Shown here: positions 1 to 64,000 of the stretch, one piece after another
Numbering within the stretch: position 1 is the first letter of the stretch
How the letters are laid out: each line of letters starts with the position of its first letter
Assembly (NCBI GenBank): GCA_934633985.1
Contig: CAKTYU010000001.1
Location: forward strand, 93,500-157,499
Direction of reading: 5' to 3'
DNA length: 64,000 nucleotides
Origin: an uncultured Clostridia bacterium
GTDB taxonomy: Bacteria > Bacillota > Clostridia > Christensenellales > CAG-138
Translations under genes and position numbers: made by a program
Notes under the pieces: model-generated
The model's input: only the letters and a program-made list of their open reading frames with translations
Databases searched by the model: none
What the model was told of the DNA's origin: nothing

Positions 1-133
1 TGTGAATGACGCCGCCGTAATCCTCCCCCCTGCGGCTGAACTCGTATACGGTATAGCCGTTTTCGCAGAGCATTAGGGCGGTTGCCCTGCCTATGCCGCT
101 GCTCCCGCCTGTTACGATAGCTGTCTTTTTCAT
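1..133 (-). CDS. Short-chain dehydrogenase/reductase (SDR), N-terminal fragment running off the window
   Basis: Absent from the ORF track because its stop lies outside the window. Minus-strand translation from ATG (133..131) gives MKKTAIVTGGSSGIGRATALMLCENGYTVYEFSRRGEDYGGVIH, with a TGxxxGIG Rossmann motif. The start overlaps the stop of the upstream gene (ATGA), suggesting translational coupling. Confidence 0.8.
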   Translation of the reverse strand, partial: MKKTAIVTGGSSGIGRATALMLCENGYTVYEFSRRGEDYGGVIH

Positions 134-1305
134 CTGTTATCCTCCAGTACGCTGCCGAGTATGTCCATGGCCTCGTCGAGTATCTCATCGGTATGGGTAG
201 CCATATAGCTGGTGCGGAGCAGGCACTCTGTCATGGGTGTGGCCGGGGGCAGCACGGGGTTGACGTACACGCCGCCGTCGTATGCGCGCTTTGCCATAAT
301 CAGGGTGTTTTCCGGGTCGTGGGTGTATATGGGGATTATGGGTACGCCGGTGAGCTTGTGGGGTATGCCGCGCTCGGTAAGGCCCTTCTGCACGTGATCG
401 GATATATCCTTTAGCCTCTGCACCCGCCAAGGCTCCTTTTTAAGCACCCTTAGCGACGCCAGGGCGCAGGCGCAGCTTGCGGGCGGTATGCTGGCGGCGA
501 ATATAAAGGGGCGGGAGTTATGGCGGACGTGCTCCGCTATGAATTTTGACGACGCCATATATCCGCCCAGGCTTGCGAGTGACTTGCTGAAGGTGCCCAT
601 GTATACGTCTATCTCGTCCTCGAGGCCGTAATAGCTGGGGGTGCCTCTGCCCCCCTCGCCTAACACGCCCAAGCCGTGGGCGTCGTCTACCATTATACGC
701 GCCCCGTATTGCCTGGCAAGGCGGACTATCTCCGGCAGGTTCGCGATGTCCCCGCCCATGCTGAACACGCCGTCCGTCACTATCAGGCAGCCCGCGGAGT
801 CCGGCACCTCCTTAAGCCTTTTTTCAAGATCGGCCATATCGCCGTGGCGGTAGCGCAGCATGGTGGCTTGGGACAGGCGGCAGCCGTCGTATATGCTCGC
901 GTGGTTCTCGCGGTCGCACAGTATATAGTCGTGGCGGCCTGCGAGGGCGCTTATAATGCCAAGGTTGGACTGGAAGCCGGATGGGAAGGTAACCACAGCC
1001 TCCTTATGCAGAAAGTCCGCAAGCTCCTCCTCCAGCTCGAGGTGCATTTTTAAGGTGCCGTTGAGGAAGCGGGAGCCGGAGCAGCCGGAGCCGTACTGAT
1101 CGAGGGCTCTCTTGCCGGCCTCTATGACCTCCGGGTTGTTGGTAAGGCCGAGATAGTTGTTGGAGCCGAGCATTATGCGCCGCTTGCCCTCCATTATTAC
1201 CTGGATATCCTGCCGCGTTTCCAGCGCGTGAAAATAGGGGTATATGCCCTTTGCCTTTGCCTCGGCGGCCAGTTCGCAGGGCCTGAGCTTTTCGAATAAG
1301 TCCAT
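130..1305 (-). CDS. PLP-dependent alpha-oxoamine synthase, serine palmitoyltransferase-like
   Basis: 391-aa ORF. Motifs LGSNNYLGL, GSGCSGSRFLNGT, DDAHGLG and GTFSKSLASLGG (PLP lysine) are present. The C-terminal YVNPVLPPATP...LLRTSYMATHT resembles SPT more than Kbl or BioF, judged from remembered sequences. Confidence 0.8.
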   Translation of the reverse strand: MDLFEKLRPCELAAEAKAKGIYPYFHALETRQDIQVIMEGKRRIMLGSNNYLGLTNNPEVIEAGKRALDQYGSGCSGSRFLNGTLKMHLELEEELADFLHKEAVVTFPSGFQSNLGIISALAGRHDYILCDRENHASIYDGCRLSQATMLRYRHGDMADLEKRLKEVPDSAGCLIVTDGVFSMGGDIANLPEIVRLARQYGARIMVDDAHGLGVLGEGGRGTPSYYGLEDEIDVYMGTFSKSLASLGGYMASSKFIAEHVRHNSRPFIFAASIPPASCACALASLRVLKKEPWRVQRLKDISDHVQKGLTERGIPHKLTGVPIIPIYTHDPENTLIMAKRAYDGGVYVNPVLPPATPMTECLLRTSYMATHTDEILDEAMDILGSVLEDNR

Positions 1306-1358
1306 CGTGCCTCCTTATCGAGCGTATAAAATGGTTAAAATAATTGAACCAATGAATT

Positions 1359-1374
1359 ATTAAAATATTTTAAT
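1359..1374. repeat. Perfect 16-bp palindrome ATTAAAATATTTTAAT in a divergent promoter region
   Basis: Read directly from the sequence. It lies in the AT-rich intergenic region between the SPT-like operon and the DUF212 gene and may be an operator. Confidence 0.5.
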
Positions 1375-1519
1375 CAAATGGAAGCGATTAGTCAAGGCAC
1401 TATGTATATATATTGATAAGGCTAAGAAAAAATTAACATTGCCTGGACATGATAACGGTTCATATAGAATGCTTGCATGATGCGATCAATTTTGCTATGC
1501 TTATCGTCAGAAAGGGGAA

Positions 1520-1987
1520 ATGAATATGACTTTTGGAGAGTTTTTTAAGGGGCTTGCAGAAAATCGCCCCCTCGTGAGCGCGGTGACGGCGTGGGCCGTG
1601 GCGCAGGTTTTAAAAACGATAATAAACTATCTCATAAATAAAGAATGGAAGGCGGAGCGGCTTTGGGGAAGCGGCGGAATGCCAAGCTCCCACTCTGCGA
1701 CGGTGTGCGCCTTTCTGGTGGCCACGGCCTTTAACTATGGCCCGGGCTCGTTTAATTTTGCCATGGCGGTGCTGTTCGCGATAGTCGTGATACACGACGC
1801 CCGTGGTGTGCGGCTGGAGACAGGGCGCCAGGCGGAGATACTTAATTCCATAACCCGCTTTCTGCGCTCCCGGGACAGCAGGATAGAGCTGCCGGAGGAG
1901 GACCTTAAGGAGCTGGTGGGCCACACCCCCTTCCAGGTGGCGGTGGGCTCTGCCATAGGCATAATAGTCGGGCTTTTGATACATTAA
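1520..1987 (+). CDS. Divergent PAP2 / DUF212 family membrane protein
   Basis: 155-aa ORF with the GGMPSSHSA and GHTPFQV motifs typical of the DUF212 (acid phosphatase/vanadium haloperoxidase-related) family. Hydrophobic segments are present. Confidence 0.75.
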   Translation: MNMTFGEFFKGLAENRPLVSAVTAWAVAQVLKTIINYLINKEWKAERLWGSGGMPSSHSATVCAFLVATAFNYGPGSFNFAMAVLFAIVVIHDARGVRLETGRQAEILNSITRFLRSRDSRIELPEEDLKELVGHTPFQVAVGSAIGIIVGLLIH

Positions 1988-2126
1988 AGCGGCGCGGAAC
2001 GTGCGGCATGTATGCAAGGGATACCCAAAGAGGTATTCCCTTTTTGATTGGCGGTTGCGGCGGGAGGGGCGCGGTGTTAGGCTATGCCTATAACGAGCGT
2101 TCGAGAAAATAAGACGGGAGGAAAGC

Positions 2127-2519
2127 ATGATACACAGGCAATTCGCGCAGAGGCGCAGGCTCATGGCGGAGGAGGCGGTGAAGAGGGTCACGCTGACGCT
2201 CACGGGGAGCTTCGACCATTCCGGCATATTCGGCGAAAGGTATGTGGCCATCGGCGGGGAGATGATCACCTAGCTGGGCGCATACCACGTGGAGCGGGGC
2301 AGCACCGTAATACTCCATACGAAGATAAGCCCCGTAATGGGCGGAAACGACAGCTACGGCATATTCGTGAACGGAAGCTGCGTCAGGGACGCTTTAAAGT
2401 GCATAAATCAGGGCCCGGACTACGAGTATACCGTCACGCAAAGCTGCACGGTAAACGGTCAGGGCAATGTACACGCAAGGGGCGGCTACGCAAGGATAGA
2501 CGTGACCACAGAAGGATAA
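2127..2519 (+). pseudogene. Hypothetical 130-codon ORF interrupted by one in-frame TAG (2271..2273)
   Basis: GGGAGG sits 6 nt upstream of ATG 2127. The frame is open for 48 codons, then TAG, then 82 more codons in the same frame; the track reports only 2289..2519. Host-like codon usage is seen on both sides of the TAG. Confidence 0.5.
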
Positions 2520-2557
2520 GCGCATATTAAGAAAATGTAAACAGCGGGCGGCAGGCG

Positions 2558-2605
2558 TTGACATATATAGAATGTCGATATAAGATATGTATAGAATACC
2601 GATAT
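2558..2605 (+). promoter_or_regulatory. Putative sigma-A promoter overlapped by two 16-nt direct repeats (candidate PadR operator)
   Basis: TTGACA (2558..2563), 17-nt spacer, TAAGAT (2581..2586). The repeats are TATAGAATGTCGATAT (2566..2581) and TATAGAATACCGATAT (2590..2605), matching at 14 of 16 positions. Confidence 0.5.
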
Positions 2606-2618
2606 GTGGAGGACATGT

Positions 2619-2954
2619 ATGGACAGGACGCTTGTGACCCGCAGCACGGGTATGCTGCTGCTGAAGCTGATTGAAAGCGAGGATATGTACGGCTATCAGA
2701 TGATAGAGGAGCTGGCGAGGCGGTCTGACGATACCTTTACGCTAAAGGCCGGGACGCTTTATCCCATGCTCCACGACCTTGAAAAGGCGGGGCTGATAAC
2801 AGCATACGAAAAAACGGCGGATACCGGCAGGGTAAGGAAATATTACAGCATAACAAAGGCTGGCAGGGCGGAGCTTTCCGCCAAAACCAGGGAGTGGCGG
2901 GAGTTTTCCCGCGCCCTTGACAAGGTGCTTGGAGGTGTGAGCTATGCCTTCTGA
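2619..2954 (+). CDS. PadR family transcriptional regulator
   Basis: Contains LLLKLIESEDMYGYQMIEEL...GTLYPMLHDLEKAGLI...RKYYSITKAG, a PadR winged-helix pattern. The start is moved to ATG 2619, which lies 7 nt after GGAGG. Confidence 0.85.
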   Translation: MDRTLVTRSTGMLLLKLIESEDMYGYQMIEELARRSDDTFTLKAGTLYPMLHDLEKAGLITAYEKTADTGRVRKYYSITKAGRAELSAKTREWREFSRALDKVLGGVSYAF

Positions 2955-4284
2955 CAGGGTAAACGAATACCTAAAAAGCGTATGCGCCGAGGTACGCTGG
3001 AGGCAGGCGCACGACGCGGTGCGGGAGGAGCTTGCCGCCCACATAGAGGATCAGACCGAAGCGTATATGCGCTCGGGCATGGAGAGGGAAGCGGCGGAGC
3101 GGAAGGCAGTAGAAAGCATGGGGAGCCCGGCGGAGACAGGACTTCGCCTCGACGCGAGCTACCGGCCCAAGCCCCAGCGGGGGCCGGTGATCATGCTGAC
3201 AGCACTGCTTATGATAAGCGCCGCCTGCAGATTTATGGAATATGGAAACGGCGGCAGCTCATTAGGCAAATTTATTATTGCCGCCTGTATAGGCTGCGGG
3301 CTGTTTGTCTGGCTGTATAATGCAAACCTTTACCGGCTGGCGGGGTTGTCATGGCAGGCTTATATTGCGGTGATAGCACTATGCCTTGCTGCACTTCCGC
3401 TGTGCTATTCCCGCGGACCCAGCGAGATGATAGTGCTTCAGACGGCTGCCATAACCATACCGGCGCTGTTTGCCGGCTGGCTGTATGTATGCAGGGGCTT
3501 TGGGGGGCTGCTCACAGGCGGGGCGATGCTGGTGATACCGATAGCGGGAATGCTTATGGCTCCATATACGGGAGCAGCCGTTAACGTCGCCGTTGCGTGC
3601 CTTGCGGTAATAGCGTTTGCCTCGGTATGGGGGCTTTGCGGAAAGAACAGGTGGCTGCCCATAGCGTTAAGCTGGGGCGGCGTGCTGTGCGGCGGCTATG
3701 GGCTGCTCAGGTCAAATGCGCGCTGGTGGCAGCGCGTTGCGGCGATGCTGCGCCCGGAGGCGTTTCCCGAGGAGTACAGTTACCAGATAAGGGTGATAAG
3801 GGATATGCTGCGCGCCTCGAGGCCCATAGGCCGCGGACAGGATACTGAAATGACGCGGTATTCCATGTTCTTTAAAAGGGACGGGGGCATAGGCCGCGAT
3901 GCGTATGTGGATTTCATGCTCACCACAATAGCCCACCGGTACGGCTGGGTGATCGCCCTGATAATAGCCGCGGTGCTGATAGGGCTCATAGCGATGCTGT
4001 TCTTTAAGGCGCTGAGGCTTACGAGCCTGTTCGGCAAAATCATGGGCTGCGGTATCTGCGCGTCGCTTTTGATGCAGGCGGTGCAGTACATGCTCGGCAA
4101 CTGCGGTATTGTGATAATGGGCTGGCTGCCGCTGCCATTTCTTTCCTACGGCAATACGTCGCTGGTGATGAATATGGCTATGGTGGGGCTGCTCTGCTCC
4201 CTGATGCGCTCCGACGGGCTCTATGCGGACAAGGAGGCAAAGCCCTTAGGCAGGCTCAGGCTGCGGCTGGAGTGGCAGGAATAA
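2944..4284 (+). CDS. Membrane protein: N-terminal PadR-associated helical (permease-prefix/HAAS-like) domain fused to a divergent FtsW/RodA/SpoVE (SEDS)-like polytopic domain
   Basis: 446 aa. The start overlaps the padR stop. The N-terminus VNEYLKSVCAEVRWRQAHDAVREELAAHIEDQ is typical of PadR-partner proteins. The C-terminus YVDFMLTTIAHRYGW...LPLPFLSYGNTSLVMNMAMVGLL resembles the SEDS C-terminal motifs. Confidence 0.6.
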   Translation: MPSDRVNEYLKSVCAEVRWRQAHDAVREELAAHIEDQTEAYMRSGMEREAAERKAVESMGSPAETGLRLDASYRPKPQRGPVIMLTALLMISAACRFMEYGNGGSSLGKFIIAACIGCGLFVWLYNANLYRLAGLSWQAYIAVIALCLAALPLCYSRGPSEMIVLQTAAITIPALFAGWLYVCRGFGGLLTGGAMLVIPIAGMLMAPYTGAAVNVAVACLAVIAFASVWGLCGKNRWLPIALSWGGVLCGGYGLLRSNARWWQRVAAMLRPEAFPEEYSYQIRVIRDMLRASRPIGRGQDTEMTRYSMFFKRDGGIGRDAYVDFMLTTIAHRYGWVIALIIAAVLIGLIAMLFFKALRLTSLFGKIMGCGICASLLMQAVQYMLGNCGIVIMGWLPLPFLSYGNTSLVMNMAMVGLLCSLMRSDGLYADKEAKPLGRLRLRLEWQE

Positions 4285-4286
4285 AT

Positions 4287-4320
4287 AAAATGGGCTGCAA
4301 AAGCAGCCCATTTTATTTGT
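4287..4320. terminator. Bidirectional intrinsic terminator between convergent genes
   Basis: AAAATGGGCTGC-aaaa-GCAGCCCATTTT forms a perfect 12-bp stem, flanked by an A-run and a T-run. Confidence 0.85.
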
Positions 4321-4324
4321 ATAT

Positions 4325-5530
4325 TTATTCAGCAAAGCTCGCCACGAGATCCACCAGCACGTCTGTTATCTTATCAAGGCTGGCCGCGGGTATCCATTCC
4401 CGCACGCCGTGGTAATTGTAGCCGCCGGTGGGCAGGTTGGGGCAGGGGAGCCCCGCCCATGAGAGCTGCGCACCGTCCGTTCCGCCCCGTATGGGCACGG
4501 TGCGGGTGGGTATGCTGTTCTTTTCAAAGGCGGCTATGGCCTTGTGGATGAGCTGAATATGGGGCTCTATCTTTTCCTTCATGTTGTAGTAGCTGTCCTT
4601 GACAGCGGCCACCGCGGTGCCCTCGCCGTAGCGGCGGTTTATCTCGGCGGCAAGGGCGGTAAACAGCGCCTTGCGGGCCTCGAAGCCCTTGGCGTCGTGG
4701 TCGCGGATGATGTAGCGGAGGGTGGCCTCGGTCACGCTGCCCTGCATATCGTGCAGATGGAAGAAGCCCTGATAGCCGCAGGTGTTCTCCGGCACCTCGG
4801 TCTTGGGCAGCATATCGTGAAACTCAATGGCGACGGCAGAGGCGTTTACCATTACGTCCTTTGCCTCGCCGGGATGTACGCCCACGCCGTGAACAGTGAG
4901 AACGGCGGAAGCGGCGTTGAAGTTCTCGTATTCTATCTCGCCTATGGGGCCGCCGTCAACGGTGTAGCCGAAGTCGCAGCCCAGGGTCTTTACGTCTATG
5001 CCCTCTGCGCCGCGCCCTACCTCCTCGTCGGTGGTGAATATGACATTTACTTTTCCGTGGGGCCTGCCGCTCTCCATGAGCCTTTCGACGGCTGACATTA
5101 TCTCCGCGACGCCCGCCTTGTCGTCGGCGCCGAGCAGCGTCGTGCCGTCGGTGACTATAAGCTCCTCGCCCACATGCTTTGAGAGGCCGGGGCAGAGGGC
5201 CTCGTTCATTACCACGCCGGATTCCAAGGTAAACTCGCCCTCCGGGCAGGTGATGACGGCGGGGCGGACGTTTTCGCCGGGGGCGTCCGGGGCGGTGTCC
5301 ACGTGGGCTATGAGCGCAATGGAGGGCGCTCCCTCAACGTTGGCGGGCAGCGTGCCGTATACGTTGCTGTTGGAATCAAAGGATATTTCCTTTAGGCCAA
5401 GCTCCTCCATCTCGCGGGCAAGCTCGCGGATAAGCTCCTTCTGACGCTCGGTAGAGGGGGAGGTCTCGGAAAAATCATCGGACGTGGTGTAGTATGTTAC
5501 ATAATGAAGAAAACGTTCCCTTGGGGTCAT
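4325..5530 (-). CDS. pepT: Peptidase T (tripeptide aminopeptidase, M20B)
   Basis: 401 aa. Contains the AHVDTAPD, GADDKAG and TTDEEVG motifs, and the N-terminal FLHYVTYYTTSD is typical of PepT. Confidence 0.9.
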   Translation of the reverse strand: MTPRERFLHYVTYYTTSDDFSETSPSTERQKELIRELAREMEELGLKEISFDSNSNVYGTLPANVEGAPSIALIAHVDTAPDAPGENVRPAVITCPEGEFTLESGVVMNEALCPGLSKHVGEELIVTDGTTLLGADDKAGVAEIMSAVERLMESGRPHGKVNVIFTTDEEVGRGAEGIDVKTLGCDFGYTVDGGPIGEIEYENFNAASAVLTVHGVGVHPGEAKDVMVNASAVAIEFHDMLPKTEVPENTCGYQGFFHLHDMQGSVTEATLRYIIRDHDAKGFEARKALFTALAAEINRRYGEGTAVAAVKDSYYNMKEKIEPHIQLIHKAIAAFEKNSIPTRTVPIRGGTDGAQLSWAGLPCPNLPTGGYNYHGVREWIPAASLDKITDVLVDLVASFAE

Positions 5531-5706
5531 AATATCCTCCCGAAAACAGTTTATTTTGTTCGCCTCAAAGGTTAGCGCATTTGCGGGGCAAAGTCAACCT
5601 TTTACAGCCCCGCCGCGGCATTACGCGGCCGCGGGGCGCCTCCTGACGGTATAAATATAAACGAGTATTGCATAAACACGGGGATATATTATTTTTTTAA
5701 AGGGTA

Positions 5707-5735
5707 TTGACAGTTCCGGAAACCCGGAGTAGAAT
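5707..5735 (+). promoter_or_regulatory. Putative sigma-A promoter of the ABC-transporter leader
   Basis: TTGACA (5707..5712), 17-nt spacer, TAGAAT (5730..5735). Confidence 0.6.
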
Positions 5736-5768
5736 GTAGCCAACATTTGAGAAAGGACGCGTAAGGGA

Positions 5769-5870
5769 ATGAATATGTTCGCTGCAATAAAGAACGCCGG
5801 CATCTATTACTATTACTTTTATGCCACAAGTAATGGTTGTTTGTGCTGCGCGTCGAAGGCGAACAGATAG
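5769..5870 (+). CDS. Candidate leader peptide with a Tyr/Phe run (MNMFAAIKNAGIYYYYFYATSNGCLCCASKANR)
   Basis: 33-codon ORF, too short for the track. AAGGGA lies just upstream, with ATGs at 5769 and 5775. Six consecutive aromatic codons (TAT TAC TAT TAC TTT TAT) occupy 5805..5822. The stop at 5868 is 19 nt before a terminator hairpin. Confidence 0.45.
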   Translation: MNMFAAIKNAGIYYYYFYATSNGCLCCASKANR

Positions 5871-5888
5871 AGCTTACGATGATAAAAA

Positions 5889-5927
5889 GGCCGCATGAGC
5901 AACCGCTCGTGCGGCTTTTTATATTTT
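5889..5927 (+). terminator. Intrinsic terminator inside the 5' leader of the ABC operon (attenuator)
   Basis: GGCCGCATGAGC-aacc-GCTCGTGCGGC followed by TTTTTATATTTT. It lies about 30 nt upstream of the SD (AGGAGG) of the 5959 gene. Confidence 0.7.
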
Positions 5928-5958
5928 AGACAATTATATTTTCAGGAGGAAAAGAAAA

Positions 5959-6978
5959 ATGAAAAAGACACTCGCTATACTGATGGCGGCGCTGATGCTG
6001 ACAGGCCTCACCGCCTGCAGCTCCGCACCCGAAGCTACCGCCGAGCCTGCCGCTACCGCAGAGCAGACCGAGCAGACCGCAGCCCCTGCGGAGGAGAAGC
6101 AGAGCTATACCGTGGGCATTTGCCAGCTTGTCCAGCATCCCGCGCTGGACGCCGCCACCCAGGGCTTTAAGGACGTGCTCACCGAGCAGCTCGGCGACAG
6201 CGTGACCATCGAGGAGGGCAACGCCTCTAACGATATCCCCACCTGCGCCACCATAGTGAACGGCTTCGTTTCGTCCGGGGTGGATCTTATAATGGCGAAC
6301 GCCACCCCTGCCCTTCAGGCGGCTGTGGCGGCTACCAATACCATACCCATACTGGGAACCTCCGTTACGGAGTACGGAGTCGCACTGAATATTTCCGACT
6401 TTTCCGGCACCGTGGGCGGCAATGTATCCGGCACCTCCGACTTAGCCCCTTTGGATCAGCAGGCGGCGATGGTAAAGGAGCTGTTCCCCGATGCAAAGAC
6501 GGTGGGCATACTCTACTGCTCCGGCGAGGCTAACTCCGTATACCAGGCAAACGTTGTGAAGGAATGCCTCGAGGCCGACGGCCTGACCGTAAACGTATTC
6601 ACCTTTGCGGATTCCAACGACGTATCCACCGTTGCAGCCAGCGCCGCCGCCGAGAGCGACGTGCTGTACATACCCACAGATAACACCGCCGCCTCCTGCG
6701 CCGAGGCCATAGCGGCCGTTACCGTTCCCGCCGGCGTACCAGTGGTAACGGGCGAGGAGGGTATATGCAAGGGCTGCGGCGTGGCCGCCCTGTCCATCAA
6801 CTACTACGACCTCGGCCGTACCACCGGCGAAATGGCGGTAAAGATACTCAAGGGCGAGGCCGATATATCCGAGATGCCCATAGAATACTTCCAGGGCCCC
6901 GTTAAGAAATTCAATAAGGACATGGCTGAAAAGCTCAACGTGACTATCCCAGAGGGATACGTTGCCATAGAGGATTAA
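5959..6978 (+). CDS. ABC transporter substrate-binding lipoprotein (ABC_sub_bind / COG2984-type family)
   Basis: 339 aa. Signal peptide with lipobox LTGLTAC. The IGICQLVQHPALD motif is typical of this uncharacterised SBP family. Confidence 0.8.
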   Translation: MKKTLAILMAALMLTGLTACSSAPEATAEPAATAEQTEQTAAPAEEKQSYTVGICQLVQHPALDAATQGFKDVLTEQLGDSVTIEEGNASNDIPTCATIVNGFVSSGVDLIMANATPALQAAVAATNTIPILGTSVTEYGVALNISDFSGTVGGNVSGTSDLAPLDQQAAMVKELFPDAKTVGILYCSGEANSVYQANVVKECLEADGLTVNVFTFADSNDVSTVAASAAAESDVLYIPTDNTAASCAEAIAAVTVPAGVPVVTGEEGICKGCGVAALSINYYDLGRTTGEMAVKILKGEADISEMPIEYFQGPVKKFNKDMAEKLNVTIPEGYVAIED

Positions 6979-7025
6979 CGGGAACATTTTAAAAAGAAAC
7001 AAGACAGTGCAAAAGGAGAAATGAG

Positions 7026-7982
7026 ATGAACGCAGCGGTTTGTTTGGGGCTTCCCGGCATAGCCAACCTGATATCCAGAATGCCGGGCGGTATTGCCCAG
7101 GGAATAATTTGGGGCATAATGGCGCTTGGCCTGTACATCACCTTCCGGCTGCTGGATATTGCAGACCTGACGGTGGACGGCTCCTTCGCCACCGGCGGCG
7201 CAGTAGCCATAATGCTCATAACCTCCGGCTGCCCTGCATGGGCCGCGCTCATAGCGGCCCTTCTTGCGGGGACCGCCGCGGGGCTGTGTACCGGGGTGCT
7301 TCACACCCGGCTGGGCATTCCCGCCATACTTTCCGGCATACTCACCCAGTTTGCGCTGTATTCCATCAACCTCCGCATAATGGGCATGTCCGCAAACCGC
7401 TCCGCCAATCCCGATACCTTCAAGCTGCTCATCACCATGCGAAGCGTGCCTGAGGCCATACTTACGGGCGCTGTGATGGCTGTCGCCATAGTTGCGGCGA
7501 TGTACTGGTACTTCGGAACGGAGCAGGGTTCCGCGATCCGCGCCACAGGCTCCAACCCCAACATGAGCAGGGCCCAGGGCATAAACACCGACAACATGAA
7601 GCTCATCGGCCTTGCCCTCTCCAACGGCATGGTGGCCTTTGCCGGAGGGCTTATGGCCCAGTATCAGGGCTTTGCCGATGTAAACATGGGCAGGGGCTCC
7701 ATCGTTATAGGCATTGCCGCCATAATAATCGGAGAGGTTCTGTGCGATGCCGCCTTCCGCAAGGGCTGTGAGTTTTACATGAGGCTGCTGTTTGTGATAG
7801 TCGGAGGCATAGTGTACTACATCGTAATGGTGATAATACTGTGGCTCAAGCTTGATCCAAACGACCTGAAGCTTTTTACCGCCATAATAGTAGCCGTATT
7901 CCTTGCGGTGCCCCATATACAGGCGGAGCGAAAGAGCTCCTTCAAGATGGCGGGTAAGCGCAGCCTCAATGGAAAGGCCTGA
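7026..7982 (+). CDS. ABC transporter permease (branched-chain/sugar-type BPD_transp_2-like)
   Basis: 318 aa and polytopic. It sits between the cognate SBP and ATPase genes. Confidence 0.8.
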   Translation: MNAAVCLGLPGIANLISRMPGGIAQGIIWGIMALGLYITFRLLDIADLTVDGSFATGGAVAIMLITSGCPAWAALIAALLAGTAAGLCTGVLHTRLGIPAILSGILTQFALYSINLRIMGMSANRSANPDTFKLLITMRSVPEAILTGAVMAVAIVAAMYWYFGTEQGSAIRATGSNPNMSRAQGINTDNMKLIGLALSNGMVAFAGGLMAQYQGFADVNMGRGSIVIGIAAIIIGEVLCDAAFRKGCEFYMRLLFVIVGGIVYYIVMVIILWLKLDPNDLKLFTAIIVAVFLAVPHIQAERKSSFKMAGKRSLNGKA

Positions 7983-8000
7983 TGAAAGGGGAGAGTAGAT

Positions 8001-8795
8001 ATGCTGAAGCTGGACAATATATGTAAGACCTTCAATCCGGGTACAATAAACGAAAAAAAAGCGCTGCAGAACCTATCGCTGACCCTTAAGCCGGGCGACT
8101 TTGTAACGGTGATAGGCGGCAACGGCGCGGGCAAGTCCACCATGCTCAACGCCATAGCCGGCGTATGGCCTGTGGACAGCGGCTCCATAACCATCGACGG
8201 CATAAACGTCACGGGCGAATGCGAGTACAAGCGCGCCGCCTACATAGGCCGCGTGTTCCAGGATCCTATGCTGGGCACCGCGCCGAATATGCAGATAGAG
8301 GAAAACCTTGCGCTGGCAATGCGCCGCGGCAAGCGCCGCGGGCTGCGCTGGGGCGTCACAAAGGCTGAGCGGGAGCAGTACCGGGAAAGGCTGAAGGGCC
8401 TGGGCCTCGGCCTTGAGGACAGGATGACGGCAAAGGTGGGGCTGCTCTCCGGCGGCCAGCGGCAGGCGCTGACATTGCTAATGGCGTCGCTGCAAAGGCC
8501 GAAGCTGCTGCTGCTGGATGAGCATACCGCCGCGCTGGATCCCGCCACCGCCAAGAAGGTGCTGGACATATCCGACAGCATCATCAGGGAAAACGGTCTT
8601 ACCGCAATGATGATAACTCATAACATGAAGGACGCCATAAACCACGGCACAAGGCTCATTATGATGAACGAGGGGCATATAATACTCGACGTGGAGGGCG
8701 AAGAAAAGAAAAAGCTAACCAAGCAGCAGCTGATGGAAAAGTTCGCCGAGATAGCGGGCAAGCAGGTGGAATCCGATAGGATACTGCTGTCGTAA
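8001..8795 (+). CDS. ABC transporter ATP-binding protein
   Basis: Walker A GGNGAGKST, signature LSGGQRQ, Walker B LLLLDEHTAALD. Confidence 0.9.
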   Translation: MLKLDNICKTFNPGTINEKKALQNLSLTLKPGDFVTVIGGNGAGKSTMLNAIAGVWPVDSGSITIDGINVTGECEYKRAAYIGRVFQDPMLGTAPNMQIEENLALAMRRGKRRGLRWGVTKAEREQYRERLKGLGLGLEDRMTAKVGLLSGGQRQALTLLMASLQRPKLLLLDEHTAALDPATAKKVLDISDSIIRENGLTAMMITHNMKDAINHGTRLIMMNEGHIILDVEGEEKKKLTKQQLMEKFAEIAGKQVESDRILLS

Positions 8796-8796
8796 G

Positions 8797-9130
8797 CTTC
8801 TGCTCAGACAGAATAGGGGGCGCCGCCTAAAAAGCGGAGCCCCTTCAGTCTGTCGAAAAACCGTGGGGTTGTTAAGGGGCCGCAGCCCCTTAAGTTAATT
8901 CCGGCTTTGACGACATGTGCGTCAAAACGGATGAAAACCGGAGGTTTTCGCACTTTACGGGTTTTGCCGCCCGGGAACGAATGTGAGAGGCAAAACCCGC
9001 AAAAACTCGAAAAAGTGGTCTTTAGCCACTTTTTCGACACTCTGTAGGGCCCCGCCCGATAAAAGCGGGACCCCTTTAATATCGACATTTTTGCAGGGCA
9101 GCGTCACGCGCTGCCGAGCTTAAGGCGAAT
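8797..9130. repeat. Cluster of at least five consecutive imperfect hairpins (REP/MITE-like intergenic repeat array)
   Basis: Hairpins lie at about 8808..8862, 8870..8893, 8906..8928, 8960..9000, 9008..9036 (CGAAAAAGTGG/CCACTTTTTCG) and 9045..9075. A 37-nt block at 9001..9037 is identical to 14076..14112. The track ORF 8804..9088(-) is probably spurious. Confidence 0.7.
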
Positions 9131-9131
9131 A

Positions 9132-9335
9132 TTACATATCCGCGCAGGGATTATTGGCCGGGCCCATGTTCAGGGTAAGGCCGGCGGTTATGCTGCTTTG
9201 CAGAATGTTCAGGCATTCTCCGAAGCGCTGGAAGTGAACTATCTCGCGCTCCCTGAGGAAGCGCAGGGGATTGATTATGGCAGGGTCGTCCGTCAGCACC
9301 ATCAGGTGCTCGTAAGTTGCTCTCGCCTTCTGCTC
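9132..9335 (-). CDS. cotJC: cotJC 3' segment (codons 136-202 plus stop of a split manganese-catalase-family spore coat gene)
   Basis: This minus-strand frame lacks a start codon and is not in the track. It translates as EQKARATYEHLMVLTDDPAIINPLRFLREREIVHFQRFGECLNILQSSITAGLTLNMGPANNPCADM*. This is collinear with the remembered B. subtilis CotJC C-terminus (AAEEKARATYQWL...LRFLREREIVHSQRF). Confidence 0.85.
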   Translation of the reverse strand, partial: EQKARATYEHLMVLTDDPAIINPLRFLREREIVHFQRFGECLNILQSSITAGLTLNMGPANNPCADM

Positions 9336-9363
9336 TGCCGCTGTATCGAAAGGGCAACATTTT
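9336..9363. repeat. Element-terminal inverted repeat, left arm (attP half-site within attL)
   Basis: Minus-strand sequence AAAATGTTGCCCTTTCGATACAGCGGCA. It matches 24 of 28 positions with the inverted arm at 21834..21861. Confidence 0.85.
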
Positions 9364-9369
9364 TCCGCG

Positions 9370-10935
9370 CTAAAAGCTCCAGTGTATTTCCAAAGGCACC
9401 TCCCAGCTTCCGGGCGGGCGCTTTCCTATATATATGCGCTCTATCAGGGCTTCTACTGCGGCGCGGTCCAGCGATTCCAGCAGCAGCGGCAGCTTTTCCG
9501 GCTCCGGCGGGCGATACGCCCGCGCAAGCTCCGCCGCGCCGCTTGCAGCGGCTTGCGTTAGCCGCTGCTTTTCGGCGGAGATGCGCTTTAGGGCGTCTGA
9601 AAAGTCGGCCTCGCTCACGCGGCCCTCCGCCCTGTCCAAATAAAGACGCGCCAAGGCCGCGGAGCATGCCTCCACGCGCCCCTGAAGCCTTGATACGCGC
9701 TGGGATAAGTCCCGCGCCAGCTGCGGGCTGCCGCGCCGGAGATATAGCTCCTTCAGCATATTTTCATCGAGGCTTTCTGCGGCGATGCGGTTCGCCTCGC
9801 ACAGCACGGCCCTCTCCAGCCGCTTTACGGATATGAAGCCGCCGGGGCAGGCGTCCTTTGAAATATAGCGGCGGCTGCACCGAAGGTAGCCCTCGCCATG
9901 GCTCTTTGCGGAGCGCATGGGGCCCTTGCAGCAGGCGCAGTATACCCTGCCGGAAAAAGCGCCCGCCCTGTTGCCGGAAAAGGGGCGGGCCCTTTCGGAT
10001 ATGAGCTGCTGCACGCTCTGCCACAGCCTTTCATCTATTATCGCCTCGTGGGTGTTTTCCACCCTGAACCACAGCTCCGGCGGCCTTGGCACGCTGCGCT
10101 TGGTCTTGTAGGATGCGCTGCCGTACCTGCCCTGAACCATATTGCCGATGTAGACCTCATTTTTGAGCATACGGGATACCGTGCCGTACTGCCACAGCCC
10201 GCCGCCGGGGGAAGGTATGCCGCGGGCATTGAGCTCCCGGGCTATGGAGGTCTTTCCCCGGCCGAGCGCGAACAGCGAGAATATCTCCCGCACTGCGGCG
10301 GCCTTTTCATCATCTACTATGAGGCGTCCCTTACGGTGTGGGTCCTTGGCGTAGCCGTATGGCGCGGAGGAGCCTATGTGCAGCCCCAGCCTCCTGCGGC
10401 TGTCGAGCACGCTCTTTATGCTCTCAGACATATCCTCGAGGTACCACTCGTTCACGAGGCCGTTTATCTGGCGCGCCTTTTTGTTGCCGGGGTCGTCGGT
10501 GTCGCAGTTGTCCGCCACGCTCACGAAGCGTATGCCCCAAAGCGGGAAAAGGCCGTGTATGTACTTTTCCACCAGCTCTAACTCACGGGTAAAGCGGGAT
10601 TGGGTCTTACACAGTACTACGTCGAAGTTTTTTGCTTCCGCGTCCCGCAAGAGCCTGTTGAATTCCGGCCTGTTCCTGTCCGCACCGGCATAGTCGTCGT
10701 CGCTGTATATATCGTATATCTCCCAGCCCTGCGCGGCGGCGTACTGGGCGAGCAGCAGCTTCTGGTTCTGTATGCTTCCGCTGTCCGCGCCCTCCGCCCT
10801 GCCCTTGTCCTCCTCGGAGAGCCGGCAGTATATGGCGGCCCTCATGCGCCCCGCCTTTTGCACAGCATTTGCAGCCACCTTTCCGCCAGCAGCCTTTTGT
10901 CGGGAAGCCCGCCGCTTTTGAATACGCTTTTGCAT
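9370..10935 (-). CDS. Large serine recombinase (resolvase/invertase N-domain, recombinase domain and zinc-ribbon)
   Basis: Contains AAIYCRLSEEDK...SIQNQK...YSDDDYAGADRNRPEFNRLL...VVLCKTQSRFTRE (catalytic Ser region), then the recombinase domain, Cys pairs CACC...C and a C-terminal coiled coil. The stop is 6 nt from the terminal inverted repeat. The start is uncertain: the track's GTG at 10962 abuts the SD, so ATG 10935 or ATG 10845 is more likely. Confidence 0.9.
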   Translation of the reverse strand: MQKRIQKRRASRQKAAGGKVAANAVQKAGRMRAAIYCRLSEEDKGRAEGADSGSIQNQKLLLAQYAAAQGWEIYDIYSDDDYAGADRNRPEFNRLLRDAEAKNFDVVLCKTQSRFTRELELVEKYIHGLFPLWGIRFVSVADNCDTDDPGNKKARQINGLVNEWYLEDMSESIKSVLDSRRRLGLHIGSSAPYGYAKDPHRKGRLIVDDEKAAAVREIFSLFALGRGKTSIARELNARGIPSPGGGLWQYGTVSRMLKNEVYIGNMVQGRYGSASYKTKRSVPRPPELWFRVENTHEAIIDERLWQSVQQLISERARPFSGNRAGAFSGRVYCACCKGPMRSAKSHGEGYLRCSRRYISKDACPGGFISVKRLERAVLCEANRIAAESLDENMLKELYLRRGSPQLARDLSQRVSRLQGRVEACSAALARLYLDRAEGRVSEADFSDALKRISAEKQRLTQAAASGAAELARAYRPPEPEKLPLLLESLDRAAVEALIERIYIGKRPPGSWEVPLEIHWSF

Positions 10936-11014
10936 ATAGGTACTTTTTCCAAAAAACAACACCTCCCGTATATAGATATTACGGCGCGGCGGCGGTTATA
11001 ATACAGCCTGTGAT

Positions 11015-11029
11015 ATCTATATAATAGAT
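11015..11029. promoter_or_regulatory. LTTR-type dyad ATC-N9-GAT (T-N11-A box) in the recombinase/lysR divergent region
   Basis: ATCTATATAATAGAT is read directly from the sequence, about 100 nt upstream of the lysR start. A second 9-bp inverted repeat is TATAGATAT (10971..10979) / ATATCTATA (11014..11022). Confidence 0.35.
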
Positions 11030-11129
11030 AACGAATATTGCATTATATAAAATTTGAATAGATGAGCGATGGGCAAAGAATTTGCGTTGTTGTATACTAT
11101 ATGAGATTAAGGATTAAGGTGGGTTTGAT

Positions 11130-12092
11130 ATGGATATCAGCCTTAGGCAGCTTGAGGCATTTATAAAGGTAGCGGAGCACAGGAGCTTCTCCAAGGCGGG
11201 AGACGAGCTGTTTTTGAGCCAGTCTACCATAAGCAGCCATGTGGCGCAGCTTGAGCAGTCCCTTCAGGTGACGCTGATAAAGCGCCGTGAAAAGAAAAAC
11301 ATAGAGCTTACGGGGGAGGGGCAGAGGGCGTATCGCGCAGCGCAGGTGATAATCAACCAGGCGGAAATGCTGCAAAATATGTTCCGCAAGGAGGAGGCCG
11401 ACCAGCCCCTCATATCCATCGCCGCCTCCACGGTGCCATCGAGCTACATACTGCCGGGCATAATGACGGGTTTTTCCGACATCAGGCCGGAATGCAGGTT
11501 TTCCGTGCTGGATGGGGACAGCTCCTTCGCCCTTGAGCGGCTGCAAAACGGCGAGGCCGTGTTCGCGTTTGTGGGCACCAGCAGCCGCAAGACCGTATTC
11601 AGCTACCATACCGTCTGCCGGGACAGGATGGTGCTCATCACCCAGAACAACAAGGAGTTTGCCGAAAAAAAGGAAATGGGCGTGCTGGGCAAGGAGCTGT
11701 TGGAGTGGCCTATGATAATGCGGGAGAGCGGCAGCGGTACCCGCCGGGAGACGGACAACTACCTAAAGAGCATAGGAATGTCCTCGGCGGAGCTCAACGT
11801 GGCGGGCTATATGAACAACATCGAGGGGATAAAGAGCATGGTCGCCGCCGGAAAGGGCACCACCATACTTTCGGAGCGGGCGGCGGCAGACGCCATACGC
11901 GACGGGCGGGTGCTTTGCTTCGACCTCGAGGAGGACGGGCCGTATAGGGATATATACATCGCCTACCTCAAGAACCGCAGCTTCACACAGACGGAGCAGG
12001 CGTTTTTGAATTATGTTAGGAACCGCGGCGGCGAAAAGCCTAAGCAGAGCAAGAATAACAAAAACAACAAGAAAGCACTTAAGGAGGCATGA
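11130..12092 (+). CDS. LysR family transcriptional regulator
   Basis: N-terminal HTH LRQLEAFIKVAEHRSFSKAGDELFLSQSTISSHVAQLE, followed by a LysR substrate-binding domain and a K/N-rich tail. Confidence 0.9.
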   Translation: MDISLRQLEAFIKVAEHRSFSKAGDELFLSQSTISSHVAQLEQSLQVTLIKRREKKNIELTGEGQRAYRAAQVIINQAEMLQNMFRKEEADQPLISIAASTVPSSYILPGIMTGFSDIRPECRFSVLDGDSSFALERLQNGEAVFAFVGTSSRKTVFSYHTVCRDRMVLITQNNKEFAEKKEMGVLGKELLEWPMIMRESGSGTRRETDNYLKSIGMSSAELNVAGYMNNIEGIKSMVAAGKGTTILSERAAADAIRDGRVLCFDLEEDGPYRDIYIAYLKNRSFTQTEQAFLNYVRNRGGEKPKQSKNNKNNKKALKEA

Positions 12093-12098
12093 CGAAAA

Positions 12099-12707
12099 AT
12101 GGCAGACGTAAAGGTAAACGCGGTAGGCGAGCAGTGCCCTATACCGGTAGTAAAGGCTACCAAGGCGCTGGGCGAGTTTAAGGAAGCGGGCACCCTCGAG
12201 GTGCGGGTGGACAATGAAATAGCCATACAGAACCTTACCCGCCTTGCGGACAGCAAGGGACTGAAGAGCAGGAGCGAAAAGCTGGGGGATAATCTTTTCG
12301 CTATCACCATGGAGGTGAGCGGCCCGCTGACCATGGGCGGCGAGGATCTATCCTGCCATACTGACAGCAGGGGCGACTTTGTGGTGGCGATAGACGCGGA
12401 TACCATGGGCCGCGGCTCCGATGATTTGGGCCGCACGCTGATGAAGGGCTTTATCTTTGCCGTGTCCCAGCTCGAGGCCCTGCCCAAGACCATACTGTTC
12501 TACAACGGCGGCGCCAAGCTCACCGTCGAGGGCTCCGTATCGCTGGAGGATCTTAAGAGCATGGAGGCTCAGGGCGTGAACATACTAACCTGCGGCACCT
12601 GCCTTAACTTCTACGGCCTTACCGATAAGCTGGCGGTAGGCAGCGTCACCAACATGTATGTAATAGTAGAAACGCTGGCCAAGGCCGGAAAGGTCATCAA
12701 GCCGTGA
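12099..12707 (+). CDS. yedF: YedF-type sulfurtransferase-like selenium metabolism protein (TusA/SirA-like domain plus DsrE-like domain)
   Basis: The N-terminal VNAVGEQCPIPVVKATKAL carries the TusA CPxP motif. The C-terminal LFYNGGAKL...ILTCGTCLNFYG is DsrE/YedF-like. Confidence 0.75.
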   Translation: MADVKVNAVGEQCPIPVVKATKALGEFKEAGTLEVRVDNEIAIQNLTRLADSKGLKSRSEKLGDNLFAITMEVSGPLTMGGEDLSCHTDSRGDFVVAIDADTMGRGSDDLGRTLMKGFIFAVSQLEALPKTILFYNGGAKLTVEGSVSLEDLKSMEAQGVNILTCGTCLNFYGLTDKLAVGSVTNMYVIVETLAKAGKVIKP

Positions 12708-13837
12708 TCTACCTCGACAACGCCGCAACTACACTGCACAAGCCTCAGCAGGTGATAGACGCGGTGGTCCATGCCATGCAGTCCATGGGCAACTGCGCCC
12801 GGGGCACCCACGAGGAGGCCCTTGACGCGGCCCGCACCGTATACGACGCCCGCGTAAGGCTGGCGTCGCTTTTCGGCTGCCCCAGGGCGGATCACGTGGC
12901 CTTCACTGCGAACTCTACCGAGGCGCTGAACATCGCCATAAACGGGCTTATAGGCCCCGGCGACCATGTGATATCGACGGATCTCGAGCATAATTCCGTG
13001 CTGCGCCCGCTCTACCGTCTCCAGACGGAGCAGGGGACAGAGCTCAGCTTTGTGCCGGCGGATAAGCTCGGCAGCGTGGATTATGAGGACTTTGAGAGGC
13101 TCATAAGGCCGAACACGAGGGCAATAGTATGCACCCACGCCTCAAATCTCACGGGAACCGTGCTGGATATAGAGAAAATTGCAAAAACAGCCCGCAGCCA
13201 CGGCGCGCTTATGATAGTTGACGCCTCCCAGACGGCGGGCTGCTGGCCCATCGACATGAAAAAAATGGGCATAGACGTGCTGTGCTTTACCGGGCACAAA
13301 GGGCTTATGGGCCCGCAGGGCACCGGCGGCCTGTGCGTCAGGGAGGGCATAGAGATACGCCCCTTTAAGGTGGGCGGCTCCGGCGTGCAGTCATACAGCA
13401 GGACCCAGCCGGCGGAGTACCCTACCAGGCTGGAGGCGGGCACGCTGAACGGTCACGGCATAGCGGGGCTATGCGCTGCGGCGAGTTTTATATCCGAGAC
13501 CGGCGTGGAGGCCATACACGCAAAGGAGCGTTCGCTCATGCTGCGCTTTTATGAGGGCGTGAGGGCCGTCGAGGGCGTAACGGTATACGGCGACTTTACA
13601 AGGGACAAGACCGCCATAGTCGCGCTCAACATTCGGGATTACGAATCCGGCGAGGTGTCGTATGAGCTTTCGGAGAGCTACGGCATAGCTACCCGCCCTG
13701 GGGCCCACTGCGCCCCCCGTATGCACAAGGCCCTCGGCACGGATGAAACAGGCGCGGTGCGCTTCAGCTTTTCCTTCTACAATACGGAGGAGGAGACAGA
13801 CGAGGCGATAAGGGCTGTGGCGGAGCTTGCGCGATGA
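12704..13837 (+). CDS. Class V aminotransferase-fold cysteine desulfurase / selenocysteine lyase-like protein
   Basis: IYLDNAATT at the N-terminus, FTGHKGLMGPQGTGGL (PLP Lys) and RPGAHCAP (active-site Cys loop). A GTG start overlaps the yedF stop. Confidence 0.8.
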   Translation: MIYLDNAATTLHKPQQVIDAVVHAMQSMGNCARGTHEEALDAARTVYDARVRLASLFGCPRADHVAFTANSTEALNIAINGLIGPGDHVISTDLEHNSVLRPLYRLQTEQGTELSFVPADKLGSVDYEDFERLIRPNTRAIVCTHASNLTGTVLDIEKIAKTARSHGALMIVDASQTAGCWPIDMKKMGIDVLCFTGHKGLMGPQGTGGLCVREGIEIRPFKVGGSGVQSYSRTQPAEYPTRLEAGTLNGHGIAGLCAAASFISETGVEAIHAKERSLMLRFYEGVRAVEGVTVYGDFTRDKTAIVALNIRDYESGEVSYELSESYGIATRPGAHCAPRMHKALGTDETGAVRFSFSFYNTEEETDEAIRAVAELAR

Positions 13838-14070
13838 GAGAAAAAAAGCTTTGGCTTATAATAACCTTCCGTACAACTACGGCCGCCATGGCCATGGAGA
13901 GCCTCTGCGCCGGAAAGGGGCTGCCGGGGCGGCTAATACCCGTGCCGAGGGAGATAACCGCCGGCTGCGGAATGAGCTGGCGGGCTCCGGTGGAGAGCAA
14001 GGCTGAGCTCATCGAGGCAGCGGAGCAGGCCGGCATAGCCACGGACGGCGTATATGAAATAGTTATCTGA
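13834..14070 (+). CDS. DUF3343 (putative Se/S carrier-like) small protein
   Basis: 78 aa. The pattern LIITFRTTTAAMAMESLC...GRLIPVPREITAGCGMSW matches the DUF3343 pattern. The start overlaps the upstream stop. Confidence 0.7.
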   Translation: MREKKLWLIITFRTTTAAMAMESLCAGKGLPGRLIPVPREITAGCGMSWRAPVESKAELIEAAEQAGIATDGVYEIVI

Positions 14071-14075
14071 CCCGA

Positions 14076-14138
14076 AAAAACTCGAAAAAGTGGTCTTTAG
14101 CCACTTTTTCGAAACTATAAGGCCCCCGTAAGGGGGCC
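14076..14138. repeat. Second copy of the double-hairpin repeat seen at 9001..9075; probable bidirectional terminator
   Basis: AAAAACTCGAAAAAGTGGTCTTTAGCCACTTTTTCGA is identical to 9001..9037. It is followed by the hairpin AGGCCCCC-gtaa-GGGGGCCT. Confidence 0.75.
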
Positions 14139-14317
14139 TGTTTTACAGCGCGGAGACCAACCTGCCAGGTCGATGTTATGTGTATAATCAATAACGGGAA
14201 GCTCTTATCTGAAACGTGATTTGCAAAACAAAGGTTGCTTTGATAACATCTCTGTAGTTCCTATAAGGATGAGGCTTACTCATCCAGCTTTTATAATATC
14301 ATCAGGAGGTACTAACA

Positions 14318-14803
14318 ATGCACATCAAGAAGGAAATCAGTCCCAAGAAGGTACAAAAGGCAGCGGAAGATAATTTCCGCAACGGTTTTTTCTGCTGTGA
14401 GGCGCTGGTGCAGGCCATACGCGATAACTTTGAGCTGGATGTACCCAAGGAGGTAATAGCAATGTCCTCCGGCATGGCGGTAGGCGTGGGCGGATCGGGC
14501 TGTATCTGCGGCGCGCTCAACGGCGGCGTAATGGCGCTCGGTATGTTTTTCGGGCGCACTGAGCCCAATGGCCCGAAGGATCCCGTCGTAGTAAAGTGCA
14601 AGGAGCTGACCCATGAGCTGCACGACTGGTTCAAGGCCAACAACGGCAAGAACGCTATATGCTGCCGCGTGCTTACCAAGGAATTTGACATGGGCAAGGG
14701 CGAGCACAAGGAGCAGTGCATACGCTTTACCGGATTGGTAGCCTGGAAAGTGGCGGATATAATCGTGCGCGAGCTGGGCCTCGTAAATCTGGATGAGCAA
14801 TAA
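14318..14803 (+). CDS. C_GCAxxG_C_C family (putative redox-active) protein
   Basis: 161 aa. Contains FFCCEALVQA and GSGCICGALNGGVMALG, plus further Cys residues (CCRV, QCIRF). Confidence 0.8.
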   Translation: MHIKKEISPKKVQKAAEDNFRNGFFCCEALVQAIRDNFELDVPKEVIAMSSGMAVGVGGSGCICGALNGGVMALGMFFGRTEPNGPKDPVVVKCKELTHELHDWFKANNGKNAICCRVLTKEFDMGKGEHKEQCIRFTGLVAWKVADIIVRELGLVNLDEQ

Positions 14804-14829
14804 AGCCCGCTGAAAAAGAGGAAAAATAC

Positions 14830-15768
14830 ATGAAGAACGCGATCAAGAAAGTACCTATACCGATTTGCGGTGTTATGCTGGGCATGGCGGCGCTCGGCAA
14901 CCTTTTGCAGAGCTATTCCGAGGGGATAAGGTCTGCCTGCGGCATAGTTGCGGCGATACTTATGGTGCTGTTCCTGCTGAAGGTCATTATGTTCCCCCAA
15001 ATGATAAGGGAGGACATGAATAATCCCATAATGGCCAGCGTATCCGGCACCTTCTCCATGGCGCTGATGCTTCTGGCGGGTTATGCAAAGCCCTTCATGG
15101 GAGCCGCCGCCATGTATATCTGGTTCATAGCTATTGCGCTGCATGCGGCGCTGATAGTCTACTTTACCGTTAAATTCATATTCAAGCTGGATATGAAAAA
15201 GGTATTCGCAAGCTATTATATAGTTTACGTCGGTATAGCCGTAGCCGCCGTTTCCGCGCCTGCATTTGATCAGCAGGACATAGGCGCGGCTACCTTCTGG
15301 TTCGGCTTTGTTACATTATTGGCGCTGCTCGTGCTCGTTACCGTAAGGTATGCAAAGTACAAGGAGATACCCAACCCCGCAAAGCCCCTGTTCTGCATTT
15401 ACGCAGCCCCCGCAAGCCTCTGCGTTGCGGGCTATGTGCAGTCTGTGACCCCCAAGTCCTACGGCTTCCTTATGGCGATGTACGCTCTGGCGGCAGCGCT
15501 GTATGTAATCGCGCTGGTCAAGGCCATAGGCTTCCTGAAGCTGCCGTTCTTCCCCAGCTATGCGTCCTTTACATTCCCCTTTGTAATAAGTGCAATAGCC
15601 TCCAAGCAGACCATGGCCTGCGCCGCAAAGATGGAGATGCCGCTGCCCTTCCTCAAGTACGTGGTGCTCATTGAAACGATAATAGCCACAGTGCTGGTCC
15701 TGTATACGCTGGTGCACTTCATGGCGTTCATATTTACCAAGCCAAAGGAAGCGGCAGCCGCTAAGTAA
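14830..15768 (+). CDS. TDT family (tellurite-resistance/dicarboxylate, TehA/SLAC1-like) transporter
   Basis: 312 aa with about 10 TM segments. The N-terminal VPIPICGVMLGMAALGNLL is typical of TehA-like proteins. Confidence 0.7.
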   Translation: MKNAIKKVPIPICGVMLGMAALGNLLQSYSEGIRSACGIVAAILMVLFLLKVIMFPQMIREDMNNPIMASVSGTFSMALMLLAGYAKPFMGAAAMYIWFIAIALHAALIVYFTVKFIFKLDMKKVFASYYIVYVGIAVAAVSAPAFDQQDIGAATFWFGFVTLLALLVLVTVRYAKYKEIPNPAKPLFCIYAAPASLCVAGYVQSVTPKSYGFLMAMYALAAALYVIALVKAIGFLKLPFFPSYASFTFPFVISAIASKQTMACAAKMEMPLPFLKYVVLIETIIATVLVLYTLVHFMAFIFTKPKEAAAAK

Positions 15769-15792
15769 AAACCAAATAATGACCTGAAAACC

Positions 15793-15828
15793 GGGCGTTA
15801 TCGGCATGGGCCATAACGCCCCTTTTGT
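15793..15828 (+). terminator. Intrinsic terminator / palindromic repeat unit
   Basis: GGGCGTTAT...ATAACGCCC followed by CTTTTGTT. It shares GGCGTTATCGGC and ATAACGCC with the hairpin at 17508..17538. Confidence 0.65.
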
Positions 15829-15959
15829 TATCGCTTGTTTGAATTTTATCAGCATCGGGCGTAATGGTATAATAATATTATCAGGAAGTACGCGCCGACA
15901 GTCGGACGCGCCATTTAGAAGATCAAAAGCAAAAAACAAATCATACGGAGGTACTCTAA

Positions 15960-17237
15960 ATGTCAGATTATGTACAGATGTGGAAAGACCTGGGCATGGA
16001 TTTGGAAAACCATGATATGCTGTGCCAGGTGCTGCCTACCGCGGTGGGAGACGTGTTCCTCACCCAGCAGAACAGGCCGAAGGCCATGGATTTCTGGGAT
16101 CTGGTAATATCCGAGGTACACGGCATCCGCCCCGCCGAGCTCATAGCCGCGCAAAAGGAAGGCCGCAAGGTATTCGGCACCTTCTGCGTGTACGTACCGG
16201 ACGAGGTGGTCATAGCCGCAAACGGCATAGTCACAGGCCTCTGCGGCGGAAGCCAGTTCTGGGTGCCCGGCGGCGAGACCGTGCTGCCCAAGAGCACCTG
16301 CCCTCTCGTAAAGGCCTCGGTGGGCGCACGCCTCGGGCGCACCTGCCCCTTCTTCCGCATAGCGGATATGTACGTAGGAGAGACCACCTGCGACGCCAAG
16401 AAGAAGGCGTATGAGATACTGGGCGAGGACGTTCCCATGTATGTAATGGACGTTCCCCAGATGAAGCGCGAGAAGGATATTATAAAATGGAAGGACGAGA
16501 TAGCGGAGTTTGCGAAGAAGGTGGAGGAGTTCACCGGAAACAGCATAACCCCCGAAAAGCTGGGCGAAGCGATCAAGATAATAAACAACAGGCGCAGGGC
16601 TATGGCGAGGGTATACGATGCGCGCAAGTCCGAGTGCCTGCCCATATCCGGGCGGGACGTGCTGCTCATGACGCAGATATCCTTCTTTGACGATCCGGTA
16701 CGCTGCGCGGAGATGTGCAACAGGCTGGCGGACGAGCTGGAGCAGCGCATAAAGGACGGCGTATCCGTGGTTCCTGCGGGCACCAAGCGCATACTCGTCA
16801 CCGGCACGCCCATGGCGGTACCCAACTGGAAGCTGCATAATATAATAGAGACCAGCGGCGCGGCAGTAGTATGCGAGGAGATGTGTACGGGCACACGTTA
16901 TTTCGAGAACCTTGTGGACGAGACCAAGACTACGCTGGACGATCAGTTCATGGCGCTGTCCGAGCGGTACATGAAGACCAACTGCGCCTGCTTTACCCCA
17001 AACCATGGCCGCATAGATGATCTGCTCAGGATGGTGAAGGAATACAAGGTGGACGGCGTTATTGATTGCAGCCTGAAGTTCTGCTGCCTGTATGATACCG
17101 AGAAGTACAGCGTGGCCCGCGCCCTCAAGGAAGCCGGAGTACCGGTGCTCGGCCTTGAAACGGACTATGCCGACACCGACGCCGAGCAGCTCCGCACCCG
17201 CATAGGCGCGTTCATAGAGATGCTCAACAACAGATAA
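15960..17237 (+). CDS. 2-hydroxyacyl-CoA dehydratase / benzoyl-CoA reductase BcrC-BadD-HgdB family protein (double-cubane-cluster-protein type)
   Basis: 425 aa. Conserved Cys-rich motifs include CVYVPDE, TGLCGG, TCPL, GETTCDAKKK, CEEMCTG, CACF and SLKFCC. Family assignment is by remembered pattern. Confidence 0.7.
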   Translation: MSDYVQMWKDLGMDLENHDMLCQVLPTAVGDVFLTQQNRPKAMDFWDLVISEVHGIRPAELIAAQKEGRKVFGTFCVYVPDEVVIAANGIVTGLCGGSQFWVPGGETVLPKSTCPLVKASVGARLGRTCPFFRIADMYVGETTCDAKKKAYEILGEDVPMYVMDVPQMKREKDIIKWKDEIAEFAKKVEEFTGNSITPEKLGEAIKIINNRRRAMARVYDARKSECLPISGRDVLLMTQISFFDDPVRCAEMCNRLADELEQRIKDGVSVVPAGTKRILVTGTPMAVPNWKLHNIIETSGAAVVCEEMCTGTRYFENLVDETKTTLDDQFMALSERYMKTNCACFTPNHGRIDDLLRMVKEYKVDGVIDCSLKFCCLYDTEKYSVARALKEAGVPVLGLETDYADTDAEQLRTRIGAFIEMLNNR

Positions 17238-17503
17238 TGTCCGACGTAAGGTACTATGTGCTCTTTGCAAACTATGAGCAGGGGCTTAAGCTGCACGGCA
17301 TATTGGACGGCGCCGGGGTGGAGAACAGGATAGCGCCGGCTCCCCGCTGCATACAGGGTGAGCTTTCCTGCGGTATGTCGCTGCTCATCGAAAAGGAGCA
17401 TATCGGAGAAGCAAGGTCGGTCATAGCGGCCTCCGGGGCGGAGTATCACGATATCGTCCCGCTGGAGGGGCAGATGAAGGCGCATAGGGATAAGTATTGT
17501 TAG
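17237..17503 (+). CDS. DUF3343 (putative Se/S carrier-like) small protein, second copy
   Basis: 88 aa, with YYVLFANYEQGLKLHGIL...RIAPAPRCIQGELSCGMSL. The start overlaps the upstream stop (ATAATG). Confidence 0.65.
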   Translation: MSDVRYYVLFANYEQGLKLHGILDGAGVENRIAPAPRCIQGELSCGMSLLIEKEHIGEARSVIAASGAEYHDIVPLEGQMKAHRDKYC

Positions 17504-17507
17504 GGAT

Positions 17508-17543
17508 ACGGCGTTATCGGCTTTGCCGATAACGCCGTATTTA
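17508..17543 (+). terminator. Palindromic hairpin (weak terminator) related to 15793..15821
   Basis: ACGGCGTTATCGGC-tttg-CCGATAACGCCGT forms a 13-14-bp stem. The downstream U-tract (ATTT) is weak. Confidence 0.5.
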
Positions 17544-17641
17544 AGATCGCTTCTGTGAATTTGGAATAATGGCGTATAAATGCTATCATGTGTTGGCCGG
17601 GCTTATCCCCGGCAGAGAATAACGAGAAACGGAGAAAAACA

Positions 17642-18620
17642 ATGAAAAAGCTGATTGCTGTTATCATGGTGCTTGCCATGGCGATGAGCCTTGCAGCCTG
17701 CGCCGCCCCCGCAGCCCAAGAGACGACTGCCCCCGCGGAAGAAACCGCCGCCCCCGCCGAGGAGGCTGCCGCCCCCGCAGAGGAGGCCCCCGCGTTCCAG
17801 TCCTCCATACTGTTTTGCGGCTCCACCTCCCTTTATCCCATAATTTCCTCGCTGGCTTCCTCCTTTACCGAGGGCTTTGTGACCTGGGATAAGGTGGACG
17901 CTTCCTTCCCCGACAGCAATATTTCCATTTATGTAGCGCCCGGCGGCTCCGGCGTTGGCGTGAGCGCCGCTGTTGACGGCACTGCTGACTTCGGCATGCT
18001 GGCCCGCGATATAAAGGATTCCGAGATAGAGGCCCTTGGCGCGGACTATCAGGATTACGTAGTGGCGAAGGATGCGCTGACCGTGTCCGTAAACGCCGAG
18101 AACCCCATCTGCAAGGTCATTGACGACATGGATACCGATACCATCCGCAAGATCTTCGCCGGCGAGATAACCACATGGGATCAGGTTGACGCCACCCTGC
18201 CCGCAGAGGCCATCAACGTATACATCCGCGACCTTTCCGGCGGCGCATACGAGGTATTCCAGAAGTCCGTAATGGGCGACAGCGAGGTCACTCCCGCCGC
18301 CACCCAGTCCGCCTCCATGACCGAGCTGGCCACCAATATCGCCGGGCGATCCCTGGGGCATAGGCTATGCAGGCTTTGGCGCCTACAACAAGGCTAACGC
18401 CGAGAAGCAGGTGCTCTTTGCCATGAAGGTAGACGGCGTTGAGGCAAACGAGGAGAACATCATCAGCGGCGAGTACAAGATACAGCGTCCCGTAATGTTC
18501 GTTACCGGCAAGCCCGTATCCCCCGCGGCCCAGGCCTTCATAGACTACATCTTCTCCCAGACCGGTTACGATGTAGTAGTGAAGAACGGCTATATCCCCG
18601 CCTTTACCCCTGCCGCGTAA
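17642..18620 (+). pseudogene. pstS: Phosphate ABC transporter substrate-binding lipoprotein PstS, disrupted by a +1 frameshift near 18344..18346
   Basis: Lipoprotein signal MKKLIAVIMVLAMAMSLAAC. The track splits it into 17588..18397 and 18411..18620. Removing one G from GCCGGGCGAT restores ...TNIAGDPWGIGYAGFGAYNKA... Confidence 0.75.
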
Positions 18621-18705
18621 TACTTCTTACATCGGTATAATACGTGCTGTCGGCGCAAAAATACGCCGGCAGCATTTGTGCGTTATAAACAGGAGCATAT
18701 TTCTC

Positions 18706-19578
18706 ATGCAAAAGAGACTTGAAAGGCTGTTCAGGCTGTTCATAGGGCTGCTGGCGCTGCTTGCCGTCGCATCCCTCGCATTCGTGATATTTTTTATAGT
18801 AAAGGAAGCCCTGCCGCTCTTTGGCGAAGTCAGCATAGGTGAGCTTTTGTTAGGAAAGAGATGGATGCCCATTGCCTATGTGGGGGAGCCCTCCTTCGGG
18901 ATATTCAACTTTATAATGGCTACGCTATACGTATCGCTGCTGGCTATGATAATAGCCTCGGCGGTGGGCATAGGCGCGGCGCTGTTCTTGTCCTGCGTCG
19001 CGCCATTGAAGGTGCGTGAGCTAATGTATCCGTTCATAGACCTGCTGGCGGGCATACCCTCCGTGATATACGGCTTTATAGGGCTCGTGGTGCTGGTAAG
19101 GCTCTTTATGAAGCTGGGAGTACATACCGGCTCCTGCGTGCTGGCGGCGGCCATACTGCTTAGCGTCATGCTGCTGCCGTACATCATCTCATCGTGCAGC
19201 GAGACCATACTCAAGGCCAAGGAAAGGTACCTGCCCGCGTCAAACGCCATGGGGATAGACAAATGGCACGCCATAGCCTCCGTCATACTTCCCGCGTCGT
19301 GGGGCAACATACTGCTTTCCATGATACTGGCGATAGGCCGGGCCATGGGCGAGACAATGGCGGTCATGATGGTCATAGGCAATGCGAACCTTTTCCCCAC
19401 TCTGCTGGGAAAGAGCGAGACCATCGCCGCGGTGATAGCGCTGGAGATGGGCACGGCGGAGGCGGGCAGCCTGCATTACCACGGCCTGTACGCCGCGGGC
19501 CTCGTGCTGATGGTGCTGCTTTTCATAATAAACGCAGTTATCGCCGCGCTTAGGTCAAGGCTCATAAGGGAGGCATAG
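18706..19578 (+). CDS. pstC: Phosphate ABC transporter permease PstC
   Basis: Polytopic, with the EAA-like loop IGRAMGETMAVMMV. The start is moved to ATG 18706, downstream of AGGAG. Confidence 0.85.
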   Translation: MQKRLERLFRLFIGLLALLAVASLAFVIFFIVKEALPLFGEVSIGELLLGKRWMPIAYVGEPSFGIFNFIMATLYVSLLAMIIASAVGIGAALFLSCVAPLKVRELMYPFIDLLAGIPSVIYGFIGLVVLVRLFMKLGVHTGSCVLAAAILLSVMLLPYIISSCSETILKAKERYLPASNAMGIDKWHAIASVILPASWGNILLSMILAIGRAMGETMAVMMVIGNANLFPTLLGKSETIAAVIALEMGTAEAGSLHYHGLYAAGLVLMVLLFIINAVIAALRSRLIREA

Positions 19579-19579
19579 C

Positions 19580-20413
19580 ATGAAGGGAAGGATAACAAAG
19601 CTCTGGGCATACATAAGCATAGCGCTGGTGGCGGCCTCCATACTCTTCCTGTTCGCATACGTCTTTATACGGGGCGCGGGAACCATAACATGGGAGTTCC
19701 TTTCCCAGCCGCCCAAGGGCGCCATACTGGGCATGGAGGGCGGCGTATGGCCGGCCATAGCGGGCAGCCTGTGCTTTACGGCCGTGGCCATAGTGCTGGG
19801 CGGCATACCAGCCATAGCCGCCGCGCTTTATATAGTATTCTATTGTGAGAACAGGCGAATCGAGAAGGCGTTCCACACTGTAATACGCTGCATATCCGGC
19901 ATACCCTCCATAGTACTGGGCCTGTTTGCATACAGCTTCCTTGTGAGGGAGCTTCAGTGGGGCAGATGCATACTCTCCTCCGGCGTGGCGCTCGGCATAA
20001 TGATACTGCCATTTGTGGAGGTGAGGGCGGAGAAGGCGTTTCAGGAGCTTCCCAAGGCGGTAGTGCTTTCCTCGTATGCGCTGGGCTGTTCAAAAAGGTA
20101 TACGATAATGAAGATAGTGCTTCCCGCCTGCAAGGGCGAGCTCATATCCGGCCTTATACTGGGCGGGTGCTACGCCATGGGCGCAACGCCGCCGCTGATA
20201 TTTACGGGGGGCGTAGCATACGCGAGCGCGCCCACCAGCCTTATGAAGCCCGCCATGGCGCTGCCGCTGCACCTGTACCTGCTGCTGGCCCAAGGCGCTA
20301 CCTCCTTTGACATGGCATACGGCACGGCATTCGTGATGATGACGATAATACTCATAAGCAACCTACTGGCAACTATATACGCAGCAAGGAGTCACGCAAG
20401 ATGGAAAGCATAA
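19580..20413 (+). CDS. pstA: Phosphate ABC transporter permease PstA
   Basis: 277 aa and polytopic. LGCSKRYTIMKIVLPA is typical of PstA. Confidence 0.85.
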   Translation: MKGRITKLWAYISIALVAASILFLFAYVFIRGAGTITWEFLSQPPKGAILGMEGGVWPAIAGSLCFTAVAIVLGGIPAIAAALYIVFYCENRRIEKAFHTVIRCISGIPSIVLGLFAYSFLVRELQWGRCILSSGVALGIMILPFVEVRAEKAFQELPKAVVLSSYALGCSKRYTIMKIVLPACKGELISGLILGGCYAMGATPPLIFTGGVAYASAPTSLMKPAMALPLHLYLLLAQGATSFDMAYGTAFVMMTIILISNLLATIYAARSHARWKA

Positions 20414-21150
20414 TGCGAATTGAAGATCTGACGGCGGCATACGGCAAAAAGACGGTGCTGCACGACATAAGCCTCGACATACCGAAGCGGGGCATAACCG
20501 CCATAATAGGCCCTTCGGGCTGCGGCAAGACCACGCTTCTGCACTGTATGAACGGTATGCTTGGGGAAAACAGCGAGGCCGCGGTATCCGGCCATATCTA
20601 CCTTGGGGACAGGGATACGGCTAACATCCCCCCCGATGAGCTGCGCCGCAGGGTGGGGCTGGTGTTCCAGACCCCGTCGCCCTTCCCGTTTTCCGTTTAC
20701 AAGAACATGACCTATGGGTTAAAATACTACGGTAAGACCGGTAAGAAGGAGCTGGAGAGCGCGGTAATAGAAAAGCTCCGTACAGTCGGCCTGTACGACG
20801 AGGTAAAGGACGACCTGAACAAGAGCGCAATGAAGCTCTCCGGCGGGCAGCAGCAGAGGCTCTGCATCGCCCGCGCGCTCACGGTGGAGCCGGAGGTGCT
20901 TATGATGGACGAGCCCTGCTCGGCGCTCGACGTGAAGGCCACGGCGGTGATAGAGGATATGCTGTCGGCTATGAAGAAGGATTACTCCATAGTGATAGTC
21001 ACCCACAACATCGCCCAGGCAAAGCGCATAGCGGACGAGGTAGCGGTGATATTCGACGGCCGGCTGATAGAAAAAGGGCCGGCGGCGGAGGTGTTCGAGC
21101 TGCCGAAGCAGCAGCTCACCCGCGAGTTCCTTGCGGGGATATACGGATAG
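20413..21150 (+). CDS. pstB: Phosphate ABC transporter ATP-binding protein PstB
   Basis: GPSGCGKTT, VFQTPSPFPFSVYKN, LSGGQQQRLCIARAL and VTHNIAQAKRIAD are present. Start is at ATG 20413 or 20401. Confidence 0.9.
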   Translation: MRIEDLTAAYGKKTVLHDISLDIPKRGITAIIGPSGCGKTTLLHCMNGMLGENSEAAVSGHIYLGDRDTANIPPDELRRRVGLVFQTPSPFPFSVYKNMTYGLKYYGKTGKKELESAVIEKLRTVGLYDEVKDDLNKSAMKLSGGQQQRLCIARALTVEPEVLMMDEPCSALDVKATAVIEDMLSAMKKDYSIVIVTHNIAQAKRIADEVAVIFDGRLIEKGPAAEVFELPKQQLTREFLAGIYG

Positions 21151-21159
21151 GGGGAAGGC

Positions 21160-21627
21160 ATGATAAGGATAGACATACCCGGGCGGGATATGATCGAGAT
21201 AGAGCATGTGGTGCTGGATTATAACGGCACGATAGCCCTGGATGGAAAGCTCATAGAGGGCGCGGCGCGGCGCATAAGGGAGCTTTGCGGCAGCGCCCGC
21301 GTCTACATACTTACGGCGGACACCTACGGCACGGTTATGGCCCAATGCGGCGGCCTGGGCGCGGAGGTAAAGACCTTTCCGCGGGCCAACGCCTCGGAGT
21401 GCAAGGAGGAGATAGTGCGCGCCCTCGGCGGAAAGGCTGCCTGTATTGGCAACGGCTTCAACGACATAAGGATGTTCGACGCGGCGGAGCTTTCCATCGC
21501 CGTAATGGACGGCGAGGGAGTGTGCGCCGCACTCATAGCGCACAGCGACGTATTGGCGCGCAGCGCGGAGGAGGCCCTCGACCTGCTGCTTAAGGGGGAC
21601 AGGCTCCGCGCCACCCTCAGGACATGA
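21160..21627 (+). CDS. HAD-superfamily protein (soluble P-type-ATPase-like domain)
   Basis: 155 aa. Contains VLDYNGT (a DxxGT-like motif), ILTADTYG and IGNGFNDIRMF (the HAD GDGxND equivalent). Confidence 0.65.
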   Translation: MIRIDIPGRDMIEIEHVVLDYNGTIALDGKLIEGAARRIRELCGSARVYILTADTYGTVMAQCGGLGAEVKTFPRANASECKEEIVRALGGKAACIGNGFNDIRMFDAAELSIAVMDGEGVCAALIAHSDVLARSAEEALDLLLKGDRLRATLRT

Positions 21628-21799
21628 CGCGGCATACAAGTAAACTGATTGATAAAATAGATAACAGCCGACATGATATCTTAGCTTTGTATTTGTAATA
21701 AGCCCGAATAGGTGCTATTATAAATACAGATAAAGAACCGGCTGAAATAAAAACCTCTTATTCTTATTTCTTACTTGACCAATACAGCGGAGAAAGAAA

Positions 21800-21830
21800 C
21801 ACTGCCATGAAGGGCAGTGCTTCTTTTTTT
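21800..21830 (+). terminator. Intrinsic terminator closing the plus-strand pst/HAD operon just inside the element end
   Basis: CACTGCC-atgaag-GGCAGTG forms a 7-bp stem, followed by CTTCTTTTTTT. Confidence 0.6.
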
Positions 21831-21833
21831 CGT

Positions 21834-21861
21834 AAAATGTTGCCCTTTCAGCGCAGCGGCA
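21834..21861. repeat. Element-terminal inverted repeat, right arm (attP half-site within attR)
   Basis: Plus-strand sequence AAAATGTTGCCCTTTCAGCGCAGCGGCA. It is the inverted partner of 9336..9363, with 24 of 28 positions matching. Confidence 0.85.
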
Positions 21862-21863
21862 TC

Positions 21864-22268
21864 TGCTGCCATGTCCTCGGTAATATCGGTTATCGGGTCG
21901 CCCGTACACTGGAGAGAGGCGGCGGTGAAGGGTACGCCGTTGGGGTCGGCGGGGTATACGCCCTTGGAGTGCATGGTATAGTAGCCCATAAGCCCCGCGG
22001 CCTCGATCTCCTCCAGCGTCGCATCGCGCAGGCATTGGTGTATCATGGTGCCTATCATCTCCCAGTGGGCGAGCTCCTCGGTGCCTATGTCGTTGCAGGT
22101 GGCCTTTACCCGGTTATCCGGCATGGAGAAGCGCTGGGTAAGGTAGCGGCAGCCTGCGGCAAGCTCGCTGTCAGGCCCGCCGTATTGGGCCATGAGCGCC
22201 TTTGCCATGCGGGGGTTGGGCGTTGTTATGTTTACGGGGTATTCCAGCTTTTTCTGATAGATCCACAT
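21864..22268 (-). CDS. cotJC: cotJC 5' segment (codons 1-135 of the split manganese-catalase-family spore coat gene)
   Basis: Translates as MWIYQKKLEYPVNITTPNPRMAKALMAQYGGPDSELAAGCRYLTQRF...IGTEELAHWEMIGTM...GVPFTAASLQCTGDPITDITEDMAA, collinear with remembered B. subtilis CotJC. In the un-rearranged DNA the ORF reads on through 30 element-encoded codons to a stop at 21771. Confidence 0.9.
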
Positions 22269-22283
22269 TTAGTCTTTTCCTCC

Positions 22284-22532
22284 TTAATCCCAGGGCCATT
22301 CGCTGCAAACGTAGCAGCCCGCGGCGGTGGCGGAGTGGCCGAAGTTCATAAGCGGGCCGTACTGCTCCTCGTACGCCGCGATAAGCTCCTTGAGCCGGGC
22401 GGAGTAGTACAGGTAATCGCTGCGGGCGGCGTTGTCGCCGGGGTGGGTGTCGAGATACAGGTTAAGCTCTACTGAAACGAACTGATATTCGCTTATGGTT
22501 TTAAGCAGGTCACACTTGGTCATGTCGTTCAT
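22284..22532 (-). CDS. cotJB: Spore coat protein CotJB
   Basis: 82 aa. EYQFVSVELNLYLDTHPGDNAA...YEEQYGPL is the CotJB family pattern. Confidence 0.85.
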   Translation of the reverse strand: MNDMTKCDLLKTISEYQFVSVELNLYLDTHPGDNAARSDYLYYSARLKELIAAYEEQYGPLMNFGHSATAAGCYVCSEWPWD

Positions 22533-22542
22533 GGCAGCCTCC

Positions 22543-22788
22543 TTACATTACGAGCTCCGGAAAGAGCGTGCCGCTGATCAGGGCCTCGCAGGGGCAGTAG
22601 CCCTGAAGGTAGTCCTGATCCGGAAAGTATGCGGCAGCCAGGGGGACGCTGTTCGCGGCCGATTCGGGGTAGCCGCCGCTGTCCCAGCCGGAGCAGGGCC
22701 GGGTGCTTGCGGCGCCGGCGCCCACAAGTATTCCGCTGTCTGAGCAGACAGGCTCTGCACAGCGGCAGGTATTGTTTTTCAGATTCAC
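22543..22788 (-). CDS. cotJA: Spore coat-associated protein CotJA
   Basis: 81 aa with a GTG start after GGAGG. The C-terminal LAAAYFPDQDY...EALISGTLFPEL is the CotJA family pattern. Confidence 0.75.
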   Translation of the reverse strand: MNLKNNTCRCAEPVCSDSGILVGAGAASTRPCSGWDSGGYPESAANSVPLAAAYFPDQDYLQGYCPCEALISGTLFPELVM

Positions 22789-22874
22789 GGTTTTGCCTCC
22801 TTAGCGCCCCGCGATATGGTATTGCAGGGCATTTATATATGGCATAATATGCAGGGTATGTACGGTAAGGTTAC

Positions 22875-22901
22875 AAAAAAGGAGCCGGCATTGCCGGCTC
22901 C
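22875..22901 (-). terminator. Intrinsic terminator of the 22921..24660 gene
   Basis: On the minus strand, GGAGCCGGC-aat-GCCGGCTCC is followed by TTTTTT. Confidence 0.85.
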
Positions 22902-22920
22902 TTGGCTGCGGTTTTTTGCG

Positions 22921-24660
22921 TTATGCGGCGGCCTGATCCGTTGTGGCCGCGCCGTCCTGCTCTGCGGGGGTCTCCGCCGTAGCGGCCTCAGTGGCCGGGG
23001 TCACGGCGGGCGCAGCGTATGCGACGGAGGGGATAAAGGAGAGCGCCATATACTCTTCGCCTGCGGCGGAGTCAAGGTCGATGTGGGCTATGGTGAACTG
23101 CACGTCGGTCTTGGAGCCTTCCTTCAAAGCGGCCTCATGGTAGAACAGGCGGAAGCTGCCGTCCTTAAGGCGCACCAGCAGGCCGATGGGCTTCTCGGGG
23201 GAAGCTACCATCTCGGGGGCCGCGGCTTCCTCCTCGGCCTTCTTTTTATCCTTGCTGTCCTTCTTGGAGGTATCCGCCTCCTTGGCCTTCTCTATCTGCA
23301 CGGATGCGTTGGGGAAGCTGTTGAGGTACACCACGCGGAAGTCGCTCTCGGCAATCCACTCCGAATAGCTGGCCCAGTTGTTGCCGGACATGGATTCCAT
23401 CGTCAGGGCGGGGCTGCCCTCGGTGTAGCTGACGAAGGAGCCGGCAGGCGTGGCGGCAGTCTCGGCGGCGGCAGCTTCGGCTTTCTTTTTATCCTTGCTG
23501 TCCTTGCCGTCCTTGGAGGTATCCTCGGCGGGCTTGGGCTCGCCTATGGTGCCCTTTATATAGGCGGTGTTGATGTTTGTGGCGAGGGTCTCCAAAAGCT
23601 GCTCGCGGTTGGCAGAAAGGCTGTACAGCTCGGAGTTCAGCCCGTTAACGCCCTCGAGGGTGAGGCTGGGCAGGAAGCGCTGTATGTAGGGCGCATAATC
23701 CTGATTGGACATATAGGCGGAGGCCGCGTCCGCAGTGCCGAGCGCAAGGGCGCTGGTGCGGAAGTCCGAATATGCGTTTACATCGGCAAAGGAATCAAGA
23801 GCCGCCCGGAAGACGGTATCGCCTGCGCCGGAGGCCGCCTCGTTGACGGTGGCTATGGCGGGGCTTTCAATGCCGAACTTGGAAAGCGCCTTTACCTGAT
23901 CTGCATTTGCGAGGGCCTCTGCAAACAGCTTGTCGGTGGCGTTCATGGTTATGACGATGGAGCCGTTTGCAACGGTGAGCTGGGTCAGGTCGTTCAGGAA
24001 GGGATGTATGCTGCGGCTTATCTTTACGTTGAGCGCGGAGGGCTCGACGTCAAAGCGGCCGCAGACGAAGCCCATGGGCAGACCCCAGCCGTTGCCCAGC
24101 CTTATGCTGTTCACGGAAATAGTGATGTCGGTATCGTCCACGGACACGCCGCAGTTGGCGGACAGGGGTATGCGGACGCTGCCGAAGCAGGTAAGCTCAA
24201 TATTTGCGGTGAGGGCGTTGTTGTCGGTGGATATACCCATGCCGGAGAGCCGGATGTTCTTGCTCGCCAATGCGGAGTCCATCTTTTCCAGCCTTTCAAA
24301 GGCGCCCGTCTGGTAGAGCAGCCACCACAGGTCGTTCTTATCCAGCTTTACGGACATGGTCTTATCCGCGGAGGAGAAGGTATAACGCTGGGTGAAATCC
24401 ATGGGCTGGCTCTGCACACATTCGGTGATGTTGTCGTACTCTGCGCCGCACTTCTGGAGATAAAGCAGGAAGCCGGCGAAGGCAGCCACAAGCACCAGTA
24501 TCACGGCGAGCACTATCAGCAGAGCCGTCTTTATGCGCTTTTTCCTTTGCTTTTTCTTCCGGCGGGCTTCGCGGGCGGCTTCCTTGCGCGCCGCGCGCTC
24601 CGCAGCCTCTTCGTCTGTAAGTATTCTTTCAGTTTCCCTTACGGGGGTATCGGTTTCCAT
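22921..24660 (-). CDS. Hypothetical membrane-anchored protein (charged N-terminus, one TM, large extracytoplasmic region, Lys/Asp/Ser-rich internal repeats)
   Basis: 579 aa with SD AAAGGA. The TM segment is TALLIVLAVILVLVAAFAGFLLYL. Repeated segments are DTSKDGKDSKDKKKAEAAAAE and DTSKKDSKDKKKAEEEAAAPE. No family was recognised. Confidence 0.6.
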   Translation of the reverse strand: METDTPVRETERILTDEEAAERAARKEAAREARRKKKQRKKRIKTALLIVLAVILVLVAAFAGFLLYLQKCGAEYDNITECVQSQPMDFTQRYTFSSADKTMSVKLDKNDLWWLLYQTGAFERLEKMDSALASKNIRLSGMGISTDNNALTANIELTCFGSVRIPLSANCGVSVDDTDITISVNSIRLGNGWGLPMGFVCGRFDVEPSALNVKISRSIHPFLNDLTQLTVANGSIVITMNATDKLFAEALANADQVKALSKFGIESPAIATVNEAASGAGDTVFRAALDSFADVNAYSDFRTSALALGTADAASAYMSNQDYAPYIQRFLPSLTLEGVNGLNSELYSLSANREQLLETLATNINTAYIKGTIGEPKPAEDTSKDGKDSKDKKKAEAAAAETAATPAGSFVSYTEGSPALTMESMSGNNWASYSEWIAESDFRVVYLNSFPNASVQIEKAKEADTSKKDSKDKKKAEEEAAAPEMVASPEKPIGLLVRLKDGSFRLFYHEAALKEGSKTDVQFTIAHIDLDSAAGEEYMALSFIPSVAYAAPAVTPATEAATAETPAEQDGAATTDQAAA

Positions 24661-24897
24661 ATTTCAACTATCCTTTCATTGTTCCGGCACAGCGTAAAGC
24701 GAGGGTCGGCCGGTGCAAATAATGGTAACGACATATATAACTGCATATATGTACATTGTGCATTTTATCACGCGGAGCCGAATCTAACAAGAGTATAGTG
24801 AAAAATGACATATTTTGCCCGATATAAAAGGGCAAAAAGCGGGCATAAGGGCGCCGCGGGGCGCAAAAAATAATTCCCAGCGGACAGGTGGAAATTA

Positions 24898-24926
24898 TTG
24901 ACACGCCGAAACCGCGATGGTATACT
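24898..24926 (+). promoter_or_regulatory. Putative sigma-A promoter of the Rrf2-nifS-nifU operon
   Basis: TTGACA (24898..24903), 17-nt spacer, TATACT (24921..24926). Confidence 0.6.
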
Positions 24927-24975
24927 TAGCCGTAGAAAATCACAGTATACAGGTGGGAATTGAGGTGATGGGTCT

Positions 24976-25428
24976 ATGAGGCTGTCCACAAAGGGCAGAT
25001 ACGGCCTGAAGGCCATGGTGGACCTTACCGTGGCATACGGCGGCGGATATGTGAGCATATCTACCCTGGCGCAGCAGCAGGGCATAAGCGAATCCTACCT
25101 TGAGCAGCTTATCGCCTCCCTTAAAAGGGCGGGGCTCGTCGAATCCGTAAGGGGCGCCCAGGGCGGATACGCGCTGTCCCGAAGGCCGGAGGATATAGAC
25201 GTGGGCGAGGTGCTGCGCGCGCTTGAGGGCAGTACCTCTATAATGGACTGCGTGGATGTGAACGGCGCAGGCTGCGGCAATGCGTGCAGTTGCAGCGCGA
25301 GGCCGCTTTGGCTAAGGCTGCAAAACAGGATAGACGAGGTGCTGGATACGACTACACTCGCCGATATGGCGGCGGATTATAAAACACAGTTGAGACGCTT
25401 TGATGGCGCTCAGGAGAGGAAAAACTGA
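24976..25428 (+). CDS. Rrf2 family transcriptional regulator (IscR/CymR-like)
   Basis: Starts MRLSTKGRYGLKAMVDL. Contains a Cys cluster CVDVNGAGCGNACSC. It lies upstream of nifS/nifU. Confidence 0.9.
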   Translation: MRLSTKGRYGLKAMVDLTVAYGGGYVSISTLAQQQGISESYLEQLIASLKRAGLVESVRGAQGGYALSRRPEDIDVGEVLRALEGSTSIMDCVDVNGAGCGNACSCSARPLWLRLQNRIDEVLDTTTLADMAADYKTQLRRFDGAQERKN

Positions 25429-25429
25429 C

Positions 25430-26590
25430 ATGAGAAGAGTATATATGGACAACGCGGCCACGACGGCCCTCGCGCCGGAGGTCCTGGAGCAGATGATGCC
25501 GTACCTTACCGAAAAATACGGCAACCCCTCCAGCGTACATTCCTTCGGGCGGGAGGCAAAGGAGGGGCTGGACAAGGCCCGTGGGCAGCTTGCAAGGGCC
25601 ATCAACGCGGAGCTTGACGAGCTGATCTTCACCGGCTGCGGCACGGAGAGCGACAATACCGTGCTGCTGGGCGTTGCCGAGCGCTACAAGAGCAAGGGCA
25701 ACCACATAATAACCACGAATGTGGAGCATCACGCCATACTGCACACCTGCGAATACCTCGAAAAGCACGGCTGCGAGGTGACCTACCTTCCCGTGGACGA
25801 AAACGGCATGGTTACGGCGGAGCAGGTAAAAAATGCCATAAGGGACAATACCGTGCTGGTGTCCGTAATGTTTGCCAACAACGAGGTGGGTACTATAATG
25901 CCCATCGCCGAGATAGGCAGGGTATGCAAGGAAAAAGGAGTGCTTTTCCACACGGACGCGGTGCAGGCGGTGGGCCATGTGCCCATAGACGTAAAGGCCA
26001 TGAATATAGACATGCTCTCCCTCTCCGCCCATAAGTTCCACGGGCCCAAGGGCGTGGGCGCGCTGTATGTGCGAAGGGGCATACGCCTTCCTTCATATAT
26101 AATGGGCGGCGCGCAGGAGCGGGGCCGCAGGGCGGGAACCGAAAACACCGCGGGCATAATCGGCCTCGGCGCGGCGATAGAGCTTGCGTGCAATAATATG
26201 GAAGAAAATGCCAGGCGCATGACAGCGCTGAGGGACAGGCTCATGGAGGGCATAGAGCGCGAAATACCCTATGTAAAGCTAAACGGCCACCGTACACAGC
26301 GCCTTCCCAACAACGTGAATTACAGCATAAAGTTCATAGAGGGAGAATCCATACTGCTTATGCTGGATATGAACGGCATAGCGGCCTCGTCGGGCTCCGC
26401 CTGCACCTCCGGCTCACTGGACCCCTCCCACGTGCTGCTCGCGTTGGGGCTGCCCCACGAGATAGCCCACGGCTCCGTGAGGCTCACCCTTGGCGACGAC
26501 ACCACCGAGGAGGATGTGGATTACGTAATAGAGGTGCTGAAAAAGACCACGGAACGGCTTCGCGCCATGTCACCGCTGTACAAGGGATAA
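25430..26590 (+). CDS. nifS: Cysteine desulfurase NifS/IscS-type
   Basis: YMDNAATT, SAHKFHGPKGVGALY and SSGSACTSG (catalytic Cys loop) are present. The start is moved to ATG 25430, after GAGAGGA. Confidence 0.9.
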   Translation: MRRVYMDNAATTALAPEVLEQMMPYLTEKYGNPSSVHSFGREAKEGLDKARGQLARAINAELDELIFTGCGTESDNTVLLGVAERYKSKGNHIITTNVEHHAILHTCEYLEKHGCEVTYLPVDENGMVTAEQVKNAIRDNTVLVSVMFANNEVGTIMPIAEIGRVCKEKGVLFHTDAVQAVGHVPIDVKAMNIDMLSLSAHKFHGPKGVGALYVRRGIRLPSYIMGGAQERGRRAGTENTAGIIGLGAAIELACNNMEENARRMTALRDRLMEGIEREIPYVKLNGHRTQRLPNNVNYSIKFIEGESILLMLDMNGIAASSGSACTSGSLDPSHVLLALGLPHEIAHGSVRLTLGDDTTEEDVDYVIEVLKKTTERLRAMSPLYKG

Positions 26591-26617
26591 ATCAACAAGA
26601 AAAAGGAGAAAAGCTAT

Positions 26618-27049
26618 ATGTATACCGAAAAAGTACTCGATCATTTCAGCAATCCCCGCAACATGGGCGAGCTTAAGGACGCAAACGGAGTGGGCATGGT
26701 AGGCAACGCCAAGTGCGGCGACATCATGCAGATGTTCCTTAAAATAAACGACGACGGCATAATCGAGGACGTGGGCTTTAAGACCTTTGGCTGCGGCGCT
26801 GCCATAGCCACCAGCTCCATGGCCACGGACATGATAAAGGGCAAGAGCGTAGACGACGCGCTGAAGCTCTCAAACGCCGCTGTGGTGGAGGCGCTGGAGG
26901 GGCTGCCCCCGCAGAAGATACACTGCTCCGTGCTGGCCGAGGAAGCGGTAAAGGCCGCCCTCGAGGATTACTATAAGCGCAAGGGCATGGAGATGCCCGA
27001 GGAGCTCAAGAAAAAGGCGGAGCATAAGGACGTACACGAGGTCCAGTAA
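26618..27049 (+). CDS. nifU: Fe-S cluster assembly scaffold NifU/IscU
   Basis: Contains HFSNPRNMGEL, GNAKCGD, KTFGCGAAIASS and HCS. Confidence 0.9.
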   Translation: MYTEKVLDHFSNPRNMGELKDANGVGMVGNAKCGDIMQMFLKINDDGIIEDVGFKTFGCGAAIATSSMATDMIKGKSVDDALKLSNAAVVEALEGLPPQKIHCSVLAEEAVKAALEDYYKRKGMEMPEELKKKAEHKDVHEVQ

Positions 27050-27135
27050 TAAAGTCTGGAATTGAATACATAACTTGACATAGTTGCCTCGCTGCTTTAT
27101 GGGAAGAATAAGCCCGAAAGGAGTGAGGCTTTTTT

Positions 27136-27294
27136 ATGAAAACCGTATCGTTTATGGCGGGAATGGCAGCCGGTATGGTAATGGCGGGCGCGGCGCTGTC
27201 CGCGGCGTACCCGGACGTGCCCAAGAGAATGGGAAGGGACGCCAGGAAGGCGGCCCGCTGCGGCAGGCGCATCGTGAACAGCGTGCTCAAATAA
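27136..27294 (+). CDS. Small hypothetical membrane protein (52 aa), not in ORF track
   Basis: AAAGGAGTGAGG SD precedes ATG 27136. The peptide is MKTVSFMAGMAAGMVMAGAALSAAYPDVPKRMGRDARKAARCGRRIVNSVLK. A strong terminator follows. Confidence 0.5.
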   Translation: MKTVSFMAGMAAGMVMAGAALSAAYPDVPKRMGRDARKAARCGRRIVNSVLK

Positions 27295-27314
27295 GGCCGC
27301 AGGCCGGCGAAAAG

Positions 27315-27347
27315 ATGACCCATTTGCGAACAATGGGTCATTTTTTG
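27315..27347 (+). terminator. Intrinsic terminator
   Basis: ATGACCCATT-tgcgaac-AATGGGTCAT followed by TTTTTT. Confidence 0.85.
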
Positions 27348-27421
27348 TGTAATAGCGCTTTGCCGGTTTACAAAAATATGGTAAAAAGGGTATAATTTAG
27401 GTGAATGGAGGGCTTGACACT

Positions 27422-27694
27422 ATGGGCGACCAGACAAACGAAACCGTACACTTCAAGATACAAAAGGAACGCACCAAGGCCGGAGATGTGCTCATGCGGG
27501 TATACGAGGCCATGTCTGAGAGGGGCTACGACCCCGTAAACCAGATAGTCGGCTATCTTATCTCCGGCGACCCCACGTATATCACCAGCTATAACAACGC
27601 CAGATACCTTATACGCATGCTGGAGCGGGACGAGCTTCTCGAGGAACTGGTAAAGTACTATGTGGAGTCCCACGGCCCCACGGAGGGCGAATAA
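27422..27694 (+). CDS. IreB family regulatory phosphoprotein (UPF0297)
   Basis: RGYDPVNQIVGYLISGDPTYITSYNNARYLIRMLERDELLEELVKYY is a highly characteristic sequence for this family. Confidence 0.85.
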   Translation: MGDQTNETVHFKIQKERTKAGDVLMRVYEAMSERGYDPVNQIVGYLISGDPTYITSYNNARYLIRMLERDELLEELVKYYVESHGPTEGE

Positions 27695-27758
27695 AGCAAA
27701 AATGCGCCGCGCATTTTTCGCGGGCTTTTTAAATAATGTAAGGAATAAAGCTGATACC

Positions 27759-28181
27759 ATGATGAGAGTGCTTGCCCTTGACATAGGGGATAAACGCATT
27801 GGGGTGGCGGTGAGCGACCCGCTGGGCATTACAGCCCAGGGCCTCGAGACCTACACCCGGACGGGCGACCTTGATAAGGACACCGATTACCTTATAGACC
27901 TTGCCAACAAATACAAGCCGGTGCGGCTGCTTTTCGGTATGCCCCGCAATATGGACGGCAGCTACGGCTTCGCCAGCGAAAAGGTAAAGGAATTTGCCGC
28001 CGCCATGTGTGAAAAGTGGGACGGGGAGCATACCTTCTACGATGAGCGGCTAACCACCGTGCAGGCGGAAAGGGTGCTTTACGAGGCCGAGCTGGACTGG
28101 CGCAAGCGGCGCAAGGTGATAGACAAGCTGGCGGCGGTGGTGACCCTGGAGGGCTACCTTGCCACCAACCCAAAGCTTTGA
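27759..28181 (+). CDS. ruvX: Holliday junction resolvase-like protein RuvX (YqgF)
   Basis: Starts MMRVLALDIGDKRIGVAVSD. The start is moved to 27759. Confidence 0.85.
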   Translation: MMRVLALDIGDKRIGVAVSDPLGITAQGLETYTRTGDLDKDTDYLIDLANKYKPVRLLFGMPRNMDGSYGFASEKVKEFAAAMCEKWDGEHTFYDERLTTVQAERVLYEAELDWRKRRKVIDKLAAVVTLEGYLATNPKL

Positions 28182-28196
28182 CAGGGAGATGAAAAG

Positions 28197-28514
28197 ATGA
28201 AAGACAGGAATATAATAGATCAGATAGGCGAAGACGTGGTGCTGCTGGATGAGGACGGAAAGGAGAACACCTTCGAACACATACTTACCTTTATGTATGA
28301 GGGTAAGAAATATGTAGCGCTTTCTCCCATTGCGGATGAGGAAAGCGCTATGGACGACGATGAGGCGGAGGTGGTGCTGTTCCAGATAACCAGCGAAAAC
28401 GGAGAGGATACCTACGTCAGCATAGACAACGAGGTGCTGCTGGACGAAGTATTCGCCGAGTTTCTCGACCTCATGGACGAAATAAACGAGGAAGAGGAAG
28501 GGGAAAAGGAATAG
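28197..28514 (+). CDS. DUF1292 family protein
   Basis: 105 aa and acidic. It occupies the conserved position after ruvX. Confidence 0.7.
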   Translation: MKDRNIIDQIGEDVVLLDEDGKENTFEHILTFMYEGKKYVALSPIADEESAMDDDEAEVVLFQITSENGEDTYVSIDNEVLLDEVFAEFLDLMDEINEEEEGEKE

Positions 28515-28563
28515 CCGGATCTATAAAAAGGCCGTAAAGCTGCGGCTTTTTTTATTTTTCCTG

Positions 28564-28593
28564 TTGCATACGGGGCGGACTTCGTGGTATACT
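28564..28593 (+). promoter_or_regulatory. Putative promoter of rpsB-tsf
   Basis: TTGCAT (28564..28569), 18-nt spacer, TATACT (28588..28593). It leaves a 5' UTR of about 130 nt. Confidence 0.5.
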
Positions 28594-28725
28594 CATACTC
28601 GTATGGGTATGCGAATGGAACGCATATATCACACACTCGGATGGACCGGCGGTTCGTGCCTGTGACATGGGCTGCCCGCACGGGAGGAAGTCCGGGGAGG
28701 AATAAAAAACGAGGAGGATCATAAA

Positions 28726-29460
28726 ATGTCAGTTATTTCCATGAAACAGCTTCTTGAAGCAGGCGTACACTTCGGCCATCAGACCCGCCGCTGGAACCCC
28801 AAGATGAAGGAATACATCTTCACCGAGCGCAACGGCATCTACATCATCGACCTTCAGAAGACCGTCAAGAAGGCTGAGGAGGCCTACAACTTCGTCCGCA
28901 GCGTTTCCGAGGCTGGCGACAGCGTGCTTTTCGTAGGCACCAAGAAGCAGGCTCAGGAATCCATCGAGCAGGAAGCAAAGCGCTGCGAGATGTTCTATGT
29001 AAACCAGCGCTGGCTGGGCGGCATGCTCACCAACTTCAAGACCATCCAGACCCGTATAGCGAAGCTCCGCAAGATCGAGAAGATGGAAGCGGACGGCGAC
29101 TTCGCATATCTCCCCAAGAAGGAAGTCATCAAGCTCAAGGCCGAGCAGGAGAAGTTAGAAAAGAACCTTTCCGGCATTAAGGATATGAAGAAGCTCCCCG
29201 GCGCAATGTTCGTCGTGGATCCCCGCAAGGAGCACATCGCCGTAATGGAAGCCCGCGCTCTGGGCATCCCCGTGGTAGCTATTGTCGATACCAACTGTGA
29301 CCCCGACGAGGTGGATTATGCTATCCCCGGCAACGACGACGCTATCCGCGCAGTCAAGCTCATCGCCTCCAAGATGGCTGACGCCGTGCTGGAGGGCCGT
29401 CAGGGCGAGCAGATGATGGACGCAGCAGCCGAAGAAGAAGCCGCTGGCGACGATTTTTAA
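28726..29460 (+). CDS. rpsB: 30S ribosomal protein S2
   Basis: [19 protein letters not shown] is characteristic of S2. Confidence 0.97.
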
Positions 29461-29496
29461 TTTTAAAATATACTTTTAACAGGAGGTCAGGCATAT

Positions 29497-30387
29497 ATGT
29501 TTACCGCTAAAGACGTAATGGCCCTGCGCGAAATGAGCGGCGCCGGCATGATGGACTGCAAGAAGGCGCTCACCGCCTGCGAGGGCGACATGGACAAGGC
29601 AATGGATTATCTTCGCGAGAAGAGCCTTGCCGCTTCCGCAAAGAAGGCTGCCCGTATAGCCGCCGAGGGTATTGTAAGCGGCTATGTTACCGACGACCAC
29701 AAGGTCGGCGCTATCGTAGAGGTTAACTGCGAGACCGATTTTGTCGCCAAGACCGATGACTTTAAGGCTCTGGTGAATGACGTTGCCAAGCTGGTAGTTG
29801 AAAAGAATCCCGCCGATGTAGACGCGCTCATGGCTCTGGACTGCGGCGACGGCACTGTTGCCGAGATGATCAACCGTGCAGTTGCCAAGATCGGCGAGAA
29901 GATAACCATCCGCCGCTTTGCCCGCATGGAGGGCCAGCTAATAGATACCTATATCCATCTGGGCGGCAAGATCGGCGTTATAGTAGCCGCCAAGACGGAG
30001 GACGCAGACAAGGCAAAGGCCGCCGTACACGACGTTGCCATGCACATCGCCGCCGCGAAGCCCAGCGTGCTCCATCGCGATGAGGTGGATCCCACCGAGC
30101 TGGACAAGGAGCGCGAGATACTGCGCGCCCAGGCTCTGAACGAGCCCAAGCCCAAGCCCGCAAACATCATCGAGAAGATGGTAGAGGGCCGCATCTCCAA
30201 GTACTACAAGGAGGTCTGCCTGCTTGAGCAGCCCTTCGTTAAGAACCCCGACCAGAGCGTTGACCAGATGCTCAAGGAGCACGGCGGCGTAGAGTTGGTA
30301 GCCTTTGTCCGCTTTGAGATGGGCGAGGGCCTCCAGAAGCGTCAGGATAACTTCGCCGAGGAAGTTATGGGCCAGATGAACAAGTAA
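29497..30387 (+). CDS. tsf: Translation elongation factor Ts
   Basis: VMALREMSGAGMMDCKKAL is characteristic of EF-Ts. Confidence 0.97.
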   Translation: MFTAKDVMALREMSGAGMMDCKKALTACEGDMDKAMDYLREKSLAASAKKAARIAAEGIVSGYVTDDHKVGAIVEVNCETDFVAKTDDFKALVNDVAKLVVEKNPADVDALMALDCGDGTVAEMINRAVAKIGEKITIRRFARMEGQLIDTYIHLGGKIGVIVAAKTEDADKAKAAVHDVAMHIAAAKPSVLHRDEVDPTELDKEREILRAQALNEPKPKPANIIEKMVEGRISKYYKEVCLLEQPFVKNPDQSVDQMLKEHGGVELVAFVRFEMGEGLQKRQDNFAEEVMGQMNK

Positions 30388-30402
30388 AACCCACTTTTAA
30401 AA

Positions 30403-30431
30403 GGAACACCCTTTCCGGTGTTCCTTTTTTG
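30403..30431 (+). terminator. Intrinsic terminator after tsf
   Basis: GGAACACC-ctttcc-GGTGTTCC followed by TTTTTTG. Confidence 0.85.
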
Positions 30432-30494
30432 TTATATAATGTATTTGGTGAAAATCGGTCAAGACCGTAATAATAGCTTTAAGGAGCGGAAAAA

Positions 30495-31199
30495 ATGCTG
30501 AAATACAAGAGAATATCACTTAAGCTCTCCGGCGAGGCCATGGGCGGCGCACAGGCCGTGGATTTTGACAAGGCGGAGGCTATTGCAAAGCAGGTGGCGC
30601 GGCTGCATGAGCTTGGGGCGGAGATAGGCATAACCATAGGCGGCGGCAATATATGGCGCGGACGCAGCTCCGGCGATATGGACCGCAACAGGGCGGATCA
30701 GATGGGTATGCTGGCCACGGTTATAAACTCGCTTGCCGTGCAGGACTGCCTGCTTAAGCTCGGGGTGCCCACAGTTGTAATGTCCTCCATAGATATGCCG
30801 AGGATAGCGGACGGCTATTCCTCCCGCGCCGCCCACGCCGCACTCGACGCGGGCAAGGTGGTCATATTCGCGGGAGGCAGCGGGCTGCCATTCTTTTCCA
30901 CCGATACCGCAGCGGCGCTTAAGGCCGCCGAGATAGGCGCGGATGCGATGCTGCTTGCAAAGAACGTGGACGCGGTATATTCCGACGACCCGCGGAAAAA
31001 CCCGAACGCGATAAGGTATTCGCACCTCACCTATGACGAGGTCATAGAGCGCGAGCTCAAGGCTACCGACCTAACCGCTATAACGCTTTGCAAGGAGCAG
31101 CGCATACCCATACTCGCCTTCGCCATGGCGGATCCGGACAACGTGGTAAGGGCCGTCCGGGGCGAGAGCGTGGGCACGCTGATAGATGACGTAAAGTAG
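30495..31199 (+). CDS. pyrH: UMP kinase
   Basis: Contains KRISLKLSGEAMGG and GGGNIWRG. Confidence 0.95.
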   Translation: MLKYKRISLKLSGEAMGGAQAVDFDKAEAIAKQVARLHELGAEIGITIGGGNIWRGRSSGDMDRNRADQMGMLATVINSLAVQDCLLKLGVPTVVMSSIDMPRIADGYSSRAAHAALDAGKVVIFAGGSGLPFFSTDTAAALKAAEIGADAMLLAKNVDAVYSDDPRKNPNAIRYSHLTYDEVIERELKATDLTAITLCKEQRIPILAFAMADPDNVVRAVRGESVGTLIDDVK

Positions 31200-31312
31200 G
31201 GTATAAAGCGGGCGATACTGTGAACAATCTCTAATTGGGGATTGTGCGAAGCAGGCATTTCCTGTAAAATATAGCTGGGATTTCATAAGATAAACTTTCA
31301 GGAGGTTCAAAT

Positions 31313-31864
31313 ATGGACGCTGTCGCAACCGCAAAAGAAAAAATGACCAAAACCGTAGCCGCATTGGAGCGCGACCTCGGAACGCTCAAGGCCGGGCGTG
31401 CGAACCCCCAGGCGCTTGACCGCATAATGGTTGACTATTACGGCTCCCAGGTGCCGATAAACCAGCTTGGCAATATTTCCTCCCCCGAGGCAAGGCTGCT
31501 GGTGATCTCCCCTTATGACGCCACGATGATAAAGGAAATAGAAAAGGCCATACAGAAGTCCGACCTGGGCATCAATCCCAGCAACGACGGCCGCCTCATA
31601 CGCCTTGTGTTCCCGGAGCTCACCGAGGAGCGCCGCAAGGAGCTGGTAAAGCTCGTCCGCAAGAAGGGCGAGGAGTCCAAGGTGGCCATACGCTCCATCC
31701 GCCGCGACGCCATAGATAACATCAAGAAGGCCAAGAAGGACGGGGAGCTGACAGAGGACGACCAGAAGCGCCAGGAGGAGCAGGCGCAAAAGGCCACCGA
31801 CGAGTTCATAAAGAACATCGACAAGGTCATTGCCGACAAGGAAAAGGAGATAATGACGGTTTGA
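31313..31864 (+). CDS. frr: Ribosome recycling factor
   Basis: Contains LKAGRANPQALDRIMVDYYG and ITEERRKELVK-like motifs. Confidence 0.95.
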   Translation: MDAVATAKEKMTKTVAALERDLGTLKAGRANPQALDRIMVDYYGSQVPINQLGNISSPEARLLVISPYDATMIKEIEKAIQKSDLGINPSNDGRLIRLVFPELTEERRKELVKLVRKKGEESKVAIRSIRRDAIDNIKKAKKDGELTEDDQKRQEEQAQKATDEFIKNIDKVIADKEKEIMTV

Positions 31865-32061
31865 TATCCGTACTTGGATACGAGCTTGCAAGGGCGAAGG
31901 AGCTGCTGGAGGCCGAAGGATACAGCGTGAAATGCATAGAGACCCGCAGCCGCAAGGGACTTAACGGCAACGAAAAACGGGTGATAAGGCAGCGCGCCGA
32001 CGGCGATTCGGCAGAGCTTGTATGGGCCCTGTTCAAAACAGACTGCGAATATGGGGGATAG
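31861..32061 (+). CDS. Small hypothetical protein (66 aa), PASTA-like fold suspected
   Basis: A TTG start overlaps the frr stop. VLGYELARAKELLEAEGYSVKCIE...RVIRQR loosely resembles a PASTA/POTRA-like beta-alpha-beta unit. Support is weak. Confidence 0.3.
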   Translation: MISVLGYELARAKELLEAEGYSVKCIETRSRKGLNGNEKRVIRQRADGDSAELVWALFKTDCEYGG

Positions 32062-32107
32062 CGGTTAGTTCCGCGTCCCCCTTTGCATCGGAGGATAGTT
32101 TTACACA

Positions 32108-32827
32108 ATGGCAAGGATACAGCCTCAAAGCGCGGGCCTTGCGCCGGAGCTTCCGCGGCATGTAGGCATAATAATGGACGGAAACGGCCGTTACGCCACG
32201 CGGCGTGGACTGCCCAGAAAGCTGGGCCACCGGGCGGGCATGGAGCGGCTGCGGGGACTTATACGCTTTTCGTCGGATATCGGCATAGAGGCGCTGTCGC
32301 TGTACGCCTTTTCCACCGAGAACTGGAAGCGGCCCAGAGAAGAGATAGGTGCGCTGTTCGACCTTTTTCTGGAGTACTTTATAAGCGAGCTGGACGAACT
32401 GGACAAGAACAACGTCTGCATACGCATAATGGGCGATATGTCCGCATTTCCGGAAAAGATGGGGCAGGAGACCGACGAGGCCATGCACAAGACCAGAAAC
32501 AACACCGGCCTCAAGCTGAACATAGCCCTGAACTACGGCAGCAGGGCAGAGGTGGTGCGCGCCTGCAACGCCCTCATCGAGCGCGGCAAGCCCGCAGACG
32601 AGGCCGACCTTATGAATGCCCTGTATACCGCAGGGCTGCCGGATCTTGACCTGATAATCCGTACGGCGGGAGAGCAGCGGTTATCCAACTTCATGCTGCT
32701 CCAGGCGGCATACGCCGAGCTTGTGTTCACGGACGTGACATTTCCCGAGCTTACGGATGAAAAATACGCGGAATGCATAAGGGAATACCAGCGGCGCACC
32801 AGAAGGTTCGGCGCGGTGACAGAATAA
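32108..32827 (+). CDS. uppS: Undecaprenyl-diphosphate synthase (isoprenyl transferase)
   Basis: Contains HVGIIMDGNGRYA, FSTENWKRP and RTAGEQRLSNFMLLQ. Confidence 0.95.
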   Translation: MARIQPQSAGLAPELPRHVGIIMDGNGRYATRRGLPRKLGHRAGMERLRGLIRFSSDIGIEALSLYAFSTENWKRPREEIGALFDLFLEYFISELDELDKNNVCIRIMGDMSAFPEKMGQETDEAMHKTRNNTGLKLNIALNYGSRAEVVRACNALIERGKPADEADLMNALYTAGLPDLDLIIRTAGEQRLSNFMLLQAAYAELVFTDVTFPELTDEKYAECIREYQRRTRRFGAVTE

Positions 32828-32852
32828 ATCATAAAAAAGGAGAAGCGGCGTA

Positions 32853-33686
32853 ATGGATAGCGGCAGGAAAACCAGAGTGATAGTAGGCGTGCTGCTGGGG
32901 TTGCTCTTCGTGGGCATAGTGGCGTTCGGCAGCGTGTTCCGCACCGTGGTATTTACCGTGGCGGCGGTGATAGCGGTATATGAGATGTCAAACATGATCT
33001 ATAAAAAGACGGAGAAGAATATATTCGCGGCGCCCGCATACGTCTTTGCGGCGCTGTGCTTTCCGATAGCTGCGGCGACGAAGGAAAACGCCGCTACCGC
33101 AGTGATGCTCCTCGGCGCGCTGTGCCTGATACTGGTTGCGGCGGAGAGGATATTCAACAAGCTGCGCACCACGGAGGAGAGCATATACTCCGCGTTCATG
33201 CTCATATACCCCATGTCGCTGTTTGGGATGCTGGCGCTGATAATGCCCGCCGACGGGCTCGTATCGCCCAAAAACGTGGGTCTGCTGCTGGTATTCATAT
33301 GCCCGCTCATGGGCGACATGCTGGCCTATTACATAGGCTCCTCCATGGGCAAGCGAAAGCTTTGCCCCGAGATAAGCCCTCATAAGACGGTTGAGGGAAG
33401 CTATGGAAGCTTTCTTGGCGGACTGCTGGGCGGCTTCGCGTGCTTCCTGCTGCAATTCATATGGGGGCTGCGCCTGCCCATACTTCCCATGCTGCTTGTG
33501 GGTATTATCTGCGGAGGAGTAGGGCAGATAGGCGACCTGTTTGCGTCCGTCATAAAACGCTGGGCAGGGGCAAAGGATTACGGCAACATATTTCCCGGCC
33601 ATGGCGGGGTGATAGACAGGTTGGACAGCGTGCTCATGTGCGCACCGGTGGTGCTGTGTTACGTATGGCTCAGTATGCTGGGCTAA
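32853..33686 (+). CDS. cdsA: Phosphatidate cytidylyltransferase
   Basis: Polytopic, with the C-terminal SVIKRWAGAKDYGNIFPGHGGVIDRLDS signature. Confidence 0.9.
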   Translation: MDSGRKTRVIVGVLLGLLFVGIVAFGSVFRTVVFTVAAVIAVYEMSNMIYKKTEKNIFAAPAYVFAALCFPIAAATKENAATAVMLLGALCLILVAAERIFNKLRTTEESIYSAFMLIYPMSLFGMLALIMPADGLVSPKNVGLLLVFICPLMGDMLAYYIGSSMGKRKLCPEISPHKTVEGSYGSFLGGLLGGFACFLLQFIWGLRLPILPMLLVGIICGGVGQIGDLFASVIKRWAGAKDYGNIFPGHGGVIDRLDSVLMCAPVVLCYVWLSMLG

Positions 33687-33698
33687 AGGAATGTAATA

Positions 33699-34841
33699 AT
33701 GAAGAATATAGCTGTTTTGGGCTGCACCGGCTCCATAGGCAGGCAGACCCTTGACGTTATCAGGGCCAATCCGGATAGGTTCCGGGCGGCTGTTCTTTGC
33801 GCGGGCGGAGACGCCGGGGCCATGCTCAAGGCGGCGGAGGAATTTCGCCCGGATTATATCGCCATGGCGGACGAGGCCGCGGCGGAGAGGCTAAGGCAAA
33901 GCGGGATAAGGGCAAGGATAGCGGGCGGCGAGCAGGCGGTGCTGGAGGCGGCGGCCTGTGAGGACGCCGACATAATAGTAAACGGCATAAGCGGCTTTTT
34001 TGGCATGAAGCCGCTGCTTGCGGCGCTGGAGGCGGGCAAGACCGTCGCCCTTGCCAACAAGGAAAGCATAGTCTGCGCCCACGATCTGGTAAATGCCGCG
34101 CTGAAAAAGGGCGGGGCCATAATACCGGTGGACAGCGAGCAGAGCGCCATATTTCAATGCATGGCGGCGGGAAGCCGCGGCGAGATACAGAGGCTCATAC
34201 TTACGGCCTCCGGCGGCCCCTTCAGGGAATATACAAGGGAGCAGCTAAGGGCCGTCACGCCGGAGCAGGCGGGGAATCACCCCACATGGAGGATGGGGCA
34301 AAAGATTACCATAGACTCCGCTACACTTTTCAACAAGGGCCTTGAAATAATGGAGGCCAGCTATCTTTTCGACGTGCCGGGGGAAAGGATAAGCGTGCTG
34401 GTGCATCCCGAGTCAATAGTGCATTCCATGGTTGAATATACGGACGGGTGCAATATGGCCCAGCTATCCAGGCCGGATATGCGGCTTGCGATACAGTACG
34501 CGCTCACATATCCCGACAGGATCCCCGGCGAGTTCGGAAGGCTCCGTCTGGAGGAGGTCGGCAAAATAACCTTTTACGCGCCGGATACCGATAAATTTCC
34601 GGCGATACCCATGGCGTATGAGGCGCTGCGCGAGGGCGGGGCGCTGCCCATAGTTTATAACGGCGCGAACGAGGCGGCGGTGGATATGTTCATACGGGGC
34701 AAAATACGCTTTGACGAGATAGCCGGCGTGGTCGGATACGCCCTGAACAGGGCGGACAGGGGGAATATACTCTCCCTTGAGGACATAATAAAGACAGACA
34801 GGCAGGCGAGAAGGCTTGCATTTGAGAAAGGAAACGCATAA
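33699..34841 (+). CDS. dxr: 1-deoxy-D-xylulose 5-phosphate reductoisomerase
   Basis: Contains LGCTGSIG, LANKESIV, VDSEQSAIFQC and HPTWRMG. Confidence 0.95.
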   Translation: MKNIAVLGCTGSIGRQTLDVIRANPDRFRAAVLCAGGDAGAMLKAAEEFRPDYIAMADEAAAERLRQSGIRARIAGGEQAVLEAAACEDADIIVNGISGFFGMKPLLAALEAGKTVALANKESIVCAHDLVNAALKKGGAIIPVDSEQSAIFQCMAAGSRGEIQRLILTASGGPFREYTREQLRAVTPEQAGNHPTWRMGQKITIDSATLFNKGLEIMEASYLFDVPGERISVLVHPESIVHSMVEYTDGCNMAQLSRPDMRLAIQYALTYPDRIPGEFGRLRLEEVGKITFYAPDTDKFPAIPMAYEALREGGALPIVYNGANEAAVDMFIRGKIRFDEIAGVVGYALNRADRGNILSLEDIIKTDRQARRLAFEKGNA

Positions 34842-35861
34842 ATGACGCTTTTGTCGATAGTCGGTGCGCTGCTGGTGCTTACGGTGCTGGTATTCGTGCA
34901 TGAGCTTGGACATTTTTACGCCGGCAAAAAGCTTGGCTTCCGCATAGACGAGTTCGCCATAGGCATGGGCCCTGTGGTTTGCAGCAAGGAGAAAAACGGT
35001 ACGCGCTTCGCCATACGTGCGCTGCCCATAGGCGGCCTGTGCGCCTTCCACGGCGAGGACGAGGGGGGATCCGATCCGGAGTGCTTCAACGCCCAGCCGG
35101 TATGGAAGCGCATGATAGTGGTGCTGGCCGGCCCGTTTATGAATATACTTCTGGCGGTGGTGCTGGCGATCATAATACTTATGACATACGGCGAGTATAT
35201 GCCAAAGATAACCGGCTTTACCGGGGAGAACACCCCGGCGGAGGCCGCGGGCATACAGGAGGGCGACATAATAACCGCCATAGACGGCAAGAGCATAACC
35301 TACTATGCGGAATGCACGGATTACATAAGGCAGGCGGATCACGCCGGCATAGAGGTAACGGTAAGGCGCGGCGGCAGCGACGTGACACTCACCGCCCGCG
35401 ACATATACGACCCTGAAAGCGGCAGCAACAGGCTGGGCATATACATCTCCCCCGAAAGGCTGCACTACGGCCTGCTTGAGGCTGCGACAAATTCGGTACG
35501 TTACACCTGCTATATTGTAAAAGAGATGTTCAAGGTGCTGGGCGGCCTGTTTACGGGAAGCGTAACCTCCGACGACGTTGCCGGGCCGGTGGGAACCATA
35601 AGCATAATAGGCCAGGCGGTGAGGGCAGGCTTTGAGGTAGTGCTGCGCCTCGGAGTGCTTATAAGCATCAACCTCGGCATAATGAACATACTGCCCATTC
35701 CGGCGCTGGACGGCGGAAGGTTCCTGTTCATGGTGATTGAGGCGATACGCGGCAAGCCCATACCTCCGGAGAAGGAGGGCATGATACACATGGCGGGGCT
35801 GATGCTGCTCTTCGGCCTTATGATAATGCTCACCGTGATGGACGTAAGCAAGCTGTTTTAG
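34842..35861 (+). CDS. rseP: RIP metalloprotease RseP/RasP (site-2 protease, M50)
   Basis: Contains HELGH, a PDZ segment and NILPIPALDGG. Confidence 0.9.
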   Translation: MTLLSIVGALLVLTVLVFVHELGHFYAGKKLGFRIDEFAIGMGPVVCSKEKNGTRFAIRALPIGGLCAFHGEDEGGSDPECFNAQPVWKRMIVVLAGPFMNILLAVVLAIIILMTYGEYMPKITGFTGENTPAEAAGIQEGDIITAIDGKSITYYAECTDYIRQADHAGIEVTVRRGGSDVTLTARDIYDPESGSNRLGIYISPERLHYGLLEAATNSVRYTCYIVKEMFKVLGGLFTGSVTSDDVAGPVGTISIIGQAVRAGFEVVLRLGVLISINLGIMNILPIPALDGGRFLFMVIEAIRGKPIPPEKEGMIHMAGLMLLFGLMIMLTVMDVSKLF

Positions 35862-35897
35862 CTGCGATATTGCAGGGAGATCTTTTTGGGGGGAAGG

Positions 35898-36956
35898 ATG
35901 AAAAATACAAGAAAAGTTATGGCAGGGGCGGTGCAGATAGGCGGCGGCGCCCCCGTCACCATACAGTCTATGACCAATACAGACACGGCGGACGCAATAG
36001 CTACCGCCGATCAGATATTGGCCCTTGAGGACGCGGGCTGCGAGATAGTCCGCTCTTCCGTGTACAATGAAGCATGTGCAAAGGCAATACCCGAGATAAA
36101 GAGCAGGATACACATACCCCTCGTCGCGGATATACATTTCGACTGGCGGCTCGCCATAGCCGCCATGGAAAACGGCGCGGACAAGCTGCGCTTCAACCCC
36201 GGCAACATAGGCGGGGAGGAAAATGTAAAAAGGCTGGCGGACTGCGCCAAGGCCCACCGCGTCCCCATGCGTATAGGCGTAAACGGCGGCTCTGCGGAAA
36301 AGGAGCTTATACGAAGGTACGGCGGCCCGAGGCCGGAGGCGCTGGTGGAGAGCGCCCTCAAGCACATAGGCCTGCTGGAAAGGCAGGGCTATTACGATAT
36401 GGTCGTATCCATCAAATCCTCCAGCGTGCCGGATACAGTCGAGGCTTACAGGCTGATGAGCAAAAAGTGCGATTATCCGCTGCATATAGGCGTTACGGAG
36501 GCGGGCGGCGGCGAAATGGCGCTCGTAAAGGCCGCCGCCGCCATGGGCGCGCTGCTGGTGGACGGCATAGGGGATACCATGCGCGTATCCATGACCGGAG
36601 ATCCGGTGCAGGAGGTTTACGCCGCTGAGAAGATACTAAAGGCCGTTGGGCTGAGAAAAGAGGGCGTGGAAATAGTGAGCTGCCCCACCTGCGGCAGGAC
36701 CTGCACAGACCTTCTCAGCGCCGCAAACCGGGTGGAGCGGGAGCTTTCCGAAATCATACCCAAGGGAAGGTACCTTAAGGTAGCCGTGATGGGCTGCGTC
36801 GTAAACGGCCCCGGCGAAGCGGCGGAGGCGGATATAGGCGTGGCCTTCGGCAAGGGCGGCTGCGCCCTGTTCAAGGGCGGCAAGCTCTTCAAAACTGTCC
36901 CTCTGGAAGCCGCCGTGGACGAGCTGATAGCCGAGGCGAGGACGATGATAGAATAA
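35898..36956 (+). CDS. ispG: 4-hydroxy-3-methylbut-2-en-1-yl diphosphate synthase
   Basis: Contains IGGGAPVTIQSMTNT, VSCPTCGR and GCVVNGPGEA. Confidence 0.95.
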   Translation: MKNTRKVMAGAVQIGGGAPVTIQSMTNTDTADAIATADQILALEDAGCEIVRSSVYNEACAKAIPEIKSRIHIPLVADIHFDWRLAIAAMENGADKLRFNPGNIGGEENVKRLADCAKAHRVPMRIGVNGGSAEKELIRRYGGPRPEALVESALKHIGLLERQGYYDMVVSIKSSSVPDTVEAYRLMSKKCDYPLHIGVTEAGGGEMALVKAAAAMGALLVDGIGDTMRVSMTGDPVQEVYAAEKILKAVGLRKEGVEIVSCPTCGRTCTDLLSAANRVERELSEIIPKGRYLKVAVMGCVVNGPGEAAEADIGVAFGKGGCALFKGGKLFKTVPLEAAVDELIAEARTMIE

Positions 36957-36960
36957 GCCT

Positions 36961-39900
36961 ATGGAACATAAGCTCTTGACAATATTCGAAAAATACGGCC
37001 TCGGGGACGGCGAGATAATCGACGCCGGATTGAACAGGCGCGAAAACTTGCTGACCGTTACCGTGCAGTGCGGTCATATAGCCAGCGCGGAGGACATAGC
37101 CCGCCTTGAGGGGGAGCTTTGCGCCCTCATGCCGGGCTGCCGCACAAAGGTCATAATCAGGTGCGGCGGGCTTTCGGCGCTGCTTTCCGACCGCGACCAG
37201 GCTACGCTTGGCGTGCTCAAAAAAACGTGGTGCGACATACTTCCGGTGTGCCGCCCCGCAATACACAGCTCAAGCTGGGACTATGAAGGCGGCACGCTCA
37301 GGGTAAGGATACCCGGGCGGGTATTCGAGCTGGCCTCCGATCCCAGGCACAGGGAGGCTGTAAGGGCTTATTACCTCGACAGGTACGGCATGGAGGCGGA
37401 CATAGAGCTCATCGCGGACGACGCCATGGAGCTTATGCTGCCCAAGGAGGAAAAGCCCGCCATGCAGCCTAAAAAGGCCGCGGATGCCAGGAAAAAGACG
37501 CCCCCCGACAGGGCGGATGTCATATATGGCAAGCCCATAAAAAAGACCGCCATAATCCAGCAGCGCGACGTGGACGAGACTATGGGCTACGTCACGGTAA
37601 AGGGCGAGATACTCTCCCTCGAAACTACAAAGCAGAAAAACGGCAGGACTATACTGACATTTGCCATAAGCGACCATACCAATACGCTGCCCTGCAAGAT
37701 GTTTCTCGAGGAGGGCGAGACGGGCATCGCCGATACCATAGCCGGCATACAGAAAAAAAAGGACATACTTATCGTCGCCGGAAAGTATATGATGGATCAG
37801 TGGCTCAGGCGAATGTGCGTATTCACGCGGGACGTGGGCTGGGAGCCAAGAGCGGTGCGCACGGACAAGTCCGAGGAGAAGCGCGTAGAGCTGCATCTTC
37901 ATACCAAGATGTCCAGCATGGACGGCCTGACAGACGTTAAGGACGCCATAAAGACCGCAGCCCGCTGGGGCCATAAGGCCATAGCAATAACGGATCACGG
38001 CGTGGTACACGCCTTCCCGGATGCGGTGGCACAGGCAGACAAGCTGAAAAAGGACGGCAAGGACATAAAAATACTGCTGGGCGTGGAGGGATACCTCATG
38101 CCGGACAGCGAGCTTATAAAGCGGCCGGAGCAATACGTGGCGATAGGAGTGGTAGCATATCCCGGCGTAAAGGAGGACGACGTATTCGAGATAGCCGCGC
38201 TCCGCTTTGACGGCGGCGGCGAAGGGGAAGGCATATCCATAACAGTCAACAGCGGCGCGGCGCTGACAGGCGCCATGGCTGAGGAAACGGGGCTCACGCA
38301 GGAGATGATAAACAACGGCGTGAGCCTGAAGGACGCTCTGAAGCAGCTGTATGACTTTATAGGCGATGGAGTGAAGGTGATACACGACCCGCTGGAGCTG
38401 AACAACCTGAGGCAGCACGGCCTGCGCTTTGATATGGAGCTGGACGCGCACTGTATAAGCACCTCCATGCTGTTCCATTACCTGCACAGGGAAAGCAAGC
38501 AGACGGATATGCCTGCCGCTGCGGAGGCGCTGGGGGTAGAGTACAGCGGCGGCAGGGCCATGGACAGGGCAAGGGCTTCCGCGAGGATAATGAAAGCCAT
38601 ACTGTCCGAGATGACCGCAAGGGGCATAGAAAAGCTGCCGGTCATAGACGCGGTCCCCAAGGAAAAGGGGAAGGGCCGCAGGCTCGCCTACCATATAATC
38701 ATAATGGCAAGGAACCACGAGGGGCTCATGAACCTTTACCGCCTCGTGTCATACGCGCACCTCGAGCATCTTCGCAAGGTGCCCCGGATACCCAGAAGCC
38801 TCCTCAATATGCACCGGGAGGGCCTGATAGTGGGCTCCGCCTGCGAGGCGGGCGAGCTTTTCCGGGCGGTGCTAAGGGGCGACAGCGAGGAAAAGCTCAT
38901 GTCCATAGCGGATATGTACGACTATCTTGAGATACAGCCCATAGGCAACAACGCCTTCCTCATGCGAAACGGCACGGTGGAGACAGAGGAGGGGCTGCGC
39001 GACCTCAACCGCAGGATAGTAGCCCTGGGCGACAAGATGGGCAAGCCCGTGGTAGCCACGGGGGACGTACACTTTCTGGAGCCGGACGATGCGCTTTTCC
39101 GCAGCATAATAATGCACGCAAGAGGCTTTGACGACGCGGAGCAGCAGGCCCCCCTATACTTCAAGACCACGGACGAGATGCTGGAGGAATTTTCCTATCT
39201 GGGCGAGGAAAAGGCGAGGGAGGTAGTTGTAACCAACCCCAACATGATAGCCGATAGCTGCGAGAGGATGAAGGCGTTCCTGTCTGAAAAGGGCACATAC
39301 GCCCCGACCTTTCCCGGCGCAAACGACGAGCTGAGGGATATGGCGCTGAAAAAGGCCCATGAGATATACGGCGACGAGCTGCCGGAGATCGTTCAGAAGC
39401 GCCTCGATAAGGAGCTGAATTCCATCATAGGCAACGGCTATTCCTCGCTGTACCTGATGGCCCAGCGCCTCGTGCATAAGTCGAACAGCGACGGATACCT
39501 CGTCGGTTCCCGAGGCTCCGTAGGCTCTTCCTTCGTGGCGAATATGGCGGGAATAACCGAGGTAAACGCCTTGCAGCCCCACTATGTCTGCCCCAACTGC
39601 CGGCATAGCGACTTCGACATAGACCGCACAAAATATGCCTGCGGCGTGGATATGCCGGATAAGGAATGCCCCGTGTGCGGAACGAAATACAAAAAGCTCG
39701 GCTATGAGATACCCTTCGAGGTGTTCCTGGGCTTCAAGGGGGATAAGACGCCGGATATAGACCTTAACTTCTCCGGCGATTATCAGCCTGTTGCGCATAA
39801 GTACGTCGAGGTGATGTTCGGCGAGGGCCATGCCTTCCGGGCCGGAACCATATCCGGCGTAAAGGACAAGATAGCCTACGGCTACGTCCGCTCCTACTGC

Positions 39901-41172
39901 GAGGCCAACGGCATAAACGCCGGAAAGGACGAGATGGACCGCATGGTGCAGGGCTGCACGGGGGTGAAAAAGACCACCGGCCAGCACCCGGGCGGCATAG
40001 TCATAGTGCCTAAGGAAAACGATATAATGGAGTTTACGCCGGTGCAGTACCCGGCGGACCGCAGCGAGGGCGATACCATAACCACCCACTTCGACTTCCA
40101 CGCCATGGACGACAGGCTGGTGAAACTGGATATACTGGGCCACGACGATCCGACGGTGCTTAGGATGCTTAAGGACATTACCGGCTTGGACCCCCAGACA
40201 ATACCCCTTGACGACCCCGAAACCATGAATATATTCCGCACCAGCGCGCCCCTCGGCGTTACGCTGGACGAGCTGGACTGCGACGTGGGCAGCATAGCCA
40301 TACCCGAGTTCGGCACCACCTTTGTGCGGCAGATGCTCAAGGACACGCGCCCCACCACAATGGAGGAGCTGGTAAGGATATCCGGCCTTTCCCACGGCAC
40401 GGACGTTTGGCTGGGCAACGCCCAGGATCTGGTGCTGAGCGGCACGGCGACGCTGTCGCAGGTGATATGCACCCGAGATGACATTATGAACTACCTTATA
40501 CTGAGGGGCGGCGACCCATCCATGTCCTTTAAGACCATGGAGAGCGTCCGCAAGGGCAGGGGGCTCACCCCGGAGATGGAGGAGCACATGCGCTCCATAG
40601 ATACGCCCCAGTGGTTCATAGACTCCTGCAAAAAGATAAAGTACATGTTCCCCCGCGCCCACGCAGCGGCCTACGTCATGATGGCCTTCCGAGTGGCCTA
40701 CTACAAGGTGCATATGCCCCTCGCCTTCTATTCCGTTTACTATACCGTCCGGGCGGACGCCTTTGACATAGCGCAGGCGGCGGGCGGCGCAAAGAAGGTG
40801 CTTGCCAACATAAACGCCATAAAGAAAAAGGGCAGCGACGCGGACAAGAAGGAGGAGGATCTGCTGACCGTGCTGGAGGTGGTCTTTGAAATGAACAAGC
40901 GCGGCATAGAGCTTTTGCCGGTAGACCTGTATAAATCAAAGGCCAGCCAGTTCATAATAGAGGACGGCAAGATACGCCCGCCCTTTTCATCGGTGGCGGG
41001 CGTGGGAGCCAACGCTGCCGTGGGCATTGCGGAGGGCGCAAAGGGCGGCCCGTATACCTCCATAGAGAATTTCCAGGCCCGCACCGGCGCCAACTCCGCC
41101 GTGATAAAGGCGCTTGCGGAGATAGGCTGCCTGAACGGGCTGCCGGAGACGGATCAGCTATGCCTGTTTTAG
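36961..41172 (+). CDS. polC: DNA polymerase III PolC-type (alpha subunit with intrinsic exonuclease)
   Basis: 1403 aa. Contains the PHP motif VELHLHTKMSSMDG, an exonuclease domain and the GSVGSSFVA polymerase core. Confidence 0.95.
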   Translation: MEHKLLTIFEKYGLGDGEIIDAGLNRRENLLTVTVQCGHIASAEDIARLEGELCALMPGCRTKVIIRCGGLSALLSDRDQATLGVLKKTWCDILPVCRPAIHSSSWDYEGGTLRVRIPGRVFELASDPRHREAVRAYYLDRYGMEADIELIADDAMELMLPKEEKPAMQPKKAADARKKTPPDRADVIYGKPIKKTAIIQQRDVDETMGYVTVKGEILSLETTKQKNGRTILTFAISDHTNTLPCKMFLEEGETGIADTIAGIQKKKDILIVAGKYMMDQWLRRMCVFTRDVGWEPRAVRTDKSEEKRVELHLHTKMSSMDGLTDVKDAIKTAARWGHKAIAITDHGVVHAFPDAVAQADKLKKDGKDIKILLGVEGYLMPDSELIKRPEQYVAIGVVAYPGVKEDDVFEIAALRFDGGGEGEGISITVNSGAALTGAMAEETGLTQEMINNGVSLKDALKQLYDFIGDGVKVIHDPLELNNLRQHGLRFDMELDAHCISTSMLFHYLHRESKQTDMPAAAEALGVEYSGGRAMDRARASARIMKAILSEMTARGIEKLPVIDAVPKEKGKGRRLAYHIIIMARNHEGLMNLYRLVSYAHLEHLRKVPRIPRSLLNMHREGLIVGSACEAGELFRAVLRGDSEEKLMSIADMYDYLEIQPIGNNAFLMRNGTVETEEGLRDLNRRIVALGDKMGKPVVATGDVHFLEPDDALFRSIIMHARGFDDAEQQAPLYFKTTDEMLEEFSYLGEEKAREVVVTNPNMIADSCERMKAFLSEKGTYAPTFPGANDELRDMALKKAHEIYGDELPEIVQKRLDKELNSIIGNGYSSLYLMAQRLVHKSNSDGYLVGSRGSVGSSFVANMAGITEVNALQPHYVCPNCRHSDFDIDRTKYACGVDMPDKECPVCGTKYKKLGYEIPFEVFLGFKGDKTPDIDLNFSGDYQPVAHKYVEVMFGEGHAFRAGTISGVKDKIAYGYVRSYCEANGINAGKDEMDRMVQGCTGVKKTTGQHPGGIVIVPKENDIMEFTPVQYPADRSEGDTITTHFDFHAMDDRLVKLDILGHDDPTVLRMLKDITGLDPQTIPLDDPETMNIFRTSAPLGVTLDELDCDVGSIAIPEFGTTFVRQMLKDTRPTTMEELVRISGLSHGTDVWLGNAQDLVLSGTATLSQVICTRDDIMNYLILRGGDPSMSFKTMESVRKGRGLTPEMEEHMRSIDTPQWFIDSCKKIKYMFPRAHAAAYVMMAFRVAYYKVHMPLAFYSVYYTVRADAFDIAQAAGGAKKVLANINAIKKKGSDADKKEEDLLTVLEVVFEMNKRGIELLPVDLYKSKASQFIIEDGKIRPPFSSVAGVGANAAVGIAEGAKGGPYTSIENFQARTGANSAVIKALAEIGCLNGLPETDQLCLF

Positions 41173-41210
41173 GTAGGGCCGGCGCGGCGCTTTGATGTGA
41201 AATAATATGC

Positions 41211-41239
41211 TTGCATTAAGGCGCCGCCTATGGTACAAT
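41211..41239 (+). promoter_or_regulatory. Putative promoter of the rimP-nusA-infB operon
   Basis: TTGCAT (41211..41216), 17-nt spacer, TACAAT (41234..41239). Confidence 0.55.
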
Positions 41240-41286
41240 TTTGCTGTTGGTATATGGCAGGTTTGCTGTATTTTAGTTTTCAAGTA

Positions 41287-41315
41287 AGAGTGGGCGCGTC
41301 CTGCTCTTTTGTTTT
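41287..41315 (+). terminator. Terminator-like hairpin in the rimP-nusA leader (candidate NusA-responsive attenuator)
   Basis: AGAGTGGG...CCTGCTCT forms an 8-bp stem with 2 G-U pairs, followed by TTTTGTTTT. It lies about 20 nt before the rimP SD. Confidence 0.4.
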
Positions 41316-41333
41316 GAATAGCGGAGGAATATA

Positions 41334-41861
41334 ATGAAAACCACCCAAACAGTGGAAGCTCTTCTCCGGCCGGTAGTTACAGGCATGGGCTACGAGCTGG
41401 ATGAGGTAGAGTTTCAGAAGGAGCAGGGTAATTGGGTGCTGACCCTGTACATAGAGCATCAGGACGGAAGAAGCGCCACCATAGACGACTGCGAGGCGGT
41501 GAGCCGGGCCGTAGACCCCATATTGGACGAAGTAGACCCAATAGAGCAGGCATACTACCTCAGTGTGTCCTCAATAGGCATCGACAGGCCGCTTAAAAAG
41601 GATAGGGACTATCAGCGCAGCATCGGCAGCCCCATTACGGTAAAGCTCTACGCCCCGCTCAAGGGCAAAAAGGAGTATACGGGCGAGCTTTTGTCATATA
41701 CGCCCGATTCCTTCACCATAAGCGTAAAGGGCGAGGAGATGACCTTCCAGAAAAAGGACGCTTCAAAGGTGCAGCCCTATATAGACTTCAAGGCTCTGGA
41801 AAAGGACCTTGACGAATTAGAAGCAGATTTTGAAAATATAGAGACAGAAGAGGAGAATTGA
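41334..41861 (+). CDS. rimP: Ribosome maturation factor RimP
   Basis: 175 aa in the conserved position before nusA. Contains LEVSSPGIDRPL-like SVSSIGIDRPL. Confidence 0.9.
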   Translation: MKTTQTVEALLRPVVTGMGYELDEVEFQKEQGNWVLTLYIEHQDGRSATIDDCEAVSRAVDPILDEVDPIEQAYYLSVSSIGIDRPLKKDRDYQRSIGSPITVKLYAPLKGKKEYTGELLSYTPDSFTISVKGEEMTFQKKDASKVQPYIDFKALEKDLDELEADFENIETEEEN

Positions 41862-41863
41862 CA

Positions 41864-42952
41864 ATGAACGCCGAATTCATAGAGGCACTGAATGCCATAG
41901 AGAAAGAGCGCGGGATAAGCAAGGATATACTGATAGACGCATTTGAATCCGCATTGATAGCGGCATACAAGCGCAACTACGGCGCAGTGGGAAACGTCCG
42001 CGCCACAGTGGATAGGGATACGGGAGAGGTGCAGATATTCGCCTCCAAGACCGTCACCGAGACGGTGGAAAACCCCTATGCGGAGATATCTCTTGCCGAG
42101 GCGAAGAAGATCAATTCCCTCTATGAAGTGGGCGACGTTCTGGAGGAGGAGGTAGACCCCCGCAAATTCGGCCGCATAGCGGCCCAGACCGCCAAGCAGG
42201 TGGTGGTTCAGCGCATTAGAGAGGCCGAGCGCGGCGTCATATTCGATGAATTCGTAGAGAAGGAAAACGAGGTGCTTACCGCCATAGTCCAGCGGGTAGA
42301 GAAGAACGGCATCTATGTAGAGCTGGGCAAGACAGACGGCTTCCTTGCCGCCTCCGAGACCATAGCGGGGGAGACTTATAATACCAGCGACAGGCTGAAG
42401 GTTTACGTCCTTGAGGTGCGTAAGACCAACAAGGGCCCGCAGGTAATAGTTTCCCGTACCCACCCCGGCCTTGTTAAGAGGCTTTTCGAGCTGGAGGTTC
42501 CCGAGATACAGACCGGCATAGTCCAGATAAAGTCCATAGCGCGGGAGGCGGGCTTCCGCACCAAGGTGGCCGTTTATTCTTCCGACCCTCAGGTGGACGC
42601 CGTGGGCGCCTGCGTGGGCCAGAAGGGGATAAGGGTAGAGCGCATAGTAAACGAGCTGCATAACGAAAAGATAGATATAATAGAGTGGGATCCCGATCCG
42701 GCAGTATATATTGCCAAGTCCCTTAGTCCTGCCCGTGTTATGATGGTATACATCAACGAGGCGGAAAAGGCCGCAAAGGTGATAGTGCCAGACAATCAGC
42801 TTTCCCTTGCTATCGGCAAGGAAGGCCAGAACGTCCGCCTTGCCGCCAAGCTCACAGGCTGGAAGATAGATATAAAGAGCCAGAGCCAGGCCGAGGAGGA
42901 CATGGATATAGCGGACGCCGACAGCGAGGCGGACGGCGGCTTCGAGGAATAG
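41864..42952 (+). CDS. nusA: Transcription termination/antitermination factor NusA
   Basis: Contains EFIEALNAIEKERGISKD, an S1 domain and two KH domains (GACVGQKGIRV, LAIGKEGQNVRLA). Confidence 0.95.
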   Translation: MNAEFIEALNAIEKERGISKDILIDAFESALIAAYKRNYGAVGNVRATVDRDTGEVQIFASKTVTETVENPYAEISLAEAKKINSLYEVGDVLEEEVDPRKFGRIAAQTAKQVVVQRIREAERGVIFDEFVEKENEVLTAIVQRVEKNGIYVELGKTDGFLAASETIAGETYNTSDRLKVYVLEVRKTNKGPQVIVSRTHPGLVKRLFELEVPEIQTGIVQIKSIAREAGFRTKVAVYSSDPQVDAVGACVGQKGIRVERIVNELHNEKIDIIEWDPDPAVYIAKSLSPARVMMVYINEAEKAAKVIVPDNQLSLAIGKEGQNVRLAAKLTGWKIDIKSQSQAEEDMDIADADSEADGGFEE

Positions 42953-42968
42953 TTTTGGAGGATCAGCA

Positions 42969-43241
42969 ATGCCTGCTAAGAAGGTGCCTATGAGAATGTG
43001 CGTGGGCTGCCGCGAGATGAAGCCAAAGAAAGAGCTGCTGCGCATAGTTCGCTCTCCCGAGGGCGAAATAAGCGTGGACCGCACCGGCAAGGTCTCCGGC
43101 CGCGGAGCGTACATATGCGCCAACGCGGAGTGCCTGAACAGGGCCCGCAAAATAAAAGCGCTGGAAAGGGCGCTGGAGCACGGAATAGAGGACGAGGTTT
43201 TTTCAAGGCTCGCTTCGGAGATAACCGGCGATGCAGAATGA
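42969..43241 (+). CDS. ylxR: YlxR/RnpM family RNA-binding protein (DUF448)
   Basis: Contains RMCVGCREMKPKKELLRIV...GRGAYIC. Confidence 0.9.
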   Translation: MPAKKVPMRMCVGCREMKPKKELLRIVRSPEGEISVDRTGKVSGRGAYICANAECLNRARKIKALERALEHGIEDEVFSRLASEITGDAE

Positions 43242-43539
43242 CCGTCTGCGTACAGCTCTGGGCTTTGCGGCCAAGGCCGGGAAGTGCATATCAGGCGACT
43301 TTGGCGCGGAAAGGGCCGTGAAGGACAAAAAAGCCCTCATAATAGCCCTTGACAGCGGCGTGTCCGCCGCAACGCGGGAGCGCTACGAGGGAATGTGCCA
43401 AAGAGCCGGCATACCCTGCGTGTATCTCGAAGACCTTGGCAGGGCGATAGGAAAGGATAACCGCATGATAGCCGCGGTGACAGAGGCGGGCTTTGCCCGT
43501 ATGATAGAAGAGACGTATAAGACTTCACAGCAAAAGTAA
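43231..43539 (+). CDS. L7Ae/L30e-family ribosomal-protein-like protein (YlxQ)
   Basis: 102 aa. Contains [13 protein letters not shown] and lies between ylxR and infB. Confidence 0.8.
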
Positions 43540-43559
43540 CATACCGGGGGGTAATATCT

Positions 43560-46160
43560 ATGGCAAACAAGACAATGGATTCCGCACGGGAATTTGAAAC
43601 CCAGGCAAAGGAGCTTCTGGAGCGAGTAAAGCGAATGCAGAACGATCTGGGAGCGGCCCTTCAGTCCGTAAAGCGGGCGGAAAGCGAGCTTATAGATAAA
43701 GAAAAGCGCGCCGAAAAGGAACGCATGGAGAAAGAAAGGGCAGAGAGACTCCGAGAGGTCCTCACCAGCGAGGGCGACCTTGCCTTCCACGTAGGCGACG
43801 ACAGGGCGGAGGAGCAGCCAGCCCCGGCAGAGAGCAAGAGCGAAGTAAATGAGAAGCCGAAGCCGGAGCCGGTGAAGGAGCAGAAGGCGGAGGAAAGCGT
43901 ACAGGCCAAGGCGGAGGAAAGCGTACAGGCAAAGGCGGAGGAACCTGCAATGGCGGATAGGAAGCCTGAAGAAAAGCCAGAGACAAAGGCGAAACCCGCA
44001 CCGGCAAATAAGCCTGTACAGCAGCAGCGCCCGGCCTATGAGCGCAGGGAACCTCAGCGCAGAGAGGACGGCAGGCAGCAGAAGCCGCGCACTGACAGGC
44101 CGCAGCGGCCCGCAGACCGCCCGGAGCGCACAGACAGACCTCAGCAGCGCCCCGTACAGGGAGGCTACCAGCCTAAGCCGGCGGCCCGCACCATGGAATC
44201 CGCTGCGCCTTCCGTAAGGGATCAGGGCAAGAACCGAAGCCAGAAACCCCAGACAAGAGATGAGGAGCGCAAGGCGCCAAAGAATAAGAAAACCATTATG
44301 AAGGAAAACACCAGAGCAGCAGGCAGCTGGGACGACGACGCCCCAATGAGCCGCAAGCAGAAGCGCAAGCAGCAGGCGTTACATAAGCCGGAGCCGGTAA
44401 AGATCGACAAGGCCGTGCTGACTACCGAGACCATAACCGTAAAGGATCTTTCCGAAAAAATAGGCAAGCCTGTGGCCGAGATCATCAAAAAGCTGTTTAT
44501 ACTCGGCATAATGGCTACCATCAATCAGGAGATAGACTACGACACCTGCTCGCTCATCGCCGCCGATTACGGCATAGAGCTGGAGCTCAACATAGCCAAG
44601 ACCGCCGAGGACGTGCTCAACGAGAGCGTTGAAGAGGCGGATTCCGAGGAGAACCTCGTACCACGCCCGCCGGTAGTTACCATAATGGGCCACGTGGATC
44701 ACGGCAAGACCTCGCTGCTTGACGCCTTCCGTGAAAGCAGCATAACCGCAGGCGAGGCAGGCGGCATAACGCAGCATATAGGCGCGTATACCGTATCCTG
44801 CAAGGGGCGCACCATAACCTTCATAGATACCCCGGGCCATGAGGCGTTCACCTCCATGCGCGCCCGCGGAGCCCAGGTTACGGATATAGTAATACTGGTT
44901 GTGGCGGCGGACGACGGCATCATGCCGCAGACCATCGAGGCCATAAACCACGCCAAGGCGGCGAACGTTCCGATAATTGTCGCTATCAACAAGATAGATA
45001 AGGACACCGCCAACCCGGACCGGGTAATACAGCAGCTCACCGAGTACGGCCTCGTAGCCGAAGAATGGGGCGGCGATACCATATGCGTGCCGGTCTCCGC
45101 GAAGAAGCGCATCAATTTGGACACGCTGCTCGAGATGGTACTGCTTCAGGCGGACGTTCTGGAGCTTAAGGCAAATCCCGACAGGGCGGCCCGGGGCACC
45201 ATAATAGAGGCAGAACTGGACAAGGGCCGCGGCCCTGTGGCTACCGTACTGGTACAGAACGGTACCCTCAAGATAGGCGATCCCATAGTTGCAGGCACAG
45301 CCTTCGGCCGCGTACGCGCAATGATGGACGACAAGGGCCGCAGAGTGACCTCAGCCGGGCCGAGCCAGCCGGTAGAGGTGCTGGGCTTTGGCGAGGTGCC
45401 GGCCGCCGGCGACGTGATGAACGTTGCGGAGGTGGATAAGCTCTCCCGCCAGGTGGCGGAGGAACGCCGCGATAAGCTCAAGGCGGAGCAGATACGCAAT
45501 ATGTCAAAGGTATCCCTGGACGATCTCTTCAGCCAGATAGAGGCGGGCAACGTCAAGGACCTCAACATCATAGTAAAGGCGGACGTACAGGGCACGGTAG
45601 AGGCCATAAAGCAGGCGCTGGAAAAGCTCTCCAACGACGAGGTGAGGGTGCGCTGCATACACGGCGGCGTGGGCGCGATAACCGGCTCGGATATAGTATT
45701 CGCCTCCGCCTCCAACGCGCTGGTGATAGGCTTCAACGTGCGCCCGGACGCCACGGCTCGCGAGGCCGCCGAGCGCGAAAAGGTGGATGTACGCACATAC
45801 AGCGTAATATACAACGTCATCGAGGACGTGGAAAACGCCATGAAGGGCATGTTCGCACCGGTATACAAGGAGGTCGCCCTCGGCACGGCGGAGGTCCGCA
45901 ACACCTTCAAGGTGTCCGGCGTAGGCACTATTGCGGGCGCATACGTCAAGGACGGCAAGATCACCCGCTCCGCTCAGGTGCGCGTGGTCCGCGGCGGCAT
46001 AGTGCTCCACGACGGCAAGATAGCCTCCCTCAAGCGCTTCAAGGACGACGTAAAGGAAGTTGCGTCGGGCTATGAATGTGGCATCGGAATAGAAAACTAC
46101 AACGATATCCGCGAGGGCGACATGATAGAGGCCTATACCATGGAGCAGATAGAAAGGTAA
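43560..46160 (+). CDS. infB: Translation initiation factor IF-2
   Basis: 866 aa. Low-complexity N-terminus. The GTPase motifs are [14 protein letters not shown] and NKID. Confidence 0.97.
43887..43943 (+). repeat. 24-nt tandem repeat (about 2.4 copies) inside infB encoding AEESVQAK units
   Basis: GCGGAGGAAAGCGTACAGGC(C/A)AAG occurs twice, followed by a partial third copy. Confidence 0.8.
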
Positions 46161-46178
46161 TCAGGAGAGGCAGAAAAG

Positions 46179-46529
46179 ATGTCCATTCGTTATGAAAGAA
46201 TGAACGAGGAGATAAAGAAGACCATCAGCGAGATAATAAAGGACATGAAGGATCCCCGAGTCTCCGATATGACCACCATAATGTCGGTGGACGTGACCAA
46301 CGACCTTAAGCAGGCCAAGGTGCTGGTAAGCGTTTACGACAAGGACGACGATGTGCGCAAGGGCACTGTGGAGGCGCTCAACCACGGCAGCGGCTTCATA
46401 ACCCGCGAGCTGGGCAAGCGTATGCAGCTTCGCGCCCTGCCTAAGCTCAGCTTCAAGCTGGACAGCTCCATAGAGTACAGCGTACATATTTCAGAGATTA
46501 TCGACAGCCTGCACAAAAACGAAAAGTAA
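46179..46529 (+). CDS. rbfA: Ribosome-binding factor A
   Basis: 116 aa with RMNEEIKKTISEII...DPRV in the conserved position. Confidence 0.93.
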   Translation: MSIRYERMNEEIKKTISEIIKDMKDPRVSDMTTIMSVDVTNDLKQAKVLVSVYDKDDDVRKGTVEALNHGSGFITRELGKRMQLRALPKLSFKLDSSIEYSVHISEIIDSLHKNEK

Positions 46530-46537
46530 CTTATTCC

Positions 46538-46572
46538 GGGCGGTGATGTGAAGCGTCATCGCCTGATTTTTT
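46538..46572 (+). terminator. Intrinsic terminator after rbfA
   Basis: GGGCGGTGATG...CGTCATCGCC forms a stem (2 G-U pairs), followed by TGATTTTTT. Confidence 0.6.
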
Positions 46573-46585
46573 GGAGGGAAGCAAC

Positions 46586-47557
46586 ATGAAGGGCAGCATG
46601 GAGGAAATACTCCGCGCTGTGGAGCAAAACAGCGCTTTCAGCATAATATCCCACGTAGCGCCGGATGGGGATACCATCGGTTCGGGAACGGCACTGTCAA
46701 GGATACTGCGCAGGCTGGGCAAGCGTACGGAAAACGTATGCTGCGACCAAATACCCGATGCGTATAAGTTCATACCGGGCGCGGAGGAGATACTGCTGCC
46801 GGAGGAGGCGCAGGGCTTTGACGCGGTAATAGCGGTGGACTGCGCGGACAAGGGCAGGCTGGGCGGCGCCGCGGCCATATTCGACAGGGCGGGCGTGACG
46901 GTAAACATCGACCACCACGGCACCAATACCATGTATGCCGGTAATAACATGGTGGAGGAGACTGCCGCCTGTGCAGAGTTTATATACAGGATAGGCAGGG
47001 CGCTGGGGGCGGAGATAGACGCGGAGACCGCTAACTGTCTCCTTGCCGCCATCGTAACCGACACCGGATCCTTTGCCTATTCAAACGTAACCAGGGAGAC
47101 CATGGCCATAGCCGGCGAGCTCATCGCCCTGGGCGCGGACAACGCCCTCATAAACAGGCTGGTATATCACAACGAGCCGGCAGGCAAGGTGAAGATGCAC
47201 GCATACGCGCTGGAGAGGCTGCGCCTGTATTCCGAAGGGCGCATAGCCACAGCAATGCTTACGGAAAGTGAGATGGATCCCTTTGGCCCCGAGGCCTACA
47301 CCGAGGGAATAGTCGAAAAGCTGCGGGATATAGATACGGTAGAGATAGCGGCGTTTTTGAGGCAGAAGGGAAAGGACGTAAAGGTAAGCCTTAGAGCTAA
47401 GAAATACGCCGACGTCGCCCGCGTAGCAGCTTCAAGAAAAGGGGGCGGCCATCCCAGGGCAGCCGGGTACACCGAATATGACATCACTGTGGCTGAGGCC
47501 GAAAAGATAGCGGTGCGGCTTGCCGAAAAGGAGCTTGAAGCATGCTGGAAGGAGTAG
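46586..47557 (+). CDS. nrnA: DHH-family phosphoesterase (NrnA-like oligoribonuclease/pAp phosphatase)
   Basis: Contains SHVAPDGDTIGS, AVDCAD, NIDHHGTN and GGGHPRAAG. The start is moved to ATG 46586 because the track's TTG lies inside the SD. Confidence 0.85.
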   Translation: MKGSMEEILRAVEQNSAFSIISHVAPDGDTIGSGTALSRILRRLGKRTENVCCDQIPDAYKFIPGAEEILLPEEAQGFDAVIAVDCADKGRLGGAAAIFDRAGVTVNIDHHGTNTMYAGNNMVEETAACAEFIYRIGRALGAEIDAETANCLLAAIVTDTGSFAYSNVTRETMAIAGELIALGADNALINRLVYHNEPAGKVKMHAYALERLRLYSEGRIATAMLTESEMDPFGPEAYTEGIVEKLRDIDTVEIAAFLRQKGKDVKVSLRAKKYADVARVAASRKGGGHPRAAGYTEYDITVAEAEKIAVRLAEKELEACWKE

Positions 47558-48441
47558 TAAACGTATTAAAGCCGCCGGGAATGAGCTCCAGCGACGTGGT
47601 GACGGACATCCGGCATATATTCAACATGAAGCGGGTAGGCCATACGGGCACGCTGGATCCCGGTGCAGCCGGAGTGCTGCCCATATGCATAGGCCGGGCT
47701 ACCAGACTCTTCGATTATCTCGTGGACAAGGAAAAGGAGTACATAGGCGAGATAACCTTCGGTATAGCTACGGATACCCAGGATTCCTACGGCGCGCCGG
47801 AAGGACGCTCCGATGCTGTAGTTACCGGGGAGATGCTCATGGAGGCGCTGCCTAAGTTCACAGGCCCTCAAAAGCAGACCGCGCCTCTGTATTCGGCCCT
47901 TTCGGTGGACGGAAAGAAGATGTACAAGCTTGCCCGGCAGGGCGTTGAGGTGGAGCGCAAGGTTAGGGATATAAACGTGCCGGAGCTTTCGTTCATATCA
48001 CAGACCGGCTGCAACAGATATCTCGTAAAGATCGTCTGCTCCAAGGGTACATATGTGCGCACGCTCTGCCACGACATAGGCGGGAGCATGGGGGTTCCTG
48101 CCCACATGTCCTTCCTGCTGCGCACACGCTCCGGGGCGTTTGAGCTGGACGGCAGCTTTACAATAGACGAGCTGAAGGAGCTTAAAGAAAAGGGCGAGCT
48201 TTATAAGGCGGTCATACCCATGGAGCAGGCGCTTATGCATATAGGCGAAGCCCGAATGACCCTGAACAAAAAAGGCGAACGGTTCCTGACTCATGGCGCG
48301 GAGGTGGTCTGTCCCGGCATAGAAGAACTGCCAAAGGATACCCCTCTCAGGGCATACTGCAACGGCAAATTTTTAGGAATAGCCAAATCAAACGGCGAGG
48401 CGGTGCATATATGCACCTTCCTCGGTCAGGAAGAAGAATGA
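47542..48441 (+). CDS. truB: tRNA pseudouridine(55) synthase
   Basis: Contains GVVNVLKPPGMSS and GHTGTLDPGAAGVLPI. Confidence 0.95.
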   Translation: MLEGVVNVLKPPGMSSSDVVTDIRHIFNMKRVGHTGTLDPGAAGVLPICIGRATRLFDYLVDKEKEYIGEITFGIATDTQDSYGAPEGRSDAVVTGEMLMEALPKFTGPQKQTAPLYSALSVDGKKMYKLARQGVEVERKVRDINVPELSFISQTGCNRYLVKIVCSKGTYVRTLCHDIGGSMGVPAHMSFLLRTRSGAFELDGSFTIDELKELKEKGELYKAVIPMEQALMHIGEARMTLNKKGERFLTHGAEVVCPGIEELPKDTPLRAYCNGKFLGIAKSNGEAVHICTFLGQEEE

Positions 48442-49151
48442 ATAAAACAGCCATAGCTTTCGGCACCTTTGACGGGGTACACAGGGGGCATCAGGAGATA
48501 ATAAACGCCATGCTCACGGCGGCGGAAGGGAGAGGGCTGGATCCGCTTATATACACCTTTTCCAACCATCCGGCGGGGCTGTTCGGCAAGTCCTTTTCCA
48601 TGATAATGACGGACGGGGAGCGCATAGCCGCCCTGAAAGGCTTCGCCCCTGTTGCGGCGGAAAGGCTGGACAGGCAGTTCGCGGCGACGGAGCCGGAGGA
48701 CTTCGTTCGGCACATGGCGGAAAAATACCGCATGGGCGCAGCCGTCGCGGGCTTCAACTATACCTTCGGCAGCAGGGGGGCGGGGAACATGGATACGCTC
48801 CGCCGCCTTGGGGGGAAATACGGCTTTGAGGTATACGAGATACCCGCGCTGATGTACGGCGGGGAGCCGGTATCCAGCACCCGGATACGGGCCTGCATAG
48901 AGCGCGGCGACATAGCCGGCGCAAACGCCATGCTGGGCCATGAGCTTGAGCTTAGCTGCAAGGAAACGTCGCAAAACGGACACGCCGTGCTTAAAGTGGC
49001 TGATGGGCTCGTGCTGCCAGCCCCCGGGAGGTACATTACGGAGGCGGAGGGAAGGCGGCTCATATGCGGCGTTTTGCCCGGTGGCAGCATCGAGCCGGAG
49101 GAACCCTTTGGGGAGCCTAAAAAGCTGCGGTTTATAGGCAGGATAGGCTGA
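48438..49151 (+). CDS. ribF: FAD synthetase (FMN adenylyltransferase) with truncated/degenerate riboflavin-kinase domain
   Basis: Starts AIAFGTFDGVHRGHQ and contains SSTRIR. It is only 237 aa against roughly 300+ for a typical bifunctional RibF. The ATG overlaps the truB stop. Confidence 0.75.
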   Translation: MNKTAIAFGTFDGVHRGHQEIINAMLTAAEGRGLDPLIYTFSNHPAGLFGKSFSMIMTDGERIAALKGFAPVAAERLDRQFAATEPEDFVRHMAEKYRMGAAVAGFNYTFGSRGAGNMDTLRRLGGKYGFEVYEIPALMYGGEPVSSTRIRACIERGDIAGANAMLGHELELSCKETSQNGHAVLKVADGLVLPAPGRYITEAEGRRLICGVLPGGSIEPEEPFGEPKKLRFIGRIG

Positions 49152-49280
49152 AAAAGCTATTTACAACGCATTGACGCTGTGGTAAAATAAAAAGACCTTG
49201 AACCGGGGGCTGTGTTTTCCGCATCTCCAAGCGCAATACTCGGTTTCCGGCGATTTATAAAAAATATGGAGGAAATTAAA

Positions 49281-49535
49281 ATGAACAAAGCTGAAATCAT
49301 CGCCAAGTACGCGATCCACGAGGGCGACACCGGTTCCCCAGAGGTGCAGATCGCTCTGCTGACTGAGCGCATCAACCACCTGAACGAGCACCTCAAGGAA
49401 AACAAGAACGACCACCATTCCCGCCGTGGCCTGCTCAAGATGGTCGGCCGCCGCCGCGGCCTTCAGAACTATCTTAAAAAGACCGACATCGAGCGCTACC
49501 GCAAGATATGCGCCGAGCTTGGCCTGCGCAAGTAA
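49281..49535 (+). CDS. rpsO: 30S ribosomal protein S15
   Basis: Contains [45 protein letters not shown]. The start is moved to ATG 49281, after GGAGG. Confidence 0.95.
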
Positions 49536-49549
49536 TTGAGTGAGCATAA

Positions 49550-49577
49550 GAGCAGCCTTTAAGGTTGCTCTTTTCTT
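49550..49577 (+). terminator. Intrinsic terminator after rpsO
   Basis: GAGCAGCC-tttaa-GGTTGCTC followed by TTTTCTT. Confidence 0.65.
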
Positions 49578-49735
49578 ATGCGGCACAACATCTTGCGCCG
49601 CATTGCGGGGAACGGCACGATTCGCCGAATTATTTATATTTTATTCACAGATTAGCTTTGGTATATTCATACGCAAAGGGGTATAATATCCTTAGAAAAG
49701 AAGCTGGCAAAGCAAAAAGCGAGGGAGGCCTTTTT

Positions 49736-50752
49736 ATGAAGAAAAGAATATTTGCCATTATGTTGGCTCTGGCCATGCTGCTGGCCGCAGTGCCTGCGCT
49801 GGCGGAGGAAGGAGACGGTAGGGAAGCGCCTGAGAGCACAAAGAAAATATGTCTTAATTGCAAGGCCAAAGTAGATAAGGTGAACGAAGAAGGTCTTTGC
49901 GAAAAGTGCGTTTCGAACTTAAAGCAGGACAATACGCAGCAGAAAATGATAACCAGTTTTAAAACGCTGAACGAGGACAATACTGAAGGCGGTGCGAATG
50001 GCGGCGGCACCGAAGGCAAAAACGGCGATAATACCGGCGGCAACCCTGGCAATAATGCCGGAAACACCGACAACAACGGCGGCAATACTAGCGATAATAC
50101 TGGAGAAAGCAACAAGCCCGACAGCACCGACAGTAGCGGTAGCACCGGCGGCGATACCGGCACCGGCGGCGCAACCGGTGGCAGCACCGGCGGCGCAACT
50201 GAGGGTGGTACTACTGGTGGTGGTGAAACCGGCGGCGAAACTGATGGCGGCAGCACCGGCACTGGTGACAGTGGAACCACACCTACTACCTGTATTCATA
50301 CTTGGGGCGCTCCCGTTTGGGCATGGAGCAGTAATTACAGCGTTGCAACGGCAACATTCGAATGCACGCAATGCGGCGAAAGACAAGCTATTCCGGCTAC
50401 TGTAAATACCAGCAACGAATACAGTAATTGCTATGTTTACACGAAATATACGGCAAAGGTGACAGGTCCTGACGGGAAGGATCATTCCGACAGCAAGACC
50501 ACAAACTGCCGCCGTCCCGACTGGTACTATGACCCCTGCTACTACAACAACCCCTGCGGTCACTGGGGCTGCGGCAACGTATGCACGCGTTACAGCGATT
50601 GCGTACCCTGCCGGGATTACAGGACTACCTTCCGCGTAGGCGGGTACAATTGCCTTGCGACCCCTAAGACCGGCGGCTCCTCCGCCATAGCCCCCGCCAT
50701 ACTCGCCCTCATAGGCGCGGCGGGCGCGGCGCTGGGTAAAAAGCGCAGATAG
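49736..50752 (+). CDS. Secreted, probably sortase-anchored Cys-rich protein with G/T/N low-complexity linker
   Basis: Signal peptide MKKRIFAIMLALAMLLAAVPALA. CxxC...CxxC pair (CLNCKAKV...CEKC). About 100 aa of GGN/GGT repeats. Cys/Trp/Tyr-rich domain. The C-terminal TPKTG is followed by a hydrophobic stretch and KKRR (PxTG-type sorting signal). SD GAGGGAGG. Confidence 0.6.
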   Translation: MKKRIFAIMLALAMLLAAVPALAEEGDGREAPESTKKICLNCKAKVDKVNEEGLCEKCVSNLKQDNTQQKMITSFKTLNEDNTEGGANGGGTEGKNGDNTGGNPGNNAGNTDNNGGNTSDNTGESNKPDSTDSSGSTGGDTGTGGATGGSTGGATEGGTTGGGETGGETDGGSTGTGDSGTTPTTCIHTWGAPVWAWSSNYSVATATFECTQCGERQAIPATVNTSNEYSNCYVYTKYTAKVTGPDGKDHSDSKTTNCRRPDWYYDPCYYNNPCGHWGCGNVCTRYSDCVPCRDYRTTFRVGGYNCLATPKTGGSSAIAPAILALIGAAGAALGKKRR

Positions 50753-50770
50753 ACCCTAATCGGCTTTAAA

Positions 50771-50800
50771 AGGCTCTTCCCCAAAGGAAGGGCCTTTTTA
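50771..50800 (+). terminator. Intrinsic terminator
   Basis: AGGCTCTTCC-ccaaa-GGAAGGGCCT followed by TTTTT. Confidence 0.7.
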
Positions 50801-50873
50801 CTGTTGCTATATGCCGCAAGATAATGTATAATAAATTGGTTTATAATAAGAGAGTATGAAAAGGAGCATGAAC

Positions 50874-52970
50874 ATGCAAGGCAAGACATTCACAATGGAG
50901 CTCGCCGGAAAGACCCTTACCATCGAAACCGGCAAGTACTGCGAGCAGGCAGGCGGCAGCGCGCTCGTCCGCATGGGCGACGCCGTGGTAATGGTAAACG
51001 CGACGGTGGCAAAGCAGCCCCGCGACGGCGTGGACTTCCTTCCCCTGTCCATCGAATTCGAAGAAAAGATGTACTCCGTGGGCAAGATACCCGGCGGTTA
51101 CATAAAGCGCGAGGGCCGTCCCTCTGAAAAGGCCATACTGTGCAGCCGCCTTATCGACCGTCCCCTCCGTCCCCTGTTTCCCAAGGGCTTTTACAACGAC
51201 ATTCAGGTAATAGCTACCGTACTGTCAATGGATCCCGACGTCCAGCCCGAGATACTGGGCATGATAGGCTCTTCCGCGGCTCTGGCCATGAGCGAAGCCC
51301 CCTTTGCAGGCCCTACCGGCGCTGTGGCGGTCGGCATGGTAGACGGCAGGTATATCATCAATCCCACCCTGGAGGAGAGGCATAAGAGCAAGCTGAACCT
51401 TACCGTCGCCGGCACAAAGGACGCCGTGATGATGGTAGAGGCCGGCGCAAACGAGCTTTCCGAGAAGGAAATGCTGGACGCCATACTCATGGCCCACGAG
51501 GAAGTAAAGAAGATAGTAGCCTTTATCGAGGGCATAGCGGCGGAGTGCGGCAAGCCCAAGATGGAAGTCAATATATATCATCCCGACGAGGCCTTCACGG
51601 AGCTGGTGCGCGATTACGCAAGGGACAAGGTGGAGTGGCAGCTCGATACCTTCGAGCGCAAGGTGCGCGAGGAGCGCAGCGAGCAGGTAAAGCAGGAGGT
51701 CATTGAGCACTTTGCGGAGGAATACCCCGATTCCGCAAGCGATATAGACATGATACTCTACAACCTTACCAAGGAGATCGTAAGGGATAAGATAATCAAC
51801 CGCAGGATCCGCCCCGACGGACGCGCACAGGACGAGATACGCCCCATCTGGAGCGAGGTGGGCATACTGCCCCGCGTACACGGCAGCGGCGTATTCACCC
51901 GCGGCCAGACTCAGGTAATGACCATAGCCACCCTTGCGCCCCTTTCCGAGGGACAGGAGCTGGACGGCATTGACGAGATGACCTACAAGCGTTATATGCA
52001 CCAGTACAACATGCCCCCGTACAGCGTGGGCGAGGTGCGCCGCGTCGGCAGCCCCGGCAGGCGTGAGATAGGCCACGGCGCGCTGGCGGAGAGGGCCCTG
52101 CTGCCCATGCTCCCCACCGAGGAGGAGTTCCCCTATGCCATGCGTCTGGTCTCCGAGGTCATAAGCTCCAACGGCTCCACCTCGCAGGCCTCTATATGCG
52201 CCAGCACCCTTGCGCTTATGGACGCGGGCGTTCCCATAAAGAAGCCCGTGGCGGGCGTTGCGATGGGCCTTATAAAGGACGATTCCACCGGCAACATCGC
52301 CGTATTGACCGACATACAGGGTCTTGAGGACTTCCTTGGCGATATGGACTTTAAGGTAGCCGGTACCCGCGAGGGCATAACCGCCATACAGATGGATATA
52401 AAGATCAAGGGTATCGACGAGCAGATACTCACCCGCGCACTGGAGCAGGCGCGCAGGGGCCGCCTGTTCATACTGGACAAGATGGCGGAGACCATAAAGG
52501 AGCCCCGTGCGGAGCTGTCCCCCTACGCTCCTCGCATCATGCAGTTCAGCATACATCCCGACAAGATACGCGAGGTCATAGGCTCCGGCGGCAAGACCAT
52601 AAACGGCATAATCGCAGCGACCGGCGTAAAGATCGACCTCGAGGACGACGGGCGGGTATTCATAGCCTCCCCCGACGCCGAGGCAGCAGCCGCCGCAAAG
52701 CGCATGATAGACGAGATTTGCCGCGATATAGAGGTCGGCGGCGTGTTCCTTGGCAAGGTAGTGAACATACTGCCCATAGGCGCGCAGGTGGAGCTCAAGC
52801 CCGGCAAGAAGGGACTCGTGCATATAAGCCGCCTTGCGAACCACAGGGTAGAGAAGGTAGAGGACGAGGTCCAGATAGGAGACGAGATACTGGTCCGCGT
52901 AATAGCGATCAAGCCCGACGGCAAGATCGACCTTACCCGCAAGGAGCTCCTGCCCGACGCGAAGAAATAA
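50874..52970 (+). CDS. pnp: Polyribonucleotide nucleotidyltransferase (PNPase)
   Basis: Two RNase PH domains plus KH and S1 domains, with [12 protein letters not shown]-like and [10 protein letters not shown] motifs. The start is moved to ATG 50874. Confidence 0.97.
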
Positions 52971-52988
52971 TTAAAACAGCTTGTGTGT

Positions 52989-53020
52989 GCGGGCGGATAT
53001 CATTCCGCCCGCATTGATTT
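52989..53020 (+). terminator. Hairpin after pnp (weak U-tract)
   Basis: GCGGGCGGA-tatcat-TCCGCCCGC followed by ATTGATTT. Confidence 0.5.
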
Positions 53021-53056
53021 AGCATATAACCGCCCGCAGCCTCATAGATTGTCTAC

Positions 53057-53761
53057 ATGGGGGGTGCGGGGCGTATGCGCAGAGGGCTCGGCTTTTTAAG
53101 CGGATTGTTGACAAATATTTTCCTTGCGGCGCTGATAATAGCGATGTATCATGCTACACAGCCGGGCGGCGCGCTGCCTGCCTTTGCGCCGCAGTACCGG
53201 GGCAGCGGCGAAAGGGCCGCGCTGCAGTTCGCAGTTAGCTGGAACGCCGCGGCAATACCGGACATATTGGATATACTAAGGGACGAGGGCGTCGGGGCCA
53301 CCTTTGCCGTGAGCGGCGAATGGGCGGAAAGCAACCCCGCGCTGCTTGCGCGCATGGCCTCGGAGGGCCATGAAATAGCCTCCATGGGGTATTATCCCGA
53401 CATGGACGGGGGCATAGGCTGGACGGTAAAGGACGTGCGGCGGGCAAACGAGGCGATAAAGGGAATATGCGGCGCAGAGCCCGAGATATACTATGAGGGC
53501 TCGCGCAATGCCGCGACCTCCTCCTTGGCGGCGAAAAAGCTCAAGCTTACGGCGGTATCCTCCACGATAGACCTGCTTACCGCCAAGGGCGGCGCAGAGG
53601 ACATACTTTCCCGCCTGCCGGAAAAGCCTATTGAGGGAAGCATAATACTGCTTCGGCCCACGGCAGCCTGCAGGGAGGCGCTGGGCGGCATAATAAATGC
53701 GATAAAAGAGAAAGGGATCGGGCTTAGCTGCACAGGCGATGTGCTGGGCCTATCGGAATAG
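53057..53761 (+). CDS. Polysaccharide deacetylase family sporulation protein (YlxY-like)
   Basis: N-terminal TM. FAVSWNAAAIPDILDILRDEGVGATFAVSGEWAESNPALLARMASEGHEIASMG matches the YlxY-type pattern. It lies downstream of pnp, the same synteny as in Bacillus. Confidence 0.75.
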   Translation: MGGAGRMRRGLGFLSGLLTNIFLAALIIAMYHATQPGGALPAFAPQYRGSGERAALQFAVSWNAAAIPDILDILRDEGVGATFAVSGEWAESNPALLARMASEGHEIASMGYYPDMDGGIGWTVKDVRRANEAIKGICGAEPEIYYEGSRNAATSSLAAKKLKLTAVSSTIDLLTAKGGAEDILSRLPEKPIEGSIILLRPTAACREALGGIINAIKEKGIGLSCTGDVLGLSE

Positions 53762-53769
53762 AGCAAAAG

Positions 53770-55032
53770 GTGATAGTAAGAGAAACGCTTCCAAACGGCA
53801 TAAGGCTCATAGCTCAGGAGATGACCGGCTTCCGCTCAGTATCCATGGCGGTATGGATAAAGGCCGGCTCGGTTTACGAGATCGGCGCGGAATCCGGCAT
53901 ATCCCACTTTATAGAGCACATGGTGTTCAAGGGGACGCAGGGTAGAAGCGCCTCCGATATAGCTGCGGAGATGGATGCGGTGGGCGGCAGCATAAACGCC
54001 TATACCGCCAAGGAATGTACCTGCTTTTATGCAAAGGTGCTGGGCGAAAACATAGAACTTGCGGCGGACATGCTCAGCGATATAGCCTGCTGCCCCCGCC
54101 TTGACCCGGCGGATATCGAGAGGGAAAAGGGCGTCGTGTGCGAGGAGATACTCATGCTGGAGGACGACCCGGAGGATCTTGCCCATGAGACGCTAAGCGC
54201 CGTGATATACGGGGACAGCCCTCTTGCAAGGCCGATACTGGGCACACAGGACACCGTGCGGGCTTTTACGCGGGAGGACATACTTTCATATATGGACAAG
54301 CGGTACGTGCCCCAAAACATGGTGGTGTCCTGCGCGGGCAACTTCAAGATGGAGGAGCTCAGGGCTGCGGTGAACAAGCGCTTTGACAGGCGGGGCGCGG
54401 GCGGCAGCTATGTGCCGCCAAAAAACGAGCTTATAAGGGAAAGGCGCTTCAGGGCGGTGGAAAAGGACATAGAGCAGGTGCATATATGCCTTGGCTTCCC
54501 CGGCTTTCCGGGGGATACAGAGGAGCAGTTTGCGCTGCTGGTGCTGAACAACACCCTCGGGGGCAGCATGAGCTCGAGGCTTTTCCAGAAGATACGCGAG
54601 GAGCACGGGATGGCGTATTCCGTGTATTCATACCCCACGAGCTATTCGGATACCGGCTACTTCACCCTCTATGCCGGAACCGGCGAAAAGCAGGCCGCAA
54701 GGGTGGTGGAGCTTATGCTCCGGGAGATAGAGTCCGTCAAGAGAGACGGTATAACCGGGGAAGAATTTGCCCGCAGCAAGCAGCAGCTAAAGGGCAATTA
54801 CCTATTGGGCCTTGAAAGCACCTCCTCTCGCAGCAGCTCCCTGGGGCGCGGCGAGCTGCGTGGCAGGGTATACGCAGACGAGGAGCTTATACGCCGCATA
54901 GAGGGCGTTACCATGGAAAGCGTGGAGGCCGTCATTCCGAAGGTGCTGGATACGGAGAGGATGGCAGGGGCCTTCATTGGCAGGGTGAACAAGAGGGAAA
55001 GCGAAGTAAAGAGGATATTCGAGACGGCATAG
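53770..55032 (+). CDS. M16 family zinc peptidase (MlpA/YmxG-like)
   Basis: HFIEHMVFKGT (HxxEH zinc motif). 420 aa with a GTG start. Confidence 0.85.
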   Translation: MIVRETLPNGIRLIAQEMTGFRSVSMAVWIKAGSVYEIGAESGISHFIEHMVFKGTQGRSASDIAAEMDAVGGSINAYTAKECTCFYAKVLGENIELAADMLSDIACCPRLDPADIEREKGVVCEEILMLEDDPEDLAHETLSAVIYGDSPLARPILGTQDTVRAFTREDILSYMDKRYVPQNMVVSCAGNFKMEELRAAVNKRFDRRGAGGSYVPPKNELIRERRFRAVEKDIEQVHICLGFPGFPGDTEEQFALLVLNNTLGGSMSSRLFQKIREEHGMAYSVYSYPTSYSDTGYFTLYAGTGEKQAARVVELMLREIESVKRDGITGEEFARSKQQLKGNYLLGLESTSSRSSSLGRGELRGRVYADEELIRRIEGVTMESVEAVIPKVLDTERMAGAFIGRVNKRESEVKRIFETA

Positions 55033-55057
55033 GCCGCATATAAAAAAAGGAGCGCAG

Positions 55058-56215
55058 ATGGCGAGGAGAAGAAAAGTAAGGTTCAGCGGAAGGTTTTACC
55101 TTACCATGCTGGTGCTGTTAGGCATAGTTGTGGCACTGGTGCTGATAATACCCAACGGCGGGGGCGGCACGCTGAAAAACGCCGCTATGGAGGCGAGGCT
55201 GACGCCGGAGACCGTAATAATACGCAATGAAAGCACCGTGGCGGTGGACAAGTTCGATATGGTGGATCATCTCGTGGACGAGGGCGCCAGCGTAAACGCG
55301 GAGGTGCCGGTGGCTACGGTGTACAAATGGGGATACAGCAGCGAGCTTGCCCAGTCCTTAGTTACGATACAGCAGAAGATATACGCCAAGCAGCTTTCGA
55401 TATTGGACGGCATAGAATCCACCGAGCTGACCTCGGTGAACGGACAGATAGCGGAGCTTAAGGGAAGGATAGCCGCCAACGTATCAGAGGGCGGCGAGGA
55501 CGATCTGCTTGAGCTTGAGCGCAGCATGAAGGAGCTGCTCAACCAGCGCACGGTATACCTTAAAAATTCCGTGCAGGCAGATGTGGAGCTTAATTCCCTC
55601 TATTCCGAGGAAACGGCGAAGCTGGCCCAGATAGCCGAGTATACCAGCACCGTGAACGCCAAGATGACCGGCTTAGTTAGCTTTTATTTCGACGGCTATG
55701 AGCTGGTGCTCAACGGGGAAAAGCTGGACGTCGTCAGCGCGGACGTAATAAAAAAGATAATCAACGGCGAAAGCGGCGTCAACGCCGCCACCAGCGAGAG
55801 CCTTCTGTTCAGGCTGGTGGACCCGAACAAATGGTATGCCGCCTTCATCACCTCCCCCTCAGAGGGGGCCAGCCTTATGGGAGGGCAGACGTATACCGTG
55901 ACCTTCGAGGGCATGAATGACGTAACATACACGGCTAACGCTATGGAGCCTGTGGTGTGCGACGGCGGCATAGTCAACATGCTGGAGTTTACCGAGAACA
56001 TAGGCGAGCTGCTGAGCATCCGCGTGATAAAGGCGACGGTGACGGCACAGCTTTCCGGCCTTGAGATGAACGCCGCCGCGGTAAAATCCAAAAACGGCAA
56101 TAGCTACATAACCACCAGCACCGGCGACGTCCCGGTGACGGTGATAGCCGTAAACGGCGACAAGGCGCTCATAACGGGCGATGGCCTCGTTGAGGGCATG
56201 AGGTATAAAAAATAA
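55058..56215 (+). CDS. Membrane-anchored HlyD-like (barrel-sandwich/coiled-coil) protein
   Basis: N-terminal TM, a central coiled-coil-like region, and beta-rich ends. Family assignment is tentative. Confidence 0.35.
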   Translation: MARRRKVRFSGRFYLTMLVLLGIVVALVLIIPNGGGGTLKNAAMEARLTPETVIIRNESTVAVDKFDMVDHLVDEGASVNAEVPVATVYKWGYSSELAQSLVTIQQKIYAKQLSILDGIESTELTSVNGQIAELKGRIAANVSEGGEDDLLELERSMKELLNQRTVYLKNSVQADVELNSLYSEETAKLAQIAEYTSTVNAKMTGLVSFYFDGYELVLNGEKLDVVSADVIKKIINGESGVNAATSESLLFRLVDPNKWYAAFITSPSEGASLMGGQTYTVTFEGMNDVTYTANAMEPVVCDGGIVNMLEFTENIGELLSIRVIKATVTAQLSGLEMNAAAVKSKNGNSYITTSTGDVPVTVIAVNGDKALITGDGLVEGMRYKK

Positions 56216-56254
56216 AGGCATAAGCGGCAAAGGCCGAAAGGACGGTGGCTTATT

Positions 56255-56959
56255 TTGAGCATAAGGGATAATTACCTGACGGTTATGGAGAACATAGCCT
56301 CCGCCTGCGCCCGGTGCGGGCGGGGGGAGGATGAGGTGACGCTCATAGCCGTTACCAAGTTCGTGGATACGGGGCGCATAGCCGAGGCGGTGGCCGCGGG
56401 GGCGCGCCATGTGGGCGAAAACAGGGCGCAGGAGTTCAGGGACAAGCTGGATTTTTTCAAAGAAAACGGCCTTGACGCGCATTTGATTGGACAATTACAG
56501 ACCAATAAGGTAAAATATGTAATAGGTAACGCAAGCCTTATACAGTCAGTGGACAGGCTTGAGCTCGCCAAAGAGATAAGCCGCCTTGCGGTAAAGGCGG
56601 GCATTACCCAGAATGTGCTTGCCGAGGTGAACATCGGCGGCGAGGCTCAAAAGGGCGGGATAGCCCCATGCGAGCTTAAGGACTTACTTTCGATAATTTC
56701 CGAGCTGCCCGGCATAAGGGTGAAGGGGCTCATGTGCGTGCCTCCTGCTGTGGGAGAGGAGGAGGCTCAAGTGTACTTCGCCTCTATGAGAAGGCTATTT
56801 GAGGATATCGCGTCGGCGGGCATCCCCGGCGTGGATATGCAGGAGCTTTCGATGGGCATGAGCGGGGATTATAGATCGGCCATAAGGGAAGGCGCTACTA
56901 TGGTACGGGTGGGAACGGCCATATTCGGCGCAAGACCGGCGGCTGCGGCGAGGGCGTAG
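56255..56959 (+). CDS. yggS: YggS/YlmE family PLP-binding (PLP homeostasis) protein
   Basis: Contains LIAVTKF (PLP Lys), HLIGQLQTNKVKY and LSMGMSGDY. Confidence 0.9.
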   Translation: MSIRDNYLTVMENIASACARCGRGEDEVTLIAVTKFVDTGRIAEAVAAGARHVGENRAQEFRDKLDFFKENGLDAHLIGQLQTNKVKYVIGNASLIQSVDRLELAKEISRLAVKAGITQNVLAEVNIGGEAQKGGIAPCELKDLLSIISELPGIRVKGLMCVPPAVGEEEAQVYFASMRRLFEDIASAGIPGVDMQELSMGMSGDYRSAIREGATMVRVGTAIFGARPAAAARA

Positions 56960-57049
56960 AGACAGATAGTCCCGAGCCGGACTGTTACCACAGTGTTTTT
57001 CTCCAAGCGCCAATTAAACATTTTATTTTAATTGAATGGAGGAGACAAC

Positions 57050-57502
57050 ATGGCAGGAATTCTTAACAAGCTGATGGACTTTATCGGCATCGAAGATGTG
57101 GACGATGAAGCGTACAACGAAGATTACTTCAACGACGAGCAGCAATCTATGGCTGAGGACAACGTAGTCAGCCTCGGCAACCGCGGCAGGAGAAAGACCG
57201 CCGCCGGCAATAACGTGGTAAGCCTTCCCACGGCGGCGCCCATGAAGATGGTGGTGTATCATCCCGTAAGCTATGAGGATACCCAGAACATCATCGACAA
57301 CCTTAAGAGCCGCAAACCCGTTATCGTCAATATGGAAGAGCTGGAGATCGACTGCGCACAGCGCATACTGGACTTCATGGCGGGCGCTATCTATGCCCTC
57401 GATGGGACCATATACAAGATTTCCCGCGGTATATTCGTCGTAGCTCCCACCAACTATGACGTTATCGGCAACGATGACCGTACCGACGTTGACGTGATCT
57501 GA
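57050..57502 (+). CDS. sepF: Cell division protein SepF
   Basis: Starts MAGILNKLMDFIG and contains PVSYEDTQNIIDNLKSRKPVIVNM and FVVAP. Confidence 0.9.
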   Translation: MAGILNKLMDFIGIEDVDDEAYNEDYFNDEQQSMAEDNVVSLGNRGRRKTAAGNNVVSLPTAAPMKMVVYHPVSYEDTQNIIDNLKSRKPVIVNMEELEIDCAQRILDFMAGAIYALDGTIYKISRGIFVVAPTNYDVIGNDDRTDVDVI

Positions 57503-57573
57503 TAAAGGCTGCATTTCAGACTGTGCGGGGCTTGCCCCCGCACAGGGCTGCAACTGCGAAACTCAGAGGTAGC

Positions 57574-57780
57574 ATGAACAGGAGCGACATAGTAGAAAAG
57601 CGATTCAACAGGGCCTTTTGGGGCTATGACATAGTCGAGGTGGATCAGTTCCTCGACGAAATGATTAAGGAGCTGGAGCGCATGGAGCAGGAAAGGAAGC
57701 TCCTCGAGCTGCGTAACCAGATGCTTCTCGACCGTATGGCGCGGGACGGGATAGCCCTAAGCGAGGAAGATAAAAAATAA
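57574..57780 (+). CDS. Short DivIVA-domain protein
   Basis: IVEKRFNRAFWGYDIVEVDQFLDEM is a DivIVA N-terminal motif. The start is moved to ATG 57574. Confidence 0.7.
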   Translation: MNRSDIVEKRFNRAFWGYDIVEVDQFLDEMIKELERMEQERKLLELRNQMLLDRMARDGIALSEEDKK

Positions 57781-57807
57781 AGGGAAAAAGCATAATTGAG
57801 AATAAAC

Positions 57808-57832
57808 GGCCGGCGCTGTCCGGCCTTTTTGT
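57808..57832 (+). terminator. Intrinsic terminator
   Basis: GGCCGG-cgctgt-CCGGCC followed by TTTTTGT. Confidence 0.8.
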
Positions 57833-57894
57833 ATGTTAATTTTTAAGCCCCCTGCCAATACTAAAAGGACTATGCAAAACACGGGGAGGCTAAA

Positions 57895-60800
57895 ATGCTG
57901 CCAAACAGGACATATAACGAATTGAACGAGAGCTGCTTTTCGCAGACCGAGCTCAGCGAGGAGGCAAGGCTCCGCGCCGGGCTTTCCGCCAGAAAAAACA
58001 GGCGAAGCTCGCTTCAGCTCACCGCTGACAGGAAGGCACTCATTGCCGCATACAGAAAAACGCAGGAAGGGGAGGAGCAATGGGGCGCTCTCGAAGCGCT
58101 GTTCCGGGATTTTTATATAGTCGAGCGGGTGCTTAACGGCTGCGACGAAAGGCCCAGGCGGCTGCCCGTGCTGCTGCATGGGAGCCATGCGGGGCTACCG
58201 CGGGTATACGATATAGCCGCCTGCATTGCGGGCAGACGGGACGGGCACGTAGACGAGGCCACGGTATACGCCTTCATGGAGGCGTATCAGGGCGTAACGC
58301 CGCTGACGATGGCGGAGGTGGCGGAGCTTCCCAATATGCTCAACGCGGCGCTGATAAAGCTGCTTGCGCTGGAATGCGAAAGGGCGCTGGAGGCGGAGGA
58401 CTCGCTGGAGGCGGCAAGAAACGCGGCTGCCCAGCTTGAGAGGATAGGGGAGCGGGCGCGGCGGGAGGCGGTAATAGACAGGCTGGAGCTTGGGGAAAAC
58501 GCAGTGCTGTGCGAGTGCCTGTACGGAATGATGAGGGAGCGCGACGAAGGCATAGCGGAGCTTATGGCGGCGAAGCTGCGGCTGGAGGATAAGAGCATAG
58601 ACGGGCTTTGCGCAAAGGCCGCGGCCATGCGGCGGCGCAGCGCCCAGCGGGCGGATAACGCCATAAGGAGCCTAAGGTGCATAGGCTGTATGGACTGGGA
58701 CAAGGCCTTTGAGGAGCTCAGCGTCACTGACAGGGAGCTTAGGCGGGACGGGGTATACGGCAGCATGGACGGGCGCAGCAGAAGCTATTACCGCGCCTCC
58801 GTGGAGCGGCTCTCAGCGCGGCTCGGGGCGGCGGAGCAGGTCATCGCCCGTCAGGCGGTGCGCCTCGCCCAGGGCGGCGAGGGCAAGGAGGGGCAGGCGG
58901 GCTGGTATCTTTTCATGGAGGGCCGGGAACGGCTCTACAACGCGCTCAGGCCGGATATGCGCTTTAAAAAGGGCGGCGAGGATAAAAAGCTGTGGAAATT
59001 CGAGATATTCAACATAGCCCTTGCCCTGCTGCTCATACGGCTGGGGGCGGCGGCGGGCATAGCGCCGCTGATACTTGCTATAATCCCCGCGTGGACGGTG
59101 GCCTCCGGCATAAGCGTAAGGCTGTGGCTGCGGTTCAGCCCCCGGCGGGTGATACCGAGGATAGCGGAGGAAAACCTTAACGGAGGCAATAAGACGCTCA
59201 TAGCGGTACCCGCGCTGGTGACAGACGAGGAGTGCCTGCGGGCGGTATTTGAGCGCATGGAGGAGCACTACCTCGCCACGCGGCTGAAGGGCTGCTGCTA
59301 CGCAGTGCTGGGGGATTTTAAGGACAGCCCAAAGGAGCGCGAGCGGGGCGAGGGTGGGCTTTTGAATCTAGAGAGGGAGCTTACGGCGCGGCTGAACAAA
59401 AAGTATCCATCCGGGGAAGAAAAGCCGCTGTTTTACTGCCTGCACAGGCGCCGCAGCCTTGCCGCGGCGGACGGCGTATATATGGGGCGGGAGCGCAAGC
59501 GGGGAGCGATATGCGACCTCGTCCGGCTTATATGCGAGGGGGAAAGGGAGCCCTTCTGCCTTATTACGGGCGAGCTGCCTAAGGGGATAGAATACTGCAT
59601 AACGCTGGACAGCGATACCGTGCTTCCGCCAGGGGCGGCGGCGGAGCTCATAGGCTGCATGGAGCATCCCCTGAACGCGCCGGAGGTATCCGGCGGGACG
59701 GTGCGCCGGGGCTACGGCATGATAGCGCCGCGCATGGCGTCCACGCCCAAGGGGGCGGCAAGGAGCTTTTTTGCGAGGATAATATCCGGCTCCGCCGGTG
59801 TGGACGGCTACTTTCCCACGGCGCCGGAATTTTATCAGGACGTGTTCGGGTGCGGCTCCTTTGGCGGCAAGGGCATATTCCGCATACGCACATTCATGGA
59901 TACCGCAATGCGCTGGATACCCGAAAACACCGTGCTCAGCCACGATATGCTGGAGGGCTGCTTCTGCGGCTGCGGCTATGCGGGGGATATCGCGCTTTAC
60001 GACAGCGAGCCCGACTCCTTCATAGCGTGGTGGAAGCGGCAGCACAGATGGCTAAGGGGGGATTGGCAGCTACTTCCGTTTTTAAGGGACTGGATAAGGG
60101 ACGCGGAGGGGGTGAAGCGGGACAACCCCTTAAGCTGGCTCTCCAAGCGCAAGATACTCGACAACCTAAGGAGGTGCATACTGCCCGGGAGCGTGCTTTA
60201 CGCGGTTCTGCTCATGCCATATACCGGCGGGGGCTGGCACATAGCGCTGGCGCTCTTCGCCCTGTGCGACGGCTTTTTTACCGAGCTTATCACACTGCCT
60301 TTTCGGGCGGCGCTCACCCGCAACGCAGATCCCTTGGGCATGGCGGCGGATATGCTTACGCCCGCCGCGCGGGCGGGGCTGGATATAATGGCGCTGCCAT
60401 ATGCCTCGGCACGCTCCGGCGACGCCCAGCGGCGCACGCTTTACAGGATGTTAGTATCCCGCAGGCACATGCTGGAATGGCAGACGGCGGCGCAGGCCAA
60501 CTCAAGGCCAAGGGGGATAAACGGCTACTATGGCGCGCTGTGCGTATGCCCGCTCATGGGCATAATCATGGCGGCTGGGGCGATACTGGGCAAAACGCCC
60601 GTCATAGCGGCGCTCTTCGCCGCGCTGTGGTGCGCTATGCCGGCGGCGATATGGGCGCTGGACAAAAGGCCGCCCAAGGAGGTGCTGAGGATAGGCGACA
60701 GGGAGCTTCTTGAGGATATAGCGGAGAGTACGTGGGCGTTTTTTGAGGCGTTTGCCGGGGAGGGCAGGGGCTGCCTGCCTCCGGATAACCTCCAGCAGGA

Positions 60801-63800
60801 GCCGGAAAAGCGCCCTGCGGTAAACACGTCTCCCACGAATATAGGCATGGCGATGGCTGCGGCGGTCGCCGCGGCGGAGCTGGGGCTGATCACGGCGGAC
60901 GAGCTGGAAAAGCGGCTCTCCTGCACCATGGATACAGTGGATAAAATGCAGAGGTGGCACGGGCATCTATACAACTGGTACAGGACGGACACGCTGGAGG
61001 TAATGAGCCCAAGGTACGTTTCCACCGTAGACAGCGGCAATTTCTGCGCCTGCCTTATCACGGGCGCAATGGCGCTAAAAAAATACGGCCGCGAGGATAC
61101 GGCGGCGCGCCTTGAGCGGGCGGCGTTGGAAACGGACTTTTCGGCGCTCTACGATGGGGAACGGCGGCTTTTCAGGATAGGGTATGACGGGGACTCCTGC
61201 GAGCTGTCCGATTCGTGGTACGACCTGCTGGCCTCGGAGTCGCGCCTGACGAGCCTTATCGCCGTGGCCCTGGGCGGCGTAAGGCCGGAGCACTGGTTCA
61301 AGCTCGGGCGGCAGATGGCCCCTGTGCTGGGCGGCACTCTGGTATCCTGGAGCGGCACCATGTTCGAGTACCTTATGCCGGTGCTTTTTACCGGCGCGGC
61401 GCCGGATACGCTGCTTTACAATAGCTGCAAAAACGCCGTGAAGGCGCAGAAGCGGCAGCGCTATGGCGGGGTATGGGGCATATCCGAGTCGGGCTACTAT
61501 GCCTTTGACCGCAATATGTACTATCAGTACCGGGCCTTCGGCTTGGGGCGGCTGAGCCTTATGAGCTGCCGGGAGCGCGGCAGGGTGATATCGCCCTATT
61601 CTACCATGCTCGCCTTGGCCTTCGATCCGCGGGGCGCCTGCGAAAACATAAGGCGCCTCGCGGAGGCGGGCGGCTCAGGGCCATACGGCATGTACGAGGC
61701 GCTGGACTATACCGAGGGCCGGAGGGACGCGAGGACGGATCACGCCGTGGTTAAGAGCTTTATGGCGCACCATCAGGGCATGAGCCTGTGCGCCATAGCG
61801 AACGCGCTGTGCGACGGGGCGATAACCAAGCACTTCATGTCATACCCCGCGATGCGCGCCTTTGAAATACTTACGGAGGAGGCCGCCCCAAAGAGGGGGA
61901 TACGCATAAAGCCGCTTCACTCCGCCGAGGGCAAGGTTCAGAAAAACGGCGCGCGGAGGAGGGCGAGGCCGCGCATAATACGCGAAAGGCACGGCATACC
62001 CGAGTGCCAGCTTTTGACCAACGGCAGCTATACGCTGTTTTTGACCGAGGACGGAGATGGCTTTTCGAGGTGCGGCGATATAATGCTCACGCGCTGGCGG
62101 CCCGACAGCATACGCGGCGGGAACGGGGTGCGGATAGTGGTGCGGTGCGGGAACGAGGCATGGGACACCGCAAGGGGCGCGGAGGCCGTTTTTTATCCGC
62201 ACAGGGCGGAATTTAACAGCGCCCGCGGCGGCATATCCTGCCGGATGGAGATATGCGCGGCAGCCGGACAGAACGGCGAGGTGCGGCGCATCACCGTAAA
62301 AAACACCGGCGCGGAGGAAAGGCATATAGAGATAGGGGCGTTTTTTGACGTGTGCATGAGCCGGCAGGCGGCGGATACGGCCCACCCCTCCTTCAACAGG
62401 CTGACGGTGGACGCCCACATGAGAGACGGCGCGCTGCTTTTTGAAAAGCGGGGAAGGGACGCGGGCTGGCTCTGCTGCAGGCTCATATCGAAGGGGCAGG
62501 TGCATTACTGCGCGGACAGGCTCAAGGCGCTGGGGCGGCTCAAAACGCCGGAGCAGGCTATGCTGCAGCCTATGCCCCAGGCGGAAAGCGCCGAATGTCC
62601 GGTGCTTCCGTATTTCGGGGCGCGGAGCGAGGTGGCGGTGGCTCCCGGCGAGGGGCAGGAGCTTTGGCTGATCATGGGCTATGCAGAGAGCGAGGAGCGC
62701 GCGCTGGAGGATTGCCGCGAGCTGCACGGAAGGCTTGGCGATTGCTTTGCCATGAGCGAGGCGCAGACAGACGGCCTGCTTAGGGAGACCGCCACGGAAT
62801 ACGGCAAGGCGGAGCTTTTTGAAAGGATGGCGGCAAGGCTGCTGCTGGAGATACCCGTAAGGCACGGCGCGATAGGGCCGGGAGGAAGGGAGGCGCTCTG
62901 GCGGCACGGCATATCCGGCGATAGGCCCGTGGTGCTGGCGGAGATACGGCGCATAACCGAGCTTAGGCTGCTGCGCTCACTTATGGAGTTTTCAAAATAC
63001 ATGGCGAAAAGGCTTTTGCCCGTGGATGTGATTGCGGTGGGCCGCTACCCCGGCGAATACAGAAACGAGCTGCGGGAGCGCATGGCGGCTATAATGGCTG
63101 AGGAGATAGGCTGCGGCAGGGCGCACCTTATCAACGGCTTTGAGCTTAAGGAGGGGGAGATGGCCGCGCTGCGCTGCGCCGCCATGCTGGAAATAAGGGC
63201 GGATACGAGCCTGAACAGGCAGCTTGCCCCAACCGCCGCAGGGGAGGCGGAGCTGCGAAGCTATAACGGCTATAAGCATGGCTGCATAGACATAATGCGG
63301 CCGGAGCTGAGCTTTGACAACGGCTTGGGCGGCTTTGACAGGAACGGGGAATACGCGATCACCCTTGAGGCGGGGCAAAGCCTGCCTATGCCGTGGTGCA
63401 ACGTCATAGCCAACGATACCTTCGGCTGCATAGTTACGGAGCGGGGCGGCGGGCATACCTGGCGGGGCAACAGCCGGGAGCATAAGCTCACCCCGTGGTA
63501 CGATTCCCCCGCCGAGGATACGCAGGGAGAGCTTCTGCTGATAACCGACACGGCGAGCGGCGAGACGTTTTCGCCCTTTGCAAGCCTTATGCAGGGGCGG
63601 CGCATAATACGGCACGGCTACGGCTATTCGGAGTTCCTGTCAGGGGACTGCGGGCTTAAAACCAGCCTTACCGTGTTCGTGCATGAGCGGCTGAACGCAA
63701 AATACTCGGCGCTGAGCATAGAAAATCCCGGCAGAGAAAGGCGGGAGCTCAGCGTAATGTACGGGGTGGAGTGGGCGCTGGGGCCGGAGCAAAGGAGACA

Positions 63801-64000
63801 GGGCATATACGCATACCAAACGGAATACGGCGTATGTGCAAGGAACCTGCTGGATAAGGAGGGCGGCGACGCGGCGTATATCGCCCTGATAAACGGCGAG
63901 GCCGAAAAATGCTCAGACCGGGAGGCGATATTCCGCCGAGGCTGGGACGCTGAGGAGCTGTTGGACGGCGGCGGGCAGGGCGGGGCCTCGGCCCTGCGCA
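57895..64000 (+). CDS. Giant cyclic beta-1,2-glucan synthase-like protein (GT84-like glycosyltransferase region plus GH94-like phosphorylase region), 5' 2035 codons; continues beyond the window
   Basis: Absent from the ORF track because there is no stop in the window. GGAGG lies 5 nt before ATG 57895. Reading the frame by eye, I found no stop codon through 64000. GKGIFRIRTFMDTAMRWIPENTVLSHDMLEG resembles the ChvB/NdvB GT domain. LPMPWCNVIANDTFGCIVTERGGGHTWRGNSREHKLTPWYDSP resembles the GH94 N-terminal region. Several TM segments lie between them. Confidence 0.85.
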   Translation, partial: MLPNRTYNELNESCFSQTELSEEARLRAGLSARKNRRSSLQLTADRKALIAAYRKTQEGEEQWGALEALFRDFYIVERVLNGCDERPRRLPVLLHGSHAGLPRVYDIAACIAGRRDGHVDEATVYAFMEAYQGVTPLTMAEVAELPNMLNAALIKLLALECERALEAEDSLEAARNAAAQLERIGERARREAVIDRLELGENAVLCECLYGMMRERDEGIAELMAAKLRLEDKSIDGLCAKAAAMRRRSAQRADNAIRSLRCIGCMDWDKAFEELSVTDRELRRDGVYGSMDGRSRSYYRASVERLSARLGAAEQVIARQAVRLAQGGEGKEGQAGWYLFMEGRERLYNALRPDMRFKKGGEDKKLWKFEIFNIALALLLIRLGAAAGIAPLILAIIPAWTVASGISVRLWLRFSPRRVIPRIAEENLNGGNKTLIAVPALVTDEECLRAVFERMEEHYLATRLKGCCYAVLGDFKDSPKERERGEGGLLNLERELTARLNKKYPSGEEKPLFYCLHRRRSLAAADGVYMGRERKRGAICDLVRLICEGEREPFCLITGELPKGIEYCITLDSDTVLPPGAAAELIGCMEHPLNAPEVSGGTVRRGYGMIAPRMASTPKGAARSFFARIISGSAGVDGYFPTAPEFYQDVFGCGSFGGKGIFRIRTFMDTAMRWIPENTVLSHDMLEGCFCGCGYAGDIALYDSEPDSFIAWWKRQHRWLRGDWQLLPFLRDWIRDAEGVKRDNPLSWLSKRKILDNLRRCILPGSVLYAVLLMPYTGGGWHIALALFALCDGFFTELITLPFRAALTRNADPLGMAADMLTPAARAGLDIMALPYASARSGDAQRRTLYRMLVSRRHMLEWQTAAQANSRPRGINGYYGALCVCPLMGIIMAAGAILGKTPVIAALFAALWCAMPAAIWALDKRPPKEVLRIGDRELLEDIAESTWAFFEAFAGEGRGCLPPDNLQQEPEKRPAVNTSPTNIGMAMAAAVAAAELGLITADELEKRLSCTMDTVDKMQRWHGHLYNWYRTDTLEVMSPRYVSTVDSGNFCACLITGAMALKKYGREDTAARLERAALETDFSALYDGERRLFRIGYDGDSCELSDSWYDLLASESRLTSLIAVALGGVRPEHWFKLGRQMAPVLGGTLVSWSGTMFEYLMPVLFTGAAPDTLLYNSCKNAVKAQKRQRYGGVWGISESGYYAFDRNMYYQYRAFGLGRLSLMSCRERGRVISPYSTMLALAFDPRGACENIRRLAEAGGSGPYGMYEALDYTEGRRDARTDHAVVKSFMAHHQGMSLCAIANALCDGAITKHFMSYPAMRAFEILTEEAAPKRGIRIKPLHSAEGKVQKNGARRRARPRIIRERHGIPECQLLTNGSYTLFLTEDGDGFSRCGDIMLTRWRPDSIRGGNGVRIVVRCGNEAWDTARGAEAVFYPHRAEFNSARGGISCRMEICAAAGQNGEVRRITVKNTGAEERHIEIGAFFDVCMSRQAADTAHPSFNRLTVDAHMRDGALLFEKRGRDAGWLCCRLISKGQVHYCADRLKALGRLKTPEQAMLQPMPQAESAECPVLPYFGARSEVAVAPGEGQELWLIMGYAESEERALEDCRELHGRLGDCFAMSEAQTDGLLRETATEYGKAELFERMAARLLLEIPVRHGAIGPGGREALWRHGISGDRPVVLAEIRRITELRLLRSLMEFSKYMAKRLLPVDVIAVGRYPGEYRNELRERMAAIMAEEIGCGRAHLINGFELKEGEMAALRCAAMLEIRADTSLNRQLAPTAAGEAELRSYNGYKHGCIDIMRPELSFDNGLGGFDRNGEYAITLEAGQSLPMPWCNVIANDTFGCIVTERGGGHTWRGNSREHKLTPWYDSPAEDTQGELLLITDTASGETFSPFASLMQGRRIIRHGYGYSEFLSGDCGLKTSLTVFVHERLNAKYSALSIENPGRERRELSVMYGVEWALGPEQRRQGIYAYQTEYGVCARNLLDKEGGDAAYIALINGEAEKCSDREAIFRRGWDAEELLDGGGQGGASALR

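What the first reader, a model, noticed from the sequence alone, without database searches (positions are those of the whole stretch)
5707..5958. Candidate ribosome-mediated (leader-peptide) attenuator with a YYYYFY run upstream of an uncharacterised ABC importer
A good sigma-A promoter (TTGACA-17-TAGAAT) is followed by a 33-codon ORF, MNMFAAIKNAGIYYYYFYATSNGCLCCASKANR. It contains six consecutive aromatic codons, five Tyr and one Phe. Its stop lies 19 nt before a strong intrinsic terminator (5889..5927), which precedes the SD of the substrate-binding protein gene. This is the layout of classical leader-peptide attenuation (pheA/trp/his type). Firmicutes usually use T-boxes for this purpose, and no T-box sequence is visible here. 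From memory, transporters of this SBP/permease/ATPase family (trpXYZ type) have been predicted to import aromatic amino acids. A Tyr/Phe-sensing leader would fit that role and would suggest the substrate.
Basis: inference. Interest (0 to 1): 0.62.

Follow-up and report, generated by a model that had tools for sequence, protein, structure and literature searches.

The report
Tyrosine-sensing leader-peptide attenuator of tyrosine importer
A short upstream reading frame packed with tyrosine codons, followed by a switchable stop signal, most likely lets this gut Clostridia bacterium turn on a tyrosine uptake pump only when tyrosine runs short; I found no earlier report of this classical mechanism for tyrosine or for this transporter.

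Summary
Window 5707-5958 contains a near-consensus promoter. It also contains an SD-preceded 33-codon ORF (5769-5870) with YYYYFY at 5805-5822, and a strong intrinsic terminator (5885-5920 plus U-tract). These precede a PF04392 SBP / permease / ATPase operon. No T-box or other Rfam family matches.

The missing piece, an antiterminator, exists. GGUUGUUUGUGCUGC (5835-5849) pairs with the terminator's 5' arm and loop (5890-5904, duplex -19.9 kcal/mol). Without a ribosome, the same strand is sequestered in a hairpin with the Tyr codons (-23.3 kcal/mol).

Fifteen orthologous loci from other Clostridia species carry Tyr-run leader ORFs before a terminator. They fall into at least three unrelated RNA sequence classes that share the same 1:2 / 2:3 / 3:4 logic. 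In the window's class, the Tyr codons are in frame with the ATG in 11 of 11 leaders at five different spacings. The conserved downstream motif is read in any frame or lies after the stop.

The SBP's closest solved relative is the tyrosine-binding CD0873. Its two tyrosine-specificity residues are conserved in 79 of 79 orthologues.

Verdict: a well-supported new member of the leader-peptide attenuator kind. It is Tyr-specific, controls a transporter, and occurs in Clostridia. It has not been tested experimentally.

The parts
5707..5735 (+). Sigma-70/SigA-type promoter: TTGACA, 17-nt spacer, TAGAAT. The predicted transcription start is near 5742.
   Evidence: 11 of 12 consensus matches; sequence. 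A TTGAC(A/T)...TA(A/G)A(A/G)T promoter sits at the equivalent place in the orthologous leaders.
5751..5757 (+). Shine-Dalgarno sequence (GAAAGGA) of the leader ORF. An alternative AAGGGA at 5763-5768 could serve the in-frame ATG at 5775.
   Evidence: Sequence. An SD plus ATG is present in most orthologous leaders; L067 and L080 have the ATG about 10 nt after the -10 box, i.e. near-leaderless.
5769..5870 (+). Leader peptide ORF, 33 codons: MNMFAAIKNAGIYYYYFYATSNGCLCCASKANR.
   Evidence: Orthologous Tyr-run ORFs are shown. The peptide was never called as a gene in the 15-billion-protein collection.
5805..5822 (+). Regulatory codon run TAT TAC TAT TAC TTT TAT (5 Tyr, 1 Phe). This is region 1, the proposed ribosome stalling site.
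   Evidence: 0 of 5000 shuffles reach it. The codons are in frame in 11 of 11 class A leaders at five different ATG distances.
5792..5854 (+). 1:2 (anti-antiterminator) hairpin. The Tyr codons and upstream bases (5792-5818) pair with 5828-5854. The core is AUUACUAUUACUU with AAGUAAUGGUUGU.
   Evidence: -23.3 kcal/mol; z = -5.1 for the whole leader. The core hairpin is the RNAalifold consensus of 11 leaders.
5835..5849 (+). Antiterminator 5' strand GGUUGUUUGUGCUGC (region 2). It lies within the motif GTAATGGTTGTTTGTGCTGC, which is nearly invariant across class A.
5837..5842 (+). TTGTTT, a match to the NusG-dependent pause motif TTNTTT, directly 3' of the hairpin. The predicted pause is near 5847. 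This is inference only.
   Evidence: Sequence. The motif definition comes from bioRxiv 10.1101/2022.10.28.514324. It is kept in 8 of the 11 class A leaders listed.
5890..5904 (+). Antiterminator 3' strand GCCGCAUGAGCAACC (region 3). This is the 5' arm plus loop of the terminator.
   Evidence: duplex -19.9 kcal/mol; antiterminator structure -25.2 kcal/mol. Covariation is shown.
5885..5927 (+). Intrinsic terminator (regions 3:4). Stem 5885-5920, loop 5901-5904, U-tract to 5927.
   Evidence: -26.1 kcal/mol. Eight terminator pairs have compensatory changes among the orthologues.
5959..6978 (+). Substrate-binding lipoprotein (PF04392) of CD0873 type, with the tyrosine determinants E266 and Y282.
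7026..7982 (+). ABC permease (PF02653).
8001..8795 (+). ABC ATPase (PF00005).

Best explanation
This is a ribosome-mediated (leader-peptide) transcription attenuator that senses charged tRNA-Tyr. It controls a tyrosine ABC importer made of an SBP, a permease and an ATPase.

Transcription starts near 5742.

- OFF state, tyrosine plentiful: the ribosome reads through the Tyr codons and over the antiterminator strand (5835-5849) to the stop at 5868. Region 3 is left free, the terminator (5885-5920) forms, and transcription ends before the SBP gene.
- OFF state, no translation: the Tyr-codon region pairs with 5828-5854 (1:2 hairpin). This also sequesters the antiterminator strand, so the terminator forms.
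- ON state, tyrosine scarce: the ribosome stalls on the YYYYFY codons (5805-5822). This melts the 1:2 hairpin but leaves 5835-5849 uncovered. That strand pairs with 5890-5904 as soon as it is transcribed. The terminator cannot form, and RNA polymerase reads into the importer genes.

What is shown: all sequence elements, the mutually exclusive pairings, their conservation, and the tyrosine-type binding site.

What is inferred: actual stalling, the kinetic competition, and a possible hairpin plus TTGTTT (NusG-type) pause near 5847 that would synchronise the ribosome with the polymerase.
For: 1. Anatomy. Promoter, SD plus ORF with six consecutive aromatic codons, terminator and operon are all present.

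2. Alternative structures.
- The no-ribosome fold pairs the Tyr codons with 5828-5854.
- With region 1 masked and the 3' terminator arm not yet made, 5835-5849 pairs with 5890-5904. The duplex is -19.9 and the structure -25.2 kcal/mol. The 1:2 hairpin is -23.3 and the terminator -26.1 kcal/mol.
- With the ribosome at the stop codon, no antiterminator remains (-1.3 kcal/mol).

3. Conservation of the antiterminator.
- The same antiterminator is found in all 11 class A leaders analysed.
- 87.9% of cells are paired, against 37-48% when the partner is slid by 1-3 columns.
- Three pairs change on both sides, and nine change on one side while staying paired.

4. Translation signature.
- TAYTAC is in frame with the ATG in 11 of 11 leaders, at distances of 36, 39, 42, 45 and 48 nt.
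- The conserved downstream motif is read in frame 0, 1 or 2, or lies after the stop.

5. Independent re-invention. Class B (L026, L035, L036), L015 and L050 have unrelated RNA sequences. They still have an SD-ATG ORF with YYYYRYY, YYRYYY or YYYYYYY, and the same 1:2 / 2:3 / 3:4 logic.

6. Enrichment. Tyr-run windows are about 40-fold enriched upstream of the SBP genes, and 0 of 5000 shuffles reach the observed run.

7. Substrate match.
- The closest solved structure is 6HNI, C. difficile CD0873 (E = 1.8e-50). It was shown to bind tyrosine, with Glu-263 and Tyr-279 as specificity residues (PMC6816091).
- These align to E266 and Y282 in the window protein. They are conserved in 79 of 79 orthologues, whereas the Trp binder 3LFT has Ala and Gln at these positions.

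8. No competing known RNA element is present.
Against: - There are no experimental data of any kind. The organisms carrying the window's leader class are uncultured MAGs.
- At equilibrium the terminator is always in the minimum-energy fold, even with the ribosome masked. The switch therefore has to be kinetic, as it is in E. coli trp.
- In some class A leaders (L081, L034, L065) the minimum-energy fold without a ribosome already shows the antiterminator. The 'no translation = OFF' step is therefore not universal.
- In L065 the stop codon lies 9 nt upstream of the motif, too far for a terminating ribosome to cover the antiterminator strand.
- The 20-nt motif is more invariant than pairing alone requires. 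It is the same between leaders whose SBPs are only about 59% identical, which may mean an extra function.
- Transcription and translation are thought to be poorly coupled in Firmicutes (my own knowledge), so a pause would be needed. The TTGTTT match is only suggestive.
- Many orthologues (about 50 of 76 loci) have no leader at all.
Confidence: 0.8

Rival explanations
1. The conserved hairpin plus GUAAUGGUUGUUUGUGCUGC element is a riboswitch-like or protein- or tRNA-binding RNA. A trans-acting factor would choose between antiterminator and terminator. On this view the short ORF and its Tyr codons are a by-product of the UAUUAC stem sequence.
For: The 20-nt motif is nearly invariant across distant lineages whatever the reading frame. 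That is more conservation than a simple antiterminator needs. The Tyr codons UAUUAC form one strand of a conserved hairpin.
Against: - No Rfam family, including T-box, matches here or in the orthologues.
- Extra Tyr codons lie outside the hairpin, for example UAU UAU UAU UAC upstream in L067 and L080.
- An SD plus ATG is present, and the Tyr codons are in frame in 11 of 11 leaders at five spacings.
- Sequence-unrelated leaders (class B, L015, L050) share only the Tyr-run ORF and the three-way pairing logic.
Confidence: 0.08
2. The element is an unregulated, leaky terminator or insulator downstream of a strong promoter. The ORF is then a chance reading frame with no sensing role.
For: The terminator dominates every equilibrium fold. 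Many orthologous operons lack any leader, so the transporter can work without it.
Against: - The Tyr run is not reached in 5000 shuffles.
- The Tyr-run ORF recurs in 15 species-level loci in at least three RNA classes.
- The antiterminator is conserved with covariation.
Confidence: 0.05
3. The attenuator works as described, but it reports phenylalanine, or aromatic amino acids and translation speed in general, rather than tyrosine specifically.
For: - One to five Phe codons accompany the Tyr codons in every class A leader.
- In the C. glutamicum aroR leader (Phe-Tyr-Phe), only Phe limitation induced expression (review PMC11802643).
- A relative of the SBP family binds Phe (3LKV, as described in PMC6816091).
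Against: - Tyr codons outnumber Phe in the window's run (5 to 1) and in L067 and L080 (6 Tyr against 1-2 Phe). Class B, L015 and L050 have 5-7 Tyr in their runs.
- The SBP carries the Glu that hydrogen-bonds the tyrosine hydroxyl group, in 79 of 79 orthologues.
Confidence: 0.12
4. The ORF encodes a functional small Cys-rich peptide (conserved ...SNGCLCC...), and the terminator merely ends its transcript.
For: SNGCLCC is identical in the WIN, L001, L002 and L099 peptides. L034 has SNGRLCC.
Against: The same nucleotides lie after the stop codon or in another frame in L009, L065, L067 and L080, so the conservation is at the RNA level. The peptides are not in the protein collection, and peptide lengths vary from 15 to 33 aa.
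Confidence: 0.02

Closest known systems
E. coli pheL-pheA and pheM-pheST leader-peptide attenuators, and trpL-trpEDCBA
   Same: A short leader ORF with a run of codons for the cognate aromatic amino acid. Regions 1:2, 2:3 and 3:4 pair in mutually exclusive ways. An intrinsic terminator sits before the first structural gene. The antiterminator is weaker than the terminator, so the choice is kinetic.
   Different: The codons are Tyr, and I found no report of a Tyr-run leader in the held library. The target is an uptake system, not a biosynthetic operon or a tRNA synthetase gene. The host is Clostridia, not Proteobacteria. There is no sequence similarity and no Rfam leader family hit.
Corynebacterium glutamicum aroR leader upstream of aroF (Neshat et al. 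2014, as summarised in PMC11802643)
   Same: The leader peptide contains Tyr and Phe codons and controls an aromatic amino acid gene by ribosome stalling.
   Different: aroR has only Phe-Tyr-Phe and reportedly responds to Phe, not Tyr. Here there are 5 Tyr and 1 Phe in a row. The target is a transporter and the phylum is different.
Histidine leader-peptide attenuators predicted in Firmicutes (B. cereus group hisS/hisZ, PMC2965389; Peptostreptococcaceae, including C. difficile, and Erysipelotrichales his operons, PMC9413887)
   Same: Classical leader-peptide attenuation in Firmicutes, where T-boxes usually do this job. These were also found by comparative genomics and appear to have arisen independently in several lineages.
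   Different: His codons and biosynthetic or tRNA-synthetase targets there. Here Tyr codons and an ABC importer, in Oscillospirales, Christensenellales and Lachnospiraceae.
T-box-controlled trpXYZ of Streptococcus (S. suis TrpX, PMC9382623)
   Same: A homologous ABC importer (PF04392 SBP, PF02653 permease, ATPase). It is regulated by premature termination that responds to the charging of the cognate tRNA.
   Different: The sensor there is a 461-nt Trp T-box that binds tRNA directly. Here it is a leader of about 185 nt (predicted start to end of the U-tract) read by the ribosome, with no T-box match. The substrate there is Trp. The window SBP scores below the TrpX equivalog cut-off and has Tyr where the Trp-specific Gln sits.
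C. difficile CD0873 tyrosine-binding lipoprotein (PDB 6HNI, PMC6816091)
   Same: It is the closest solved relative of the SBP (E = 1.8e-50). The Tyr-specificity residues Glu-263 and Tyr-279 are conserved as E266 and Y282.
   Different: This concerns only the protein. No leader-peptide control of CD0873 was found in the papers read. The two are related over residues 42-329 of the window protein, but percent identity was not computed.

Membership tests
Ribosome-mediated (leader-peptide) transcription attenuator | A short translatable ORF (SD plus start codon) in the 5' leader | tested here: met
   GAAAGGA-N11-ATG at 5769 (or AAGGGA-N6-ATG at 5775); 33 codons. An SD plus ATG is present in most orthologues; L067 and L080 are near-leaderless.
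Ribosome-mediated (leader-peptide) transcription attenuator | A cluster of codons for the sensed amino acid within the ORF, conserved in orthologous leaders | tested here: met
   YYYYFY at 5805-5822. 0 of 5000 shuffles reach it. Tyr runs occur in 15 orthologous loci, always in frame.
Ribosome-mediated (leader-peptide) transcription attenuator | An intrinsic terminator between the leader ORF and the first structural gene | tested here: met
   5885-5920 plus U-tract, -26.1 kcal/mol. It is conserved with 8 compensatory pairs.
Ribosome-mediated (leader-peptide) transcription attenuator | An antiterminator (2:3) that is mutually exclusive with the terminator | tested here: met
   5835-5849 pairs with 5890-5904, duplex -19.9 kcal/mol. 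It is present in all 11 class A leaders analysed. 87.9% of cells are paired against 37-48% for slid controls, and 3 pairs show compensatory changes.
Ribosome-mediated (leader-peptide) transcription attenuator | A 1:2 pairing that includes the regulatory codons, so that ribosome position decides whether region 2 is free | tested here: met
   Met in the window: 5792-5818 pairs with 5828-5854 at -23.3 kcal/mol, and masking region 1 releases the antiterminator. The core hairpin is the RNAalifold consensus. In L081, L034 and L065 the hairpin does not cover the antiterminator strand in the minimum-energy fold.
Ribosome-mediated (leader-peptide) transcription attenuator | The stop codon is placed so that a non-stalled ribosome blocks region 2 | tested here: met
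   In the window the ORF runs through 5835-5849 and stops at 5868. With the ribosome at the stop, no antiterminator remains. The same holds in 10 of 11 class A leaders. It does not hold in L065.
Ribosome-mediated (leader-peptide) transcription attenuator | Read-through responds to charging of the cognate tRNA | not testable with these tools
   This needs reporter assays, Term-seq or ribosome profiling under Tyr limitation.
T-box leader (RF00230) | [quoted passage not shown] | tested here: not met
   No hit at gathering threshold in the window. No T-box hit up to E = 10 in 5531-5980. No hit in the orthologous leaders, although the model does find T-boxes elsewhere in L010 and L050.
Rfam amino-acid leader families (Thr_leader and the other curated leader families in Rfam 15) | Covariance-model score at or above the family's gathering score | tested here: not met
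   0 families at gathering threshold. The only leader-family hits in the permissive scan are Thr_leader at 14.6 bits (gathering 55) and ylbH at 13.3 bits (gathering 50).
TrpX tryptophan ABC substrate-binding protein (NCBIfam NF041285, equivalog) | Score at or above the curated cut-off, and the Trp-type binding residue (Gln at the SP1069 Gln-284 position) | tested here: not met
   235.4 bits against a cut-off of 390. The position holds Tyr (Y282), as in the Tyr and Phe binders (PMC6816091).
CD0873-type tyrosine-binding SBP (PF04392) | PF04392 fold family, plus Glu at the CD0873 Glu-263 position and Tyr at the Tyr-279 position | tested here: met
   PF04392 at 198 bits. 6HNI is the best PDB hit. 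E266 and Y282 are conserved in 79 of 79 orthologues. Actual ligand binding was not tested.

The most novel reading that the evidence does not exclude
Gut Clostridia (Oscillospirales, Christensenellales, Lachnospiraceae) have evolved tyrosine-sensing leader-peptide attenuators at least three times independently to control CD0873-type tyrosine importers. The window's class contains a built-in hairpin plus TTNTTT NusG-type pause module. That module holds RNA polymerase near 5847 until the ribosome arrives. It would explain both the near-invariance of the 20-nt motif and how classical attenuation can work in a phylum thought to have uncoupled transcription and translation.
Probability: 0.3. Interest if true: 0.75.

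Novelty: new member of a known kind. Interest (0 to 1): 0.58.

Why it matters
1. It would be the first tyrosine-specific leader-peptide attenuator that I could find. The held library has no paper combining tyrosine codons, a leader peptide and a terminator. The closest case, C. glutamicum aroR, reportedly responds to Phe, not Tyr.

2. It adds a clear, comparatively supported case of classical attenuation in Firmicutes, where T-boxes are the rule. It suggests convergent origin in several RNA classes.

3. Two independent lines, regulatory codons and binding-site residues, assign tyrosine as the substrate of a widespread and poorly annotated ABC importer family in abundant, mostly uncultured gut Clostridia. 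Tyrosine uptake feeds p-cresol and other phenolic metabolite production in the gut (PMC6816091).

4. The motif and the leader ORFs are simple to search for. They could be turned into an Rfam-style family and an annotation rule.

Tried and rejected
- Rfam scans. I ran the whole window at gathering thresholds, 5531-5980 at E up to 10, and 32 related loci at gathering thresholds. Nothing matched in any leader. The trpB-motif hit at 25 bits is essentially the terminator hairpin.
- T-box control of leaderless orthologues. I looked for this as indirect substrate evidence and found none upstream of the SBP genes. The L010 T-box is on the opposite strand, and the L050 T-box is downstream of the operon.
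- Equilibrium folding with a masked ribosome. The terminator is always retained, so this approach alone could not show the switch. Folding without the 3' terminator arm, a co-transcriptional view, was needed.
- Metagenome scan for the 19-mer GTAATGGTTGTTTGTGCTG. It gave 64 loci. Most were near-identical copies of four known leader types (WIN, L002, L034 and L099), always before the same SBP gene. The rest were chance hits inside coding regions. No new regulon member was found.
- Contigs encoding four more distant SBP homologues. One carried the same leader as the window type. Three proteins had no leader at all.
- Exact look-up of four leader peptides in the protein collection. None was present.
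- A YYYYYY hit in L076. It proved to be the reverse strand of another gene's Asp/Asn-rich tail.
- Functional-peptide reading of the SNGCLCC tail. Rejected, because the same nucleotides are untranslated or in another frame in four leaders.
- Literature searches for a prior description: trpXYZ; CD0873; 'Tyr codons' with 'leader peptide'; and attenuation in Firmicutes or Clostridia. No report of a Tyr leader was found.
Full report
**1. The observation**

- TTGACA (5707-5712), a 17-nt spacer and TAGAAT (5730-5735) match 11 of 12 consensus positions. This is the best promoter-like site between 5400 and 9400.
- An ORF at 5769-5870 encodes MNMFAAIKNAGIYYYYFYATSNGCLCCASKANR.
- It is preceded by GAAAGGA (5751-5757). 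An in-frame ATG at 5775 with AAGGGA 6 nt upstream is an alternative start.
- Codons 13-18 (5805-5822) are TAT TAC TAT TAC TTT TAT.
- The stop (5868-5870) is followed by a 16-pair terminator hairpin (5885-5920, loop 5901-5904) and a U-tract to 5927.
- Then come AGGAGG (5944-5949) and the ATG of the next gene (5959).

The run is not a composition effect. None of 5000 dinucleotide-preserving shuffles of 5736-5884 gave an ATG ORF with 5 or more consecutive aromatic codons, or 5 or more Tyr in 7 codons.

**2. Context**

- The downstream genes are a PF04392 substrate-binding lipoprotein (5959-6978), a PF02653 permease (7026-7982) and an ABC ATPase (8001-8795).
- Upstream, on the other strand, lies an M20 peptidase gene (4325-5530), so 5531-5958 is a divergent regulatory region.
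- The best protein relatives come from gut metagenomes. One is named Christensenellales bacterium, and the closest species-level genome is an Acutalibacteraceae MAG.

**3. Known RNA elements are absent**

- Rfam 15 at gathering thresholds finds nothing in the 64-kb window.
- A permissive scan of 5531-5980 (E up to 10) returns no T-box. Its best hit is the trpB motif at 25 bits against a gathering score of 59, and that alignment is essentially the terminator hairpin.
- Thirty-two related loci were scanned as well. No family matches any of the leaders, although the same scan does detect T-boxes elsewhere in L010 and L050.

**4. Comparative evidence for a translated Tyr-codon leader**

An alignment of SBP orthologues was used to fetch 80 species-level loci. 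I located the SBP start codons and searched the upstream 500 nt.

Fifteen loci carry a short ORF with a Tyr run followed by a terminator. Most have an SD before the ATG.
- Class A has the same RNA motif as the window: L001, L002, L007, L009, L034, L039, L056, L065, L067 and L080. Metagenomic variants L081 and L099 also belong here.
- Class B is L026, L035 and L036, with the peptide MASKRHFSYYYYRYYSSVS or a close variant.
- L015 has ...SYYRYYYAHFAE.
- L050 has ...HAYYYYYYYEF...

Windows with 4 or more Tyr in 7 codons occur 15 times in 23 kb of upstream sequence. They occur 19 times in about 1.19 Mb elsewhere. Of those 19, only two have an in-frame ATG upstream. One lies inside a 390-codon ORF, and the other (L076) is the reverse strand of another ORF's tail.

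The reading-frame comparison in class A is the strongest evidence.
- The TAYTAC pair is in frame with the ATG in 11 of 11 leaders, although the ATG-to-TAYTAC distance takes five values (36, 39, 42, 45 and 48 nt).
- The strongly conserved downstream motif GTAATGGTTGTTTGTGCTGC is read in frame 0, 1 or 2, or lies behind the stop codon, as in L009, L065, L067 and L080.

So the Tyr codons are constrained as codons, and the motif is constrained as RNA. This also rules out a functional SNGCLCC peptide.

**5. The switch**

- The minimum-energy fold of the leader (z = -5.1) pairs the Tyr-codon region with 5828-5854 and forms the terminator.
- Masking the bases under a ribosome whose A site is on any of the aromatic codons, and folding only what has been transcribed before the 3' terminator arm, gives a different structure. 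GGUUGUUUGUGCUGC (5835-5849) pairs with GCCGCAUGAGCAACC (5890-5904), which is the 5' arm and loop of the terminator.
- Energies in kcal/mol: duplex -19.9, whole antiterminator -25.2, 1:2 hairpin -23.3, terminator -26.1.
- With the ribosome at the stop codon, nothing competes with the terminator.
- The same antiterminator appears in all 11 class A leaders analysed, although their terminators differ in sequence.
- On a gap-free alignment of the two strands, 87.9% of cells pair, against 37-48% when the partner is slid by 1-3 columns. Three pairs change on both sides (UA to CG, UA to AU, GC to AU), and nine change on one side only while staying paired. One caveat applies: the alignment was anchored on one predicted pair.
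- RNAalifold on the full leaders returns the Tyr-codon hairpin and the terminator as the consensus. The terminator has eight compensatory pairs.
- Class B, L015 and L050 have unrelated sequences, but the logic is the same. Region 2 (for example GGCGAUAG in class B) is complementary both to the Tyr-codon region and to the terminator's 5' arm.

**6. Substrate**

- The closest solved structure is 6HNI/6HNJ/6HNK, C. difficile CD0873 (E = 1.8e-50).
- That protein was crystallised with tyrosine bound and is stabilised specifically by tyrosine. Glu-263 hydrogen-bonds the tyrosine hydroxyl group. Tyr-279 excludes tryptophan. The Trp binder SP1069 (3LFT) has Ala and Gln at these positions (PMC6816091).
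- These positions are E266 and Y282 in the window protein, and they are Glu and Tyr in 79 of 79 orthologues.
- The protein scores 235 bits on the NCBIfam TrpX equivalog model, whose cut-off is 390.
- The regulated genes therefore most likely import tyrosine, which matches the codons of the leader.

**7. Mechanism, and what is not shown**

The elements, their exclusivity and their conservation are shown. Stalling, the kinetic choice and the physiological response are inferred.

Weak points:
- The terminator wins at equilibrium.
- In L081, L034 and L065 the hairpin does not sequester the antiterminator strand in the minimum-energy fold. In those leaders 'no translation' may mean ON rather than OFF.
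- In L065 the stop codon is too far upstream for a terminating ribosome to cover the antiterminator strand.
- About 50 of 76 orthologous loci have no leader at all.
- The 20-nt motif is more invariant than pairing requires.

A possible reason for the last point, which is inference only, is that TTGTTT (5837-5842) directly follows the hairpin. It matches the NusG-dependent pause motif -11 TTNTTT -6 of Gram-positive bacteria (bioRxiv 10.1101/2022.10.28.514324; T-rich non-template contacts are described in PMC6851288). That would place a pause near 5847, about 10 nt after the hairpin. The geometry resembles the pause hairpin that synchronises ribosome and polymerase in E. coli trp. The motif is intact in 8 of the 11 class A leaders listed.

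**8. Comparison with what is known**

- The mechanism is that of pheL, pheM and trpL in E. coli.
- Leader-peptide attenuation has been predicted in Firmicutes only for histidine genes (PMC2965389; PMC9413887).
- The homologous Streptococcus trpXYZ importer is controlled by a Trp T-box (PMC9382623).
- The only leader with Tyr codons that I found is C. glutamicum aroR (Phe-Tyr-Phe), which reportedly responds to Phe and not Tyr (PMC11802643).
- Searches for tyrosine codons with leader peptides, and for attenuation in Clostridia, returned no description of this element.
- The leader peptides are absent from a 15-billion-protein collection.

I therefore rate this as a new member of a known kind: Tyr-specific, controlling a transporter, in Clostridia, and recurring in several sequence classes.

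**9. Verdict**

Confidence is 0.8 that this is a Tyr-sensing ribosome-mediated attenuator of a tyrosine importer. Interest is moderate to high for specialists in RNA regulation and for gut-microbiome annotation.

Noticed in passing
L003, L005, L011, L012, L021, L022, L023, L057, L060, L073: about 70-270 nt upstream of the SBP start (for example L057 about 3634-3739; L023 about 3764-3866): A third leader type, 'class C', precedes orthologous SBP genes in Oscillospiraceae, including the cultured Oscillibacter valericigenes Sjm18-20. Eight of the ten have a clear SD before the ATG (not L003 or L021). The ORF is 31-57 codons with a conserved S-[YF]-[YF]-x-[FY] ... [CR]-[FY]-A-[GD]-R-[YF]-[FY] pattern. 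In most of them a G+C-rich hairpin (GGUCYGC-UWU-GCRGGCC) has a 3-nt loop that is an in-frame Tyr or Phe codon, and its stem covaries; L022 and L023 differ. A strong terminator follows. No Rfam family matches. I did not resolve whether this is a Tyr/Phe attenuator with a different architecture.
   Followed up: partly
L050 7272-7516 (+); L010 3666-3862 (-): Bona fide T-boxes (118.7 and 98.6 bits) lie next to the transporter operons but control other genes. In L050 the T-box precedes a 353-aa ORF downstream of the operon. In L010 it serves a divergent gene. These lineages therefore use T-boxes, just not for this importer. The specifier codons were not determined.
   Followed up: partly
L146 about 880-1200; L147, L149, L150 about 1050-1200: Close orthologues of the SBP (71-77% identity) have no leader ORF and no terminator. 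In L146 the SBP gene directly follows an HD-domain gene. In L147, L149 and L150 there is only a promoter and a short 5' UTR. The attenuator is therefore patchy even among near relatives.
   Followed up: partly
L026 and L036 (two contigs of MAG JAIKVS01): One Oscillospiraceae MAG carries two copies of the SBP gene. Each has the same class B leader peptide, MASKRHFSYYYYRYYSSVS. This could be a duplication or an assembly split.
   Followed up: no
window 9370-10962 (-) and 8804-9088 (-): A large serine recombinase (Resolvase, Recombinase and Zn_ribbon_recom domains) lies directly downstream of the ABC operon. A 94-aa ORF without any Pfam hit and a terminator-like hairpin (9007-9037, minus strand) lie between them. 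This may mark the edge of a mobile element.
   Followed up: no
window 5837-5842 and the same position in L081, L001, L002, L099, L009, L067, L080: TTGTTT sits immediately 3' of the Tyr-codon hairpin and matches the TTNTTT NusG-dependent pause motif. This could explain why the motif is invariant across lineages whose SBPs are only about 59% identical.
   Followed up: partly
L145 about 880-1200: An SBP only 79% identical to the window's is preceded by a leader nearly identical to the common metagenomic variant of the window's leader (L081 type). The leader is therefore more conserved than the protein it controls. It could also have moved with the promoter region.
   Followed up: no

Follow-up and report, generated by a model that had tools for sequence, protein, structure and literature searches.

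The locus described here raises the question of what becomes of a spore coat gene that is split by a recombinase-bearing element. In the window, a stretch of 64,000 nucleotides from an uncultured Clostridia bacterium (GenBank assembly GCA_934633985.1), a 12,528-bp insert separates codons 1-135 of cotJC from codons 136-202. A first-pass annotation had proposed the architecture of a developmentally excised intervening element, and this architecture was borne out: a recombinase-bearing element splits cotJC, whose two parts can be joined exactly and without a shift of frame. Judged from sequence data, the pattern of conservation suggests that the divided gene continues to be used, and the resident element is probably excised in the mother cell, which would restore cotJC.

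The interrupted cotJC gene

The genes cotJA (22543..22788, minus strand; Pfam CotJA PF11007, E 3e-11) and cotJB (22284..22532, minus strand; Pfam CotJB PF12652, E 3e-25) lie just upstream of cotJC, as had been claimed, and together with cotJC codons 1-135 they span 22788..21864 on the minus strand. The truncated CotJC ORF (22268..21771, minus strand) encodes 165 amino acids, namely 135 CotJC residues from Met1 to ...TEDMAA (21864..22268) and an element-encoded tail of 30 codons, which ends with a stop codon (21771..21863). The first-pass annotation had located the missing part in a frame without a start codon, and codons 136-202 with the stop codon are indeed present at 9132..9335 on the minus strand. 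This frame reads EQKARATYEHLM... to the stop and lacks a start codon at the junction; its sole ATG is internal, at position 9302. The pentamer GCAGA, also reported earlier, occurs at both junctions.

Joining 22268..21864 to 9335..9132 in silico yields 609 nt in frame that encode a protein of 202 amino acids, as predicted, and the product matches the Pfam family Mn_catalase (PF05067, E 8e-50). The proposed collinearity with CotJC was likewise confirmed because the joined product can be aligned over its full length with uninterrupted CotJC homologues (84-88% identity). In this alignment, AAEQKAR is invariant across the join, and joining restores both the AAEQKAR and the EREIVH motifs. According to the alignment with the Mn-catalase fold, codon 136, which is hit by the insertion, would encode a metal-ligand Glu. 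A terminator-like hairpin is located downstream of the 3' part (9007..9037, minus strand).

In C. difficile, the sigmaE pattern consists of ATA in the -35 and CATA in the -10 region, and the sigmaK pattern of AC and CATA (PMC3789822). By pattern match only, ATA-N17-CATATCGC at 22811..22838 on the minus strand is a candidate for a sigmaE-type promoter that serves the cotJ operon; judged by position, it precedes the cotJA start codon by about 22 nt. This candidate motif and the literature on cotJ and cotD (PMC3789822) indicate that cotJC is likely a mother-cell gene. In genome annotations of such organisms, cotJC will as a rule be wrongly recorded as truncated or absent.

The element and its ends

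The predicted attL site (21822..21901, minus strand) has its putative GA crossover at 21863-21862 and the element-side arm TGCCGCTGCGCTGAAAGGGCAACATTTT, and the predicted attR site (9296..9375, minus strand) has its putative crossover at 9335-9334 and the arm AAAATGTTGCCCTTTCGATACAGCGGCA. The two element termini form the longest inverted repeat of the region (9336-9363 and 21834-21861; 28 nt, 86% complementary). Moreover, the element ends show an attP-like symmetry with a GA dinucleotide at its centre and matches at 27 of 38 positions. The GA-centred symmetry of the reconstructed attP is observed in the window and across the recombinase family. This GA dinucleotide would be the position at which the recombinase cleaves.

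The cargo of the insert lies on the plus strand. A selenium-associated LysR regulator, YedF, a cysteine desulfurase/SclA-like enzyme and a Se/S carrier protein are encoded at 11130..14070 (NCBIfam NF040786, 288 bits with a cut-off of 250, TIGR03527 and TIGR01977; Pfam PF11823). A variable segment with genes for a C_GCAxxG_C_C protein and a TehA/SLAC1-type transporter follows at 14318..15768 (Pfam); it is absent from the related lineages L001, L002 and L016. Next to it are the genes for a double-cubane-cluster reductase (15960-17237; NCBIfam NF040772, 493 bits with a cut-off of 350) and another Se/S carrier protein (17237-17503; Pfam PF11823). A Pst-like ABC transporter is encoded at 17588..21150 (Pfam and NCBIfam), with PstC-like (18676-19578), PstA-like (19580-20413) and PstB-like (20401-21150) components. 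The gene for its binding protein is split in the window (17588-18397 and 18411-18620) and corresponds to a single ORF of 325-332 amino acids in L001, L002 and L004. This frameshift in the PstS-like gene indicates some decay. A small HAD-like hydrolase (21160..21627; weak match to Pfam Hydrolase) is conserved in every copy of the element.

The large ORFs of the insert all have metabolic, transport or regulatory functions, and no phage structural or lysis, relaxase or type IV secretion genes were found among them, so that the insert does not qualify as a prophage or as a conjugative or mobilisable element. Among cultured phages, none was found to carry a close relative of the recombinase.

The recombinase and the micro-ORF orfX

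The claim that a large serine recombinase gene adjoins one end of the insert was confirmed. The enzyme consists of 491 amino acids, with a start that is backed by P0121, and is encoded at 10845..9370 on the minus strand; by coordinates, its stop codon is located 35 nt from the attR junction. The protein matches Pfam Resolvase (PF00239), Recombinase (PF07508) and Zn_ribbon_recom (PF13408), and its catalytic motif YCRLS is invariant in recombinase alignments. The ORF is intact and constrained (omega about 0.2).

The recombinase gene is preceded by a micro-ORF of 36 codons, designated orfX (10842..10952, minus strand), whose stop codon overlaps the recombinase start (ATGA). In 70 of 100 loci, a homologue of orfX precedes the recombinase gene, and the pN/pS ratio is 0.17 over 119 pairs. 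The product has no match in Pfam, PHROGs or PDB and is a candidate accessory or directionality factor of the recombinase. Co-translation with the recombinase is an awkward fit for a classical directionality factor.

The upstream region of orfX is also the control region of the divergent LysR gene. It contains the dyad ATAA-N11-TTAT (11028..11046, minus strand), which by position precedes the orfX start codon by about 75-95 nt, is unique in the window, represents the most conserved intergenic alignment block of five lineages and may serve as a LysR-type binding box. A sigmaE-type motif ATA-N17-CATA could not be recognised upstream of orfX in the window, L001, L004 and L016; where L004 and L016 have a CATA-like box, the window has CTAT. 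Likewise, the recombinase strand of this region yielded no sigma70-type site, and the sigma70-type site TGGGCA-17-TATACT faces LysR.

Inheritance and selection

The same element occupies the same cotJC codon in lineages whose recombinases are 97%, 80% and 61% identical, and it does so also where the flanks have diverged about as far as the element itself (dS about 0.5-1). For instance, DNA identity to the L004 lineage is 87.5% in the element and 88.4% in the flank, and dS values of element genes (0.19-0.77) and flank genes (0.23-0.64) are similar. The element thus appears to have co-diverged with its host as a stable, vertically inherited resident of the lineage.

Both halves of cotJC, of which one is promoterless and the other truncated, are under strong purifying selection, with omega values of 0.05-0.10 at dS 0.5-0.8. 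For the 3' part, omega is 0.049 in comparison to L004 (binomial p 2e-8) and 0.078 in comparison to L016 (p 7e-7); for the 5' part, it is 0.098 in comparison to L016 (binomial p 2e-12). The truncated allele belongs to a 90% identity cluster of 720 sequences, and all of the 12 members examined are truncated. In contrast, the junction tail is unconstrained, as frameshifts distinguish the tails found within the cluster.

The first-pass annotation had suggested a search of related genomes for an uninterrupted cotJC with the predicted attB. Among about 15 billion public proteins, no intact allele was found at an identity of at least 90%, and four proteins joined in silico were absent as well. The interrupted allele therefore appears to be fixed in the lineage. 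Of the products expected from excision, no attB was found in the JGI metagenomes and no genuine attP in IMG/VR.

Probable mother-cell excision and alternative explanations

In the proposed mechanism, the 12.5-kb non-phage integrative element sitting inside codon 136 would be mobilised by the large serine recombinase, possibly aided by the orfX product, which would recombine attL and attR at the GA dinucleotide. The element would leave as a circle, and an intact cotJC of 202 codons would come to lie behind cotJA and cotJB. Since the halves are kept by selection and the insert is never absent from the germ line, rejoining would have to occur in a cell that uses CotJC and leaves no descendants. 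This cell would be the sporulating mother cell, as for skin in sigK, SPbeta in spsM and gin in gerE. Indirect evidence for excision is good and comprises the co-divergence of element and host, the purifying selection on both halves, the apparent fixation of the interrupted allele and the sigmaE-type promoter of related recombinases. Against it stand the empty searches for attB and attP, the lack of a recognisable sigmaE-type or sigma70-type site for the recombinase in the window and the frameshifted PstS-like gene. Excision itself, its timing, the role of orfX and the GA crossover are what we infer, and sporulation of the host can only be inferred because the bacterium is uncultured.

The insert could also be an ordinary integrative island that uses the very conserved site in cotJC only as a safe landing pad, is rarely excised in a manner unlinked to sporulation and has knocked out the gene. 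The recombinase family has moved among many clostridial families and transports varied cargo, the transposon recombinases TnpX and TndX are its closest characterised relatives, and the element of the window has no recognisable sporulation promoter. Moreover, there is partial redundancy among the CotJC-type catalases of C. difficile (PMC11222575). However, a knocked-out gene should decay, whereas both halves have retained low omega values (0.05-0.10 at dS 0.5-0.8) and the element has diverged together with its host. An element-free allele has not been seen in the lineage, and the recombinase operon of relatives has a sigmaE-type promoter. We thus regard an island unrelated to sporulation as unlikely, yet as the most serious competitor. 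Even less probable is real excision in which, for this lineage, a mother-cell sigma factor plays no part and the element's selenium-associated LysR regulator, or a different signal outside sporulation, exerts control via the divergent control region. The conserved dyad and the lack of the family's sigmaE-type motif in the window would be in line with such control. However, LysR heads the selenium operon on the opposite strand and is faced by the sigma70-type site, and the dyad may serve that operon only. Vegetative excision would also be heritable and should generate element-free alleles, of which none has been seen.

It is very improbable that the cotJC pieces are never rejoined, so that two polypeptides assemble non-covalently or the N-terminal fragment of 135 residues is functional alone. 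The 3' piece is located 35 nt behind the recombinase stop codon on the same strand and could be co-transcribed, and an in-frame ATG directly precedes the junction in some lineages, for example in L004 and at the SYMIAA-type ends. However, this ATG is not conserved, as it is missing from the window, L001 and many family members. A start at the only ATG of the window (9302) would lose Glu136, and the split would fall inside a helix with a metal ligand, as deduced from the Mn-catalase fold. Finally, the insert might have been wrongly joined into cotJC during assembly. This explanation has practically no probability left because the same split structure with the same junctions occurs in many independent metagenome contigs (ENA, Logan and NCBI), and the split is therefore not an assembly artefact. 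Mother-cell excision remains the preferred reading.

Comparison with known intervening elements

The skin element of Bacillus subtilis, a 48-kb prophage remnant, interrupts the mother-cell gene sigK and is excised by SpoIVCA. Both skin and the element described here split a mother-cell gene that can be joined precisely and in frame. However, the target in the window is a coat gene and not a sigma factor gene, the element comprises 12.5 kb without phage genes, and its recombinase is only distantly related to SpoIVCA. Relatives of the recombinase have a sigmaE-type promoter with a GGACA-type box, and spoIVCA likewise depends on sigmaE and SpoIIID (PMC517825). In SPbeta, a serine integrase rejoins the spore-envelope gene spsM in the mother cell, and the germ line retains the element (PMC4191935, PMC5499854). 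The SPbeta integrase SprA is a detectable homologue of the window's recombinase (E 9e-12). SPbeta is, however, an active phage whose sporulation control involves the separate gene sprB, whereas the element of the window lacks a phage module and has orfX, overlapping the recombinase start, as its sole accessory candidate; orfX shows no similarity to the SprB-containing PDB chain. The gin element in gerE of Bacillus cereus, which is not a prophage and encodes the serine recombinase GirC and the small directionality factor GirX (PMC5595907), provides a precedent for non-viral elements in this role, but it differs in target gene, host class (Bacilli instead of Clostridia) and cargo. With the interrupted mother-cell gene, its own recombinase next to an attachment site, the in-frame join and the vertical inheritance, the element agrees with the sporulation-gene intervening elements (skin, SPbeta, vfbin, vrin and gin), and a sporulation-type promoter of the recombinase was recognised in relatives.

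Among the closest characterised recombinases are TnpX of Tn4451 (catalytic domain, E 9e-15) and TndX of Tn5397 (32% identity). A GA dinucleotide at the att centre is also present in the TnpX/TndX systems. However, these enzymes insert at many sites, whereas the family of the window is specific for one cotJC codon (at least 67 of 80 species loci). The domain DUF4368 is reported as a mark of multi-targeting recombinases (PMC10083194). No match to DUF4368 (PF14287) was found in the window's recombinase with Pfam, and many relatives that are 52-56% identical possess the domain. The lack of DUF4368 and the common target codon speak against a TnpX/TndX-like multi-targeting transposase.

The target gene as such is already known. 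According to a later preprint, the list of Abe et al. 2013 names cotJC as a target (bioRxiv 10.1101/2021.11.22.469490), and a skin-like element in cotJC of Laceyella sacchari was mentioned by Galperin et al. 2022 (bioRxiv 10.1101/2022.02.25.481979). These cases are one-line bioinformatic mentions in Bacilli, which resemble the present one by target gene and presumed kind of element, whereas the element described here resides in gut Clostridia and carries selenium cargo. In the literature searched, no experimental study of a cotJC element was found. What is notable here is the non-phage selenium cargo and the size of the family. Only few sporulation-specific rearrangements (sigK, spsM, spoVFB, spoVR, gerE and yabG) have been studied experimentally, nearly all of them in Bacilli or pathogenic clostridia, and the locus adds a well-documented case in an uncultured gut commensal. 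If the split gene is in use, the selenium island without phage remnant implies that a gene of late sporulation can house useful metabolic genes, which are then passed on over long periods.

A recombinase family associated with cotJC

The recombinase family is large and occurs in gut Clostridia. In at least 67 of 80 species genomes, a member is linked with a cotJC gene that is interrupted at this very codon, and cotJB adjoins 20 of the 29 N-terminal cotJC fragments. The sigmaE-type motif ATA-N17-CATA precedes orfX and the recombinase gene in 33 of 59 regions as compared to 1.6 in shuffles, and a sigmaK-type motif in only three of the 59.

A tentative joint reading, which we consider possible but somewhat doubtful, is that cotJC is the most widely used locus of programmed rearrangement in gut spore-formers. 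One large serine recombinase family of Oscillospiraceae, Lachnospiraceae and Acutalibacteraceae would have specialised for a single metal-ligand codon and be driven by a mother-cell promoter of the sigmaE/SpoIIID type, and orfX would be an undescribed, conserved micro-protein acting as accessory or directionality factor. The family would also be a vehicle by which varied cargo, here a complete selenium-utilisation island, stays in the germ line for good and does not burden the spore. If confirmed, this pattern would provide a testable model of how a mobile-element family adapts to the division of labour between mother cell and forespore, together with a collection of recombinases of high site specificity whose target of 40-50 bp is defined. 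Upstream of cotJA, the sigmaK-type motif is the commoner one in relatives (12 of 26 loci, compared to 0.3 in shuffles).

Anatomy of the split gene and of the element

The first-pass annotation had proposed that cotJC is split by an intervening element, and all its details of the split proved correct. The 5' part is the minus-strand ORF 22268..21771, which encodes 135 CotJC residues to ...GDPITDITEDMAA, followed by 30 unrelated codons and a stop. The 3' part is the minus-strand frame 9335..9132, which reads EQKARATYEHLMVLTDD...FLREREIVHFQRFGECLNIL... to the stop and lacks a start codon at the junction. Read on the minus strand, the junctions are ...GACATGGCAGCAGA/TGCCGCTGCG... and ...GATACAGCGGCAGA/GCAGAAGGCG... 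(slashes mark the breakpoints), and both contain the pentamer GCAGA. The insert, which had been put at about 12.5 kb, measures 12,528 bp (9336..21863). Joining 22268..21864 to 9335..9132 yields 609 nt in frame, encoding 202 aa, as had been predicted. The two checks suggested for this protein were run: it matches the Pfam family Mn_catalase (E 8e-50), and its alignments with intact CotJC proteins span the full length (best 84-88% identity), the residues AAEQKAR across the join being invariant. The genes cotJA and cotJB lie immediately upstream of the 5' part, and no second cotJC was found within the window. Upstream of cotJA, a pattern match identified a sigmaE-type ATA-N17-CATATCGC at 22838..22811. 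A terminator-like hairpin (9037..9007) follows the 3' part, so that the rejoined operon would be complete. The hairpin belongs to a 43-nt repeat, AAAAACTCGAAAAAGTGGTCTTTAGCCACTTTTTCGA, of which one copy (8995-9037) is the cotJ terminator just outside the element and the other (14070-14112) follows the first Se/S-carrier gene of the cargo.

The termini of the element form the longest inverted repeat of the region (9336-9363 versus 21834-21861; 28 nt, 86% complementary). The reconstructed attP, the site formed by joining the element ends, is AAAATGTTGCCCTTTCgatacAGCGGCA-GA-TGCCGCTgcgctGAAAGGGCAACATTTT and is symmetric about GA (27 of 38 positions matching), which places the crossover most likely at the GA within the common GCAGA. 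The predicted junction sequences are GAGGACATGGCAGCAGAGCAGAAGGCGAGAGC for attB, the rejoined cotJC site, and CGATACAGCGGCAGATGCCGCTGCGCTGAAAGG for attP. A large serine recombinase gene (10845..9370, minus strand) indeed occupies one end of the insert; its stop is 35 nt from attR and it is co-oriented with the 3' part of cotJC. The 491-aa product has Resolvase, Recombinase and Zn_ribbon_recom domains, and its start, MRAAIYCRLS, is backed by homologues of 491 aa. Directly upstream is orfX (10952..10842, minus strand), a micro-ORF of 36 codons, which is preceded by a GGGAGG ribosome-binding site and whose stop overlaps the recombinase start codon (ATGA). An Rfam scan of 8700-23000 gave no match.

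Cargo and inheritance of the element

All genes of the insert other than the recombinase gene and orfX are on the opposite strand, and they constitute a selenium-metabolism set: a selenium-associated LysR regulator (NF040786, over the cut-off), YedF (TIGR03527), a cysteine desulfurase or SclA-like enzyme, two Se/S-carrier proteins, a C_GCAxxG_C_C protein, a TehA/SLAC1-type transporter, a double-cubane-cluster reductase (NF040772), a PstSCAB-like ABC transporter and a small HAD-like protein. Phage or conjugation genes were not found in the insert. Element and flanks are alike in G+C content (56.3% versus 56.4% and 57.3%), and outside the element the window is core chromosome with rpsB, tsf, dxr, polC, infB and pnp.

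Homologues of the recombinase were found at 97% (P0121), 80% (P0122 and P0123), 62% (P0124), 61% (P0126 and the Acutalibacteraceae genome L016) and 51% (P0125) identity, and in every one of them the gene abuts a piece of cotJC with its break at the same codon. The selenium cargo is common to the window and the 97%, 80% and L016 lineages; in the P0125 elements, HTH/CI-like and AAA genes take its place. Samples with carriers include ERZ28615063, ERZ28614275, ERR7738166 and ERR7746113, and the ERZ268584xx set for the L004 lineage. Between the window and the related L004 lineage, DNA identity is 87.5% in the element and 88.4% in the chromosomal flank. Synonymous divergence ranges from 0.19 to 0.77 in element genes and from 0.23 to 0.64 in flank genes. 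The element therefore predates the separation of these lineages and has passed down vertically.

Several further features of the cargo were observed. The segment with the C_GCAxxG_C_C and TehA/SLAC1 genes (14141-15747) is missing from L001, L002 and L016, and in the comparison with L004, dS is 0.19-0.30 for the genes at 14318-17503 and 0.53-0.77 for the remainder of the element. Thus, the cargo is a mosaic, probably the outcome of exchange through recombination. The PstS-like binding-protein gene (17588-18620), a single ORF of 325-332 aa in L001, L002 and L004, is divided in the window into two ORFs (17588-18397 and 18411-18620) by a frameshift or a sequencing error. A 53-nt repeat upstream of the double-cubane reductase gene (15794-15846) recurs upstream of the Pst-like operon (17506-17562), where it contains a perfect 16-nt palindrome (ATACGGCGTTATCGGC/GCCGATAACGCCGTAT). 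The repeat has no Rfam match and may be a common operator or RNA element. Downstream of the 3' part of cotJC, the closest relatives L001 and L002 (element 97-98% identical) have a restriction-modification cluster with ResIII/RE_endonuc and several methyltransferases (12121-20822), in place of which the window (1-9100) has an ABC transporter; this flank varies between near-identical strains.

A recombinase family aimed at one cotJC codon

A scan of species-representative genomes recovered 80 loci with relatives of the window recombinase, most of which share 52-56% identity and are about 517 aa long, often with DUF4368. The hosts include Oscillospiraceae, Lachnospiraceae, Butyricicoccus, Anaerotignum, Flintibacter, Ruthenibacterium, Blautia and others; cultured carriers are Flintibacter muris DSM 110149, Anaerotignum lactatifermentans DSM 14214 and Ruthenibacterium lactatiformans 585-1, among others. 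By strict criteria, at least 67 of the 80 loci have a cotJC-type gene interrupted at residues 133-136, and in 61 a cotJC fragment lies less than 400 nt from the recombinase gene; cotJB adjoins the N-terminal fragment in 20 of 29 cases. The family junctions are uniform (attR, ...AAAGTTGTTCTTATATGATTGCAGCAGA/GCARAARGC...; attL, ...GAYATGGCAGCAGA/TGGTGCAATCATATAAGAACAAC...) and symmetric about GA. The elements are 4.3-10.8 kb in size and their cargo is varied. The family was observed on genome and metagenome contigs (loci L013-L094), and DUF4368 is matched in many of its members (P0127-P0240) despite strict site-specificity.

Homologues of orfX (33-61 aa; motif CKSVFKSG...FT.KWIELINxLEK) precede the recombinase gene at 70 of 100 loci. 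With a pN/pS of 0.17 over 119 pairs, orfX evolves as a coding sequence under purifying selection. No meaningful match to it was found in Pfam, PHROGs or the PDB, in which the SprA-SprB fusion chain is included, and orfX is a candidate for a new accessory or directionality factor.

Promoter motifs and possible timing

Upstream of orfX, ATA-N15-18-CATA occurs in 33 of 59 non-identical regions (1.6 in shuffles) at loci from L011 to L093, for example L034, L048 and L063. The spacer is exactly 17 nt in 32 of the 33, with the consensus TGTAATAnTGGACTTGCnGCTnTTCATATnnTGTATTA. Embedded in this family promoter is GGAC(A/T)(A/T)GC, which resembles the SpoIIID box, WWRRACAR-Y. An ATA -35 and a CATA -10 element make up the sigmaE pattern (PMC3789822). 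Just 3 of the 59 regions upstream of orfX have the sigmaK-type AC-N16/17-CATAnnnTA, which precedes cotJA at 12 of 26 loci (L044-L093; 0.3 in shuffles). The distribution of the two motifs suggests that in the mother cell the recombinase is expressed early and cotJ is transcribed late. The same timing logic applies to skin, as spoIVCA depends on sigmaE and SpoIIID (PMC517825).

The family promoter was not found upstream of orfX in the selenium-element lineage (the window, L001, L004, L010 and L016), and when the whole window was scored with a weight matrix derived from the family, no match exceeded 18 bits. One candidate picked by hand close to the LysR start was rejected owing to its 25-nt spacing, and a sigma70 scan found sites only towards LysR and none on the recombinase strand. 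Just upstream of the ribosome-binding site, L004 (CCATATTAT) as well as L016 and L010 (GCATAGCTAT) have a CATA-like box; the window and L001 have CTATAT at this position. In the selenium-element lineage, orfX-recombinase and the divergently oriented selenium LysR gene share one intergenic region, in which an ATAA-N11-TTAT dyad (11028-11046) is the best-conserved block. This dyad resembles a LysR-type box.

Selection on an interrupted gene and its probable reassembly

Both parts of cotJC are under purifying selection. For the 3' piece, 17 synonymous and 4 non-synonymous changes separate the window from L004 (omega 0.049; binomial p 2e-8), and 17 and 7 separate it from L016 (omega 0.078; p 7e-7). 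For the 5' piece, the corresponding values against L016 are 38.7 and 19.3 (omega 0.098; p 2e-12); omega of the recombinase is about 0.2. The 3' piece has neither a promoter nor a start codon, yet its constraint equals that of the 5' piece. After EDMAA, the tail that the element encodes varies by frameshifts among relatives and is thus unconstrained. The exact truncated product of 165 aa occurs on 7 contigs in a public protein collection, and its 90% identity cluster has 720 members; the 12 of these that were examined all share the point of truncation. No intact CotJC at 90% identity or more was found among 5.8 billion protein clusters, and the four in-silico joined proteins (window, L001, L004 and L016 types) had no exact match in 15 billion sequences. 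A search of JGI metagenome contigs for the exact predicted attB gave no match. The attP cores of the window element and of the family had no genuine match in IMG/VR; five matches there were discarded as chance, lying in unrelated sequence.

A gene whose germ-line copy is invariably interrupted, yet which is under strong selection, must be reassembled somewhere. Terminal excision in the mother cell is the only known mechanism that fits such a gene, and we regard it as probable here; a plain integrative island, a CotJC made of two polypeptides and an assembly artefact were weighed as less probable explanations. During sporulation, the recombinase, possibly together with orfX, would act in the mother cell to recombine attL and attR at GA and release a 12.5-kb circle. 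This would restore cotJABC and allow full-length CotJC to be made for the coat, and the forespore chromosome would retain the element and transmit the selenium island. Excision under LysR control is a minor alternative; it is possible, judging from the intergenic sequence, that the LysR regulator also affects expression of the recombinase.

Relation to known elements

Mother-cell excision as proposed here would be of an established kind, represented by skin in sigK, SPbeta in spsM, vfbin, vrin, gin in gerE and yin in yabG (PMC4191935; PMC5499854; PMC5595907; PMC10747680). According to a preprint (bioRxiv 10.1101/2021.11.22.469490), Abe et al. 2013 listed cotJC among the targets of integration, and a skin-like element in cotJC has been noted in Laceyella sacchari (bioRxiv 10.1101/2022.02.25.481979). 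A literature search, with most subscription journals outside its scope, found neither experimental work on any cotJC element nor a published cotJC-specific recombinase family in gut Clostridia. The features that distinguish the window element are its non-phage selenium cargo, its long vertical residence and the family-level pattern.

The nearest characterised enzymes to the window recombinase are TnpX and TndX. Because it is site-specific, the window recombinase falls outside their multi-targeting group. This specificity deserves attention since DUF4368, which is present in many of its relatives, has been reported to be typical of serine recombinases with multiple targets (PMC10083194). The C. 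difficile prophage phi027 was rejected as a parallel: the CotJC-like gene that it adjoins is uninterrupted and sits outside attR. No annotated phage was found to carry a close relative of the window recombinase, and the best match in the phage search was a partial alignment at 45% identity on an unannotated faecal contig.

Follow-up and report, generated by a model that had tools for sequence, protein, structure and literature searches.

In this work we analyzed a 64,000-nt stretch of DNA from an uncultured Clostridia bacterium (referred to below as the window; positions are those of this stretch). The minus strand carries the cotJA-cotJB-cotJC operon, in which cotJC is split by an island of 12,528 bp (9336-21863, one dinucleotide copy included). 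The island has a large serine recombinase (LSR) gene at one edge, a small conserved open reading frame (ORF) directly upstream of it, and a series of cargo genes on the opposite strand. The gene order cotJA-cotJB-cotJC is identical in intact loci. The features of the locus are listed below in the order of the plus strand.

9151..9335, minus strand: cotJC C-terminal fragment (Glu136 to stop), with no start codon of its own; from the rebuilt ORF and the homologue alignment
9334..9338, no strand assigned: left copy of the attL/attR overlap TCTGC; proposed crossover TC at 9334-9335 (GA in cotJC sense)
9336..9363, no strand assigned: attP half-site next to the recombinase (P arm), 28 bp; 6 nt separate it from the recombinase stop codon
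9370..10845, minus strand: LSR of 491 aa when counted from the conserved ATG, in a frame that is open up to 10962
10842..10952, minus strand: conserved 36-aa ORF, candidate accessory or directionality factor; TTG start, GGAGG 9 nt upstream
11130..21627, plus strand: cargo genes, from Pfam and NCBIfam scans
21800..21831, plus strand: terminator-like hairpin (CACTGCC...GGCAGTG, then a T-run) that lies where the cargo genes end, just inside the distal arm
21834..21861, no strand assigned: distal attP half-site (P' arm), 28 bp, inverted-repeat pair with 9336-9363
21862..21866, no strand assigned: right copy of the 5-bp overlap TCTGC; crossover dinucleotide TC at 21862-21863 (proposed)
21862..22268, minus strand: cotJC N-terminal fragment (Met1 to Ala135 plus GA of Glu136), Pfam Mn_catalase
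22284-22532, minus strand: cotJB, from the Pfam scan (PF12652 and PF11007 for cotJB/cotJA)
22543-22788, minus strand: cotJA, from the Pfam scan; upstream of cotJC in the same operon

In the integrated state the frame of the cotJC N-terminal fragment continues into the element and stops at 21771. In-silico deletion of 9336-21863, i.e., the element together with one repeat copy, gave rise to a 202-aa CotJC that aligned gap-free with 13 intact homologues (69-85% identity over the alignment). The junction in the rebuilt protein falls in the invariant motif EDMAAEQKA, and the predicted crossover dinucleotide GA forms bases 1-2 of the invariant Glu136 codon. A first-pass annotation of this DNA had reported that the 5-nt direct repeat restores the cotJC frame. 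The ORF is indeed rebuilt, but the frame fixes the junction modulo 3 only (joins shifted by -3 or +3 are also open); the exact join is settled by the alignment with intact CotJC homologues, which is gap-free across EDMAAEQKA.

The recombinase has the Pfam domains PF00239 (Resolvase, E = 1.6e-22), PF07508 (Recombinase, E = 5e-29), and PF13408 (Zn_ribbon_recom, E = 8e-9), with the catalytic Ser within the motif MRAAIYCRLSEED. Its motif AAIYCRLSEED aligns with TALYERLSRDD of TnpX, and the catalytic domain of TnpX (Tn4451) was the best PDB match, next to TP901-1 integrase and SprA (E about 1e-11 over the N-terminal 310 residues). Among named recombinases TndX is the nearest, with 32% identity over 88% of the protein. 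In the NCBIfam scan no family reached the cut-off and the matches to CcrB and XisF were sub-threshold; therefore no equivalog assignment was made. Pfam and NCBIfam scans detected this LSR as the one recombinase of the element. The same scans of the element detected no phage structural, replication, or lysis genes, no conjugation or mobilisation genes, and no transposase gene, and the Rfam scan of the element gave no matches.

A genome scan with the recombinase as query returned 80 loci, many of which adjoin cotJC fragments. Locus L001, from a sister species, shares the island and its insertion codon with the window; its recombinase is 78% identical to that of the window, and nucleotide identity is 85-90% throughout. 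Comparison with L001 also bears on the recombinase start, which the first-pass annotation had placed at 10935: the upstream extension that matches window 10845-10962 (minus strand) is interrupted in L001 (10001-10120) by an in-frame stop, and for this reason the conserved ATG at 10845 is probably the start. Computed from this ATG, the dN/dS of the recombinase against L001 is 0.20 over its full length and 0.076 for the catalytic domain.

Next, we examined the two arms. They read TGCCGCTGTATCGAAAGGGCAACATTTT (left, 9336-9363) and AAAATGTTGCCCTTTCAGCGCAGCGGCA (right, 21834-21861) and are complementary at 24/28 positions, and the 4 mismatches form a single block (AGCG vs GATA). Their positions and those of the TCTGC core, read directly from the sequence, were correct as first annotated. 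Joining the right end to the left rebuilds a 58-bp attP of 28 + TC + 28 on the plus strand. When symmetry was scored with a 2-nt gap, the best centre, with 24/28, was TC on the plus strand (GA in gene sense) and the runner-up reached 16/28, in agreement with the near-perfect palindrome of 28 + GA + 28 described in the first pass. The arm pair ranks first among 98 inverted pairs in an inverted-repeat search of 9000-22300. Two given 28-mers would match at ≥24/28 positions with a probability of ∼2e-11 (binomial, p = 0.25), and chance is not a credible explanation for the arm symmetry. With ≤2 mismatches allowed, the outer 16-mer of the arm occurs at 2 sites only in the 64-kb window (0.04 expected), namely in the two arms.

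The direct identity between the two junctions is exactly 5 bp (TCTGC), with none beyond. The identity of attL and attR in this overlap would permit a serine recombinase to exchange strands at any position within it, i.e., at GC, CA, or AG of the shared GCAGA as well as at GA. We chose GA as the predicted crossover on the basis of the symmetry and of the comparative register. The dinucleotide GA is non-palindromic and lies inside the attL/attR overlap; the symmetry centre thus falls in the 5-nt direct repeat, as had been stated, although at one edge of it and not in the middle. The argument of the first pass that symmetry and frame repair are two independent signals for the same nucleotide is weaker than claimed, and comparative data take its place. 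The L001 arms are complementary at 26/28 positions and differ from those of the window by three substitutions, identical in both arms, which lie 12 kb apart. In a second relative, L006 (recombinase 52% identical), the element is inverted at the same codon and both ends are present; its rebuilt attP is symmetric about the same dinucleotide as that of the window. Three independently rebuilt attP sites (window, L001, and L006) are thus symmetric about one and the same dinucleotide. The attL and attR sites share 5 bp in the window, compared with 8 bp in both L001 and L006, and GA lies at the end of this overlap in all three.

The two orientations of insertion are informative about the crossover. 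Loci of the window type (n = 7) read arm-GA-cotJC (C side) and loci of the inverted type (n = 9) read arm-TC-antisense cotJC (N side). In both orientation classes GTTG is found 19 nt from the dinucleotide, wherever the ATGTTG motif is recognisable. Any other exchange dinucleotide would give class-specific arm-to-centre spacings, and GA alone gives equal spacing in both classes; therefore the orientation flip favours GA, and it is the strongest in-silico support for this assignment. TndX, a relative of the window recombinase, uses GA: its targets always have a central GA (PMC4430133). The GA crossover predicted for the window recombinase is shared with TndX (Tn5397), at an identity of only 32%. 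Against the 24/28 vs 16/28 symmetry, the same centre in L001 and L006, and the equal spacings, exchange at GC, CA, or AG is quite improbable. We concluded that the crossover is predicted at GA, with support from related genomes, and the insertions at codon 136 provide a natural illustration of how the central dinucleotide sets the polarity of integration. The predicted junctions, in gene sense, are as follows.

Predicted attB junction: …GACATGGCAGCA-GA-GCAGAAGGCG…
Predicted attP junction: …GATACAGCGGCA-GA-TGCCGCTGCGCTG…

Together with attL and attR, these junctions make up a full set of attachment sites with a predicted crossover for an uncharacterised serine recombinase of gut Clostridia.

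Inverted repeats next to a 5-bp direct repeat superficially make up a Tn3/IS signature, and a DDE-type transposon with 28-bp terminal inverted repeats and a 5-bp target-site duplication would also see its target restored by the removal of one repeat copy. However, the sole recombinase of the element is of the serine type and a transposase gene is absent. At the left end, 3 nt belong to both the inverted and the direct repeat, and at the right end the two share none, so that the repeats do not flank symmetric termini. The "duplication" would differ in length, with 5 bp in the window but 8 bp in both L001 and L006, and repeated insertions at the same codon, in either orientation, are seen in several families of Clostridia. 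The DDE transposon was rejected on these four grounds (transposase, asymmetric arm/repeat overlap, variable repeat length, and codon-specific insertion), and we regard it as extremely improbable.

The inner organization of the half-sites was compared with that of a studied integrase. The motif ATGTTG occupies half-site positions 25-20 and is found in most relatives, in a degenerate form in L009, L012, L013, and L125; in both attP arms of the window the longer motif ATGTTGYYC occupies positions 25-17. In the C-side attB half, A.GTTG[CT]TC is located at positions 20-12 in the window, L001, and L006, and the match fraction of the outer motif is 0.55 at offset +5 vs a background of ∼0.25. The LI-integrase model places the zinc-ribbon motif at attP half-site positions 16-24 and 5 bp nearer the centre in attB (PMC3783163). 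The window island resembles the Listeria phage A118/LI integrase model in its half-sites of ∼25-28 bp with an outer motif at ∼16-24 in attP. It agrees with the model only in part as regards the 5-bp inward shift in attB, since the shifted motif is found in one attB half only. The N-side attB half has no shifted outer motif, although over its inner 12 nt it is similar to the inner arm (8-9/12 in the window and L001). The rebuilt attB as a whole has no overall symmetry (at most 12/28).

An att geometry of this kind is the standard one for LSRs. The domains of the protein, the geometry of attP, the rebuilt attB, and the att sites of the relatives all agree with an LSR, as the first-pass annotation had read it. 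We consider it quite likely that the arms are the P and P' half-sites of an LSR attachment site and that the locus is a 12,528-bp non-phage island inserted in cotJC at the Glu136 codon, which we infer to be capable of excision.

A second clade of elements, with recombinases 37-39% identical to that of the window, targets the His100-Gly codons of cotJC (L017, L019, and L023; also L022 and L024). In this clade the overlap is 5 bp (CCATG), the central dinucleotide is CA (gene sense) at the overlap edge, and the arms are complementary at 19-22/28 positions. The gene cotJC is thus a recurrent target at two distinct codons, of which codon 136 has been hit in both orientations. Some of the cotJC-targeting elements have two tandem LSR genes after the small ORF (L007, L008, L010, L012, L016, and L128-L130). 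Upstream of the tandem LSRs in L128, L129, and L131 lie Tn916-like sigma70_r4/HTH_16 genes together with an actin-like ALP_N/MreB-like gene, a context that suggests conjugative or mobilisable relatives. One candidate for a free element was a 23.9-kb "circular plasmid" of Subdoligranulum variabile (OY725852.1; L125/L126), whose recombinase is 54% identical. It was rejected: the sequence carries an integrated junction, with the recombinase, the arm, GA, and the cotJC C fragment present and the other element end absent, and its designation as a plasmid probably stems from an artefact of the assembly.

To estimate selection on the split gene, we compared both halves of cotJC with those of L001. 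The N-terminal fragment has 39 synonymous and 7 nonsynonymous differences (dN/dS 0.034), and the C-terminal fragment has 15 synonymous and 0 nonsynonymous differences. Synonymous divergence of the two halves is 0.46-0.66, and the CotJC fragments of the two species are 95-100% identical to each other. Across the island genes the dS to L001 spans 0.24-1.03, and across the flanking genes 0.39-0.66. Since island and flank show similar dS, the insertion predates the split of the two species and has been inherited vertically. A gene that has been split for so long and is yet so strongly constrained must be reassembled, we reason.

Integrated copies were the only form found in the databases. The first-pass annotation had suggested a search of metagenomes for the attP on circular contigs. 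A scan of metagenome contigs with the proximal arm plus GA gave 42 matches, all of the L001 type and all integrated junctions (42/42), with no window-type match and no circle. The exact integrated N-terminal fragment of the window was found in nine assemblies. No excised attP junction and no empty attB of the window or L001 species was found in public assemblies, no intact CotJC >88% identical was found among 5.8 billion proteins, and the arm pattern had 0 matches in viral contigs (IMG/VR).

These data have to be weighed against an ordinary integrative island that uses cotJC as a landing pad, in which case cotJC would be inactivated and excision would serve transfer only, with no role in sporulation. 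The cargo is metabolic (selenium and transport) with its own LysR regulator, and relatives of the recombinase module are found in mobile-looking elements with Tn916-like regulatory genes or ParAB genes, both of which would fit such an island. In addition, no sporulation-type promoter was established in a search of the window, L001, and the small-ORF loci, which yielded only weak CATA-type motifs. However, both halves of cotJC are intact and under strong purifying selection despite a synonymous divergence of 0.46-0.66; island and flanks have diverged to a similar extent, with an insertion older than the species split; and neither an empty site in the 42 + 9 assemblies nor an intact allele in the protein database was found. 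The att arms have also changed at matching positions in both copies. A dead gene would be expected to behave otherwise, and we think that an ordinary island is unlikely. Purifying selection on both halves, co-divergence with the host, and the lack of an empty site argue that the island behaves like a skin/gin-type intervening element of a sporulation gene. One consequence is for annotation: the cotJC pieces should not carry a pseudogene label.

In B. subtilis skin, a 5-bp repeat lies within inverted repeats of roughly 21 bp. The window island is similar to skin/SpoIVCA in sigK (B. subtilis and C. difficile) and to SPbeta SprA/SprB in spsM in that a mother-cell gene is split, the recombinase gene is located at the element edge, and, in those systems, precise excision rebuilds the gene. 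Unlike skin and SPbeta, which are prophage-derived, it has no phage genes, and its recombinase is only distantly related to theirs. The closer parallel is gin in gerE of Bacillus cereus ATCC10987 (GirC/GirX), also a non-phage element in a late sporulation gene with an LSR and an overlap of more than 2 bp. In gin, the imperfect inverted repeat is 27 bp long and the overlap 9 bp, and cleavage was predicted at the dinucleotide at the 3' end of the overlap (PMC5595907). The two elements differ in target (cotJC vs gerE), host (gut Clostridia vs Bacilli), dinucleotide (GA vs AA), cargo, and the number of recombinases (one here vs three in gin); excision of gin and its directionality factor were shown experimentally, whereas for the present island excision is predicted and the factor is a candidate. 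TndX and TnpX transposons are conjugative or mobilisable, whereas the window island has no transfer genes.

Interruption of cotJC by an element is not new. Elements that interrupt cotJC were reported earlier by Abe et al. (2013), as cited in bioRxiv 10.1101/2021.11.22.469490, and one was described in Laceyella sacchari (bioRxiv 10.1101/2022.02.25.481979). As far as the available parts of these sources go, the earlier elements share target gene and concept with the window island, and no att geometry, crossover dinucleotide, clostridial example, second target codon, or selenium cargo is given there. What is new here is a clostridial, non-phage instance with selenium cargo, together with two target codons in cotJC, the orientation-flip evidence at codon 136, and a family of small partner genes. 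Non-phage intervening elements would thereby be extended from Bacilli (gin) to gut Clostridia.

In the mechanism that we propose, attL and attR would be bound by the LSR encoded at the island edge (9370-10845, minus strand), which would cut both sites with a 2-nt stagger at GA (TC at 9334-9335 and at 21862-21863) and, after rotation, rejoin the ends. This would leave the cotJA-cotJB-cotJC operon intact and release a circle with the 58-bp attP (28 + GA + 28). By analogy with skin, SPbeta, and gin, excision would most likely occur in the sporulating mother cell, and the spore genome would keep the island. If excision does occur in the mother cell, the selenium cluster would be lost from the mother-cell chromosome. 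Which way the reaction runs may depend on the conserved small ORF that directly precedes the recombinase gene.

This 36-aa ORF (10842-10952, minus strand) is translationally coupled to the recombinase in the window, its TGA stop overlapping the recombinase ATG, and it is open in L001 and L002. It belongs to a family of 36-58 aa with the core ..C.[SN]VFKNG....T.EE[FY]T..WI.[LM]IN..E.., whose members besides the window are found directly upstream of a cotJC-targeting recombinase in L001-L016, L018, L020, L021, L025-L027, and L030. An HMM built on 12 peptides was used to scan 25,165 stop-to-stop segments from 81 loci. Significant matches were obtained in 22 loci, nine of them outside the training set, all on the recombinase strand and ending 3-152 nt upstream of the recombinase start. 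There were no HMM matches in loci with recombinases ≤35% identical, nor in the tndX locus. A 46-aa ORF upstream of tndX looked similar by eye and was discarded as the family HMM did not detect it; the family is thus found upstream of the window recombinase and undetected upstream of tndX. In the databases the family comprises 89 clusters, mostly of 44-48 aa, with no Pfam domain or informative name. The small ORF directly precedes an LSR in eight independent contexts, including Tn916-like elements with two tandem recombinases abutting cotJC.

No known or characterised directionality factor was found in the element. GirX, the experimentally proven directionality factor of gin, has 42 aa and was formerly unannotated (PMC5595907), and for this reason the small ORF is a reasonable candidate for such a factor. 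Alternatively, the LSR may be bidirectional by itself, by analogy with TndX, which according to a title in the reference list of PMC4430133 (its reference 31) is sufficient alone for both directions. If the small ORF does act in this way, it would define a new family of directionality factors of clostridial LSRs, because the module is found in two clades, at two cotJC codons, and in mobile-looking elements. The candidate factors, with their recombinases and att sites, would then form triplets useful as genome-engineering parts. A broader reading, in which a vertically fixed, non-viral selenium island serves as a developmental switch of cotJC and the undescribed 36-58-aa family upstream of the recombinase sets its directionality, is offered tentatively; we hold it to be possible and on balance doubtful.

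Upstream of the small ORF, CATA boxes were seen in ∼14/23 loci, many of which are related; the window has no such box. At 11090-11118 (minus strand), ∼140 nt upstream of the small ORF and overlapping the LysR start codon, the sequence AC-N16-CATAtagTA is found, which we take to be a match to a sigmaK-type promoter. This match is doubtful because the spacer in L001 has a 1-nt deletion.

The cargo genes encode a LysR regulator, YedF, an SclA-like cysteine desulfurase/selenocysteine lyase, and two Se/S-carrier proteins, as well as a C_GCAxxG protein, a TehA/SLAC1-like channel, and a double-cubane-cluster reductase, together with a PstSCAB-like ABC transporter and a HAD hydrolase. The segment 11130-17503 resembles a selenium-utilisation cluster (YedF, the SclA-like lyase, the two Se/S carriers, the double-cubane reductase, and the LysR regulator). 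The terminator-like hairpin at 21800-21831 is also present in L001, as read from the sequence. Two near-identical palindromes (15794-15820 and 17510-17536; GGCGTTATCGGC...GCCGATAACGCC) lie upstream of the double-cubane reductase and PstS-like genes, respectively. They are partly kept in L001 and have no Rfam match, and they may be operators or attenuators of the LysR regulon of the island. The PstS-like gene (17588-18620, plus strand) is in two frames in the window, with a frameshift near 18335-18345, and is one intact ORF in L001; the frameshift reflects either a pseudogene or a sequencing error. The L001 island is otherwise collinear with that of the window and lacks a 1.7-kb segment (14071-15792) that encodes the C_GCAxxG_C_C protein and the TehA/SLAC1-like channel.
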